From Octopus vulgaris (lineage: Eukaryota): 64,000 nucleotides of DNA. Positions 1 to 64,000 of the stretch are shown piece after piece; the first letter of the stretch is position 1, and each line of letters starts with the position of its first letter. Both the position numbers and the translations under genes were made by a program. The notes beneath the pieces are model-generated. The model saw only the letters and a list, made by a program, of their open reading frames with translations, was not told the origin of the DNA and made no database searches. Location of the stretch: positions 143,158,001 through 143,222,000 of the forward strand of contig OX597817.1 in NCBI GenBank assembly GCA_951406725.2. The letters are read 5' to 3'.

Positions 1-305
1 TAATAATTAATTTTTTCATCTAAATTCATGGGAGATAACTCCTATTTTAGATAATCACCAATATATATTGTATTTGTCGGCGTATAAGACGCACACTGAC
101 ATTAGACGCACCCCTTTTTACACAGGTATATTTTTTGGAAAGAAAAAAACTAATTCAGTATATTTTATTATACACTAACTGAAAGCTATTCTTGTAGGGA
201 GATAATGTATGTTTTTGTGCGTAGAAATACAATTCTGTGACAGAGTACTGGAATAAAGTATGAAGTCGAAATTCGATCATATACAATCTACGTTTATACC
301 TATGT

Positions 306-716
306 CATTACTACCCACAATGGGCTAAACACAAAGAGGACAAACAAGGACAGGCAAATGGATTAAGTCGATTATATCGACCCCAGTGCGAAACTGGTAC
401 TTTATTTATCGACCCCGAAAGGAGGAAAGGCAAAGTCGACCTCGGCGGAACTTGAACTCAAAACGTAACGGTAGACGAAATACTTATTTCTTTACTACCC
501 ACAAGGGGCTAAACACAGAGGGTACAAACAAGGACAGACACACGGATTAAGTCGATTACATCGACCCCAGTGCGTAACTGGTATATAATTTATCGACCGC
601 GAAAGGCTGAAAGACAAAGTCGACCTCGACGGAATTTGAACTCAGAACGTAACGGCAGACGAAATACGGCTACGCATTTCGACCGGCGTGCTAGCGTTTC
701 TGCCAGCTCGCAGCCT
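306..716 (-). mobile_element. tRNA-derived SINE family 1 (Deu/Nin-like core), dimeric copy
   Basis: Minus strand reads GGC.GCGAGCTGGCAGAAACG..., B-box-like GAGTTCAAATTCC, core GTCGACTTTG.CTTTCA.CCTTTCG.GGTCGATAAA and tail ...CCCTTGTGGGTAGTAAAGAAATA. Near-identical copies recur at 26238, 37915, 50247 and 62305. Confidence 0.85.
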
Positions 717-1434
717 TATCTACGGCTATACCATTAGTGTATTTTATTTTGGGTTGTTTTTTTGTTTTTTTCAAATCAACGGCATAGATTTATTATATAT
801 TTTTGCCGAGAGACTTGTATTTTGTAAAACTCGTATTTTGGAGCATGGTGCTTTCCGTTACGGTAATTAGCAGTAATTGATTAGAACAGCAGTTCTTAAA
901 CAATGTGTTGGGGGTTTGGTTCTCAAACAGGATTCATATAAGATTTTGTCGTTAAAATTCATGCACAAAAAAAATTGGTTATATTTCTACGATCCGCAAA
1001 ATATCTTGACAATTATTTTGATATAATACCTAATAATATTTAATCATTGGAATATAATGCAAATTTTTTAAAACATCGAATAACTATAAGAGTCCAATAG
1101 AATAAACTAAGAATTAAGGAGATCCATGGGCAAAAACGTTTTAGAACGATGGATTTAATGTTTTGGTGCCTTGAAGATCGTGTCATTCATAAATTAGAAT
1201 TAAATAAAACGAAGTAAGCAATGGTTTTCTTGTTTTTTTTTTTGTTTTTTTTTTTGAGGTTTTTTCTCCAAAAAATTTTAAGCTTAAAAGATAGCAAAAA
1301 GATAGTTTTGTAATCGTTTGCAAAGTGAAACCGTAATATTTTTTTTTTTTTGAAATGAAGTGCGTTAGTAAATTTGTTGATTAATCTCCAGTTTACCATG
1401 AATTAAGAAAAGATTGTGATTCACTGAAGTAGAA

Positions 1435-1736
1435 CATTGTTGTTTGTTCCTTCTCGAGCCATGCCTGGCTCATAAGGGCCGGTTTCCCGGTTTCCTTGGC
1501 GTATAGGTTCCCCACCTGGACGGGACGCCGGTCTGTCGCAGGTGAGCTGCAAGAGGAAAGAGTCAGAGAAAGTTGTGGCGAAAGAGTCAGCAGAAGTTCG
1601 CCATTACCTTCTGCCGGAGCCGCGTGGAGTTTAGGTGTTCCGCTCATAAGCACACACATCGCCCGGTCTGAGATTCGAACCCGCGATCCCTCAACCGAGA
1701 ATCCGCTACTCTAACCACTAGGCCATGTGCCTCCAC
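1435..1736 (-). mobile_element. tRNA-derived SINE family 2 (head A + V-domain-like body/tail)
   Basis: A box TGGCCTAGTGG and B box GGTTCGAATCT, followed by CCTGCGACAGACCGGCGTCCCGTCCAGG. Homologous copy at 35108-35400. Confidence 0.8.
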
Positions 1737-2198
1737 GAAGTAGAGCATTAAGTTAATCATATTTAGATACGTATATAAAGTGTGAAATGGTTTCTGACGA
1801 AGGCAAAAGGCCGGCAAATTTGAGGGGAGGGGTTAGTCTATTTCATCGAGTCCAGCAGTTGGCAAGTACTTTATTGACCGTAGATGGAAGAGTTTTCTAG
1901 AAAATTATAGTCATAGAAAATCATTCTGAAATATTGCTATGGGACTGAAGTAATGTGACCTTCCAGCTAGGTTGAAGTTATTCGCAATCTTTCTGCAAGA
2001 CTATAAAGTAATGGGAGATATCCCGACAAGACTAGGGGTATTATGGTCTTCCTGCAAGACTGGAAGAAGGGTCAATTTTCCTGCAATACTAATTGGTGGC
2101 CTTCTTGAAAGACTGCAGACTAATCAGACATCTTCCCACTTTCCTTCTCTGTACGAAAAATTGGTAATTGGTAACGATATAAAATAATCAGAAAATCG

Positions 2199-2358
2199 AC
2201 GCAGGCGTGGCAGTGTTGTGAGAAGCTTGCTTCTCAAACATATAGTTATGGGTTGAGTCCCACTGTGTGGCATCTTGGGCAAGTGTCTTCTACTTTAGCC
2301 TCGGACCAACCAAACCCTTGCGTATGGATATGATATATAGAACTGAAAGAAGCCCGTC

Positions 2359-2416
<58 letters not shown>

Positions 2417-2564
2417 CTATTTTCTCTCCCTGTTTATTTCTGTGTTCGTTTCTGTCGAAGAGTGTAGGCTCGAAATGTAAAAGACTTTCACCCTTCCCTA
2501 GCGTTAAACTAATACATCAGTTTGTTTACACACCTGTCTTCGTCTTTTGTTTTCTTATAAATTC

Positions 2565-2614
<50 letters not shown>

Positions 2615-2716
2615 TAGGAGGTGGGACCATCAAAATTGTAACTTTCGAAAAATTACCTATTGCTATGGGCCACTATAATATACATACATACATACATACA
2701 TACATACATACATACA

Positions 2717-2749
<33 letters not shown>

Positions 2750-2990
2750 GCATGTATATATGTGTGTATATGTGTGTGTCTGTGTTGTCTCCCACTACCG
2801 CTTGACAGCCAGCGTTGGTGTGTTTACGTCCCCGTAACTTAGCGGTTCAGTGGAAGATATCGATAGACTGAGCAATAGGCTTTGGAAAAACGAAATAAAT
2901 ACTAGTGTCGATTCATTCGACCAAAAGATTCCTCCAGGCGGTGCCCCAGCATGACCGCAGTCTAATGACTGAAACAAATAAAAGATAACA
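2199..2990 (+). mobile_element. Bipartite SINE family 4 (tRNA-like head, internal microsatellite, conserved 3' module), interrupted by a Penelope-derived 3' fragment
   Basis: Head 2199-2360 and tail 2775-2990 match the copies at 56305-56768 and 62714-63195. Confidence 0.75.
2413..2568 (+). mobile_element. Short 3' terminal (pLTR) fragment of the Penelope-like element, with hammerhead-like motif
   Basis: CTGTCGAAGAGTGTAGGCTCGAAATGTAAAAGAC matches 60309-60445. Flanked by (AT)n. Confidence 0.75.
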
Positions 2991-3490
2991 AGCAAACCAC
3001 GAAAGATAAAAGAAAGGTGATAAAATAAAAATGGAAAAATGTCTTGTTAGCATTCATTTGCTTTTTATAGTGTTTTAAATATAAACACTAAAAAGGAAAA
3101 ATATTGCCGCATCACAATGTTTACACATTTTTAAACAAAGTGAAACGTGCTAATACAATAAAGAGTGATATGAGAGACGGTGTACAGCAATGAGATGTCC
3201 TGCGGGTCTAACAGTTTTTTTTTTATTACACATTCATAAATTTATTCTCTCTTGTATCAATAAATATTTGTGTAATTGCAATTTTTGGTTTTCGTTTGTT
3301 TGTTGGTTTTTATAGTTTAATGTAAACGTGTGTTAGTCGTTAAATTACAGGTTAACCAGCAACAACTTTAATTTTTGTTCCGCCTGTTGTTGTTGTTGTT
3401 TTTCTTGCTATTGTTGCAAATGTTGACCAGCTGAAGGTCATCCCTGACGAAGAGAAATATCAACGAAAGCTTTCTTTATTTGTATTATTA

Positions 3491-3877
3491 CAGCAGAACC
3501 TCGCAGTACGAGTGTCTCATTGTACGAGTCGTTTGCTGTACGAGCCGAGACTCGTACGAAATTTTATCTTGAAGTACGAGCAGAAATCCCCAGTACGAGC
3601 ACACAAATCATTCCCTCTTTAAGGTAATTCAGTTAATAAAACCAGTTTACATATTTCTTTTGCATTCTCTATTTTCGTAATTGTCATTTTACTTGTAACT
3701 ACACTTTTTCTATTTTAAAACCCATAAAAAATTAATTTTGAGTGGTTTTGGCGGGGCTGGAACGGATTAATTATATTTTAGTTAATTTCAATGAGGAAAA
3801 TTGATATGTAAAACGAGTAAATCGTAAGACGAGCTCGTTCATAGAATGAATTAAACTCATACTGCGAGGTATTACTG
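3491..3877. mobile_element. Tc1/pogo(Tigger)-type MITE
   Basis: TIRs CAGCAGAACCTCGCAGTACGAGT / ACTCATACTGCGAGGTATTACTG, TA on both sides, no ORF. Confidence 0.8.
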
Positions 3878-3894
3878 TACTATGTTCCCATCTA

Positions 3895-4326
3895 AGACGA
3901 CAAGCTCGCAGAATCGTTAGCACGCCTTACGTTCTGAGTTCAAATACCGCCGAGGTCCACTTTGCCTTTCATTGTTTCGAGGTCGATAAAAAAAGTACCA
4001 GATGGGTACTGGAGGTCGATTTAATCGACTTCGCCCTTCTTCCAAAACTGCTGGCCTTGTACCAAAATTTTAAACCATCATAATTATTTCCCCCTCATCT
4101 CTACCCTTGTGGTAAAAAAAAAAAAAAGCTTCGTCATCGACGCCATCATCATTAGAACAGCACGCCGGACGAAGCGCTTAGCGGTAATTCGTCCGACTAG
4201 ACGTTCTAAGTTTAAATTCCGTCGAAGGACTAAGTACCAGTTGAGCAATGAAGATCGATATAATCGGAGTAATTGGCTAACCTCCATCCCCGAAATTGTT
4301 GGCCTTGTGCTAAAATTTCAAATCAC
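3895..4326 (+). mobile_element. Two decayed SINE family 1 copies with the alternative tail (...GGCCTTGTGCCAAAATTTGAAACCA type)
   Basis: Core CTTTGCCTTTCATTGTTTCGAGGTCGATAAA. Same tail type as 50037-50240 and 50680-50893. Confidence 0.65.
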
Positions 4327-4380
<54 letters not shown>

Positions 4381-4389
4381 TATTATTAT

Positions 4390-5040
4390 TTTCTTTGCAC
4401 AGCTTCTAACGTTGGAGATGTACTACAGTGTCAGCTGTTCACTACCAGTGAACTAATGTAACACCTCTTATTTTTCGAGCACCTTCTGGAGTATTCGAAC
4501 GATTCCAAGCGGTGCTGTTTTCTGAAAGTGTACCACCCTTATTGCAGCCCCTATTTGTTCCATGTACTTCTCAAGATTTTTATTCACTGTTCCCAGGGCT
4601 CCGACAAATATTGGTACTACTGCTACCTTTTTCATCGACCACAACTGCTTAACCTCCCAAGCAAACCTGTCATATCTCTCGACTTTCCTTTCTTCCTTAT
4701 CGCATACCTTGTTGTCAGCTGGGCATGCTCCATCTATGATCCAGCATAGTTTGCTTTCTTTCTCAATTAAGACTATATCTGGTTTCCTATTCTCTATCAC
4801 TTGGTCGTACTGAATCATAAAATCTCACTGGATCTTTCCATTATTATTTTCGATGATGCTTTCGGGTTTATGGTCTTTCCAATTTTTTGCTCTGTCAAGT
4901 CCATACTTGTTGCAAAGTGCCCAATGGACAAGCCTGGCTATGTTGTCGTGGTGTCTCCTATATTTCTTCTGAGCTAGTGGCGTACATTGACTGGTAATAT
5001 GCCATGCGGTTTCACCATTTTGTCCACAAATTCTGCACTT
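4390..5040 (-). mobile_element. 5'-truncated R4/Dong-like RLE non-LTR retrotransposon (CCHC + PD..D endonuclease)
   Basis: ORFs 4825-5079 (CRICGQNGETAWHITSQC, RHHDNIA) and 4468-4818 (RKPDIVL..WIIDGACP, PIFVGALG). Flanked by (TTA)n on both sides. Confidence 0.85.
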
Positions 5041-5074
5041 ATTATTATTATTATTATTATTATTATTTCTTTTT

Positions 5075-5630
5075 ATCACAAGTCTTGCATACGTAGCTGG
5101 GTTGCTACTTTCAGCCTATGATACCATGCTATCTGTTCTTGTCAGCTATCTAATACTTTCCTGGTTGTTCTGGCCATGCCAAGGAGGGAAACGTTTTGTA
5201 ACAGTTCTACTGGGCACTCTTTTATATTCCTCTTGATGCCTTTTGATACTGTTCCCAAGGACCCAACAATAATTGGCACTATCTTCACCTTCTTCAGTTT
5301 CCGTAGCCGGGCTATTTCGTACTTAATAGGGTTGTATCTATCTATCTATCTTTTCATCTTCCTTCTTGACTACTTGTGGGTCAAAGGGGCATGCAACATC
5401 AACTATATAGAATATGTAGGGCACCTTGTCTACCACCACTAGGCCAGGTCTTTTAAGCTCTAGCACCTGATCTGTTTCAATTGGGAAATTCTTGAGGATT
5501 TTGCTAGTCAACGATTCTGTCACTCTCAGCGGTTTGTGGTCATAACACGTCTTGCCTCTCGCTAGGCCCACTTTTGGTACAGTTTCCAATGTAGCACTTT
5601 TGCTACCTGGTCGAGTCGCCATAACATATA
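5075..5630 (-). mobile_element. Second R4/Dong-like RLE LINE 3' fragment
   Basis: ORF 5338-5622 contains KRPGLVVVDK..IVDVACPFD. Bounded by (TTA)n. Confidence 0.7.
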
Positions 5631-5661
5631 GTGGTTTAGGGCTATTATTATTACTATTTTG

Positions 5662-5699
<38 letters not shown>

Positions 5700-5702
5700 C
5701 AT

Positions 5703-6088
5703 TGGAGGCGCAATGGCCCAGTGGTTAGGGCAGCGGACTCGCGGTCGTAGGATCGCGGTTTCGATTCCCAGACCGGGCGTTGTGAGTGTTTATTGAGCGA
5801 AAACACCTAAAGCTCCATGAGGCTCCGGCAGGGATGGTGGTGATCCCTGCTGTACTCTTTCACCACAACTTTCTCTCACTCTTACTTCCTGTTTCTGTTG
5901 TACCTGTATTTCAAAGGGCCGGCCTTGTCACTCTCTGTGTCACGCTGAATATCCCCGAGAACTACGTTAAGGGTACACGTGTCTGTGGAATGCTCAGCCA
6001 CTTACACGTTAATTTAACGAGCAGGCTGTTCCGTTGATCGGATCAACCGGAACCCCCGTCGTCGTAACCGACGGAGTGCTTCCATCCA
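5703..6088 (+). mobile_element. tRNA-derived SINE (head A + tail Y)
   Basis: A box TGGCCCAGTGG and B-box-like GTTTCGATTCC. Near-identical copy at 28126-28513 on the minus strand. Confidence 0.85.
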
Positions 6089-6094
6089 TTATTA

Positions 6095-6138
<44 letters not shown>

Positions 6139-6904
6139 TGTTATTGTTGCTGTTGTTGCTACTGTTGTGGTTTTTGTTGTTGCTGATTTGTCTAGAATTA
6201 CATTATCCAACGCATCCTTTTTAAAAACAAAAGGACGTTACTCCTGAGTATTTTGACTTCTATTTCTAGTGGACTGAGTAACCAACTAAATGATCGCATG
6301 TTGTTTCTGCAATATTATTCTACAGTAATTTGACCCTCTCACGTCTGCCTGAACGTTAACGATGTCAGACATTTCCCCCGCCATCGATAGCTAACACTAT
6401 TTCATGTTACACTACTTATTTTCCATAAACTGTTATCGTAGCATTGTTTACGAATAATAATATTCGGTCTTATGGGATTACCGGAACTATCAATCATGAA
6501 GCGACCATTAATCAAATTCGAAAGAAACACGAATTAATTCTGCAAAATACAGGAATTCCGAGAAAAACACAGAAATTGAATCAGCGATAAATATTTTTAT
6601 CAACATATTGTCGATGCATAATTATATTCTGCGTTCACACATTAGTTTAGCTTTCAAGGGCCAAAGAGGGCGCCGCTGCGTGGTTGTTCCACCTGCTAGA
6701 GATAGCTCAAAGTTAAATTCCCTCAAACTGCATACAGAATCGCATTACAGCTATGTGACGTCGAGTTCAGCCCCGCAGCACGAAACCTTTGGTTAGTGTC
6801 TTCTACTATGGCCGCACACTGACCAATGCCTTGTGAGAGAATTTGATAGGTGGAAACTATATGGGAAATGGATGTATGTCGCCATGATTGACCGCTAACA
6901 CAAA

Positions 6905-7000
6905 AACTTATTTTTAATTCTCTCTATTTATTTCCTCGTGTTCCTTTCAGCTGAAGAGCGTAGGCTCGAAACGTAAAAGACTTTCTCACCTTCCCGAACG
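6905..7000 (+). mobile_element. Penelope pLTR fragment with hammerhead-like motif
   Basis: CTGAAGAGCGTAGGCTCGAAACGTAAAAGAC matches 60309-60350. Confidence 0.7.
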
Positions 7001-7326
7001 TGTTCTTATTTTTCATTCCCTTTCGAAATTATCCCTAATTGTGGTTTTGATTTTAACTACTCCTTATAGCGTTTTAGATGTCCGATTATGGCCATCTCTT
7101 ATGTGTTTAAATGTACACTGTATATAAATAATAAATAATATATAGTCTATTGACTAGTTTTTCTACACGCTAGGCCATGGTGGTGAAAAATTTCTAAATA
7201 ATATTTTACTACCGTAAAATTTATTAATAATAATTCTTTTGGCTAATTTTGAAAGAAAATTAGCATTATTTCTATTTGCTGATGATAAAAAACTGCGCTT
7301 GCGCGGTGGATTTGAAAAATTCTCAC

Positions 7327-7396
<70 letters not shown>

Positions 7397-7429
7397 GGAC
7401 GGACGGACGGACGGACGGACGGACGGGCG

Positions 7430-7501
<72 letters not shown>

Positions 7502-7517
7502 TACAGAGAGATAGTTG

Positions 7518-7582
<65 letters not shown>

Positions 7583-8053
7583 TTAAATGATGAATATAGT
7601 CGACTGAATGAGCATCTATTTACTGCTAGCTCTCATATTATTGGTGTCAACTCCACGAATCTGGGCCAGCCAATGGAAACGAACATATATCTCGCTTGTA
7701 GTCCCTGAAATTTATAGCTGGCCGATCAGGTTTTACACGCAGTAGTGATGTCGTTATAAGGGCATTATTCTGCATCGGTGAGTGCAGTTTATACATGGGA
7801 AGCTGGCAACTCGTAAAGAGATGCAGCTCACCGTATAAATAGACATCCACAGCGATAGAAGCAGCAGGATATTTTATAATTGATGAGGGTACGAAACAAA
7901 GGCCCTTTTTTTTCTCTTTTTTTAGCCAAAAATTGAAAATGAAGCAAATTATGGGGAAAAGGTAAATATATGGCAGTTATGAGGAAACAATCAATCATTT
8001 TGGTTTTTGACTGTATTTTGGATGCTCTGCCTCATCCGAAACAAAGCCTGCGC

Positions 8054-8100
<47 letters not shown>

Positions 8101-8157
8101 TGTGCATTCATATATATATATCCTTTTCTGTCCTACCCTTGATTTATATTCTTTGTT

Positions 8158-8493
8158 GTGAAAGCGTATGGCTCAGTGGTAACAGCGTCAAGCTTACGAT
8201 CACGAGGTTGTGAGTTCGATTCCCGGGACGGGCTGCGTGTTGTGTTCTTGAGCATGACACTTTATTTCATGTTGCTCCAGTTGACTCAGCTGTAGAAATG
8301 GTTTGTGACGTCACAGGTGTCACGCTGTATCAGCCTTTGCCTTTCCCTTGGATAACATCAGTGGTGTGGAGAGGGGAGGCTGGTATGCATGGGCGACTGC
8401 TGGTCTTCCATAAACAACCTTGTCTGGACTTGTGCCGCGGAGGGTAACTTTCTAGGTGCAATCGCACGGCCAGTCATGACCGAAGAGGATCTC
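8158..8493 (+). mobile_element. tRNA-derived SINE family 3 (head B + tail Z)
   Basis: A box TGGCTCAGTGG and B box GAGTTCGATTCCC. Homologous 5'-truncated copy at 41168-41445. Confidence 0.8.
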
Positions 8494-8512
8494 TTCCTCC
8501 ATATTCCTTATA

Positions 8513-8705
8513 CTGTCACTTGTTTCACTCATTTGAATGCGGCCGTGCTAGAGCACCGCCTTCAGTCGAGCAAATTGACCCCAGGACTTATTCTTTGTAC
8601 GCCAAGTACTTATTCTATCGGTTCTTTAACCGAACCGCTAGGTTATGGAGACGTACACACACCAGCATTGGTCGTCAAGCGATGGTGGGGGACAAACACT
8701 AACAC
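8513..8705 (-). mobile_element. 3' module of bipartite SINE family 4
   Basis: Reverse complement of the 63005-63195 type sequence. Confidence 0.75.
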
Positions 8706-8729
8706 ACAAACACACACATATACATACAT

Positions 8730-9754
<1,025 letters not shown>

Positions 9755-9923
9755 ATTGTGTTGTCGCCATATTAATATGGCAGTCTTACAGATATAAGAC
9801 TAAAAGCTGTCGCTGATTAGCTCCATGAGGCCATCGCCTTAAGATAGCTATTTGACACACAAACTGTGTCCATTATAACCTTCGAACAAGGGAGGTCAGC
9901 CGCTTCACACTGCCAGTCAGACA

Positions 9924-9966
9924 GCTACAGACGCGTTTCAGGGTATTTGCCCTTTGTCAATGTAGC
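9924..9966 (-). ncRNA. Minimal type-I hammerhead ribozyme motif (U3:A8 variant), inverted copy
   Basis: Reverse complement of 10300-10342. Confidence 0.8.
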
Positions 9967-10299
9967 GTAGTCAGACCCAGCAGGATGTCGCCACTGATCG
10001 TCTCTGTTCGAAGGTTTTATTTACCTAGTTTCGGTGGAATACATCCACTTGTTTTCAATAATAGAAATATTAAAATTACTAAGTCTCTCTAAAAGTGATT
10101 GTCTTATATCTATAAGACTGCCATATTAATATGGCGATAACAATTAATTTCCAGTAACGCTGCCGTAATCTCTTTTAGAGAGACTTAGTAATTTTAATAT
10201 TTCTATTATTGGAAACAAGTGGATGTATTCCACCGAAACTAGGTAAATAAAACCTTCGAACAGAGACAATCAGTGGCGACACCTGCTGGGTCTGACTAC

Positions 10300-10342
10300 G
10301 CTACATTGACAAAGGGCAAATACCCTGAAACGCGTCTGTAGC
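10300..10342 (+). ncRNA. Minimal type-I hammerhead ribozyme motif (U3:A8 variant)
   Basis: GCUACA-UUGACAA-AGGG-caaaua-CCCU-GAAA-CGCG-UC/UGUAGC: stem I, core, stem II, GAAA, palindromic stem III and GUC cleavage triplet. Confidence 0.82.
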
Positions 10343-10561
10343 TGTCTGACTGGCAGTGTGAAGCGGCTGACCTCCCTTGTTCGAAGGTTATAATGGACAC
10401 AGTTTGTGTGTCAAATAGTTATCTTAAGGCGATGGCCTCATGGAGCTAATCAGCGACAGCTTTAGTCTTATATCTATAAGACTGCCATATTAATATGGCG
10501 ATAACAATTAATTTCCAGTAACGCTGCCGTAATCTCTTTTAGAGAGACTTAGTAATTTTAA

Positions 10562-10610
<49 letters not shown>

Positions 10611-10699
10611 ATATATATATATGTATATACACGGGGGGCTTCTTTCAGATTCCGTCTACCTCATCCAATTAAGTCGAACAAATTGACTCCAGGACTCAT

Positions 10700-12668
10700 T
10701 CTTTTATGAATGATGAACAAAATAATGATATTAATGAGGGAAGCAATCGACGTCCGCCGATCGTTGTTTCCCGAAAACATTGTCCTTTTTTCTCTTTTAT
10801 AAAACCAATTGAGGCTATAAACCTCTTCTTATAGTTCATCGAGACACAAGGTCCTTTCAAATGAGGCACTAAGCCTCTTACTTTTTTACAACTCGAGGCT
10901 TTAGAGCCGCTTACTTCCATGCTCGACTAGGTACACTGCCTCATTCAAGCACCTGCACGGTACCAAGTTGGGACACTTTAGTATAAATTTAATTATATCC
11001 TCGGAGAAGAAGTTCATTACCCTGCACAAGTCGGTTTCCCCTATTACCTCCGCAGCCACCTGCGGAGGCCAATCAGGGTCCTCAGTGCAGGACAGAACCC
11101 CTTCCCTCCGGCCTTTTCTTTTCACCTTCTTTATAAAGTTTTCTAAAGCCCCTCCCTTGTGAAAGAGGATTACAAATTCTTCTTTTATCACATAAGAAGG
11201 GGCCACAGTTTCTTCCGTCGATGGCACAATACCCACCGACAGGGTTTCGAGACATGCCGGCAGTGTGTTAGTAACCGCCGGCAATGCCCAATTTTTCCGT
11301 TTTGTCCGGAAGATTTTCCTTCCCCCCACAGCCTCGGTGGGCAACCATTGGCACCCACCTTCTCCCTCTTTCGGCCCTTTTTCGTCGAGAAGACATCCAC
11401 CTCCTCGACCATCTCCCTCTCTCCCTCCGAACGAGGAAGGGGGAGGGGGCTCTTCCTCAACTAACTGCTCCAGGACCCTACTCTGATCCTGGGGACAGTT
11501 CTTTTTTATATGGCGTGGTTCCAGGCACAGGTGACACTTGGGGAGGCGTCCCTCAAGTATCACCGGATACCTGTTCCCGGCCATAGTCAGAAAATATGGG
11601 AAGACCAGATTCTTAGCTGATTGGGTCTACAGGGTCAAAACAGTTTTTGATCCAACCCAATCAGCTGCCGGCAACATTTTGACATGAGGTAGCTTGAGTC
11701 CGCTGCCACCCATTCTCCAGCGGATTGTGTTCTCTATCCGCTCGGGCTCCATCCCGGGTGGCAACCCGCAGACCTAAGCTCTCGTCAACTTTTTCCCAAA
11801 ATAAGTGAGAAGAAACAGAATCTCTTTGCCTTCCAAGGGCTGACTCGCAAACTTGCGAGCCACCTCACGGGTGTCAAATAGCAGCCATATCGTTGCATAC
11901 TTGACACCCCTAGAAATAAACTTTATAGTTGGCAGATGCTCTGCCAACACTTTCTCTATTTCGACTTTGGAAAAGATGCTGATGGTGTCGAGTAACTTTG
12001 AATATGCCCTCAACACCACCGTCCTTTCTTCTAAGTCTTTTAACCACTGCTTGGGTAGGACAATCTCCCACTCCAACATACTGTTCGTTTTTTCTGCCAT
12101 ATTTTGGGAGAAGAAAAGTTAACACAAAAATGTTCAAATAAAACACAAAAAGGGAAAGAAGGAAGAAGAAAAGAAAAGAGTTCAAAACACAGCGACTTCA
12201 ATCTTCCAGCCAACTGGTATAGCAACAGGAACAAAGCTTCACAAATTTCACCAACAAATTGATACAAAAACTGGTAAAAAATTTCACAATTTTGGAGGTG
12301 GGACACACCCCCAAAACACTGCTAACAATCTTCCGGCCACCGGCACTCCAGGTCAACCAAATAGCAGAAACACAGCAACAGGAACAAAAAAACAACGTTC
12401 ACAATTTTGGGAGGAGAGACACGCCCCCAAAACAACACACTTCTCACCGCTAAGTGAAATACTTATGCCCAACAGCAGGCAGACAAATGCCCGGAATCCA
12501 GTGACAATTTCTTGCTTGAAAAGAAAAAATAAACACTACACAACAGACCACCACTGAATTCCCAAAAAACAAAAGTCTTACCTTGCAGTTGAGCTTTACT
12601 AGTTCAATAATTCACGACGCTGCACACCAGCGCCGTGACTCCACTCAATGTAAAGAAAACACTGACAG
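10700..12668 (-). pseudogene. Decayed Tx1-like LINE 5' portion (5' UTR + ORF1 only)
   Basis: ORF 11774-12100 (FISRGVKYATIWLLFDTREVARKF) aligns to ORF1 of the intact LINE (YINRGKKYGTVEVRFTSEEVAKKL). ORF 10901-11584 has the knuckle ILEGRLPKCHLCLEPRHIKKNC. No ORF2 follows. Confidence 0.75.
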
Positions 12669-12697
12669 ACGCATGCAAGCTTCTTACCACACAGCTA

Positions 12698-12752
<55 letters not shown>

Positions 12753-12889
12753 TAGCATTAAAGACCCGTCGTTGCCGGGTCATGGTGCTAGTGCATGTAT
12801 ATATCTATATATATATACATCTACACATAAAATACAAAATACAAAGTTATATCTTGATATCGCTAGTGATAACAATACTCAAAATATAT

Positions 12890-13171
12890 AACAGACTGGA
12901 ATTGTAGGCCCGTCTCTTGCAATTTCGATCAATTGTATCTTGTCCTCCTTCCTGTATAGAAGTGTGGCTACAATCCAGCCTACCTCAACTTCTGGGGGGG
13001 GGGGGCATTTTTAATTTTTTTCTGGGATGTCCTAGGTCACAGATATAAAGGTAAAAATAAAATAAAGTACTCCCTTGCACGCTCCGTTGACTTGAACCTT
13101 GCTTCTATTGTGGCGAATTTACCGCCTCTGAGTCGCACCAAGACACTTTTCGGAGGTGCTTTCCTCCATGT
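12890..13171 (-). pseudogene. Old Tx1-like ORF1 fragment, downstream part (continues at 23692-23760)
   Basis: Translates RGGKFATIEARFKSTERAREY..FLPLYL*PRTSQKKIKNAPP/EVEVGWIVATLLYRKEDKIQL, collinear with ORF1 RGKKYGTVEVRFTSEEVAKKL..LLPLYKGKRTSKITMNNIPPEADAEVLVAAVMVGLEEKINI. Confidence 0.75.
13160..13171. repeat. Target-site duplication TTTCCTCCATGT (also at 18425-18436 and 23692-23703)
   Basis: Identical 12-mer at both outer ends and between the two LINE copies. Confidence 0.9.
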
Positions 13172-13417
13172 TGTTTTATTATTACCCACAAGGGGCGAAC
13201 ACAGATGGGACAATACATTCTGATGATGGGGTCAGACAAACGAATGGGTTTTTACAATAAATCGAGTTTAAAAATTTTCATGAATAACAATAAATGGACA
13301 AAAATCGAGTGATAGGACAGACCGGAAGACATTACGGGTGGAGTGGGTGCGGGTTTAGCTCGGACCCCACGAGCCCCGCCTCCCCACTGATACTTTTGGT
13401 TGCACTTGGTATTACAT

Positions 13418-16400
13418 TTATGTTGTAACTTTCATTCGCAACTTCCGTGCTACATCCTTCCATCGTTCTTCATACGCTCTCCTAGTCAGGCATATTCTCT
13501 CCAGCCCTATCTTCCTTTTCAGGTGAAAGATGAAATAATTCATCAAACCAGGGCCGGAGATGAACTTGCCTGACTGTAAACCTTTCATTCTCGTCTTCCA
13601 TATCACCTCTTTCGCGATTGCTACTACAACGAGAAAACGAAACTTACCTTCATTCACGAGGAAATCCGGTGGGTCAATTTTTGTAATCGACTCAGTCGAC
13701 AGCTGTACTCTTCGTGTACCTGACAACAGGTGTTCGGCATAAACCCACACCTCAGACACGTCCGGACAATGAACAATCGCGTGCGGGACGGTTTCCCTAT
13801 CCCGCCCGCATCTTGGACATATCGGACTGTCTTGGCCACCGTGCCTTGCGAGTTTATCCCGAACAGGTAGAGCTCCTCTGTAGCATTGCCATGCCAGAGA
13901 CTTCTGGAAGTTGTCCAGTGTCCTTGGCTCGAACGTACGTCGGAACAGACTGGCCAGCTGATTATCGTCGAGACCTAGGGTTTCCCCCAAGGTATCTTCA
14001 CATTCCGCCTCTACCAACCCTCTATAGAAGAAAGTGGTGGAACCCCCACCGCAGGCGTTGCCCGAGCGACGGAATAGCAGGAGAGCCTTGCGACACTCCG
14101 TGTACCAAGTACCAAGTTTCGATCTACGATTCAGCCAGGTTTCCCATCCACCGAAACTAGTGAACTTGGGAAACATCAGTTTTGCTAGCGAAGACCACAC
14201 CCGTTCACCATCCAGGTAGAGCCACAGATGTCTTAACCTCAGCGCATGTCTGCGCATCATCAGCCAAGGCATCCCTAGCCCACCCTTTAACGGTTGTTGA
14301 CAGCAAGTAGAGCGTTTCACAAGTGGTTTCCCGCCCTTCCACAAGAAGTAGAAGAGCTGTCTTTCCAACTTGATCAACCACGAATCAGGGCAAGGAACGA
14401 CGGAAAGGCGGTAGGTGATAACCGATGCGATAAACACATTGGCCACCTCCGCCCTCCCTTTCAGGGATAGCCACCGCCAAGACCAGGTCTTGGCTACTGC
14501 AGCCACCTTGCTCGTTACCTCGCCCCAATTCTTCTCTATTTGGAGGTCTGGACCGAACCAGACCCCTAGCAGTTTAATCGGACCCTCCGTCCAACGTCCC
14601 ACGACGCTGTCAGGAGGCATCGACTTGCCTCTCCAGGTGCCGAGTTGCAAGCCGACTGACTTTTCGCGATTAACTTTTGCTCCTGTCACCGTCTCGTACA
14701 CCTCTATGGCCTTGCCTACTTTACATAGGTGGTCCATTTCGGTTACGATGATGGTGATGTCATCCGCGTACGCTGACACTGATTTTCCATTACCTGGCTG
14801 TCTCGGGATGCCGCTCAGTTTTCGCAGTAATGGCTCAAGAGCCATCACGTACAAAAGCGGGGAGAGCGGACACCCTTGACGAACCGAGCGTTTGATTTTG
14901 AACGGCTTCGACAAGAAGCCGTTCACCCGAACTACCGAGTCGATGTTATCATAAATTTCGATAATCCACCTGAGGAATCCAAGGCTCAGCCCGAACTGTG
15001 CCAGGGCAGATACCAGGTAACGATGGTCGACCCTATCAAAAGCTTTAGATTGGTCTAAATGGACCAGTGCCCCACCCTTGCCAGAATCACTATTAAACCC
15101 CTCTATAGTGTACCGCATTAGATGGAGATTATCCTGAATGGATCTGCCCGGAACGGCACATGTCTGTGCCCCTCCGATCAGACCATCCGCGACACGCGCC
15201 AATCTTTTCGATAACACTTTGGCCAAAATCTTCAACTCTGTGTTTAGCAGAGTGATGGGCCTGAAATTATCAATGCACTCCCCCTTGCTCGGGTCCTTTC
15301 TGACGAGAGTCACTACTCCCCGGCGCACAGATCTGGGTATAAGCCCGTTCTGCTGCCAGTTCGCGTAGACCTCCGCCAGTAGGTGCCCGAACAAGTCTGG
15401 CATACTCTTATATAACTCATAGGGTAGACCATCCAAACCCGGCGCCTTGCCCGCGCCGCAGTCCGCCATTGCCTCAACCACCTCCTCAGGCGTGATTGGC
15501 CCTTCACAGCCCTCCGCATCTCGCCCCGATAAGCGCGGCAGACCGTCGAGTAGGTCCGTAAAGGCCCTCCTCCTATCCAGTCCGCCGCACTCACCGAAAA
15601 GCTGAGCGAAGTGCTCCTGAAAGGCCTCACACATCTCCTCGGGTTCGTTTATCAACTCACCTTGTTGGTTCGTCAAAGATCGAATCGTGGCATCGTTACC
15701 ATGCTGAGCTTCCACCACTCGGGCCCATCTCACGGCGTTGATTCCTTCACATCCCATATGACGGATTCTAGCCCTGACAATGCAGCCCATGTGTTTGGCC
15801 TCGAGGTGCTGGTTTAACACCAGTCTCTTGGCCGCCACCTGAGCCGCAGAGCCAGTTTTCATGGCTTCCTCTAATTCCTTAACTAGAGTAGTTTCCCTTC
15901 TAGCCTCTCTAGCCACTACTCCTATGCTATATCTAATAGACTCAAACTTGATGGCTCGTTTGAGGGCGTACCACCATTTGTTATTAATGATGGTACCAGA
16001 TAGTGCCCTCTGAATTATATTCCTAATCCGGTCTTTGTACTCCTTAATCGCCAAAAGGGACGTATTAAGTTTCCAGTAACCGGATCCTCTATTTTTAACC
16101 TTATCTATGTCAAGCTTACAAGTGATCATTTCATGATCACTGTAGCTGATCGGGTAAAACTGTGGACACTTAGCTATTTTACTGTCTACTTTTCTAATTA
16201 GTATTCTATCTAGATACGACCTGGAAGATCCGTCGCTGTTTGACCATGTCCACAATGGAGCGTTCGGAAATTCCAGCCTATAAGGATCTGCTAGCTCAAA
16301 GCGGCTTAGCAGTTCCATGAAGCCACTGTTGCCTTTTCTATCTGGACACGAGCCAACATAATCTACATCCGCTTTGCAAATTGTGTTAAAGTCTCCTAGC

Positions 16401-16813
16401 ACCACTAATGAATGCGAAGTACCAAGAAAGTTTTCTAGTTCACGAAAATAATCACTTTGCCCTGTATGGTTGGGTGCGTAAATTGCAACCAGTCTGATAA
16501 CTTTACCATTACTGAACGTCAAATCCATGACGACCAGCCTACCTTCTGGATCTGCAAAAATTAACTTTTTCTCAGAAACCCGGTTTCTTTTTAATAGGAC
16601 CAACACCCCACTCCCGCCTGTAGGACTGCCAGGAGAGAAAAAACTCTCGTAGCCGTCAAACAGCGGGAGTAGACCTCTTGGCCCCTCTAGCCGGGTTTCT
16701 GTAGCAACAATAACATCTAAATTACGCGACCTGATATCATGCAGGAAGCGACCTTGCTTCCAGCCTGCTCCCAGGCCGCGCACATTTAAACAACCAACAT
16801 AAATGTAATCCAT
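13418..16813 (-). CDS. LINE ORF2: APE endonuclease + reverse transcriptase + C-terminal CCHC (1131 aa, intact)
   Basis: LNVRGL, TETR, GDFN, LDRIL, SDH (APE); APGLDG, FRPITLLN, DQSKAFDRV, RQGCPLSP, YADD (RT); CPRC..ETVPHAIVHC; YWKLNTSLL typical of Tx1. Confidence 0.95.
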   Translation of the reverse strand: MDYIYVGCLNVRGLGAGWKQGRFLHDIRSRNLDVIVATETRLEGPRGLLPLFDGYESFFSPGSPTGGSGVLVLLKRNRVSEKKLIFADPEGRLVVMDLTFSNGKVIRLVAIYAPNHTGQSDYFRELENFLGTSHSLVVLGDFNTICKADVDYVGSCPDRKGNSGFMELLSRFELADPYRLEFPNAPLWTWSNSDGSSRSYLDRILIRKVDSKIAKCPQFYPISYSDHEMITCKLDIDKVKNRGSGYWKLNTSLLAIKEYKDRIRNIIQRALSGTIINNKWWYALKRAIKFESIRYSIGVVAREARRETTLVKELEEAMKTGSAAQVAAKRLVLNQHLEAKHMGCIVRARIRHMGCEGINAVRWARVVEAQHGNDATIRSLTNQQGELINEPEEMCEAFQEHFAQLFGECGGLDRRRAFTDLLDGLPRLSGRDAEGCEGPITPEEVVEAMADCGAGKAPGLDGLPYELYKSMPDLFGHLLAEVYANWQQNGLIPRSVRRGVVTLVRKDPSKGECIDNFRPITLLNTELKILAKVLSKRLARVADGLIGGAQTCAVPGRSIQDNLHLMRYTIEGFNSDSGKGGALVHLDQSKAFDRVDHRYLVSALAQFGLSLGFLRWIIEIYDNIDSVVRVNGFLSKPFKIKRSVRQGCPLSPLLYVMALEPLLRKLSGIPRQPGNGKSVSAYADDITIIVTEMDHLCKVGKAIEVYETVTGAKVNREKSVGLQLGTWRGKSMPPDSVVGRWTEGPIKLLGVWFGPDLQIEKNWGEVTSKVAAVAKTWSWRWLSLKGRAEVANVFIASVITYRLSVVPCPDSWLIKLERQLFYFLWKGGKPLVKRSTCCQQPLKGGLGMPWLMMRRHALRLRHLWLYLDGERVWSSLAKLMFPKFTSFGGWETWLNRRSKLGTWYTECRKALLLFRRSGNACGGGSTTFFYRGLVEAECEDTLGETLGLDDNQLASLFRRTFEPRTLDNFQKSLAWQCYRGALPVRDKLARHGGQDSPICPRCGRDRETVPHAIVHCPDVSEVWVYAEHLLSGTRRVQLSTESITKIDPPDFLVNEGKFRFLVVVAIAKEVIWKTRMKGLQSGKFISGPGLMNYFIFHLKRKIGLERICLTRRAYEERWKDVARKLRMKVTT

Positions 16814-16822
16814 TACTTACCT

Positions 16823-18206
16823 TTATATCAGTGGTTCGGTTTTTTCTTCTTCTTCCTTCTCTTTTTCTGGGCCTCGTGGGGGAGTCTGACGTAGGCCCTC
16901 GAATATATGTGGAGATGTTACATCCAACCTAAGTGGGCCTACGTCATGGAAGAATTCTGACTTTATCCGCCCGTAATCCTTCCGGTCTATTTTGTAAATT
17001 GCAAAGTCATTTTTTTCTCTACTCTCTTCACATTGGCCATGGCTGCCAACACGTTTCCGAGTCTGCTATTTGATGCTTTTACGGCCATATATGAGTTCAT
17101 TGACTCTTTTTTCTTTTTTAAAATTACTCTGGGAGGGGTGGTTTCCGTTTTTCTTTTTTTTTTCCGATAATTTTTGCCCACCCCTCCTCATTTATCTTTT
17201 CTTCGCTCTTTTTTTTCTCCGCCGCTGGTTCTGCTGTTACCATCACCTCCACACCTTCAGTCTTCCCATCTGGGCCGTCTGACGCTGCTTCTGGTGACAC
17301 ATTGTCTTCTTTTCCTTTTGGCTTAGGTGCTTCCTGCGGTTTGGGTTGGGGCTGGCATTCCGCCCTTACATGCCCCTTCTTACCGCAGCCGAAGCACCTC
17401 GGCTTTCTGCCCTCTACGAAGACTGTGACTCTTTCATCTTCGCTTATCCTAAGAGTCTCTGGGATCTCTTCCAGGGTTTGTACTTCTGCTTGTATGGCTA
17501 TTATTATCTTTTGCCCTTTCCAGAATTCTTCTTCTTCTACGGTGGCCTGGAGGATGTTTATTTTTTCCTCCAGGCCTACCATAACTGCTGCCACTAGGAC
17601 TTCGGCATCCGCTTCTGGCGGGATGTTGTTCATAGTGATTTTGGAAGTTCTCTTGCCTTTATACAGGGGTAGGAGAACAATATCCTCCGCTTTTATGGGT
17701 TCCATGGATAGCTTCTTCGCTACCTCCTCTGACGTGAATCTCACCTCCACTGTGCCGTATTTCTTCCCTCGATTGATATACGTAATTTTATCCATTATTG
17801 GCTTTAAGCAGTTTTCAATCTTTTTCTCCTCTATTTTTTTTTTTTGGATTGCTCTGTTTGTTATACTGAATGTCTTATAGATTATTCTCCTATTCGAAAT
17901 ATCCTCCTGTATTTTGGCGTTTGAAGCCACGGTTACTTCCGTGCCCTCTTTTGACACACAGTCTGCATGTTTTCCCAGGTTGTCCACGTTAATTTTTTTA
18001 ATTTTCTTCCCAGCCACTTCAGCGAATTTTTTTGCTGGAGTTGATGCTGGTACTGGTTTTACCATTTTCTTGGGCGACGCCGCCTCTTTTTTCTTCGGCG
18101 ACAGCGCCTCTTTTTTTCTTGGCGACAACGCCTCTTTTTTACTTGGCGACAACGCCGGGTATTCATCCTCGCTCGTCACGGGCGAATAAGTGATGGGGGA
18201 CTCCAT
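16823..18206 (-). CDS. LINE ORF1 (gag-like, RRM-like region + single zinc knuckle), frameshifted in A-homopolymers near the C-terminus
   Basis: ORF 17124-18215 contains CFGCGKKGHVRAEC. The C-terminus continues in other frames (16987-17181); compare copy B. Confidence 0.85.
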
Positions 18207-18682
18207 TTTGGACAAATGGCTTTAACAAGCCTTTGGTAATCTAAATTGATTGTAGTTTTCCCCCACTGAGGGGGGAACACCAACGCGAAGTCTTCGCGCG
18301 AAGGTTGACTTCGTCCGTTAGACAACAATGGACAAAAAAAGGTAGACCAACAGTATATAATAACAGAGATAAGTAGTATGAGAGCAAAAATATATATCAA
18401 CTTACTAATAACGCAATAAATTGATTTCCTCCATGTTGTTTTATTATTACCCACAAGGGGCGAACACAGATGGGACAATACATTCTGATGATGGGGTCAG
18501 ACAAACGAATGGGTTTTTACAATAAATCGGGTTTAAAAATTTTCATGAATAACAATAAATGGACAAAAATCGAGTGATAGGACAGACCGGAAGACATTAC
18601 GGGTGGAGTGGGTGCGGGTTTAGCTCGGACCCCACGAGCCCCGCCTCCCCACTGATACTTTTGGTTGCACTTGGTATTACAT

Positions 18683-21600
18683 TTATGTTGTAACTTTCAT
18701 TCGCAACTTCCGTGCTACATCCTTCCATCGTTCTTCATACGCTCTCCTAGTCAGGCATATTCTCTCCAGCCCTATCTTCCTTTTCAGGTGAAAGATGAAA
18801 TAATTCATCAAACCAGGGCCGGAGATGAACTTGCCTGACTGTAAACCTTTCATTCTCGTCTTCCATATCACCTCTTTCGCGATTGCTACTACAACGAGAA
18901 AACGAAACTTACCTTCATTCACGAGGAAATCCGGTGGGTCAATTTTTGTAATCGACTCAGTCGACAGCTGTACTCTTCGTGTACCTGACAACAGGTGTTC
19001 GGCATAAACCCACACCTCAGACACGTCCGGACAATGAACAATCGCGTGCGGGACGGTTTCCCTATCCCGCCCGCATCTTGGACATATCGGACTGTCTTGG
19101 CCACCGTGCCTTGCGAGTTTATCCCGAACAGGTAGAGCTCCTCTGTAGCATTGCCATGCCAGAGACTTCTGGAAGTTGTCCAGTGTCCTTGGCTCGAACG
19201 TACGTCGGAACAGACTGGCCAGCTGATTATCGTCGAGACCTAGGGTTTCCCCCAAGGTATCTTCACATTCCGCCTCTACCAACCCTCTATAGAAGAAAGT
19301 GGTGGAACCCCCACCGCAGGCGTTGCCCGAGCGACGGAATAGCAGGAGAGCCTTGCGACACTCCGTGTACCAAGTACCAAGTTTCGATCTACGATTCAGC
19401 CAGGTTTCCCATCCACCGAAACTAGTGAACTTGGGAAACATCAGTTTTGCTAGCGAAGACCACACCCGTTCACCATCCAGGTAGAGCCACAGATGTCTTA
19501 ACCTCAGCGCATGTCTGCGCATCATCAGCCAAGGCATCCCTAGCCCACCCTTTAACGGTTGTTGACAGCAAGTAGAGCGTTTCACAAGTGGTTTCCCGCC
19601 CTTCCACAAGAAGTAGAAGAGCTGTCTTTCCAACTTGATCAACCACGAATCAGGGCAAGGAACGACGGAAAGGCGGTAGGTGATAACCGATGCGATAAAC
19701 ACATTGGCCACCTCCGCCCTCCCTTTCAGGGATAGCCACCGCCAAGACCAGGTCTTGGCTACTGCAGCCACCTTGCTCGTTACCTCGCCCCAATTCTTCT
19801 CTATTTGGAGGTCTGGACCGAACCAGACCCCTAGCAGTTTAATCGGACCCTCCGTCCAACGTCCCACGACGCTGTCAGGAGGCATCGACTTGCCTCTCCA
19901 GGTGCCGAGTTGCAAGCCGACTGACTTTTCGCGATTAACTTTTGCTCCTGTCACCGTCTCGTACACCTCTATGGCCTTGCCTACTTTACATAGGTGGTCC
20001 ATTTCGGTTACGATGATGGTGATGTCATCCGCGTACGCTGACACTGATTTTCCATTACCTGGCTGTCTCGGGATGCCGCTCAGTTTTCGCAGTAATGGCT
20101 CAAGAGCCATCACGTACAAAAGCGGGGAGAGCGGACACCCTTGACGAACCGAGCGTTTGATTTTGAACGGCTTCGACAAGAAGCCGTTCACCCGAACTAC
20201 CGAGTCGATGTTATCATAAATTTCGATAATCCACCTGAGGAATCCAAGGCTCAGCCCGAACTGTGCCAGGGCAGATACCAGGTAACGATGGTCGACCCTA
20301 TCAAAAGCTTTAGATTGGTCTAAATGGACCAGTGCCCCACCCTTGCCAGAATCACTATTAAACCCCTCTATAGTGTACCGCATTAGATGGAGATTATCCT
20401 GAATGGATCTGCCCGGAACGGCACATGTCTGTGCCCCTCCGATCAGACCATCCGCGACACGCGCCAATCTTTTCGATAACACTTTGGCCAAAATCTTCAA
20501 CTCTGTGTTTAGCAGAGTGATGGGCCTGAAATTATCAATGCACTCCCCCTTGCTCGGGTCCTTTCTGACGAGAGTCACTACTCCCCGGCGCACAGATCTG
20601 GGTATAAGCCCGTTCTGCTGCCAGTTCGCGTAGACCTCCGCCAGTAGGTGCCCGAACAAGTCTGGCATACTCTTATATAACTCATAGGGTAGACCATCCA
20701 AACCCGGCGCCTTGCCCGCGCCGCAGTCCGCCATTGCCTCAACCACCTCCTCAGGCGTGATTGGCCCTTCACAGCCCTCCGCATCTCGCCCCGATAAGCG
20801 CGGCAGACCGTCGAGTAGGTCCGTAAAGGCCCTCCTCCTATCCAGTCCGCCGCACTCACCGAAAAGCTGAGCGAAGTGCTCCTGAAAGGCCTCACACATC
20901 TCCTCGGGTTCGTTTATCAACTCACCTTGTTGGTTCGTCAAAGATCGAATCGTGGCATCGTTACCATGCTGAGCTTCCACCACTCGGGCCCATCTCACGG
21001 CGTTGATTCCTTCACATCCCATATGACGGATTCTAGCCCTGACAATGCAGCCCATGTGTTTGGCCTCGAGGTGCTGGTTTAACACCAGTCTCTTGGCCGC
21101 CACCTGAGCCGCAGAGCCAGTTTTCATGGCTTCCTCTAATTCCTTAACTAGAGTAGTTTCCCTTCTAGCCTCTCTAGCCACTACTCCTATGCTATATCTA
21201 ATAGACTCAAACTTGATGGCTCGTTTGAGGGCGTACCACCATTTGTTATTAATGATGGTACCAGATAGTGCCCTCTGAATTATATTCCTAATCCGGTCTT
21301 TGTACTCCTTAATCGCCAAAAGGGACGTATTAAGTTTCCAGTAACCGGATCCTCTATTTTTAACCTTATCTATGTCAAGCTTACAAGTGACCATTTTATG
21401 ATCACTGTAGCTGATCGGGTAAAACTGTGGACACTTAGCTATTTTACTGTCTACTTTTCTAATTAGTATTCTATCTAGATACGACCTGGAAGATCCGTCG
21501 CTGTTTGACCATGTCCACAATGGAGCGTTCGGAAATTCCAGCCTATAAGGATCTGCTAGCTCAAAGCGGCTTAGCAGTTCCATGAAGCCACTGTTGCCTT

Positions 21601-22078
21601 TTCTATCTGGACACGAGCCAACATAATCTACATCCGCTTTGCAAATTGTGTTAAAGTCTCCTAGCACCACTAATGAATGCGAAGTACCAAGAAAGTTTTC
21701 TAGTTCACGAAAATAATCACTTTGCCCTGTATGGTTGGGTGCGTAAATTGCAACCAGTCTGATAACTTTACCATTACTGAACGTCAAATCCATGACGACC
21801 AGCCTACCTTCTGGATCTGCAAAAATTAACTTTTTCTCAGAAACCCGGTTTCTTTTTAATAGGACCAACACCCCACTCCCGCCTGTAGGACTGCCAGGAG
21901 AGAAAAAACTCTCGTAGCCGTCAAACAGCGGGAGTAGACCTCTTGGCCCCTCTAGCCGGGTTTCTGTAGCAACAATAACATCTAAATTACGCGACCTGAT
22001 ATCATGCAGGAAGCGACCTTGCTTCCAGCCTGCTCCCAGGCCGCGCACATTTAAACAACCAACATAAATGCAATCCAT
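18683..22078 (-). CDS. LINE ORF2: APE + RT + CCHC (1131 aa, intact)
   Basis: Same motifs as copy A. Differs only at MDY/MDC and HEMIT/HKMVT by eye. Confidence 0.95.
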   Translation of the reverse strand: MDCIYVGCLNVRGLGAGWKQGRFLHDIRSRNLDVIVATETRLEGPRGLLPLFDGYESFFSPGSPTGGSGVLVLLKRNRVSEKKLIFADPEGRLVVMDLTFSNGKVIRLVAIYAPNHTGQSDYFRELENFLGTSHSLVVLGDFNTICKADVDYVGSCPDRKGNSGFMELLSRFELADPYRLEFPNAPLWTWSNSDGSSRSYLDRILIRKVDSKIAKCPQFYPISYSDHKMVTCKLDIDKVKNRGSGYWKLNTSLLAIKEYKDRIRNIIQRALSGTIINNKWWYALKRAIKFESIRYSIGVVAREARRETTLVKELEEAMKTGSAAQVAAKRLVLNQHLEAKHMGCIVRARIRHMGCEGINAVRWARVVEAQHGNDATIRSLTNQQGELINEPEEMCEAFQEHFAQLFGECGGLDRRRAFTDLLDGLPRLSGRDAEGCEGPITPEEVVEAMADCGAGKAPGLDGLPYELYKSMPDLFGHLLAEVYANWQQNGLIPRSVRRGVVTLVRKDPSKGECIDNFRPITLLNTELKILAKVLSKRLARVADGLIGGAQTCAVPGRSIQDNLHLMRYTIEGFNSDSGKGGALVHLDQSKAFDRVDHRYLVSALAQFGLSLGFLRWIIEIYDNIDSVVRVNGFLSKPFKIKRSVRQGCPLSPLLYVMALEPLLRKLSGIPRQPGNGKSVSAYADDITIIVTEMDHLCKVGKAIEVYETVTGAKVNREKSVGLQLGTWRGKSMPPDSVVGRWTEGPIKLLGVWFGPDLQIEKNWGEVTSKVAAVAKTWSWRWLSLKGRAEVANVFIASVITYRLSVVPCPDSWLIKLERQLFYFLWKGGKPLVKRSTCCQQPLKGGLGMPWLMMRRHALRLRHLWLYLDGERVWSSLAKLMFPKFTSFGGWETWLNRRSKLGTWYTECRKALLLFRRSGNACGGGSTTFFYRGLVEAECEDTLGETLGLDDNQLASLFRRTFEPRTLDNFQKSLAWQCYRGALPVRDKLARHGGQDSPICPRCGRDRETVPHAIVHCPDVSEVWVYAEHLLSGTRRVQLSTESITKIDPPDFLVNEGKFRFLVVVAIAKEVIWKTRMKGLQSGKFISGPGLMNYFIFHLKRKIGLERICLTRRAYEERWKDVARKLRMKVTT

Positions 22079-22088
22079 TACTTACCTT

Positions 22089-23473
22089 TTATATCAGTGG
22101 TTCGGTTTTTTCTTCTTCTTCCTTCTCTTTTTCTGGGCCTCGTGGGGGAGTCTGACGTAGGCCCTCGAATATATGTGGAGATGTTACATCCAACCTAAGT
22201 GGGCCTACGTCATGGAAGAAATCTGACTTTATCCGCCCGTAATCCTTCCGGTCTATTTTGTAAATTGCAAAGTCATTTTTTTTCTCTACTCTCTTCACAT
22301 TGGCCATGGCTGCCAACACGTTTCCGAGTCTGCTATTAGATGCTTTTACGGCCATATATGAGTTTATTGACTCTTTTTTCTTTTTTAAAATTACTCTGGG
22401 AGGGGTGGTTTCCGTTTTTCTTTTTTTTTTTCCGATAATTTTTGCCCACCCCTCCTCATTTATCTTTTCCTCGCTCTTTTTTTTTTCCGCCGCTGGTTCT
22501 GCTGTTACCATCACCTCCACACCTTCAGTCTTCCCTTCTGGGCCGTCTGACGCTGCTTCTGATGACACATTGTCTTCTTTTCCTTTTGGCTTAGGTGCTT
22601 CCTGCGGTTTGGGTTGGGGCTGGCATTCCGCCCTTACATGCCCCTTCTTACCGCAGCCGAAGCACCTCGGCTTTCTGCCCTCTACGAAGACTGTGACTCT
22701 TTCATCTTCGCTTATCCTAAGAGTCTCTGGGATCTCTTCCAGGGTTTGCACTTCTGCTTGTATGGCTATTATTATCTTTTGCCCTTTCCAGAATTCTTCT
22801 TCTTCTACGGTGGCCTGGAGGATGTTTATTTTTTCCTCCAGGCCTACCATAACTGCTGCCACTAGGACTTCGGCATCCGCTTCTGGCGGGATGTTGTTCA
22901 TAGTGATTTTGGAAGTTCTCTTGCCTTTATACAGGGGTAGGAGAACAATATCCTCTGCTTTTATGGGTTCCATGGATAGCTTCTTTGCTACCTCCTCTGA
23001 CGTGAATCTCACCTCCACTGTGCCGTATTTCTTCCCTCGATTGATATACGTAATTTTGTCCATTATTGGCTTTAAGCAGTTTTCAATCTTTTTCTCTTCT
23101 ATTTTTTTTTTGGATTGCTCTGTTTGTTATACTGAATGTCTTATAGATTATTCTCCTATTCGAAATATCCTCCTGTATTTTGGCGTTTGAAGCCACGGTT
23201 ACTTCCGTGCCCTCTTTTGACACACAGTCTGCATGTTTTCCCAGGTTGTCCACGTTAATTTTTTTAATTTTCTTCCCAGCCACTTCAGCGAATTTTTTTG
23301 CTGGAGTTGATGCTGGTACTGGTTTTACCATTTTCTTGGGCGACGCCGCCTCTTTTTTCTTCGGCGACAGCGCCTCTTTTTTTCTTGGCGACAACGCCTC
23401 TTTTTTACTTGGCGACAACGCCGGGTATTCATCCTCGCTCGTCACGGGCGAATAAGTGATGGGGGACTCCATT
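22089..23473 (-). CDS. LINE ORF1, one frameshift in an A-homopolymer near 23105
   Basis: ORFs 23083-23709 (MESPITYSP...) and 22089-23063 join to give the ORF1 seen in copy A. Confidence 0.85.
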
Positions 23474-23679
23474 TTGGAACAAATGGCTTTAACAAGCCTT
23501 TGGTAATCTAAATTGATTGTAGTTTTCCCCCACTGAGGGGGGAACACCAACGCGAAGTCTTCGCGCGAAGGTTGACTTCGTCCGTTAGACAACAATGGAC
23601 AAAAAAAGGTAGACCAACAGTATATAATAACAGAGATAAGTAGTATGAGAGCAAAAATATATATCAACTTACTAATAAC

Positions 23680-23691
23680 GCAATAAATTGA
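23680..23691 (-). promoter_or_regulatory. Inr-like motif (TCAATT) at the LINE 5' end, putative internal Pol II promoter start
   Basis: Both copies start with TCAATTTATTGCG immediately after the TSD, resembling the TCAKTY initiator. Confidence 0.35.
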
Positions 23692-24258
23692 TTTCCTCCA
23701 TGTGTTCAAATCTTTTTTCTCTACATTGTATACTTTATAGACAATAATCTTTTCTTTAATTTAATTGTTTATTATCCATCTGGACTATTCCATTTCTGCA
23801 CGCTTATTTTATTTTTAATTTATTCCCATTTATGTGAAACCACTTATTCAAGTTCAAGTCATTGATGCAATTTTATACCAATTGCTATTTTTACTTTTGT
23901 TATGTTACGACTATATTATACTTTAGTTTGATTTTAATTATTACTTACTACATATAATTCAATTGTTATTTTTATTTTTATTGTTAAAGTGTAGTATCTG
24001 ACATAAAATAGAGAAATGTTTTTGTTTCACTTTTAACACGTAATACTGAAATAGTGGAGAAGATATGATATTGCTATGGGCTCGCCCTAGGCAAGAAGTT
24101 GAACATTTCTTTTTGCCCATTAAACTACATGGACCCTAAGTAAGGCATGTGTAAAATTTGAATGAAATTGGTTGTGTAGTTCTCAAGTTTTAGGGAAACA
24201 CACAGACAGACAGACAGACACACATTCTCAGTTTTATACATATAAAGATATATTTATA

Positions 24259-24332
<74 letters not shown>

Positions 24333-24551
24333 ATATATATGAAGACGTACAATATATGATATATATTTATTTATTAACTTTTACAAGCCAAAACTTCGAA
24401 ATCAGTGACAACCATCTCTTTGTAAGAGCCTCTGTGTGTGTGTGTATGAATTCTCCTAAAATGTATGGAGTAACGCTGTAGTTTAATATTAAATTGTTTT
24501 TTCTATAGAGCTCGAGACAACAACAAACCTTAATGTGGTGATATACCATTT

Positions 24552-24850
24552 AAAGTGTTTTGATCTGAGAGCGCACGCTGACGTTAAAGCGATTGCAGCG
24601 TGAATGACACAAGTTAAACCATTCCGAAACACACAAAGACCGTTCTAATATGGTGTCAAAAGCGTCGTCGCTCGAAGCTGATACTTGTTCAACGACAAAA
24701 TATTCTGCTGCAGAATTTTTTATCAGTCAACAGGTCACACTTTTGTGCGACGAAACTTGTGACATCATATTACATATAAATATTTAAGTGAAGTTCACGG
24801 ACTTCGTGTCTTTCTGAATGGCTAACTTAATGTCTCACACGCTGCAATCG
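24552..24850. mobile_element. Decayed foldback element with two inverted hammerhead-like motifs (related to 36091-36403)
   Basis: Ends GATTGCAGCGTG / CACGCTGCAATC. Inner arms read GTCAACAGGTC..GCGACGAAA and, on the minus strand, TTGAACAAGT..GCGACGAC. Confidence 0.6.
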
Positions 24851-24914
24851 ATATACATACATACATACATACATACATACATACATACATACATACATAC
24901 ATACATACATACAT

Positions 24915-25295
24915 AGCAGGTTTATCATTGTAACTATTAGGGCCCTGGGATATGTAACACACTGCCTAAATACCAATCTTAAGAAAATAGGTTTTTCAAA
25001 ACCAGACAGGACAAAGCTAATTCGAAGATTACAGATCTACTCCAACATAGGAAATGTAAAAATATATATAACTTATCAGAAGTTTATCATTTAAATATAT
25101 AGGAGTATGTCTAAATATGTAACTATATGCATGAGAATACATACATACATACATACATACATACATACATACATACATACATACATACATACATACAAAT
25201 AAAAGCACCTTGTTGCTGACGTTGAAATTTCAATGAAGGAACCTTGAATCTAGGTTAGAAATCGGCTTTTTCTGTATTGGCAAGAAATGTCTGTA
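24915..25295 (+). mobile_element. 3' end of an RLE-type LINE embedded in (CATA)n
   Basis: Translates RFIIVTIRALGYV (the PIIVGALG motif of RLE C-termini). (CATA)n on both sides of the coding part. Confidence 0.5.
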
Positions 25296-25299
25296 AATG

Positions 25300-25990
25300 G
25301 TAGCGGTAGTCCTCTCATTAAAGCTGGGTATCTTCAAGAAACAGGTCTTAGAGAGATCCTTCTTGCCTTTATTTGGCTTGTGTTCTTGGATGGAGTTAAC
25401 AACGGACGTCGGGTATCCGTTGGTCTAAGTACCTTTAGGAACTGAACAATATGCGTCCCGGCATATGTTACTCTCTTGAATATACGGGCGATCTCGCTAT
25501 GTACATAGCTCCCTGATGTGGAGGACCGACTTGTAATGGTCGAAGAGATCCCGGCAGGATGATTTTCGGTAGAACACCGTGTCAATTTTTCCCTTTGTCT
25601 GTGATGTTTAACTAAAAGTCAAGCAAGAAGAGAGAACCATCGCTGCTTGGATGTTCAGTGGTGAAGCTAATATGTTGGTCTATATTATTGGATGTCTCTA
25701 GTATTGTGAAGGCGTCCTCATGGAAAGGTGTGTGCATGAGAATGTCGTCCATATACGTAGTGATAAAAGTGCACGAGTGACAAGAACTGAGTGTCCTACG
25801 CTCAAGGCAGTCTAAGTAATAAGCAAGTAGGCCTAAACATTTATTATACGTGTTGCCAAGGAAATCGAAGTGTGTGTTGGCAACTATGACTGACACTGGC
25901 TCCTCTGAATACATCACTGCGACGACGACCAGCATCATAACATACGCCACCAACACCATCTTAAACGGTCGGAGAGTTGCTGCTGCTGCT
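25300..25990 (-). pseudogene. Decayed Penelope-like RT fragment
   Basis: YMDDILM...NNIDQHISFTTEHPSSDGSLFLLDF is the PLE RT motif 5-7 pattern. Confidence 0.7.
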
Positions 25991-26237
25991 AAACCAAGCG
26001 CCGAGCAGCTTAAAATGGAATAACGAAATCTATGTAAATACTCATTTCGTGGACTGCTTCCTTCTGAAGATAGGCTTTCCCGCCTGAAATATAAAGTTTT
26101 TTTTTTAAAAAACTTTCTGCATTGTTAGAAGCTTTTTTTTCCCCTTTTCTCTTTCTACTTGTGTAATACAATGCTTCAAGCGAACTACAACACTTTTATA
26201 TGAACATATATTATACACAAACATATATTATACACAA

Positions 26238-26469
26238 AGGCGGCGAGCTGGCAGAAACGTTAGCACGCCGGGCGAAATACGTAGCCGTATTTCGTCTGTC
26301 GTTACGTTCCGAGTTCAAATTCCGCCGAGGTTCACTTTGCCTTTCATCCTTTCGGGGTCGATAAATTAAGTACCAGTTACGCACTGGGATCGATGTAATC
26401 GACTTAATCCGTTTGTCTGTCCTTGTTTGTCCTCTCTATGTTTAGACCCTTGTGGGCAATAAAGAAATA
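26238..26469 (+). mobile_element. SINE family 1, full monomer with Tx1-like tail
   Basis: GGCGGCGAGCTGGCAGAAACG ... CCCTTGTGGGCAATAAAGAAATA. Confidence 0.88.
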
Positions 26470-26745
26470 TATATTATACACAAACACACATATACATACA
26501 CACACACACACATAAACTATGTATATATATTTATGTAAATAATATATATGCATACATACATACATATATATGTATATATTTGTATAAATGTATATCTATA
26601 TATATGTATATAGGTATATACATATCTATATACATATATATGTATATAGGTATATACATATCTATATACATATATATGTATGTACATATATGTATGTATA
26701 TATGCATATATATATATATATATGTATGTGTATATATGTATATAT

Positions 26746-27687
26746 CGCATCATCAACTCCTTCACCTGCACCTCCAGCAATATTATCTATTGCGTCTCTT
26801 GCTCTCTCTGCCATTCCTTGTACATCGGACAAACGGGACGCCGCTTGGCTGACCGGTTCGCGGAACACCTTCGTGACATCCACCTTGCGAACGACACACC
26901 GGTCTCACGCCATTTCCGCTCCACCGGTCACTCCTTGCAACACCTGTCTGTGTTCGGTTTGTCCTTACACAGAGGCCATCCGGATTCCCGTTTGCGCCGT
27001 GAACAGGAATTAATCTTCTCTCTTCGCTCTTATACGCCATTTGGTCTCAACTCTCCCCCCTCCTCATCTAACCCCTCTCTCCCCCTCCTCACCTACCTCC
27101 CCCCCCCGACCCCTACTTCTCTTCAGTCCTTCATCCTTTCACCCCTGCTCCCCTTCCCTTCTTCCCTCTTTCTCCCTCTTTCTCCCTCCCTCCTTCCCTC
27201 TTCCCCTTCCCTCTGCTCCCTCACTCCCCTCCTCTCCTCCTCCCTCTTCTCCCCCTTCTCTTCCCCCCATCCCCCTCTTCTCCTCTCTCCACACTACACC
27301 ACACGACTTTACACATCACATCATATATACATACACACGTCCAGACCTCTCATACGCACTAATACTCTCCCATGCACACCCCCCCCCTTATGTTGGAGTA
27401 GGTCATTCAACCCTATTATCTCCCCTAATTTCGCTCTCGCGTCTCATGTTTGATCTTTGACTTCTGGCCGAAATCAGATCGCCATGTTGATTCGTTAGTT
27501 ACTGCACGCATATTTTTTTCTCTCCTTCTTTCTGTGTTTTTTTCTCTGTGTATCTTTCTGTTGAAGAGCGTAGGCTCGAAACGTTAAAGACTTGTTTTAT
27601 TTATATTTCCTGAGCGCCATACTAATACAATTGTTTGTTTGTTTTCCACCTGCCTTCGTCTTTTGTCTATTTTCATAAAGCTTCCCG

Positions 27688-27689
<2 letters not shown>
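26746..27689 (+). mobile_element. 5'-truncated Penelope-like element (GIY-YIG end, C-rich 3' region, pLTR with hammerhead-like motif)
   Basis: [30 protein letters not shown]. Near-identical to 59064-60445. Inserted in (AT)n. Confidence 0.9.
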
Positions 27690-27746
<57 letters not shown>

Positions 27747-27753
<7 letters not shown>

Positions 27754-27975
27754 GTGAAAAAACTACAGAAGGCTTGTGTTATATGGTTAAAGAATATATT
27801 TAAATCGTTATGCTAGAAAAACGTTATAAAATTTTGTGTATAGGAACATAGTTTTTAGAGAAATTCTTTAACTATGTTACTATACACAAAGTTTTATAAC
27901 ATTTTTCTAACATAACGATTTAAATATATTCTTTAACCATATAACACAAGCCTTCTGTAGTTTTTTCACTCTTTT
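27747..27975. repeat. ~230-bp near-perfect foldback palindrome
   Basis: AAAAGAGTGAAAAAACTACAGAAGGCTTGTG ... CACAAGCCTTCTGTAGTTTTTTCACTCTTTT. Confidence 0.85.
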
Positions 27976-28026
27976 TTCTCTTTTATACATCCAACCACGT
28001 ACTTTCACATACCAATTCTCTCACCA

Positions 28027-28123
<97 letters not shown>

Positions 28124-28125
28124 TT

Positions 28126-28513
28126 GTGGCATTCTGTCGGTTACGATGATGAGGGTTCCAGCTGATCCGATCAACGGAACAGCCTGCTCGTGAAATTAAC
28201 GTGCAGGTGACTGAGCACTCCACAGGACGTGTACCCTTAACGTAGTTCTCGGGGAGATTCGGCGTGACACAGAGTGTGACAAGGCTGGCCCCTTTGGAAT
28301 ACAGGTACAATAGAAACAGGAAGAAAGAGTGAGAGAAAGTTGTGGTGAAAGAGTACGGCAGGGTCAACCCCCCTCCCCCGTTGCCGGAGCCTCGTGGTGG
28401 AGCTTCAGGTGTTTTCGCTCAATAAACACTTACAACGCCTGACCTGTGAATCGAAACCACGATCCTACGACCGTGAGTCCGCTTCCCTAACCACCGGGCC
28501 ATTGCGCCTCCAC
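28126..28513 (-). mobile_element. tRNA-derived SINE (head A + tail Y)
   Basis: Reverse complement of 5703-6088. Confidence 0.85.
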
Positions 28514-28539
28514 ATATATGTATGTATATATACACATAC

Positions 28540-28690
<151 letters not shown>

Positions 28691-28696
28691 CACACA

Positions 28697-28786
<90 letters not shown>

Positions 28787-28794
28787 CACGCATG

Positions 28795-29379
28795 ACTGAA
28801 TTGGAGTTTTCAAACACTGAAAACTTTGCCAACTTTCAGAATATATTCACGGAGAAGTAAGTGGACAAACACACACAACCACTCCAACGCACATATCAGA
28901 AAATATATCACAAGAATGACAAAGATACCAAAGCCTGGAACATGCCGATTCACAGAGGCTGGGAGATTAAAGAAAATCTTTTAGATATTATTGTCAAAGA
29001 CCATCAGGAAAAAAACTGTCCTAATCAGCATATGAATTCCAATGAAAGACAATGTATCTTTGAAGAACTCTGCGAATATAAATGCCTGGGAATAGCGATA
29101 AACAGAATGTGGGTATTGAAAACAAAAATAATCTTCATAATAACAGGTGTCTTAGAAAAGATAAAATGTGGTACAGGCAAATATAAAGCCCAAAATTGCA
29201 AGACTTGCACAAAAACACAACATACGTGAAATGGTAATGCTAATCACTGGCCATATATATTATATAATGTTTACTCAATACAATGGAGGAACACACAGTC
29301 TATAGACGAGAGCTCCAAGCCAGACAGAATCGAGATCGATTCTGCAATGAAGGCAAGCAATAAAAGTAAAACTGCCAAG

Positions 29380-29380
<1 letters not shown>
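28795..29380 (+). mobile_element. Decayed RLE (R4/Dong-like) LINE 3' fragment
   Basis: EYKCLGIAINRMWVLKTKIIFIITGVL resembles the RLE C-terminus. Followed by (TAA)n. Confidence 0.55.
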
Positions 29381-29884
<504 letters not shown>

Positions 29885-30325
29885 GTGGCCAGATATCTCT
29901 ACTGGCTGTTGTGCGGTAAAGCAAATTTCGAGAGAGCCGAGCAATGATATGAACACAAGCCAGAGGGAGTAATGGAAAACGAACATTACAAAATACTCTG
30001 GGATTTTAACATGCAATGTGACCAAGTCATAGAGACCAGATATCATGCTCGTCATAAAGCTGAAAAAAGATTAGAGATAATTGACGTTGCAATACCAGGC
30101 GATTCGAGGGTGAAATGTAAGGAAACAGAAAAGACCGAGAAATACCAGCCACTGCGGGACGAGATAGGAAAGTTATGGGGCATGAGGAAAGTAATGGTGA
30201 TACCGGTAGTAATTGGAACATTAGGAACAGTTTCCAAGAGCTTTGAAAAACATATTAAGAATATTGGAGCTGCTGTCAGGCTCGAAGTGATCCCGAAGAC
30301 AGCATTGTTGGGTACAGCACTTCTA
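29885..30325 (+). mobile_element. R4/Dong-like RLE LINE fragment
   Basis: KILWDFNMQCDQVIE..IIDVAIPGD..KYQPL..PVVIGTLG..KTALLGTA. Starts directly after (TAA)n. Confidence 0.85.
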
Positions 30326-31327
30326 TCTCTCGATTCTCAATTTTCTTTTCAAGTTAAACTTGAAGAAGTCAATGAAAGCTCAACCAAACAGGAATGTACT
30401 TGTCCTCGTGCCTTTAAGCCTTGTGCACCAAACAACCTCTTTCGCCACAGCCTCTAGGCAAAAGAAAACTGCCTTGTCTTCCCGATTGAAGGAGGGCGGC
30501 GGTGGACCCTTATTCAGTGACCTTCTGAGCGATATGGGCTATTCGACCTGAAGAAAAATCTAACTGGGCCCCAACTACAAGGTCATGTATTGTTTTGCTT
30601 GATATGAGGTTACCATGTCTTTTACGTGGTTTTGCTGCATGTGTCTGGTGTACTCTTATCAGACGGGATAATAATACGGGTTTCTAATATAAGCAAAAGG
30701 CTAGAAATTTTGAGAGGGTTAAAGTGGGCTAACTCAATTTCAGCTCTTCATTTTTACCTCAAGTGGGGGAAAGGCAAAGTCAACTCCAGCAGGATTTGAA
30801 CACGGAACATAAAGACCCGAATTGGCGGAACTGTAAAACGTTAGACCAAATTCTTTGCGTTATTTGTTCTGGTTCTTCACATTCTGTGGCCTTACTTGGA
30901 CATGGAGGTCAATAGGTCGTCTCCTAGTCTGACGTGTTACCCGGAATAAGGGTGCCTTCTGTTAAGTCGATTCCGTTACAAGCATTCAGGTGAAGTTTGA
31001 GGTTTTGGGGTGCCTTCCTCCCTCTTGCCCACTCTCACATCAACCTCGGACCATGAATATCTTCTTCTCTCCTGATTGAAAAAGATATAAAATATCACAC
31101 GCCATGGATTATTTCGCTTGATATCCCACCTCTAGAGGACTGGATGCCCTTTAGATATATTTGAAACTACTCGATTCGTTTGGGTCCTGTAAGTTTTCTG
31201 AGAACGGGGAGAGGTTAAGACAAAAAGGATTCGTAGGGTTTCGATTCAATACCAATTCTGCCAGAACCCAATGAGAATTGGATGGTGTTATCTAAGAATA
31301 TATTCAGTGAGAAACAGAGAAGGGAGG

Positions 31328-31367
<40 letters not shown>

Positions 31368-31776
31368 GTGAGTGAGAGAGAACAAATGGGAACCGTTATT
31401 TTACAGATTCATCTGAAGAACTGGAAAGAAGAAGAAGAAGAAGAAGAAGAAGAAGAAGAAGAAGAAGAAGAAGAAGAAGAAGAAGAAGAAGAAATGGAGA
31501 TGAAGGAGGGGCGAAGATGTAGAAGAGATGGAGAAAGAGAAAAAGAAAAAGATCCAGAAGAAAGTAATGGAGGAGAAAGAGTAGGATGGCGGGAAATGTT
31601 TTCAAAGTAGTAAAAAGAAAATTGTAAAATGATGATGATGATGATGATGATGATTGCGATAATGATCATGTTGATGGTGATGATAACTAGGAGAGTATAA
31701 TGAAGATGGCGATAACGATACCTATACATACATATACTCACACATATATGCATATCTATACATGTGTATATATACA

Positions 31777-31821
<45 letters not shown>

Positions 31822-31850
31822 GCACACATACACACATGTCCATATATTTT

Positions 31851-31907
<57 letters not shown>

Positions 31908-33200
31908 GTTCAGTGAAAGATCCATCGACAGATACATACACGCGCAGAGACACATATACATTATGGTAGCTGAGATAATGATGGTGATGGTGATGGTGAC
32001 GGTGATGGTGATGGTGATGGTGGAGAGGACGACGATGAGGATGATGGTGGTGATTGTGGTGACGACAGTTGTAATGACATGAAGGAGGGAAATGATTAAA
32101 AGACCGAAACCTGTTGCGTTGTTGCCCGAGACTATTGATGTTGTTCATATTAGCTGTGGATCACAGCAGGTTATGGGGAGGAAACCTGCTCGTCTACTTG
32201 AGTCACATAAGGAGAGAGAAAGAGACAAGGAAAGAAAAGAAGAGAGTGAGTGAGTGAGTGAGTGAGTGAGTGAGTGAGAGCAGTAAACGAACACTCGTGC
32301 GGAGATGGTTGCGGGGGAAAATATAGGAGAAACAGTTGGTAGTTGTATGTAAGAATGAAGGAGTGTGAAAGGGAGAAGGACGAAAAGGGAGGAGACAGAA
32401 GGGAGGAAGAGAGCGGTGGAAGGGACAGGGAAAGAGAAAGCGAAAGAGAGAGATAGAGGCAGAGAGAAACGGCAAGAGAGAGAGAGAGATATCAGTAAAA
32501 GAACAATCGTGCAGAGATGGTTGCTGGAGGAATTATAGGAGAAACGTTTGGTAGTTGCAAGTAAGAATGAGAATGGGGGAGAGTGGCAGAGAGAGAAAGA
32601 GACGTAAAGCGGAGACATGGAGGGAGAGAGAGAAAGAGAGAGAGATAATTATCCTTGAATTTTCGACTTTACCCCCCTCTCATTGCCCTCCCCTCACACA
32701 TTCTACTCCAGCGGATTAATTCCACGTCGGAAATTAACCGCTGACATGAAATGTTATAATAACACCCCACCGCCACCAACACCACTAACACCATCACCAT
32801 CACCATCAACAGCAGCAGTCAGCTGCCAGCCATAGGCTGAAACACTGGATATTAAAATCTAATACAGCAGCAATGGCAGTGGTAACAACAGTAACAACAG
32901 CAGCAACGGTAGCAGCAGCAGCCGCAGCAGCATTAATAATAGCATAAGGAACTGATTGGAGAAGAAATGATAATAACCTGTGGACAGTAATGAGGTAAAG
33001 AGATTTTCATTTAATCCGACAAATAAAACAAAAAAAAACAGCAACACATTATAAAATATTAATGGCGTTCTGAGTTGTTTTTGTTTTTGCATTTTCGTTT
33101 GGTTTTTTTTTTTTTGGTTTCGATTTGTTTGGGTTATTTTCTCGGACAAATTGGATCACAGACGTACAGACACAAACAGGTATACACACATAAACATACA

Positions 33201-33251
<51 letters not shown>

Positions 33252-33464
33252 GCACGCAAATGGGTGTATATATACACACACATGCAGAGACAGAGGAATA
33301 CAGACACACAAACAGATATACACACACGCACGCACAAATAGATACAGATACACACAAGTGGGTATATATAAACACACATAGACTCACAGACGAATAGATA
33401 CACACAGATTTACATATAAACATACATACACACATATAGATATACATACATGCATGCATGCATT

Positions 33465-33522
<58 letters not shown>

Positions 33523-34225
33523 AAACTGACGGGCGAACAGGAACTTGTATATGTTCAGTCAAATATATACACTCAAACAGACATATCAGAGACAAACAGA
33601 CATGCAGACATGGTGAGAAACACAGACAGACAGACAGACACACACACAGGCAGGCAGGCACACTGGCAGGCAGACAGACGGGCAGGTAGACAGAGGGATC
33701 GACAGACAGGATTGTCAGATAGACAGACAGGGAGATAGGGAGGTATATATGGATGAACACACACACACACATCTACAACACACAAAGACACACACACACA
33801 CATACACACACAAATGCAGACAGACTCACACACATGCACACACACAGAAATGCAGACAGACTCACACACATGCACACACACAAGTGCAGACACAAAGTCA
33901 GACACGTACACACACACACAGATGCAAACAGACTCACACATACACACACACAGAAGTGCAGACGCACAAATACAGACACCCCCATACACACAAATATAGA
34001 CACAGACTCTCTCACACACACACACAAATGCAGACACACATACATACACACACAAATGCAAACAGACTCATACACACACATATGCACACACACATATGCA
34101 CGCACACAAGTGCAGACACAAACTCAGACACGCACACGCACACACAGATGCAGACTCACACACACACACACACACACACACAATACACCGGGACACACAA
34201 ACATAAATACAAACCCCACAGAGGC

Positions 34226-34440
34226 TAGCATTCCGTCGGTTACGACGATGAGTGTTCCAGTTGATTCCATCAACGGAACATTCTGCACGTGAAACGAACG
34301 TGAGTACTCCGCAGACACGCATACCCTTAAGGTAGTTCTCTGGGAGATTCAGCATAACACACAATGCGATAAGGCTGGCCCTTTGAAATACAGGTTCTAC
34401 TCATTTTGCCAGCTTGTTGTACTGGAAAACCGTGAAATAA
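34226..34440 (-). mobile_element. SINE (tail Y with head-B-type body), partial
   Basis: Matches the 3' part of 5900-6085 and 37245-37402. Confidence 0.7.
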
Positions 34441-34951
34441 AATGTCGGTGAAATAAAGTTGTTAGTGTATGCTTCTTCAACAAGGCACACAATCCTACAG
34501 AGAATCATGCAGATAACCGGAACCGGAAGTAACAGTATTTCATTGTTAGAGATGAACATCCTGCTGTGAACCGATTAATCAGTACGGAGCCGACATTAGA
34601 CTCCAACGGAGACATATAGAGATCCTGCTGTGAATACAACAAGATTAGCTGACCTTTAGTTGGTGTCAGTCGTGTGCCAAACAACCATACTGAGGAGTGG
34701 AATGAACGATGACTGATGACTTGTGTGATGCGTTTGACTGAAAGGAGGTCGAGTCTCACACTTTGTTCTCATCTTGAGCTGTAGAGACAGGAGATGAGAC
34801 CAGGTACAATGGATGACCAATGTGTCTCCCGTCTCTTGACATGCTCTACGCCATTTTTTACCAGTGGACTCCTTTCGTTTCTATTTTCGTCGGATGGACC
34901 CCCTTGCTAGTCGATGTTTAAAAAATCCTATTATATTTTTTTAACTAAGTA

Positions 34952-35092
34952 TAAGGTTGTCCCAAAAGTTCGTAGAAAGTGTTGGAAAATAATAGTCTTT
35001 ATTTTGAGGAGTAAATTTTGTTGTTTTTGTTAGTACTTGGCGAGTAAAAATTCAATTTTCGCAAGTGTTTACGAACTTTTGGGACAACCTAA
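34952..35092. mobile_element. Mariner-type MITE
   Basis: TIRs AGGTTGTCCCAAAAGTTCGTA / TACGAACTTTTGGGACAACCT with TA flanks. Confidence 0.8.
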
Positions 35093-35107
35093 TATTACAA
35101 GAAATTG

Positions 35108-35400
35108 TGTGGAGGCAGCGGACTCGCGGTCGGAGGATCGCGGTTTCGATTCCCAGACCGGGCGTTGTGTGTGTTTATTGAGCGAAAACACCTAAAGCTC
35201 CACGATGCTCCGGCAGTGGGTGGCGGCGATCCCTGTTGTACTCTTTCGCCCCAACTTTCTCTCACTCTTTATTCTTGTTTCTTTAGTAACGCTGCGATGG
35301 ACTGGCGTCCCGTCCAGCTGGGCGGGAGCGGGGGAGCACATACGCCACAGAAACCGGGACACCAGGCCCATGAGCCTGGCTAGGCTTGAAAAGGGCGCAT
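35108..35400 (+). mobile_element. SINE family 2 (head A + V-like body)
   Basis: CTGCGATGGACTGGCGTCCCGTCCAG; homologous to 1435-1736. Confidence 0.8.
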
Positions 35401-36090
35401 AAATAAATAAATTACTAGAAATTGCATAAAAAAGATTGTGAAAATATTTTGTGAATTATATAAGTATTACCAGTTTATTAAACAAATTTTAACAAAATCT
35501 TATATGGCCCCACCCAATGGTTATATTCACCTTGGTTGAGAACTATTGTTGTATGCGATCGAAATTGCTTATAGAAACTGCTTTGTCGAATGTTAGGTTC
35601 ACTGTTGATATTTTCCGCTCAATCTACCAGTACCCAACTTGACATGAAGGTACTACAGTAATGATGATATTACATATAGCTAAAACACATAGCATTTCAG
35701 AGTTAGTAGTCATAACTCATTTGCCGATGGTTATTTACCAATAGGTCAGGAGGTCTTTCTTGAGATAGCATTTGTTTTCTCACAAAGAACTGGTGGCTTT
35801 CAAATTTGAAGTAATTTCAAATGCTGTAGAGAAAAACGAGTGCGACGAAGGCAGTACTTGTTCTGGGTTTACATTCGCGATGAGAAGTCAACCGAAACTG
35901 ATTAAGAATACATTTTAATTGGGATTTCTTTATGGGTCAGAACAGGTAGAAAATATTTTAGTTTTGTTTCCTTAGTAGGTCTTACGAATGCTTAATTTTA
36001 CTAATGCTTAGTATAGTATTAAATATTTTACCTTAAACTGGGGTATTCAGAGTTTATAAATGGCTATAGAATTAATCATAAATCTATACA

Positions 36091-36403
36091 ATTGCAGCGT
36101 GGAAGATGTTTATAAGCCATTTAAAAAACACACAAAAACCATTAGATTCACTTCGTCCTTTAAATTTAATTTGCCAAAATATTTTCGTCGCTTTGAGACT
36201 GCGACCTAATCACTGACAAAATTCCGTGCTTTCGGTGAAAAGGTCGCAGTCTCAAAGCGACGAAAATATTTTGCCAAATTAAATTTAAATGTTGAAGTGA
36301 ATCTAACGGATTTTGTGTGTTTTTTAAATGGCTTATAACCACCTTCCACGCTGCAATTAATTTTGTTTCAGCGCACACGATTTCAGATCAGGTCACTTGC
36401 TAT
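36091..36403. mobile_element. Foldback element with inverted hammerhead-like motifs (G3 core variant)
   Basis: Palindrome 36091-36357. The left arm on the minus strand reads UUGUCA-GUGAUUA-G-GUCGC-loop-GCGAC-GAAA-AUAU-UU/UGGCAA. Confidence 0.7.
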
Positions 36404-36493
36404 ACAAATACACCTCCGTAACATATATATATATACATAGAGAGAGAGAGAGAAGCCATTGGTGTATAAAAACCACTGGTACTGTTGGAACTA

Positions 36494-36868
36494 CTAGTAG
36501 CAAGGAGGGAGTAGTACGCTCCCTTGCTCACAGAATATTTTGCATTATGTAGCTTGTTATTCTCTATAAGTGAACTTTTTTCTGGTTGAAATACAACGAA
36601 AAATGGTGACACAGCAGTCCAAAATCGTAAAAAAATAGGGATTTTCATAGAAAAAAAGCACCTTTTTGATGTAAATAATTTTTGGTGTTAACATGGTCTG
36701 ATTTGAATTGTTTCTTCTGCGGAATGAAGAGCAAGCCTTCTTCTATCATACTCTCAATTTTGGTCAACTTGCGCCGCAGAGTCTCGGATGAGATAGTGTT
36801 AATTGAAGGCTACCAAACCTGCCATACACAGACACACACACAGACAACTTCAGCTTTATATGTATAGA
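36494..36868 (-). mobile_element. Non-autonomous Helitron (~375 bp)
   Basis: Minus-strand 5' A|TCTATACATATAAAG. 3' hairpin AGCAAGGGAG..CTCCCTCCTTGCT then CTAG|T. Confidence 0.7.
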
Positions 36869-36884
36869 TGTTAATATTTTGGCG

Positions 36885-37105
36885 TATCTGCTGATGAGAA
36901 CTTCGCCTTGCAAATTATTTTATTTGCTAATTAGTGTTCGAAACCTAAGGTTCGGCTGTAAAACATGGTAAATGTTTTTTTTTTTTTTACTTTTCATTCC
37001 TTTCGAAATTGGTCTTAACTTTGGTTGGGACTTTTTGATTATTCCTTCTAGTATGTAAGACGACCTGCTAAGGATCGCCTCTTTGTGTTTAAATGTACAC
37101 TAATT
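36885..37105 (+). mobile_element. Short pLTR-like repeat with extended-stem-II hammerhead motif
   Basis: CTGATGA-GAAC..GTTC-GAAA-CCTAAGG-TT. Downstream sequence is homologous to 7005-7120 and 40775-40800. Confidence 0.6.
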
Positions 37106-37110
37106 TATAT

Positions 37111-37401
37111 TGTGAAGGCGCGAGGCTTAGTGGTTAGGATGTTGACGATCATAATGTCATCAGTTCGACTCCAGGTGTCGCGTTATCTCCTTGAGCAAGA
37201 CACTTTATTTCACGTTGTTCCAGTCCACTAAGCTAATAAAAATGAGTAGTACCTGTATTTCAAAATGCCAGCCTTGTCACATTCTGTGAACTATGTTAAG
37301 GTCATGTGTGTCTGTGGAGTACTCAGCCACTTGCACATTAATTTCATGAGCAAGCTGTTCCGTTGATCGGATCGATTGGAATCCTTCTCGTCTTAACGGA
37401 T

Positions 37402-37402
<1 letters not shown>
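37111..37402 (+). mobile_element. SINE (head B + tail Y)
   Basis: TTGAGCAAGACACTTTATTTCACGTTG as in 8158-8290, then the tail of 5900-6085. Confidence 0.75.
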
Positions 37403-37441
<39 letters not shown>

Positions 37442-37451
37442 GGAAAACATT

Positions 37452-37535
37452 AACAGTGACTTTGAAGTTTCGGTTCGCTCACCTTCGTAAGACAGTCGAA
37501 CGAAGAGAAGCGAACCGAAATTCGAAGTCACTGTC
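37452..37535. ncRNA. Back-to-back inverted degenerate hammerhead motifs
   Basis: Plus: GACAGT-CGAACGA-AGAGAAGCGAACC-GAAA-TTCGAAG-TC-ACTGTC. Minus: CTTACGA-AGGT-gagcga-ACC-GAAA-CTTCAAAG-TC-ACTGT. Confidence 0.55.
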
Positions 37536-37914
37536 AACCTTGTCTTTGTAAAAAGCTTTATAAACTCGATATCTACTGAGAAGTGTTGAGTAATTTTTCA
37601 ATAATGTAAAGTTGTTTTCGAATATAATGATGGAAAACCACACATTAATTTTGTCACGTGACCGGTGTCTAGTGAAAGTGATACCGTTCTTTTTTGCCCT
37701 GCTTTTGACCTGACTGGCCATGCTGGTCTGGGCTCCTGCTGCGTCCATTGGGACTTTCTCCATTTCACCCTTCGCTACCCCACTTAATTCGTTTGATAGC
37801 TGCAAGGTTGTTGTTTTGTTGGTTTTTTTTTTGTTATATTTGTGGTATTTGTATAATCATCATTTTTTTCTTCTGTTGTATATAGTCGTAAGGCTCTATA
37901 CAGATAATTCTTAA

Positions 37915-38301
37915 GGGCAGCGAGCTGGCAGAAACTTTAGCACGCCGAGCGAAATGCGTAGCCGTATTTCGTCTGCCTTTACGCTCTGAGTTCAAATTCC
38001 GCCGAGGTCGACTTTGCCTTTCATCCTTTCGGGGTCGATAAATTAAGTACCAGTTAATCCGTGTGTCTGTCCTTGTTTGTCCCCTCTGTGTTTAGCCCCT
38101 TGTGGGTAGTAAAGAAATATGTATTTCGTCTGCTGTTACGTTCCGAGTTCAAATGCGTCAAGGTCGACTTTGCCTTTCATCCTTTCGGGGTCGTTTAAAT
38201 AAGTACCAGCTACGCACTGGTGTCGATGTAATCGACTTAATCCATTTGTCCGTCCTTGTTTGTCCCCCTCTGTGTTTAACCCCCTGTGGGCAATAAACAA
38301 A
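37915..38301 (+). mobile_element. SINE family 1, dimeric copy
   Basis: Two body+tail units, the second starting GTATTTCGTCTG at 38121. Confidence 0.85.
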
Positions 38302-38869
38302 TATATACAAATGTATACCTCATACACTTCACTCGTACTAATTTATATTAAAAAAAAATTGAGGCTTGAAAACTTCAACAGGGTTTTATCGAAAACAAAT
38401 TTTGTAACGAAAACAAATATAACCTAAGTCCACCTTGTCACCGAATCTCACACAAGTAATGATACATAGAAGCTGTTACCAAAATAGAACGATTATTTAT
38501 TTAGTATATAGTTCGATAAACACAACCATTCAGCCTGACTTGAGGTTCCTGTCTATTTGTTTTTTTGTATTTCTGTCTTGGTTGGGTCGATATTAGGAAG
38601 GTGAGATGTATCGTGTAGGAGTTCGATGGTAAATTTGATCAGGGATATTGCAATGTGGAACGGAAGTGTGGACAGATGATTGATTAAATTACTTCTTTTT
38701 CTTTTCTTTTTATTTATTTTTTATTTGTTTTGTCTTGAAATTTCTATAGGACGGCAATGGAGAAATAGGAAACATGTACAGGAAATTTGTTTTAAATGGA
38801 AACAGTTTTATAAAAAGGAAAAACATGTATGAAGCTTGATAGAGAATCTGGGAAGAAAGAGGTTGTCGC

Positions 38870-39351
38870 AGTGGTCGTGGTGATGGTGGTGGTGGTTGTG
38901 GTGGTGGTGATGAAAACGATAATGATGGTGATGGTGATGATGATGGTGGTGGTACGACGATGATGATAATGATGGTGGTGGAGGTGTGATGGAGGTGGTG
39001 ATGGTGGTGGTTATTGTGATGGTTATGGCGGTTGTGGTGGTTGTGGTGGTGATGGTGGAGGTGGCGATAGTGGATGTCGTGATGGTGTCTGTGGTGTTCG
39101 TGGTGGTGATGGTGGTGATAGTGGTGGTGGTGGTGGTGATGTTGGCATTGGTGGTGGTGGTGGTGGTGATGTTGGTAGTGGTGGTGGTGGTTGTGGTGGT
39201 GTTGGCAGTGGTGGTGATGGCAGTGGTGGTGGTAGTGGTGATGGTGGTGGTGGTGGTGGTTGTTGTGGTGGTAGTGGTGGTGGTAGTGGTGGCAATAAAG
39301 GTGATGGTGGTGTTGGTGGAGTTGGTGATTGTTATGGTGGTAGTAGTGGCT

Positions 39352-39384
<33 letters not shown>

Positions 39385-39402
39385 GTTGCTGTTGTTGTTG
39401 TA
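38870..39402. repeat. (GGT/GAT/GTA)n low-complexity trinucleotide tract
   Basis: Seen directly. Confidence 0.9.
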
Positions 39403-39630
39403 GGGACGAAGGTGTTGAGACAAGATATGGGAGTGAAACTTTGTTGTCCTCAGAGACTGTAACTTCACGATGAGATATTATACCTAACTCACAACATTCA
39501 TCAGATTTGAATTTAAAATGTGTATCCATACGCAAACATGTATGTATAAATGTACGTATGTATATAGATATATATGTGTTTGTGTGAGTATTTGTGTACA
39601 TACGTATATATATGCATATATGTATGTTAT

Positions 39631-39724
<94 letters not shown>

Positions 39725-39893
39725 ATATTCCATTATAATAAAAATTTTGCATTAGAAGCAATATTTATGCCCACGTCGGCATTAATACAGCCTCTGGCAA
39801 CATTAATATATTATTACGATATTACATTAATCTGATGAGTTATTTTATACTTCTGTAGAGTATGAATTTATTAGTCTTAGATAAGAACATTTT

Positions 39894-39942
39894 TGACGGT
39901 CTGATGATAGCATAACTGCCAGAAACGTCGATGCCACTGTCA
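39894..39942 (+). ncRNA. Degenerate type-I hammerhead motif
   Basis: TGACGGT-CTGATGA-TAGCA-taac-TGCCA-GAAA-CGTCGATG-CC-ACTGTCA. Stem I pairs, but the cleavage triplet is mutated. Confidence 0.55.
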
Positions 39943-39971
39943 ATAATATTCTTGTTTAAGGATTATAGAAG

Positions 39972-40089
39972 TGTTGAAGAGCGTAGGTTCGAAACGTAAA
40001 AGACTTTTTCATTCTTCCCGAGTGTCAAACTATTACACTTGCTTGTGGTTCATACACATGTCTTCATCTTTTGTTTTTCTATAAATTTC

Positions 40090-40093
<4 letters not shown>
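39972..40093 (+). mobile_element. Penelope pLTR 3' fragment
   Basis: TGTTGAAGAGCGTAGGTTCGAAACGTAAAAGAC, ending in (TA)n. Confidence 0.7.
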
Positions 40094-40134
<41 letters not shown>

Positions 40135-40544
40135 TCAGGCATATACCATCAGTAATTACTCAGGGTAGGCAGTTGGTAACCTTTATGTAGTAAAACACAC
40201 AAAAATAAGCGAAACACACGCGCATGACTGAGTTGAAGGTAGATTTATAGCACGTAAAGAAAACGTTGTTGTAAGAATGTATGCAGTCTGTGTACTACAG
40301 CAGTACTATGCGTAGATTTAATACTGAGATTGAAAGGCAGGGGTGAATTATGCCTACCTAATCTACAAAAGAATGAAATATTTTGCATTTCATACATAGT
40401 AATCTTGAAAATTTTATTGAATTAGGTCCATATTTTGCTATGAAAGGTAAATGTTGTTATCAATCTATTTTATTCAAGGTAGGGACTGCCTACCTTGCCT
40501 ACCCAGATGGCACGTCCCTGCTATATATACATACATATATATAC

Positions 40545-40648
<104 letters not shown>

Positions 40649-40797
40649 AATAATATCAAAGAGTAATCAGAAATATTAGAAATTTCCATCACCAGTGACC
40701 TCGCGTATAAAAATTTAGCCAATAGACTATATATTATTTATATAAATACAGTGTAGAGTTAAACACATAAGAAGCCTCTTATGTGTTTAAATGTACA

Positions 40798-40840
<43 letters not shown>

Positions 40841-40841
<1 letters not shown>

Positions 40842-41005
40842 TGTTGTGTCTGGGGAGTGACATTCTCTTTTGATGCCTTATAATTTAACACACTCACCGG
40901 TAAAATTTTCACTTCTTTCTTTTTCTTCTAAAATTTTCATTGCGTCTTGCAACCTTTTCAATAGTTTTGATCAAAAGTGAATGACTCTCCCCAGACACAA
41001 CAGAA
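40841..41005 (-). mobile_element. Short element with inverted termini and U3:A8 hammerhead-like motif (40926-40964)
   Basis: Termini CTGTTGTGTCTGGGGAG / CTCCCCAGACACAACAG. Minus strand reads CTA-TTGAAAA-G-GTTGC-aagac-GCAAT-GAAA-AT-TT/TAG. Confidence 0.6.
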
Positions 41006-41111
41006 TATGCTTCAACACAGGAACTCACATAAAGAATCTTGCAAACCAAATCCAAAAACGAAATATGTATATATATGTATATATATATATGTGTGTGTGT
41101 GTCTGTATGTG

Positions 41112-41159
<48 letters not shown>

Positions 41160-41167
41160 TATATATA

Positions 41168-41445
41168 TCATGAGGTAGTGAGTTCGACTCCAGGACCGGG
41201 TTGCGTGTTGTGTTCTTGAGCAAGACACTTTATTTCATGTTGCTCCAGTTCTCTCATCTGTAGAAATGATTTGCGACGTCACTGGTGCCAAGCTACATCA
41301 GCCTTTGCCTTTCCCTCAGATAGCATCGGGGGAGAAGTGAGGCTGGTATACATGGGTGACTGCTGGTCTTCCATAAACAACCTTGACTCGGAGGGTAACT
41401 TTCTAGGTGCAGTCCCATGGTCATTCATGGCCGAAGGGGGTCTTT
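41168..41445 (+). mobile_element. SINE family 3 (head B + tail Z), 5' truncated
   Basis: Homologous to 8200-8493. Confidence 0.8.
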
Positions 41446-41455
41446 GCTGTTTTAC

Positions 41456-41486
<31 letters not shown>

Positions 41487-41538
41487 TATTGATACACATG
41501 CGTTGAGCTTCTCTCAATTTCCGCCTGCTTTGTTTATT

Positions 41539-41570
<32 letters not shown>

Positions 41571-41600
41571 TAAAGAGATATTTAGGGAGAAAGATAGTTA

Positions 41601-42070
41601 GGAGTAAATTTTGTTTGCCAGCATAACATGGCAGTCCTGGTTTAGGACGAATGTTGCTGTAATTTAGTCCTAGGAGACATCGTCTCCCACTTGTTATACG
41701 ACACGATCTATGTCTTTACATTTTTCGAACAAGGGAATTTAGTACCACCACCCAGCTCAAAACAATATCTTTGTATCGCGATTTCCGGGTTATTTCCCTT
41801 CATCAGCATAGAATAACTGATCGGGAAATAAACCGGAAATCGCGAAACACAGTGCTTTGAGCTGAGTGGGGGTGCTAGATTCCCTTGTTCGAAAAATGTA
41901 AAGACATAGATCGTGTCGTATAGCCAGCTGGAGACGATGTCTACTGGAGCTAAATTACAGCAACATTAGTCCTAAACCAGGACTGCCATGTTATGTTGGC
42001 AAACAACCTTTACTCCAAAGTACTGTTGCTGAATATCTCTCGTTGTGAGATTTAAAAATAGTAATTTTCT
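41601..42070. mobile_element. Retrozyme-like family member: inverted pair with canonical hammerhead core (41769-41811, minus)
   Basis: Arms 41601-41815 and 41817-42017 are reverse complements. CUGAUGA-AGGG-aaauaa-CCCG-GAAA-UCGCGA-UA. Shares CCCTTGTTCGAA, GGAGCTAA and GACTGCCAT with the 364-nt unit. Confidence 0.75.
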
Positions 42071-42350
42071 GAGAGATATAGTTAGATAGACAGACGGATA
42101 GAGAGATAGTTAGGGAGAGAGTTAGTTAGACAGACATTCAGGTAGGTAGATAGAGAGGGAGAATGAGAGAGACAGACAGACATATAATGTTTCATTGCTC
42201 AATGCCATATCATATTAAACAAGTCATATGTGTTGGAATACGAGATTCTTCGCCATTGTCTAAGGAGTTCTTTCTCGCTGCCATATTCATATTCCTAAAA
42301 GATTTGTCAACAAAACGGCCATTTTATTTATATAATACGGCGTTTCCGGA

Positions 42351-42629
42351 AAATAATAGTTATCGCCATACTAATATGGCATTCTTATAAAAATAAGAAT
42401 AAAGCTGTCCGCTACGCTGCATTGAAAAGGGGCAATACCCCGAAACGCGTCTGTAGCTGCCGGTCAAGTAGTGTGGAGCGACTGACCTCCCTTGTTCGAA
42501 GGTTATATGGATACAGTTTGTGTATCAAATAGCTAACTTAAGGCGATGGCCTCATGGAGCTAATAAGCGGACAGCTTTATTCTTATTTTTATAAGAATGC
42601 CATATTAGTATGGCGATAACTATTATTTT
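42351..42629 (+). mobile_element. Retrozyme-like family member with U3:A8 hammerhead (42416-42457) and ~63-bp inverted 5' arm
   Basis: GCUGCA-UUGAAAA-GGGG-caaua-CCCC-GAAA-CGCG-UC/UGUAGC. Body is clearly homologous to 10295-10510. Confidence 0.85.
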
Positions 42630-42688
42630 GTATATGTAAATATGTATATATGTAAGGATAAATAGATGAAGGTACAGATGTATGTACA

Positions 42689-42723
<35 letters not shown>

Positions 42724-43429
42724 TTCTATCTATCTATCTATCTATCTGTCTGTCTATATATCTATCTACTTTCTTACCTTTCCCCTTCAGAATTCTTCCT
42801 TTGCCGCCATACCATCTCTATTCTTTGGATTTTCCCTTCGCCCTCCGGCACGCATCAATGACTACATTCTTCACTTCATCCTATCTCTTCTTGCCCTTCT
42901 CTTTCTGCTTCAGCATTCGTCCGAACTACCTACAGGCCCCTGCTACCTACATCTGTTCTACTTCCTCCTTTCCCATTCTGCCCTTAAATTTTCTCGCATC
43001 ATGATCTGAACTACTCGCTGTCAATCTTTCTACTCTGAGGACGGAGGCTGGTTTTACGGCAATGTTTATATGCAACCTCTACTGGTTGCATATCTTTGAC
43101 TTTTTGCACACTCCATCTGCAAGTTATAAACATTACAGCTGCTACATAATTCCCAGTCCCCAGAAACAGCTGTCGGACTTGAAATATCATGCCTCTCCCC
43201 TTAGTTTTCTGTATTTTTTGCACTCCATGAAAATTTGTACTGTAAATACATACATACTGACATGCTTATACGTTATGATATGTAGTTTGCGCCTGAAGAA
43301 CATTCATCTGAATAATTTCAGTTTTTATTTCTCCCATACATATTTATCGTGATATATATATCCGACGTAAGTTGCAGAATGTGTATGTAGAGGAGTGTAT
43401 GAGCCACACACAAGTGTATGAGTAGTTCA

Positions 43430-44027
43430 GACGTTTCCAAGATGGCCGAATAAATGTCGATATTGACGTACGTTCTTGGAGACCCGCAACCAGCAGAACT
43501 GAGAAAAACATCGCAGATGTGCGTGCAGCTGTGAAGGGAAATCGTCAAATCACTATCTGTGAATTATCGGAGGTTGTACAGTTTAGTTACGGTTCAGTTC
43601 AGTCCATTATTATTGAAGATTTGGATGAGACGCGTGTCTGCCAAGTTTGCGTCAAAACTGCTTTCACCTAACCATGAAGACACTCGGGTTACAGTTTCAC
43701 ACGGTCTCCATTGATTGTGTCGGGAACGATGAAAAGATTCTGAAAACGTTGCGTAGGCCTCTGAGCAGATATCGCCAAGCTTTTGGCAAAATTTGAGGCA
43801 GATTCTCTGCTCAACTTTCTCTGTCATGGTCAATGCAACGATCACAAGTTACACACGTTCCTTCCTAGCACTGTTATAAACAGTGGAAGTGAGCTGGAAC
43901 ATTAGACCTTAGTGCGAATGCAGATCAGAGTTTAAGTTCAATCTGTGCCAAACGGCTTCATTTTGCATTCTTTAGCTTCGTTACTATGGCAACAGTCCGG
44001 ATACTTACTGATCAGACCACCTACGTA
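43430..44027. mobile_element. Rearranged mariner remnant
   Basis: Minus strand: TIR-like end at ~44027 and N-terminus MTEKVEQRICLKFCQKLG. Plus strand 43480-43700: TSRTEKNIADVRAAVKGNRQITICELSE..RRVSAKF. Confidence 0.7.
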
Positions 44028-44127
44028 CGTACATACATACATACATACATTTATACATACATACATACATACATACATACATGCATACATACATACATAC
44101 ATACATATATATATATACACACAGATA

Positions 44128-45417
44128 CGAGGGGCGTTCAATAAGTAATGTCCCTGACCCACTTCCCATAGCAGTAGAGCAACGAAACTTGGCACAGTTA
44201 TTAGACTTTTTTTACATAGGAACCACCCAGAGTTACGCATTTCTCCCATTGTTTGATGCAGCTCTGGAGACCGTTTTTGTAGAAGACCCCAGCTTGGTCC
44301 TCCAACCACGACGTGACTTCAGAAATCATGGCTGTATCATCTGGGAAAAACTTTCCTTTTAAAAACAACTTCATGGCTGGGAAGAGGTGAAAATCAGAGG
44401 GTGAAAGGTCAGGAGAGTAGGGGATGGGGGAGGAGTTCATAGCCGCACGCCTGTGCTTCTGATCTGGCGACACGCGAGTTGTGGACCGGAGCGTTGTCTT
44501 GCAGGAGGAGGATGCCTTTGTTGATCTTGCCCCGCCTCTTGATTTTGATAGCGTCTCTTAATTTCCTCAAAAGTGAAGCATAATATGCTCTTGTAATTGT
44601 GGTATCCTTTGCCAGGAAATCTGTCATCACTACTCCGTCCTGGTCCCAGAAGACTGTGAGCATGACCTTGCCAGTAGAGGGCTGCACCCTTGCCTTCTTT
44701 GGAGGAGGTGAGTCACGGTGCTTCCACTGCATTGACTGGGCTTTGGTCTCTGGATCATAGTGATGGACCCAGGTTTCATCCTGTGTAATCAGTCTTTTGA
44801 AAAAGTTTGACTCATCTTCTTGGCACATCTCCAAATTCATCCTCGAGCACTCGACGCGTTCTTGCTTCTGGAAAGGTGTGAGCAACCTGGGAATCCATCT
44901 GGCAGACACATTTTGCATATGCAAATGGTCATGAATGATAGTTTCCACAGATCCAGTTCTAATCTTAACCTCATGGGCTATTAGGCGAATAGTTATGCGT
45001 CGATCTCACAAAATAGCAGCCTCAACTTGACGGACAGATGCCTCATCAATGGCAGAAGGGGGCGACCATATCTGGGAGCTGTTTCCACAGAGTTCCGACC
45101 ATGTTTGAATTCACGATGCCAGCGTTTTACAAGGTCATATGATGGGGCATCATCACCATAAGTTACTTTCATTTCATCAAAAGTTTCCCGTGGTGTGCGT
45201 CTTTTCAAATACAAAAACCGGATCACTGCTTGACATTCAACAGGCTCCATTTCACACTTGACTCAGTTCAAACACCTGTAAATCAGAAACCAGAATTAAT
45301 TCAGAGCTTTAATTTGCCACGTAATCTATAGAGATATAAATAATTGCACATGCAAAATTTCAGCTAGATCAAACAACTGCAAGTGGGTCAGAGGCATTAC
45401 TTATTGAACGTCCCTCG
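44128..45417 (-). mobile_element. Full-length (1290 bp) mariner DNA transposon
   Basis: TIRs CGAGGGGCGTTCAATAAGTAATG / CATTACTTATTGAACGTCCCTCG with TA TSD. Confidence 0.93.
44201..45238 (-). pseudogene. Frameshifted mariner DD34D transposase
   Basis: WIPRLL, QDETWVHHY, QDNAPVH and YSPDLSPSDFHLF are split across ORFs 44993-45250, 44409-44948 and 44201-44473. Confidence 0.92.
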
Positions 45418-45440
45418 TATATTTATATATATATACACAC

Positions 45441-45489
<49 letters not shown>

Positions 45490-45968
45490 AAGAGAGAGAG
45501 AGAAGGAGAGAGAGAATCAACAGGTCCACTTTAAGAAACACTGATTTAACCTAAATTTGAGACACCAGCAAAAGAAGAAATAAAGATAGACTTTTTTTCT
45601 GTTCCAAAGAAAAATGATTTTATTCACACAAATATGTAACCAAAGAGTTTAAAGTACCAGTAATGATAAGGCTGTTGACTGGGAGAACACAAACATGGTT
45701 TCAACAGTAAGCTTGGCAAGAAAGAAACGTGCTTTTAAGCCGAACAAAAACAACAAAAGATGGAAGGTGCAGTTATGTACAGGTTGACGGAAGAAAAGCA
45801 GGACAAAAACAGCTTTATCGATCGCATTCTCACCTGGAATCGATTTTGTAATTTTTTCAAGACTTATACACGCCTTGATACCGTCGGTATCCATATCAAA
45901 TTTGAGCGCAATCAGATGGAGGATGCCCGAGATCCGAGAAGACAGACAGACAGAACGGATTTTATATA

Positions 45969-46039
<71 letters not shown>

Positions 46040-47577
46040 TTCAGCAGAATTTAGATTCAGATGAGCGAATCTGAATTTGGCAAACGAAATAGAGATAAGA
46101 ATGTGCATTGTCCGTTTGATTGGAAAATTTCTATAAGTGGCTGAAGATTGCTCGACATTTTAAAACTTATGTAAAACTTACAGTGTTTAATAAAATGAAG
46201 TAGCATGAAACGATTGTACCACATTACCTCGGATATACTTATTATTTATTTTGATTATATATATATGTATATATATATATATCGGACAGGTTTCTATAAG
46301 GTTTCTGTCTACCAAATGCATTCATAAGATATTGGTTGGCCGAGGGCTATATTAGCTGGACCGAACCTGGACATCAGGTTTCTTAACTCCGCAGCCATGT
46401 TTGAATATTTATGTTTGCTTCTCCAAATCACAAGACGCTTTCTTTCATTGCAGGTGATGTGAAGTCATTTCGTTTTTAATCAAGGCTTGAACTCCAAACT
46501 GTAAAATTTCGACCTAACCACTAAACCATATCTACCGACTTTGTTGTATTGTTATCAGATTACATAAATATGTCAGAAACCTAACAAAGGAAAAAAAGAC
46601 TCAGACGAAAAGAAATTATATGAGAAATATTAAAGAAGAATTTTTTTACAAAATAAAAACCAGAAAATAAAAAGTGTGGTAGAGATGAAGAATAGGCGAT
46701 GTTAACCTTTTGTCTTACTCACCTGACGTTTGTCTGATCTTACCAAAGCCTGAAAGGATCAAATATGAGTTGTGAACCAATAAGAGCTGCTGCTGCTGAC
46801 TTTTACTCTAACAAAATCACGTAGAAACGTGGCTTCAAGCCAGACGACAAAGAGATTATTTCTTCTTCGTTTCCTATTTTATTTTATCTTTTATTTATAA
46901 TTTATTGGTTTCTCCCTTACAAATGACCACATCGATTTCTTTGACAAATACTGGCTATATATTATCCGACGTTATTACTAGCCTCTCGGACTAACTCTTG
47001 TTTACATGGTTTAGGTTTTATTGATGCCGATAAAAAGCAAATAAGATTGCAGACAATTTTGAAAGATGAACGAAATGGTTCTAAATCAGTCCATTAACAA
47101 CTATAAATGTCTCTGTCAAACATTACAAACGACATCAAATGTGAACGAAAAACCTTACGTCTGCACCAATACTTGAAGATAAAAATAGTCTCACTTTTCT
47201 CTTTTATAGAAACGAGACTATACAAAACACAAAGTAAAAAAAAAACAAAATACATTTTCAAGTGAAAAATAAAAATTACCATGAATTTGTCCAGTGATAT
47301 TGTGATGGCTTGTACTGTATATCAATCGTATCTTTAGGAATGGCTTTCATATTAATATATAAACAGTTTTTTTTTTCTGTCAATAGTATCATTTATTATG
47401 CGGTAAATAAAGATATTAACATATACAGGTAATTCTATCTCTACTTCTCATTTGATTTGATATCAACGTAATGTTTCTATCATATATACTTGTTTTCGGT
47501 GTTGCTGGCCAATTAGCGATAAAAGCATGTAAACATATATATATATATACGCGCACACACAAATAAACAGGAACAGC

Positions 47578-47870
47578 CGCAGGCGTGGCTGTGTGGTAAG
47601 AAGTTTGCTTCTCAACCACATGGTTCCGGGTTCATTCCCACTATGTGGCACCTTGGGCAGGTGTCTTCTACTATAGCCTCGGGCCAACCAAAGCCTTGTG
47701 AATAGATTTGGCAGACGGAAACTGAAAGAAGCCCGTCATATACATGTGTGAGAATGTGTATATATATATATTCATATGTGTGTATATATATATTTTCATG
47801 TGTGTGTGTGCGTGTGTTCTCTCACCATCGCTTGACAACCGGTGTTGGTTTGTTTACGTCCGTGTAACTT
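47578..47870 (+). mobile_element. Bipartite SINE family 4, 3' truncated
   Basis: GCAGGCGTGGCTGTGTGGTAAGAAG ... GAAAGAAGCCCGTC, then microsatellite, then CCATCGCTTGACAACC. Confidence 0.8.
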
Positions 47871-48283
47871 TATCGGACACTGATTCTTTTATTTGTCCTC
47901 AACGCCCTGAATCCCTAAAATTATGTCGAAATTTCATAATAATATTTTTTTAACCGTAACATGTCTCCTCGTCTTTGTACGCTTCTGCCAGATGCGACCG
48001 TGAATGTCCGACCGTTATTTTTCGCCACCGGACAACACTTCCTCGCCTTAAGTGATATCTGTTTATAACAGACAGGATTCACCAGTTCACCGATATAAAG
48101 GGACTTCGAGGCACCTTAATATTTCGACCTTGAGTGTCTCCGATGAATCTTACAAAAGCACGGAGCTTTTCTTTATAAAAATCAGCAAGCAAATTATTCG
48201 CTAATACGTGCGGACATCTGCCAAACCGATAATCACTCGTAGTATGCACGTGACACGGCGAAAATGCAAACAATAACCTATCC

Positions 48284-48862
48284 TTAATGTGACAGTCCCA
48301 TGAAAAGGAAGAATGCTACTGTTATTTAGCCCAAGGAAACACTGTTTCCTGTTGGACTTGACACATTTCCAGGATATGTGTCAAGTCCAACAGGAAACAG
48401 TGTTTCCTTGGGCTAAATAACAGTAGCATTCTTCCCTTTCGTGGGACTGTCACATTAAGTTGACAACATGTTATCACTTTATTGTGCTGCTACTGTTTAA
48501 GTCTCTCTGAGAGATTTACAAATATATTATTTCTATTTTCAAAAAGTCAGTGAATGTATTTCACTTGAAATATATATGTCTTCAAAGGCTGTTAGGCATC
48601 GACAACTAGCAAGCCATGCTACTCCAGCCTGATGATGAGCAAAGACTCTGAAACTAGTCTCTGGGTGCTGGCTTTGCTGGGTGGAGGTGCTTGTCTCCAC
48701 TTCGAAAATGTGTCAAGTCCAACAGGAAACGGAGTTCCTAGGGCTAAATAACAGTAGCACTCTTCCCTTTGATGGGACTGCTACATAAGTTGACAACATG
48801 CTATCACTTTATCGTGCTGCTACTGCATAAATCTCTCTGAGAGGTTTAGAAGTGTATTATTT
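48284..48862 (+). mobile_element. Retrozyme-like family member: inverted arm + 1.45 copies of a 332-nt unit, hammerhead at 48623-48665
   Basis: TGTGTCAAGTCC occurs at 48377 and 48709; 48284-48366 is inverted. CCAGC-CUGAUGA-UGAG-caaaga-CUCU-GAAA-CUAG-UC/UCUGG. Confidence 0.8.
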
Positions 48863-50036
48863 TGAATAACCTCTCCGTTCTTAATACGTTCAAGCAGATT
48901 CGACTGTGAATATCTAATCTCTGCTGTTTTCGCTACCAGAGAACATCCCTTGATACACAATGGCGGGAGAGCTGAGAGGATGCGATAACTGAAAGGAAGA
49001 GAAAACAAGCTGCATCAACACTCAGTAGGAACTAATTTTCAGTTGAGTAGACCAGAACAGCGTGAAAGGAAGTGCCTTGCTCAAGGAGTCAACGCGTCGT
49101 CCGACCCAAGACAATAATTTATTTTATTTTGTTATCGCTGTAATTATAGTAAAGTTCTCCTCACAGTAGGTTATTGGTATTAGGTTACAGTAACCCACTC
49201 AGACTCCCTTTTCTTGATAACTGCAGGTGCTATTAAAACAAAGGACATCAAATAAGAAAGCCAGGTGATATGAAAAGTAGTTTAGTTATTTATTAAAGTG
49301 ATCAATGTTTAAAATTTAGAGATGGGGAAAATTGTTTCGTGGTAGCCATAACTTCAGTACATTCTATAATAATTTCAATGATTTTTGTTCTTTATTGTTG
49401 TTGTTGTTTTTTGTTGTTTTTTTTTTAGAAATATATTTTGGTGTTTTCAGTAACATTTACAGTTGCTTAATGTTATATTTTTAGTTTATTTTGTGAATGA
49501 TTTTTTTTGAAAGCTTATAAGCAACTTGGGGCAAGAATGTCTCTAAAAAATTCCTTTTCTCTACTCTCATCTTGACTTTGGTTTTAGAACTACTTGTCCA
49601 CCTAGTTGCTATCGTTCTTATACCAAATAACGGTAATTTACGCTTAACACAACATTCATTTTATTTGTCATGAATTTTCACATTATTGTAATTTTGATAG
49701 CAGTATAATAATGACAGCGCAAATACGTGACGTGCTAGAGCTAAAATGATTGCAGATTCGGAATAAGCGCTCACAAATTACCTATAAACACCATTTCGCC
49801 TAATAGTAGCAAAACTTTTGTTGCTTAGGGTAATGTATAAAATCTGTTATAAATATATAAAAAAGCAGCGTGTACATTTACAAGAGAGGACATTGAATAA
49901 ATATATAAACCGAAATCAGAGAACTAATCAATAAATACGACTTATAACCATTTAAGTATCGATGAAATTGATAAATATCAACAGTGAAGTGAAAGAGAAA
50001 TTTGAAACGAGATCTACAGACGACTAGGAATTGATA

Positions 50037-50893
50037 ATGGTTTCAAATTTGGGAACAAAGTCAATAATTTCGGGGAAGTGAGGGGCGGTGGTTAGTCAAT
50101 GACACTGAACCTAGTGCTCGATTGGTACTCATTTTATCGACCCTGCAATAATGGAAGGCAAAGACGACTTCGGCTGAATTTGAACTCAAAACGTGAAGTC
50201 ATAATAAAATGCCGCTAAGCAAATTTCCCGACACAGAAACTATTCTTATTTCTTTATTGCTCATAAGGGGCTAAACACAGAGAGGACAAACAAGGACAGT
50301 CAAACGGATTAAGTCGATTATATCGACCCCAGTGCGTAACTGGTACTTATTTAATCGACCCCGAAAGGATGAAAGGCAAAGTCGACGTCGACGGAATTTG
50401 AACTCAGAAAGTAACAGCAGACGAATTACTTATTTCTTTACTACCCATAAGGGGCTAAACACTGAGGGACAAACAAGGACAGACAGGCGGATTAAGTCGA
50501 TTACATCGACCACAGTGCGTCACTGGTACTTATTTAATCGACCCTCAAGAGAAAGAAAGAAAGGCAAAGTCGACCTCGGCGGAATTTGAAACCAGAACGT
50601 AGTGGTAGACGAAATACCGCTAAGCATTTCACCCGTCGTGCTAACGTTTCTGCCAGCTCGCCGCCTTCAATAATAATAATGGTTTCAAATTTTGATACAA
50701 GGCCAGCAAGCTTAGAGGAGGGAAGAAAGTCGGTTATATCGACTCCAGTACTCGACTGATACTTATTTTATAGATTCTGAGAAGATGAAGCACAAAGTCA
50801 CCCTCGGTGGAATTTGAACTCAGAACGTAAAGACGGATGAAATGCCGCTAAACATTTTGCCGGACGTGCTAACAATTCTGCAAGCTTGCCGCC
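50037..50893 (-). mobile_element. Cluster of SINE family 1 copies (alt-tail monomer, dimer 50247-50666, alt-tail monomer)
   Basis: Repeated GGCAAAGTCGAC / GGAATTTGAACTCAG blocks. Confidence 0.82.
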
Positions 50894-50896
50894 AAA

Positions 50897-53310
50897 TAAC
50901 CAGAGGCAGTTTTTTAAGAGCTTAGAAGTAGATACAGAAGATAATATACTTTCCGAAGCAGTGAAGACTCGCGAATTTCGGAATAACATCTGGGGCAAGA
51001 GATTTCTTACAACCACGGTGCTGAGTGGATTCATTCCGTGAGAACCGAGTTCCTTTGCCCTGAGGCTCTACGACAAAACTATGCACGCATAACAACAGAT
51101 GTAATTACACAGGTATCAGAACTGCCAAACTGGAAAGTAGCAGGACCAGAGGAAATCCAAGACTACTGGCTCAAGTGGTCTAGGTCAACACACAAGCGTT
51201 GCAATTAAGCAATTGCCTACAGAGTGGTGCAGTTTCGGAAACGGGTGAAAGATCGGTCAAAAAGCAATGAGGTTGGCAATTACCGACCCATTGTTTGTCT
51301 TAACCGCTTCTGGAAAGCGTTAGTAGGCATCCTCGCAGGGAAAATATATACATTCCTTTCAGAAAACAATCTACTTCAAGTAGAACAAAAGGGATGCCGA
51401 AAATGATCCAAATGCACCAAGGACCGCTTTGTGATAGACAAAGTTGTAATGAAGAACAGAAAACGGTACCAAAAATCTAATGCATGGCCTTGATAGACTT
51501 TAAAAAGGCTTACGATATGTTGCTGCATTCGTAGATTCTGGAAGCACTCGGCGTGTGTGGAATAGCTGAAACCGTATGTGTGCACTGATTAAGAACAGCA
51601 TGCCCAGTTGGAAAACACGTCTTTTCTCTAACAACCAGCACTTAGCTGAAGTAACAATCAAAATAAGTATCTTCTAGAGAGACTCTTGTTCACCTCTGTT
51701 ATTTGTTATAATTTTAACCCCACTTTCTCTAGTCCTACGCAAAGTCAACGCGCACTATGAGCTGAGAAAGAATGGACCTCATCTCAACCGCCTTTTCTTC
51801 GTGGATGATTTAAAACTTATCGCGAAAACAGATCCTGAAATGGAGAGGCTGGTTGAGACTGTGCAGATGTGCAGCAAGGATATAGGGATGGAATTCGGTA
51901 TCTCGAAGTGTGCGGTGCTCATTTAGAAACGAGGAAAAAGAGCAGAGTATAGAGATATAGAATTGCCAAACAGAGAGAGCATTGAAGGCCCGGATGATGA
52001 TGGGTACAAGTACCTTGGAATCCCGGAACAGGACAATATCTTGCACAGAGAAATGAAAGACAAGGTCATCACTGCATATTTGAAGCACCTCAAACTTTTC
52101 TTGAAATCAAAACTCAACTCAAGGAACCTTGTGACTGCCATCAATATGTGAGCTGTTGCTGTAGTCCGCTATAGTGCACCCGTCCTGAAATGGACACGAG
52201 CGGAAATTGACCAACTCGATCGCATTACCGAAAAGACAATGACAATGTATAGTGCCCTCCACCCGAAAGCGAATGTACACAGGCTCTACATGAAGAAGTG
52301 TAAGGGTGGACGTGGGCATATTAACGTACGGGATTACATCAGCAGGGAAAGAAGAAACATGATAGAATATTTGGGTAATAGCAAACAAGACCTGCTGCAG
52401 TGTGCTGCTAATGCGGAAGGATTTACCAAAAATGGACTTGGGAGTGCTAATGAATTCCGATCACGAACAACCAACGGGAGAGAAGAAACTCTACTCAGCA
52501 TGGAATTATATGGTCAGTTCCACCGTGAAACTAACAACTTAAAAGAGCAGGAAGCATCATGGAGGTGGCTCAACAAGTGTGACCTAAAAGAGAAAAATGA
52601 AAGCCTAATCATCGCTGCCTAGGATCAGGTATTGAATACTAACTCAGTGAAAAGGGATATATACCCCATGGACCTCTACAGAATGTTCGGGAAGAGGGTC
52701 GAAAGCGTGACTCTCATTGTTAGTGCTTGTGAAAGTGTTGCGCAGAGAGAGTACAAGCACAGACACGACTAAGTAGCGCAGATCCTTAACCGGATACTAT
52801 GCCGGAAGTAATGGATATGAGGTTGCGGGTGATTGGTACCAACATACACGGGAGAAGGAAACGGATGAAAAGAGGAAGGAAAAACTTTTCTGGGACTTTG
52901 ACTTCCAGACAGACAAGGTGTTAGAGCACCGAAGGCCGGATATAGCAACCTTTAGGAGGGACAAACAAGAGTGCCTAATAATCGACGTGGCGGTGTCAGG
53001 AGGTCAATATATTACCATGAAAGAAAAAGAAAGGATTGATAAATATGGAGACTTAGGAATTGAGATCGCTACGAGAGACGAACATAAATCTTGTTGTCAT
53101 CGGAGCATTGGGTTCAATACCACCCAACCTGAAAAAACATTTGGAAACCTTAGAAATACCCTACAATCTAGATGTATTGCAAATATATGTTTTACTTAGA
53201 ACAGCACGCATATTGTGTAAAATACTTTCTGTCTGATGCCTTTGCTGTGACTTGACAGACATTACAATCTGCCGATAGACACAATATCTTCAATCAACAA
53301 CAACGATAGT
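50897..53310 (+). pseudogene. Decayed R4/Dong-like RLE LINE (RT + RLE), 5' truncated
   Basis: NYRPIVCLN..EQKGCRK, DFKKAYD, FVDDLKL, YKYLG, RLYMKKCKGGRG, HRRPDI..IIDVAV. Ends in (TAA)n. Confidence 0.88.
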
Positions 53311-53311
53311 A

Positions 53312-53763
<452 letters not shown>

Positions 53764-53764
53764 A

Positions 53765-54320
53765 AATGCCCTGATGCAGTACCAGGCAGTGGCTCTCATG
53801 GCTTCTGATCTTAACTAATTGGAAGTGTTATCATGTACATTGTTTTGTCTTGGTATAAAAGATGGGCTACAGCAAATATTCTGCTCAATACCACAGATTT
53901 GCTTGTCAGTTGTTTGACCTTAACCAGTTGAGCATGTCCCTTAGTGGCTGACAATACGTGCATCTCTGATCACGAGCAGAAGTAGTAGGGGAGCATCATA
54001 GCCATGTGTTGAGAGGGATTCTTTGGGGTTTGAATAATTCACCTCTGGAAACATGGGTGTTTCGTTCAACATCCTAAAGCAACCCTTATTCAGGGACCTT
54101 TTGAGCAGGATGGGCTACTCGACCTGAAGAAAATTCTAACCGGGCCCCACCTGCAAGGTCATGTGCTGTTTATCTTGATATGAGATCACAATGTCGCGTA
54201 CATATGGTTGTGATGCATGTGCCTAGTGTATCCTTATCAGACGGGTAGTCATGATGGGTATATTGGGCTTCGTATATTTTACCCCAGTGTCACTTTGATG
54301 GCATGCACTGCTCTCCCACA
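53765..54320. mobile_element. Unclassified ~555-bp non-coding interspersed repeat within (TAA)n
   Basis: Sharp boundaries with (TAA)n on both sides. 54070-54265 is homologous to 30505-30682. Confidence 0.65.
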
Positions 54321-54360
54321 TAATAATAATAATAATAATAATAATTATAATTATAATTAT

Positions 54361-54483
<123 letters not shown>

Positions 54484-54633
54484 AATGATGATGATGATGA
54501 TGATGATGATAAAGCGAAATACACATTTCATTAGCAAAACCAATACACTCAATCAAACATTCTCAAACATTTATACACACACGCCGGCGCATACACACGC
54601 ACTTCAGGCCACGCATGCGCAGAAGATAGATGG

Positions 54634-54694
<61 letters not shown>

Positions 54695-55263
54695 TGTGGT
54701 GACATGGTGACTGGTGTCAATAAATGATAATGATATTTTACAATAAACGCCGAAGACAATCCATAGCGAGTCGAGCGAGCAAAACAACGGACTTAAAATT
54801 AGATTCAATCGGAACATAAACACTATTATTACTAAGGGACAATCGCTCGGCTGTTATCTCGTCAGGTTAATCAAGTTTAGTTTTTATGCAAGAAGTTATT
54901 GAGAAGGGTTTTATGCGTATGCGTGAGAGAAGGTGTCTGTGTGTGTGTGTGTGTGTGTGCGTGACTGCGTATGTGTGTGTGCGTGTGTGTGTATGTGAGC
55001 ATGAGTGTGTGTTCGTTCTTGGCACTGGCGTTGATATTTGTAAAACCAGTCACAAATACACCGCACACGCACAGACATACATACACGCGCATAAACACAC
55101 ACATACACACGCATACACACACGCATACACACACGCGCGCACACATCATACAAATTTTTATACATAAGGCCGTATGTGTGTGTATATGTATACATATACC
55201 TGCATAGATACATTTATATAATATACACATAAATGTATGTATATGTACGTATATGAACATATG

Positions 55264-55371
<108 letters not shown>

Positions 55372-55558
55372 TACATATATACATATATACATATGCATGT
55401 ATATATACATGTATACGTATATATGCGTGTATGTGTATATGTATACGTGTGTACATTTTGCATAAATATCCATGCACACATACATGTATATACCACGCGT
55501 GTATGTTCATGCACATACATGCACATAAGCACACTCATTCACGCCTACACACACACAA

Positions 55559-55594
<36 letters not shown>

Positions 55595-55806
55595 GCGCAC
55601 ACGCACATACACACGTTCTATCACGCTTCAATCACTAACGTGTTGAAAATGAAAGTTCACTTAAATTTCCTGTGGCACCAATCACATTTTGGTCGTTGAA
55701 CTTATCCAAGCAGGTTCACCAAAGTGATACAATAACAACGATACCGGCGACAATAACACCAACAAATAATAATAATAATAGAAATAATAATAATAATAAT
55801 AATAAC

Positions 55807-55888
<82 letters not shown>

Positions 55889-55959
55889 GTATAATGATGT
55901 GATTTATAGACAAGAGAACAGATCAGACATTGCAATAAATGGATATATATATACATATG

Positions 55960-56035
<76 letters not shown>

Positions 56036-56076
56036 CATATGTATGTGTGTATATATATATATGTATGTGTATACCT

Positions 56077-56112
<36 letters not shown>

Positions 56113-56175
56113 GTATATGTATATATATATGTATATATATATATGTGTATGTATATATATATATGTGTGTGTATA

Positions 56176-56221
<46 letters not shown>

Positions 56222-56222
56222 C

Positions 56223-56273
<51 letters not shown>

Positions 56274-56304
56274 TACACATATATATATATTCTGTATTCT
56301 TTAT

Positions 56305-57001
<697 letters not shown>

Positions 57002-57019
57002 AAAATATGTAGTGGTTAG

Positions 57020-57175
57020 CGATCTGTGTGGTAAGTAGCTTGCTTACCAACCAGATGGTTCCGGGTTCAGTCTCACAGCGTGACTCCTTGGACAAGTGTC
57101 TTCTATTTTAGCCTCGGGTCGACCAATCCCTTATGAGAGGATTTGGTAGACAGAAACTGAGAGAAACATGTCGTA
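57020..57175 (+). mobile_element. SINE family 4 head
   Basis: CTGTGTGGTAAGTAGCTTGCTTACCAACC ... GTAGACAGAAACTGA. Confidence 0.75.
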
Positions 57176-57414
57176 TATTTGTGTGGCCGGTGTATGTGTG
57201 TGTAAGAATGCATGTACGAATGCATTTCTGTTCATATATTTATACATACGTAGTAAATGCGCATACACGTATGTGTGTGTGTGTGTGTGTGGATATTTGT
57301 ATGTGTGTATATTTTCTGTTCATATAGATACAAAGATAGATACAAAAATAGATAAATAGATAGATAGATAGCTATATAGACAGACAGACAGACAGACAGA
57401 CAGAAAGATAGATG

Positions 57415-57546
<132 letters not shown>

Positions 57547-57976
57547 TGCATTTATTTATAATCTATATGTACATGTTTATGCACATTGCGTCGTAGAAAA
57601 TATAAAATGCATATCGATGTGTGTGTGTGTGTGTATGTGTGTGTGTACGTGCGCGTGTGTGATTGTGTGTTTGTTACTGTGCGTGTATGTGCGTTTGCAT
57701 TTGTATATTAATAATGTATAGAGTATTACCGGACAAGAGGAAACGCCACGGATTAAGAGTCTGATAATGAGTAATCCATATCTTTCTCAAGGTCGTCTTC
57801 CACTCCAGCCTGAGTGGCGTGATTCAATAATCGTAAATAATATACAAGTATCGGTGGGGGTATATATATATATATATATATATACATACATACATATACA
57901 TATATATCGATATCAACATATATATATATATGTATATATGTACATATATAAACATGGATACATATATATACACATA

Positions 57977-58033
<57 letters not shown>

Positions 58034-59732
58034 ATGGACATCCAAAGCCTCTATACTGTTATCCCTCACCACGAAGGACTGCAGGCCCTTCGACACTTTC
58101 TTGACCTCCGCTCCAACCCTGTACCTGACACCTCCACACTCATTCGTCTGGCCGAACTTGTCCTTACTCTGAACTGCTTCTCGTTCGCGGGCGAGTTCTA
58201 CCATCAGGCCTCGGGAGTGGCCATGGGAACGCGAATGGGCCCCAACTATGCGAACCTGTTCGTTGGCTATGTTGAGGCCCAATTATTCTCTAATTTCACT
58301 GGTCCCACTCCTGAACTATATGGTCGTTACATTGACGACATTATCGGTGCCACCTCACTCTCCCGTGAACATCTAAGATTCCTTCCTCTCTTTCGTCCAA
58401 TCTTTCCATCCAGCCCTCCACTTCACTTCCACTATCTCCAACACCTCTGTCTCCTTCCTCGACATTTCGGTTAGCATTCTTCACTCCACTCTTACCACCT
58501 CCATTCACTACAAACACACAGACTCACACTCATACCTCAACTTCTCTTCCTCCCACCCAGAACACACCAAGCTTTCCATCCCCTATTCCCAATTCCTCCG
58601 TCTACGTAGGCTCTGTAGTGACGACCATGACTTTGAGACTCAGTCTCAACGTATGGCTCACCACTTCACCCTACGTGGATACCCCCTCACCACTATCCAC
58701 ACCGCCCTTGCCAGAGCACGGTCCGTGGACCGTGTATCTGCTCTCTCTCCCCGAACCTGCCCTGTAGTCTCCCGCCTCCCTTTTCCCCTCACTTACCACC
58801 CCACGACCCTACCTCTCCAACGCACCATTCTTCGAGCTTTCCGTCATCTTCAGTCCGACCCGTCCACTTCACACCTCTTCCCTAACCGACCCCTCCCCTC
58901 TTTCAAACGAGCCCACAACCTTCGAGACCTTTTGGTCCATAGCTCCTTCCCTGACCCTACCTCCCAACCCGGCTCGTTCCCCTGCTCCCGCCCACATTGC
59001 CGCACTTGCCCTTACCTCTCCAACACCACCCTCCTCACTAGCACCCATCATCGACCCTATCCCATCATCCACTCCTTCACCTGCACCTCCAGCAATATTA
59101 TCTATTGCGTCTCTTGCTCTCTCTGCCATTCCTTGTACATCGGACAAACGGGACGCCGCTTGGCTGACCGGTTCGCGGAACACCTTCGTGACATCCACCT
59201 TGCGAACGACACACCGGTCTCTCGCCATTTCCGCTCCACCGGTCACTCCTTGCAACACCTATCTGTGTTCGGTTTGTCCTTACACAGAGGCCATCCGGAT
59301 TCCCGTTTGCGCCGTGAACAGGAATTAATCTTCTCTCTTCGCTCTTATACGCCATTTGGTCTCAACTCCCCCTCCTCATCTAACCCACCTCTCTCCCTCC
59401 TCACCTACCTTTCCCCCCCGACCCCTACTTCTTCAGTCCTTCATCCTTTCACCCCTACTCCCCTTCCCTTCTTCCCTCTTTCTCCCTCCCTCTTTCTCCC
59501 TCCTCCCTCCCTCCTTCCCTCTTCCCCTTCCCTCTGCTCCCTCACTCCCCTTCTCTCTCCCCCTCTCCCTCTTTCCTCCTTCCTCCTCCCCTCCTCCCCT
59601 CCTCCTCCCCTTCCTTCTCCCCTCCTCTCTCTCCCCCTCCCCCTCTTCTCCTCCCCTCATCTCCCCCCTCCCCCTCTTCTCCTCTCTCCACACTACACCA
59701 CACGACTTTACATATCACATCCTATATGATGT

Positions 59733-59994
59733 GCCATACTAATACATACACCAACTAATACATACTAATACATACACCAACTAATACATACTAATACATA
59801 CTAATACATACACCAACCCTATACATACACACGTCCAGACCTCTCATACGCACTAATACTCTCTCATACACACACACACACACACACACCCTTATACATA
59901 CTAATACGTACTAATACATACTAATACATACTAATACATACACCAACCCTATACATACACACGTCCAGACCTCTCATACGCACTAATACTCTCT

Positions 59995-60031
<37 letters not shown>

Positions 60032-60146
60032 ATACATACTAATACATACTAATACATACACGAACCCTATACATACACACGTCCAGACCTCTCATACGCA
60101 CTAATACTCTCTCATACACACACACACACACACACACACACCCTTA
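59733..60146 (+). repeat. ~120-bp tandem repeat (3 units) with CATACTAATA sub-repeats in the PLE 3' region
   Basis: ACACGTCCAGACCTCTCATACGCACTAATACTCT occurs three times here and once in the 27.3-kb copy. Confidence 0.85.
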
Positions 60147-60308
60147 TGTTGGAGCTGGTCACTCAACCCTATTATCTCCCCTAATTTCGCTCTCGCGTCT
60201 CATGTTTGATCTTTGACTTCTGGCCGAAATCAGATCGCCATGTTGGTTCGTTAGTTACTGCACGCATTTTTTTCTCTCCTTCTTTCTGTGTTTTTTTCTC
60301 TCTGTGTA

Positions 60309-60346
60309 TCTTTCTGTTGAAGAGCGTAGGCTCGAAACGTTAAAGA
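60309..60346 (+). ncRNA. Hammerhead-like motif in the PLE pLTR (CUGUUGA core); also at 27553-27590
   Basis: UCUUU-CUGUUGA-A-GAGC-guag-GCUC-GAAA-CG-UU/AAAGA. Confidence 0.65.
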
Positions 60347-60698
60347 CTTGTTTTATTTATATTTCCTGAGCGCCATACTAATACAATTGTTTGTTTGTTT
60401 TCCACCTGCCTTCGTCTTTTGTCTATTTTCATAAAGCTTCCCGTTATATATATATATACACACATATACATATGTATACATTTCTATATACGTATATTTT
60501 AATGAACATATGCATAGATATAGATCTATACATGCATATATATACATACATATATATATATACATACATATATACATATATTATTTATATATATAGAGAG
60601 AGGGGGTGAGTGAGAGAGATACATACATAAATATATGTATATTTATTTACACATTTGCATATATTTATACATGCGTATATAAATATATATATATGTAC

Positions 60699-60753
<55 letters not shown>

Positions 60754-60785
60754 GGATGAATACATTTAATATACATACACATCTC

Positions 60786-60825
<40 letters not shown>

Positions 60826-60904
60826 TATATGCACACACACATTCATCTATTTATGCACATATATATATATATATATGTATAATACATATACGTGTGTGTG
60901 TGTG

Positions 60905-60998
<94 letters not shown>

Positions 60999-61746
60999 AG
61001 TTTGCGTTTGTGTTCAATAGGAAAATGGAGGCTGGTATAATTGATGTAATAAGCCTAGACATTTTAATTAATTAGATTTGCACCTTTAATGAAGAGAACA
61101 GTAATTATTCTAATGACTAGTTCTAGTCAAAAACTGCGAGGGAAGAAAATTCCAAGGTTTCATTAATTTCTTCAACTTAAATACGGAAGGCAGTCGAGAG
61201 TCTGTATTTCAGCAGATTAATGACAGTGAGAATTGTTAGAGCGATTAAGCTATATTTCGTTGACGAGTTTTAGAAAAGCCGAAATATGCCCTCTGCTGTC
61301 TTACTAAAGTTCAAACTTTTCTCCTTTAGCATTTTATATTCGTTTAGAAATTATACGAGCTGACCCTTTCGAAATTCTACGGTGTAAATAGTAGTAGCCA
61401 ACGTGTATTAAATATCAATATGACCTTTTAAATATTTTATTTGGTTTTGAAAATAAGCAATGTTTTTCGTAAATATAAGTATTCTTTTAGTTCTCAAACA
61501 CTCGAGCGCTGATGGTGTACTGACATGGCCTTCACTGTCCCTCACACACGTGCACAAATACCCGTTTATTGTGTGTGGGGGTGTGTGTGGGTGTACGTGT
61601 GTTCGTATGCATGTGTGTTCGTATGCATGTGTGTTCGTATGCATGTGTGTTCGTATGCATGCGTTCGTATGCATGTGTGCACGTTCTAGTAAAGTTCTAT
61701 CTTTCTGTCTTTCTCTCTCTCTCCCTCTCTCTCTCTCTCTCCCTCA

Positions 61747-61778
<32 letters not shown>

Positions 61779-62304
61779 CGCACACACAGACACTTTTACC
61801 AACTTCTTCCCACAGGAATTTGCACTTGGCACAATTATAGGATAGATACTTAGCCCTTATTAAGCATCCATACGCATGCATGTCTATTGCTGTATACTCA
61901 CACGCATCCATATACCAACGCACGCACACACGCGTGTACACATACACGTATTTGCTTTCCGTCTTTTCACACACTCACGACAACAGTGTCCGTTATATCC
62001 TTTCGGTTTTTAGATGGTAGAGCATGACTTTAGAAAGATTCAGTTGCTATCTTTATCTGGTCAAACGACTATACAGAGGCTGTCTTGTTGGCTCATGTGC
62101 ATGAGCTTGTTACCGTTGTTGTTTAGCCCTATCCCGGTCTTTATATAGTGGACATATAAGCAAAGGTGCTCTATTATTGAACACGCCGTCCTTATTTGAG
62201 TTATTGCGCATCTGAGGATATTACCTCATACACCCAATATTTTCCAGATGTATGCAATAAGATGAAAGAAATTCGGCTGCTTTCATATTTTAACAAGTTG
62301 AATA

Positions 62305-62700
62305 AGGCGGCGAGCTGGCAGAAACGTTAGCACGCCGCGCGGAATGCTTAGCAGTATTTCGTCTGCCGTTACGTTATGAGTTCAAATTCCGCCGAGGTCG
62401 ACTTTGCCTTTCATCCTTTCAGGGTCGATAAATTAAGTACCAGTTACGCACTGGGGTCGATATAATCAATTTAATCCGTTTGTCTGTCCTTGTTTGTCCT
62501 CTCTGTGTTCAGCCCCTTGTGGGTAGTAAAGAAATAGGTATTTCGTCTGCCGCTATGTTCTGAGTTCAAATTCCGCCGAGGTCGATTTTGCCTTTCGGGG
62601 GTCAATAAATTAAGTACCAGTTGCGTATTGGGATCGATCTGATCGACTGGATCCCTCCTCCAAAATTTAGGGCTTTGTGCCTAGAGTAGAAAAGTATATT
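62305..62700 (+). mobile_element. SINE family 1 dimer (first unit Tx1-like tail, second unit alternative tail)
   Basis: Junction AAAGAAATAG|GTATTTCGTCTG at ~62538. Confidence 0.85.
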
Positions 62701-62713
62701 CATCATAATTTTT

Positions 62714-62881
62714 AGGCGCAGGAGTGGCTGTGTGGTAATTAGCTTGCTTATGAACCACATGGTTCCGGGCTCAGTCCCACTGCGTGGCACCTTGGGAAAA
62801 TATTTTCTACTATAGCCTCGGGCCGACCAAAGTCGTGTGAGTGAATTTAGTAGACGGAAACTGGAAGAAGCCCGTCGTGTG

Positions 62882-62928
<47 letters not shown>

Positions 62929-63195
62929 GTGTATGTGTATATGTATGTATGTATATATGTATGCATGTATGTATGTATGTATGTATGTATGTATGTGTGA
63001 CTATGTTTGTTCCCCCAACATCGCTTGACAAACGATGCTGGTGTGTTTACATCACCGTAACTATAGGCTCGACAAAATTGACCGATAGATTACTTACTAA
63101 GCTTACAAAGGATAAGACCTGGGGTCGATTTGCTCGACTAAATGCGGTGCTCCAGCATGGCTGCAGTCAAATAACTGAAACAGACAAACAAAAAA
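62714..63195 (+). mobile_element. Bipartite SINE family 4, complete
   Basis: tRNA-like head with CCTTGGG, internal (GT)/(GTAT)n, and 3' module ending GCAGTCAAATAACTGAAACA. Confidence 0.85.
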
Positions 63196-63889
63196 TCCAC
63201 GCAAGGATCCCACGCTATATGTACAGAGGTTTTCATATTCACATGTTACGTATACTTGTGTCTCGAATAATCGTATAGCGATTCCCATATTCCTACATAA
63301 TGCATGCTTATGTGTGTAGTTACTGTTCTTTAAAGACATGTTAGTAATGCCTTATTGCGGAGTCACACTTATATCTTATAGTGAAACTGCAACAATTGAG
63401 AAGTTAAACAGTTCTGGCTTAAACTTCCGAAACAGCTTTTCATCTAGTGGCTCTAACACTGACAAATACCCTCAGCCCACTCCTAAATATATTATTCGAT
63501 TTTTTTTTACTTTCATCTTCTTTACTAATGGGGAGTCAAGATTTCGAATTCATATAGTTCTCGCTCCCCGTGTTTTGGAATAAGTTTAAAACGCTTAAAA
63601 CTATTTTTAAAAATCATTAAGCGTGACAAGTGACCGACCCTTTTTCAATTCTTACAGCAATCGTTTTATCGATGTTACTTAATATGATTGTCATGAGAAC
63701 CGATGAGAAATTTTGAGAACTGATATTTATAAAAGTTAGAATTGCGATGTTATCGATAATAAAGAAGGTGTAGTACATTGCAGTTGTGGTTTTTTCTTTC
63801 TTGGTGTGTAGTATGGGGTGCGTAGGGGCGGCGTTTTAGTAGCGTTGATGGAACCAAATATGTCATTCCTTCACATCTTACTGACATAT

Positions 63890-64000
63890 AGGCGTAGGAG
63901 TGGCTGTGTGGTAAGTAGCTTGCTTACTAACCACATGGTTCCGGGTTCAGTCCCACTACGCGGCACCTTGGGCAAGTGCCTTCTATTATAGCCTCGGGCA
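63890..64000 (+). mobile_element. SINE family 4 head, cut by the window end
   Basis: GGCGTAGGAGTGGCTGTGTGGTAAGTAGC. Confidence 0.8.

Follow-up and report, generated by a model that had tools for sequence, protein, structure and literature searches.

Non-coding hammerhead retrozymes of Octopus vulgaris with Penelope-like insertion anatomy, and an apparently Tx1/L1-like LINE that targets them

Non-LTR retrozymes of metazoans are the described system closest to the repeats reported here, and they include a mussel family of 350–390 bp with circles (PMC7229834). Their link to Penelope-like elements (PLEs) was proposed in 2020 and again in 2026 (PMC7229834; 10.64898/2026.07.22.740005), the later report arguing from co-occurrence and repeat similarity that retrozymes are non-autonomous PLE derivatives, and copying from a unit-length circle has been put forward as well (PMC4209133; PMC7229834). 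For animal retrozymes, the mobilising enzyme and the circle as template are at issue, the case made in the available parts of the published reports being one of co-occurrence and terminal-repeat similarity; in Xenopus, eight of nine predicted retrozyme dimers gave no cleavage in vitro (10.64898/2026.07.22.740005). Penelope elements themselves carry inverted terminal repeats, an optional tail and target site duplications (TSDs) of 8–10 bp (PMC3846280, PMC8557442), and a purified Poseidon protein was shown to nick both strands of the target and extend them, with reverse transcription from two internal sites bounding the tail (PMC11167929). Both the canonical metazoan type-I hammerhead and a U3-A8 core variant have been reported (PMC4209133), and LINEs of the Tx1 clade are known to target other transposons (PMC4494074).

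The DNA analysed, called the window throughout, is a stretch of 64,000 nucleotides of the 2.8-Gb genome of Octopus vulgaris (GCA_951406725.2, contig OX597817.1, positions 143,158,001 to 143,222,000, forward strand). A preliminary description had proposed a hammerhead-bearing family with four loci in this window, and a search of the 64 kb with a family profile and a covariance model returned exactly these four, here named A to D (Table 1). Whether the family had been described was left open there: the class, non-LTR retrozymes, is already described, and the family itself was not found in the literature searched. The layout given for locus A, 1.29 direct units of 364 nt after an inverted arm, was retained with small boundary changes, positions 10101–10206 recurring at 10465–10570 with 99% identity within a direct arm of 470 nt, and the locus sits between (TA)n tracts. 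Loci B (41598–42070) and C (42339–42629) were recovered as the inverted-arm members they had been taken for. Locus D has a layout like that of A, as proposed; its supposed 332-nt unit had to be revised, the 332-nt spacing being that of a deleted copy in a lineage with a unit of ~340 nt. The four loci represent three homologous lineages with units of 364, 351 and ~340 nt, in which C is a sublineage of A (88% identical) and A, B and D share 68–79% local identity with each other. The window loci are part of a larger superfamily of dispersed non-coding repeats that carry type-I hammerheads.

A ~470-base poly(A) run at 9255–9723, within the (TA)n left of locus A, is possibly an assembly artefact. 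The window further contains a fragment at 44409–45005, which from its motifs we take to be of a mariner-like transposase, and a dispersed repeat of ~170–295 nt, probably a SINE family, at 365–719, 26237–26475, 50311–50893 and 62302–62596.

Table 1. Retrozyme features of the window; short and long ends are the two fixed 3' ends described in the text, and cleavage sites are predicted.
Feature	Position	Strand	Remark
Locus A inverted arm, 342 nt, short 3' end	9759..10100	-	unit positions 195 to ~170-176
Hammerhead motif in locus A inverted arm; predicted cleavage after 9930	9924..9966	-	
Locus A direct arm, 1.29 units of 364 nt, to long 3' end	10101..10570	+	
LINE / ORF1-only insertion site, empty in locus A	10270..10288	+	unit positions 298-316, filled in other copies
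Type-I hammerhead motif, locus A direct arm; predicted cleavage after 10336	10300..10342	+	
~58-nt tail, short to long fixed 3' end, locus A	10513..10570	+	
(TA)n target tract, right flank of locus A	10571..10630	.	left tract ~9724-9753
Locus B (351-nt lineage) inverted arm, short end	41598..41817	-	hammerhead core 41806-41800, stem I damaged
Locus B direct arm, long end; starts past core	41818..42070	+	
Locus C short inverted arm	42339..42411	-	
Locus C arm to short end	42412..42629	+	hammerhead 42416-42457, predicted cleavage after 42451
Locus D TSD left copy, 12 bp	48272..48283	+	matches 48865-48876 at 11/12
Locus D inverted arm	48283..48368	-	
Locus D direct arm, ~1.5 units of 332 nt	48370..48864	+	hammerhead 48623-48665, predicted cleavage after 48659
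Locus D TSD right copy	48865..48876	+	read directly from sequence

The hammerhead of locus A has a stem I of 6 bp, a stem II of 4 bp closed by loop 2 (CAAAUA), the core UUGACAA and, as had been noted, a palindromic stem III (motif scan). These dimensions are those of the canonical metazoan type I and not of the minimal PLE form, so that the earlier label "minimal" was dropped; the motifs of A and C correspond to the U3-A8 core variant. A strict motif scan recovered the intact motif in both arms of A and in C, and the claim that all loci carry a hammerhead needs qualifying for the window copies of B and D: in B, stem I is mismatched and the direct arm is coreless, and in D a C-U mismatch in stem I adjoins the core. 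Elsewhere in the genome, the B and D lineages carry full hammerhead stems. Although lineage H, introduced below, is one of the youngest, its hammerhead core reads CCGAUGA and its stem III is longer. Rfam gave no hammerhead among the 150 of 193 window matches listed, nor in the unit alone, and the window matches among those listed were set aside as microsatellite-driven microRNA noise.

As a linear molecule, the A unit folds strongly (z = −6.8) into a long rod that is tipped by the hammerhead, and circular sense folds reached z = −7.4 (A), −4.3 (B) and −3.4 (D), the antisense being about as strong (GC of the three units folded, 0.38–0.41). The hairpins named in the preliminary description line up in the alignment of the loci, and 21 of the 37 named pairs show changes on both sides among 27 copies from eight lineages, including 6/6 pairs of stem I and 4/4 of stem II. 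The covariation score was 0.277, compared with 0.157 in shuffles (0/500) and at most 0.101 when the structure was slid, where the shuffles ignore the relatedness of copies and the reference structure is taken from lineage A. The tail hairpin fared poorly, pairing in 58% of cells only, and RNAalifold chose helices partly different from the named set.

For lineage A, 120 loci were fetched genome-wide and 14 duplicates were removed, which left 106 loci with 160 arms, a sample skewed toward long ends because the sequences searched with, query or pattern, were located in the tail or extended into it. Counted from the predicted cleavage site, 104/160 arms end at ~+234 and 48/160 at +170 to +181, with 8 elsewhere; 152/160 arms thus stop at one of two fixed 3' ends ~58 nt apart. 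The 5' ends are scattered, and the circularly permuted ends that the preliminary description had proposed to look for were not borne out, the 3' ends being fixed and only the 5' ends variable. A (TA)n tract follows 90/104 long and 43/48 short ends. In 43/106 loci a long arm stands head-to-head with an inverted short arm, the shorter-ended arm usually being the inverted one; most copies are partial, and 7/106 loci have arms of at least 600 nt. A fold-back origin of the inverted arm was rejected, since inverted arms often outlength their direct partner (572 nt versus 254 nt in locus L110), which argues that each arm is an independent cDNA. Where arms join, microhomology averages 2.3 nt versus 0.7 nt in the null, and 23 of 29 scored joins are gapless.

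The same two ends, 50–60 nt apart, were found in lineages B and D and in the young fourth lineage H (unit 363 nt, top matches 98–99% identical). The target differs: (TA)n stands at 22/28 long ends in H, 1/30 in B and 4/25 in D, and this split of homologous lineages, A and H with and B and D without (TA)n, suggests more than one helper over time. Among loci with non-(TA)n flanks, TSDs of 10 nt or more (mostly 11–15 nt, up to one mismatch tolerated; (TA)n-flanked loci left out) were counted at 13/20 B loci and 10/13 D loci, with 0.5% and 1.9% in cross-locus controls (L133 and L141 dropped from D as duplicates). These TSDs flank the whole inverted structure; in A and H they are mostly masked by (TA)n. 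Further lineages E, F and G were recovered from the flanks of other loci. First-look candidates, which are not copy counts, amounted to 3340 (A), 2927 (B), 2492 (D), 2772 (G) and 1861 (H). The units (364, 351, 340 and 363 nt) are non-coding and lie within the retrozyme range of ~150–450 nt.

The earlier reading of a non-autonomous retrozyme copied by a PLE gains support from the two fixed 3' ends, the inverted arm, TSDs of 11–15 bp and the homogeneous longer-than-unit inserts. Judged from this insertion anatomy, mobilisation by PLEs is very likely, and the insertions fit the Poseidon reaction in vitro in each respect checked. The anatomy is also exactly that of PLE terminal repeats (PMC3846280, PMC8557442), and the units might be read as 5'-truncated terminal repeats of unsampled coding PLEs with no independent life, in a genome that holds many PLE families, only the best candidates of which were scored. 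Such an origin is very improbable in view of the arms that exceed one unit, which re-enter the same 364-nt unit, up to three times, and not an ORF, and of the 106 A loci, which share no upstream non-unit sequence except the LINE insertion described below. None (0/106) continues upstream into shared coding sequence, in line with the independent amplification without an ORF that had been proposed, and no ORF with reverse transcriptase (RT) and GIY-YIG domains between repeats was attached in the 106 A loci, nor in G and H loci. A terminal-repeat origin is further disfavoured, as far as 100 PLE-selected loci go, in which the model had no match at the termini of Neptune-, Hydra- or Poseidon-like elements; four matching loci among the 100 look like independent insertions in flanks. 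No helper PLE was found among these elements, which counts against the PLE reading as well. These clade names are presumptive, having been given from motifs, aided by the supplement of PMC8557442.

Hairpin 4 of lineage A resembles the Neptune repeat over 12 nt, which we put down to chance. On visual inspection, the octopus Naiad consensus sequences in the PMC8557442 supplement did not resemble the family, and neither of two family motifs occurs in that supplement. The Neptune-like PLE is very abundant, with intact ORFs of ~1200 aa elsewhere in the genome, a minimal hammerhead and a (TA)n target; 5'-truncated copies of this young PLE (23,435 first-look candidates) lie at 57722–60440 and 26650–27700 of the window, and its hammerhead has an unusual, invariant CUGUUGA core. 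A decayed RT fragment of a Poseidon-like PLE is found at 25612–26124.

With regard to the template, 48 of 84 pattern-selected long A arms run past the predicted cleavage site, and 5 arm ends lie within 8 nt of it compared with ~3 expected, a rough figure since arm lengths misfit a simple exponential (KS p = 0.003). As arms cross the predicted site with no marked pile-up there, a cleaved linear monomer was not the template. Template jumping at the site was discarded for want of scars: the junction columns are intact in ~100 crossings, and the changes seen near the junction comprise a single 2-nt deletion column pair and, in stem III, four subfamily insertions. At 24 diagnostic non-CpG variants, concordant and discordant comparisons numbered 25/6 for tandem copies, 137/14 for inverted arms and 5790/47606 between loci (L104, L034, L073 and L036, misaligned or composite, left out). 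Locus L401 consists of three full units and an inverted arm; 28 variants are common to all three units, and of their 8 unit-private variants, 4 were not seen in any of the 106 A loci. A circular RNA template is favoured over others, and is probable, on the strength of the scarless crossing of the predicted cleavage site and the variants shared by tandem copies in a locus, a combination that favours repeated copying of one unit-length molecule. Counter to a circle stand the discordant sites, 6 tandem and 14 inverted, and the concordance could have arisen via gene conversion or young sources instead. In four sequencing runs, guessed to be RNA, the unit was covered in fragments of several sublineages, from which neither expression nor circularity follows.

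Hammerhead cleavage was dispensable for one PLE in vitro, where unprocessed RNA was the main template and dead hammerheads were tolerated (PMC11167929), and the long inserts could therefore stem from uncleaved tandem transcripts. On this account, PLE-driven insertion would start from the read-through transcript of a tandem copy and the hammerhead would be unneeded for copying; possible sources exist in loci with two or three tandem hammerheads, and the absence of a 5'-end pile-up at the predicted cleavage site fits too. We nevertheless consider it unlikely, since variants new to a locus are found in each of its tandem units, and since, of 99 discordant tandem sites (L104 and L034 left out), 2 recur in two loci in the same order, compared with 1 in the opposite order. 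Direct arms moreover share no source flank upstream, no tandem run exceeded three in the first 100 of the 140 exact matches to the hammerhead, and the hammerhead stems covary between lineages.

Taking template and enzyme together, we lean towards non-coding hammerhead retrozymes that are likely copied in trans by a PLE RT-endonuclease, probably from a unit-length circular RNA. In the proposed course, a tandem copy would be transcribed and cleave at both hammerheads, and a host ligase would close the monomer into a circle. A PLE protein would then nick both target strands with a stagger of ~12 bp, and one cDNA would be primed from each nick, one at each of the two start sites; extension would carry each cDNA back along the circle up to a stall, after which the ends of both cDNAs would anneal to each other. 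The inserted units would later be taken as a specific target by a Tx1/L1-like LINE.

Evidence for such targeting came from two loci with a 2.1-kb spacing, which led to a 1.7-kb element with a single ORF of ~430–480 aa, 34% identical over 214 residues to ORF1 of the L1/Tx1-like LINE in the window and referred to here as the ORF1-only element. Its 3' motif has 84 exact genome matches. Among the 30 copies fetched, by our reading, 25 are on target and 5 off target: 19 abut a retrozyme directly, upstream of its hammerhead, and 6 are themselves tandem copies with the duplicated target after them; in 20 re-fetched copies, chosen as on-target, ~14 show part of the unit upstream, several with a duplication of 13–17 bp. 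Insertions of the element (L351–L400; L112) lie at the homologous position of several lineages, A, D, E and H among them, and frequently form tandems.

A full LINE of ~5.4 kb was found in locus L402 (G000:C11:33579500-33588000), inserted at unit positions 304–316 of an A/C retrozyme and flanked by a duplication of 13 bp; the other arm carries, at the same site, 74 nt of this LINE. It encodes an ORF1 of 515 aa with a zinc knuckle (PF00098) and an ORF2 of 1140 aa with endonuclease and RT (PF03372, PF00078, PF13966), and was provisionally placed as Tx1/L1-like by domain content and BLAST rather than by an RT tree. When 30 relatives were examined, all 19 best-matching ones (97–100%) were on target (16 of them directly, the other 3 at the head of tandems); overall, 20/30 ends were on target and 10 lower-scoring ones were off target. 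Target specificity was taken as more than 20% of copies flanked by one target, a share that both the LINE and the ORF1-only element exceed. Both insert ~20–35 nt upstream of the hammerhead core, the LINE mostly in the sublineage of window locus C, and the LINE relatives (L404–L424) include a tandem of at least five copies at C2:73046635-73068721. LINE clades mix host retrozyme lineages, which points to repeated targeting. A literature search on retrozyme with Tx1 returned no LINE that targets retrozymes.

The adjacency of LINE and retrozyme was not put down mainly to 3' transduction, given the upstream unit parts and the TSDs. These features also bear on whether a LINE with an APE-type endonuclease, for instance the adjoining Tx1/L1-like element, copies the retrozymes, the inversions then being produced by twin priming. 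A young intact LINE is indeed physically tied to the units, and its target duplications of 13–17 bp are of similar size; the LINE, however, interrupts the unit, with the upstream unit part and the duplication on its other side, and its 3' end is unlike the retrozyme ends. In twin priming, an upstream segment is inverted that does not overlap the rest, and the points of inversion vary; the inverted arm of the retrozymes, in contrast, shares sequence with the direct arm and has a fixed stop. A LINE helper is accordingly rated highly unlikely, and a PLE remains the preferred enzyme.

Several further LINE copies were observed. In locus L393 (2537–3669, oriented), both arms of an inverted insertion include the 3' end of the ORF1-only element, and a LINE-interrupted retrozyme seems to have been copied there as a composite. 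An older LINE relative in L431 abuts other sequence after its 3' end, which may resemble the start of a U1 snRNA gene, and other older copies precede TAC. The window itself holds, at 10630–23760, two tandem, near-identical L1/Tx1-like LINEs with an ORF1 fragment, each with an intact ORF2 of 1132 aa (13418–16816 and 18683–22081, minus strand) that is 56% identical to that of the retrozyme-targeting LINE; the pair ends at a SINE-like tail near 10632–10667.

New in this work are the insertion-level evidence for the link between retrozymes and PLEs, a map of the double-primed anatomy of the insertions, the finding that lineages differ in the targets they choose, and the targeting of retrozymes by a seemingly Tx1/L1-like LINE and its ORF1-only relative. 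A picture of nested parasites can be offered tentatively and with less than even confidence: a PLE would copy circular hammerhead RNAs via both strands of one staggered cut, a specialised LINE would enter just upstream of the hammerhead, and the ORF1-only element would ride on the LINE, which may use the ribozyme and promoter of its host to make its own RNA. If this picture is true, the many young insertions document directly, in the DNA of an animal, how reverse transcription proceeded round a circular RNA. The Penelope signature is borne by the insertions themselves, which place both start sites with a precision of a few bases; young copies of lineages A and H, 97–99% identical, offer substrates for an in vitro test, and the retrozyme-targeting LINE adds a new class of target for site-specific retrotransposons.

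Compared with metazoan non-LTR retrozymes, as far as the available text of PMC7229834 and 10.64898/2026.07.22.740005 describes them, the octopus family shares non-coding units (340–364 nt), a GC content of ~40%, a canonical type-I hammerhead with palindromic helix III, a strongly folded monomer, tandem copies and co-occurrence with PLEs. It differs in that its copies are mostly dispersed partials instead of long arrays; the fixed double 3' ends, inverted arms and TSDs mapped here are not described in the available parts of either report. Xenopus retrozymes had 21 PLE matches (10.64898/2026.07.22.740005), whereas no homologous PLE terminal repeat was found for the octopus family. With endonuclease-bearing PLEs (PMC3846280, PMC8557442, PMC11167929, PMC4209133), it has in common 5' truncation, partial tandems, an inverted 5' arm, an optional tail, TSDs (~8–14 bp in the PLEs), a preference for (TA)n in some lineages, a hammerhead upstream of the start sites and the U3-A8 variant; unlike the PLEs described in these sources, the retrozymes have no ORF, a tail of ~55 nt instead of 30–40 nt, and a canonical instead of a minimal hammerhead. 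Non-autonomous Chlamys elements such as MRC1 are likewise non-coding, PLE-mobilised and found in head-to-tail copies, but by the account available they have no canonical hammerhead and a 3' end like that of their helper (PMC8557442), whereas the octopus units have the hammerhead and no homology to a helper was found. The LINE, finally, resembles the target-specific members of the Tx1 clade (Tx1 into Tx1D, Tx1-Mar, Keno) in its APE-RT organisation, zinc-knuckle ORF1, use of one site in another repeat, tandem insertion and TSDs (PMC4494074), and differs from those known from the available text in that its target is a retrozyme, entered just upstream of the hammerhead, and in that a 1.7-kb ORF1-only relative shares nearly the same site.
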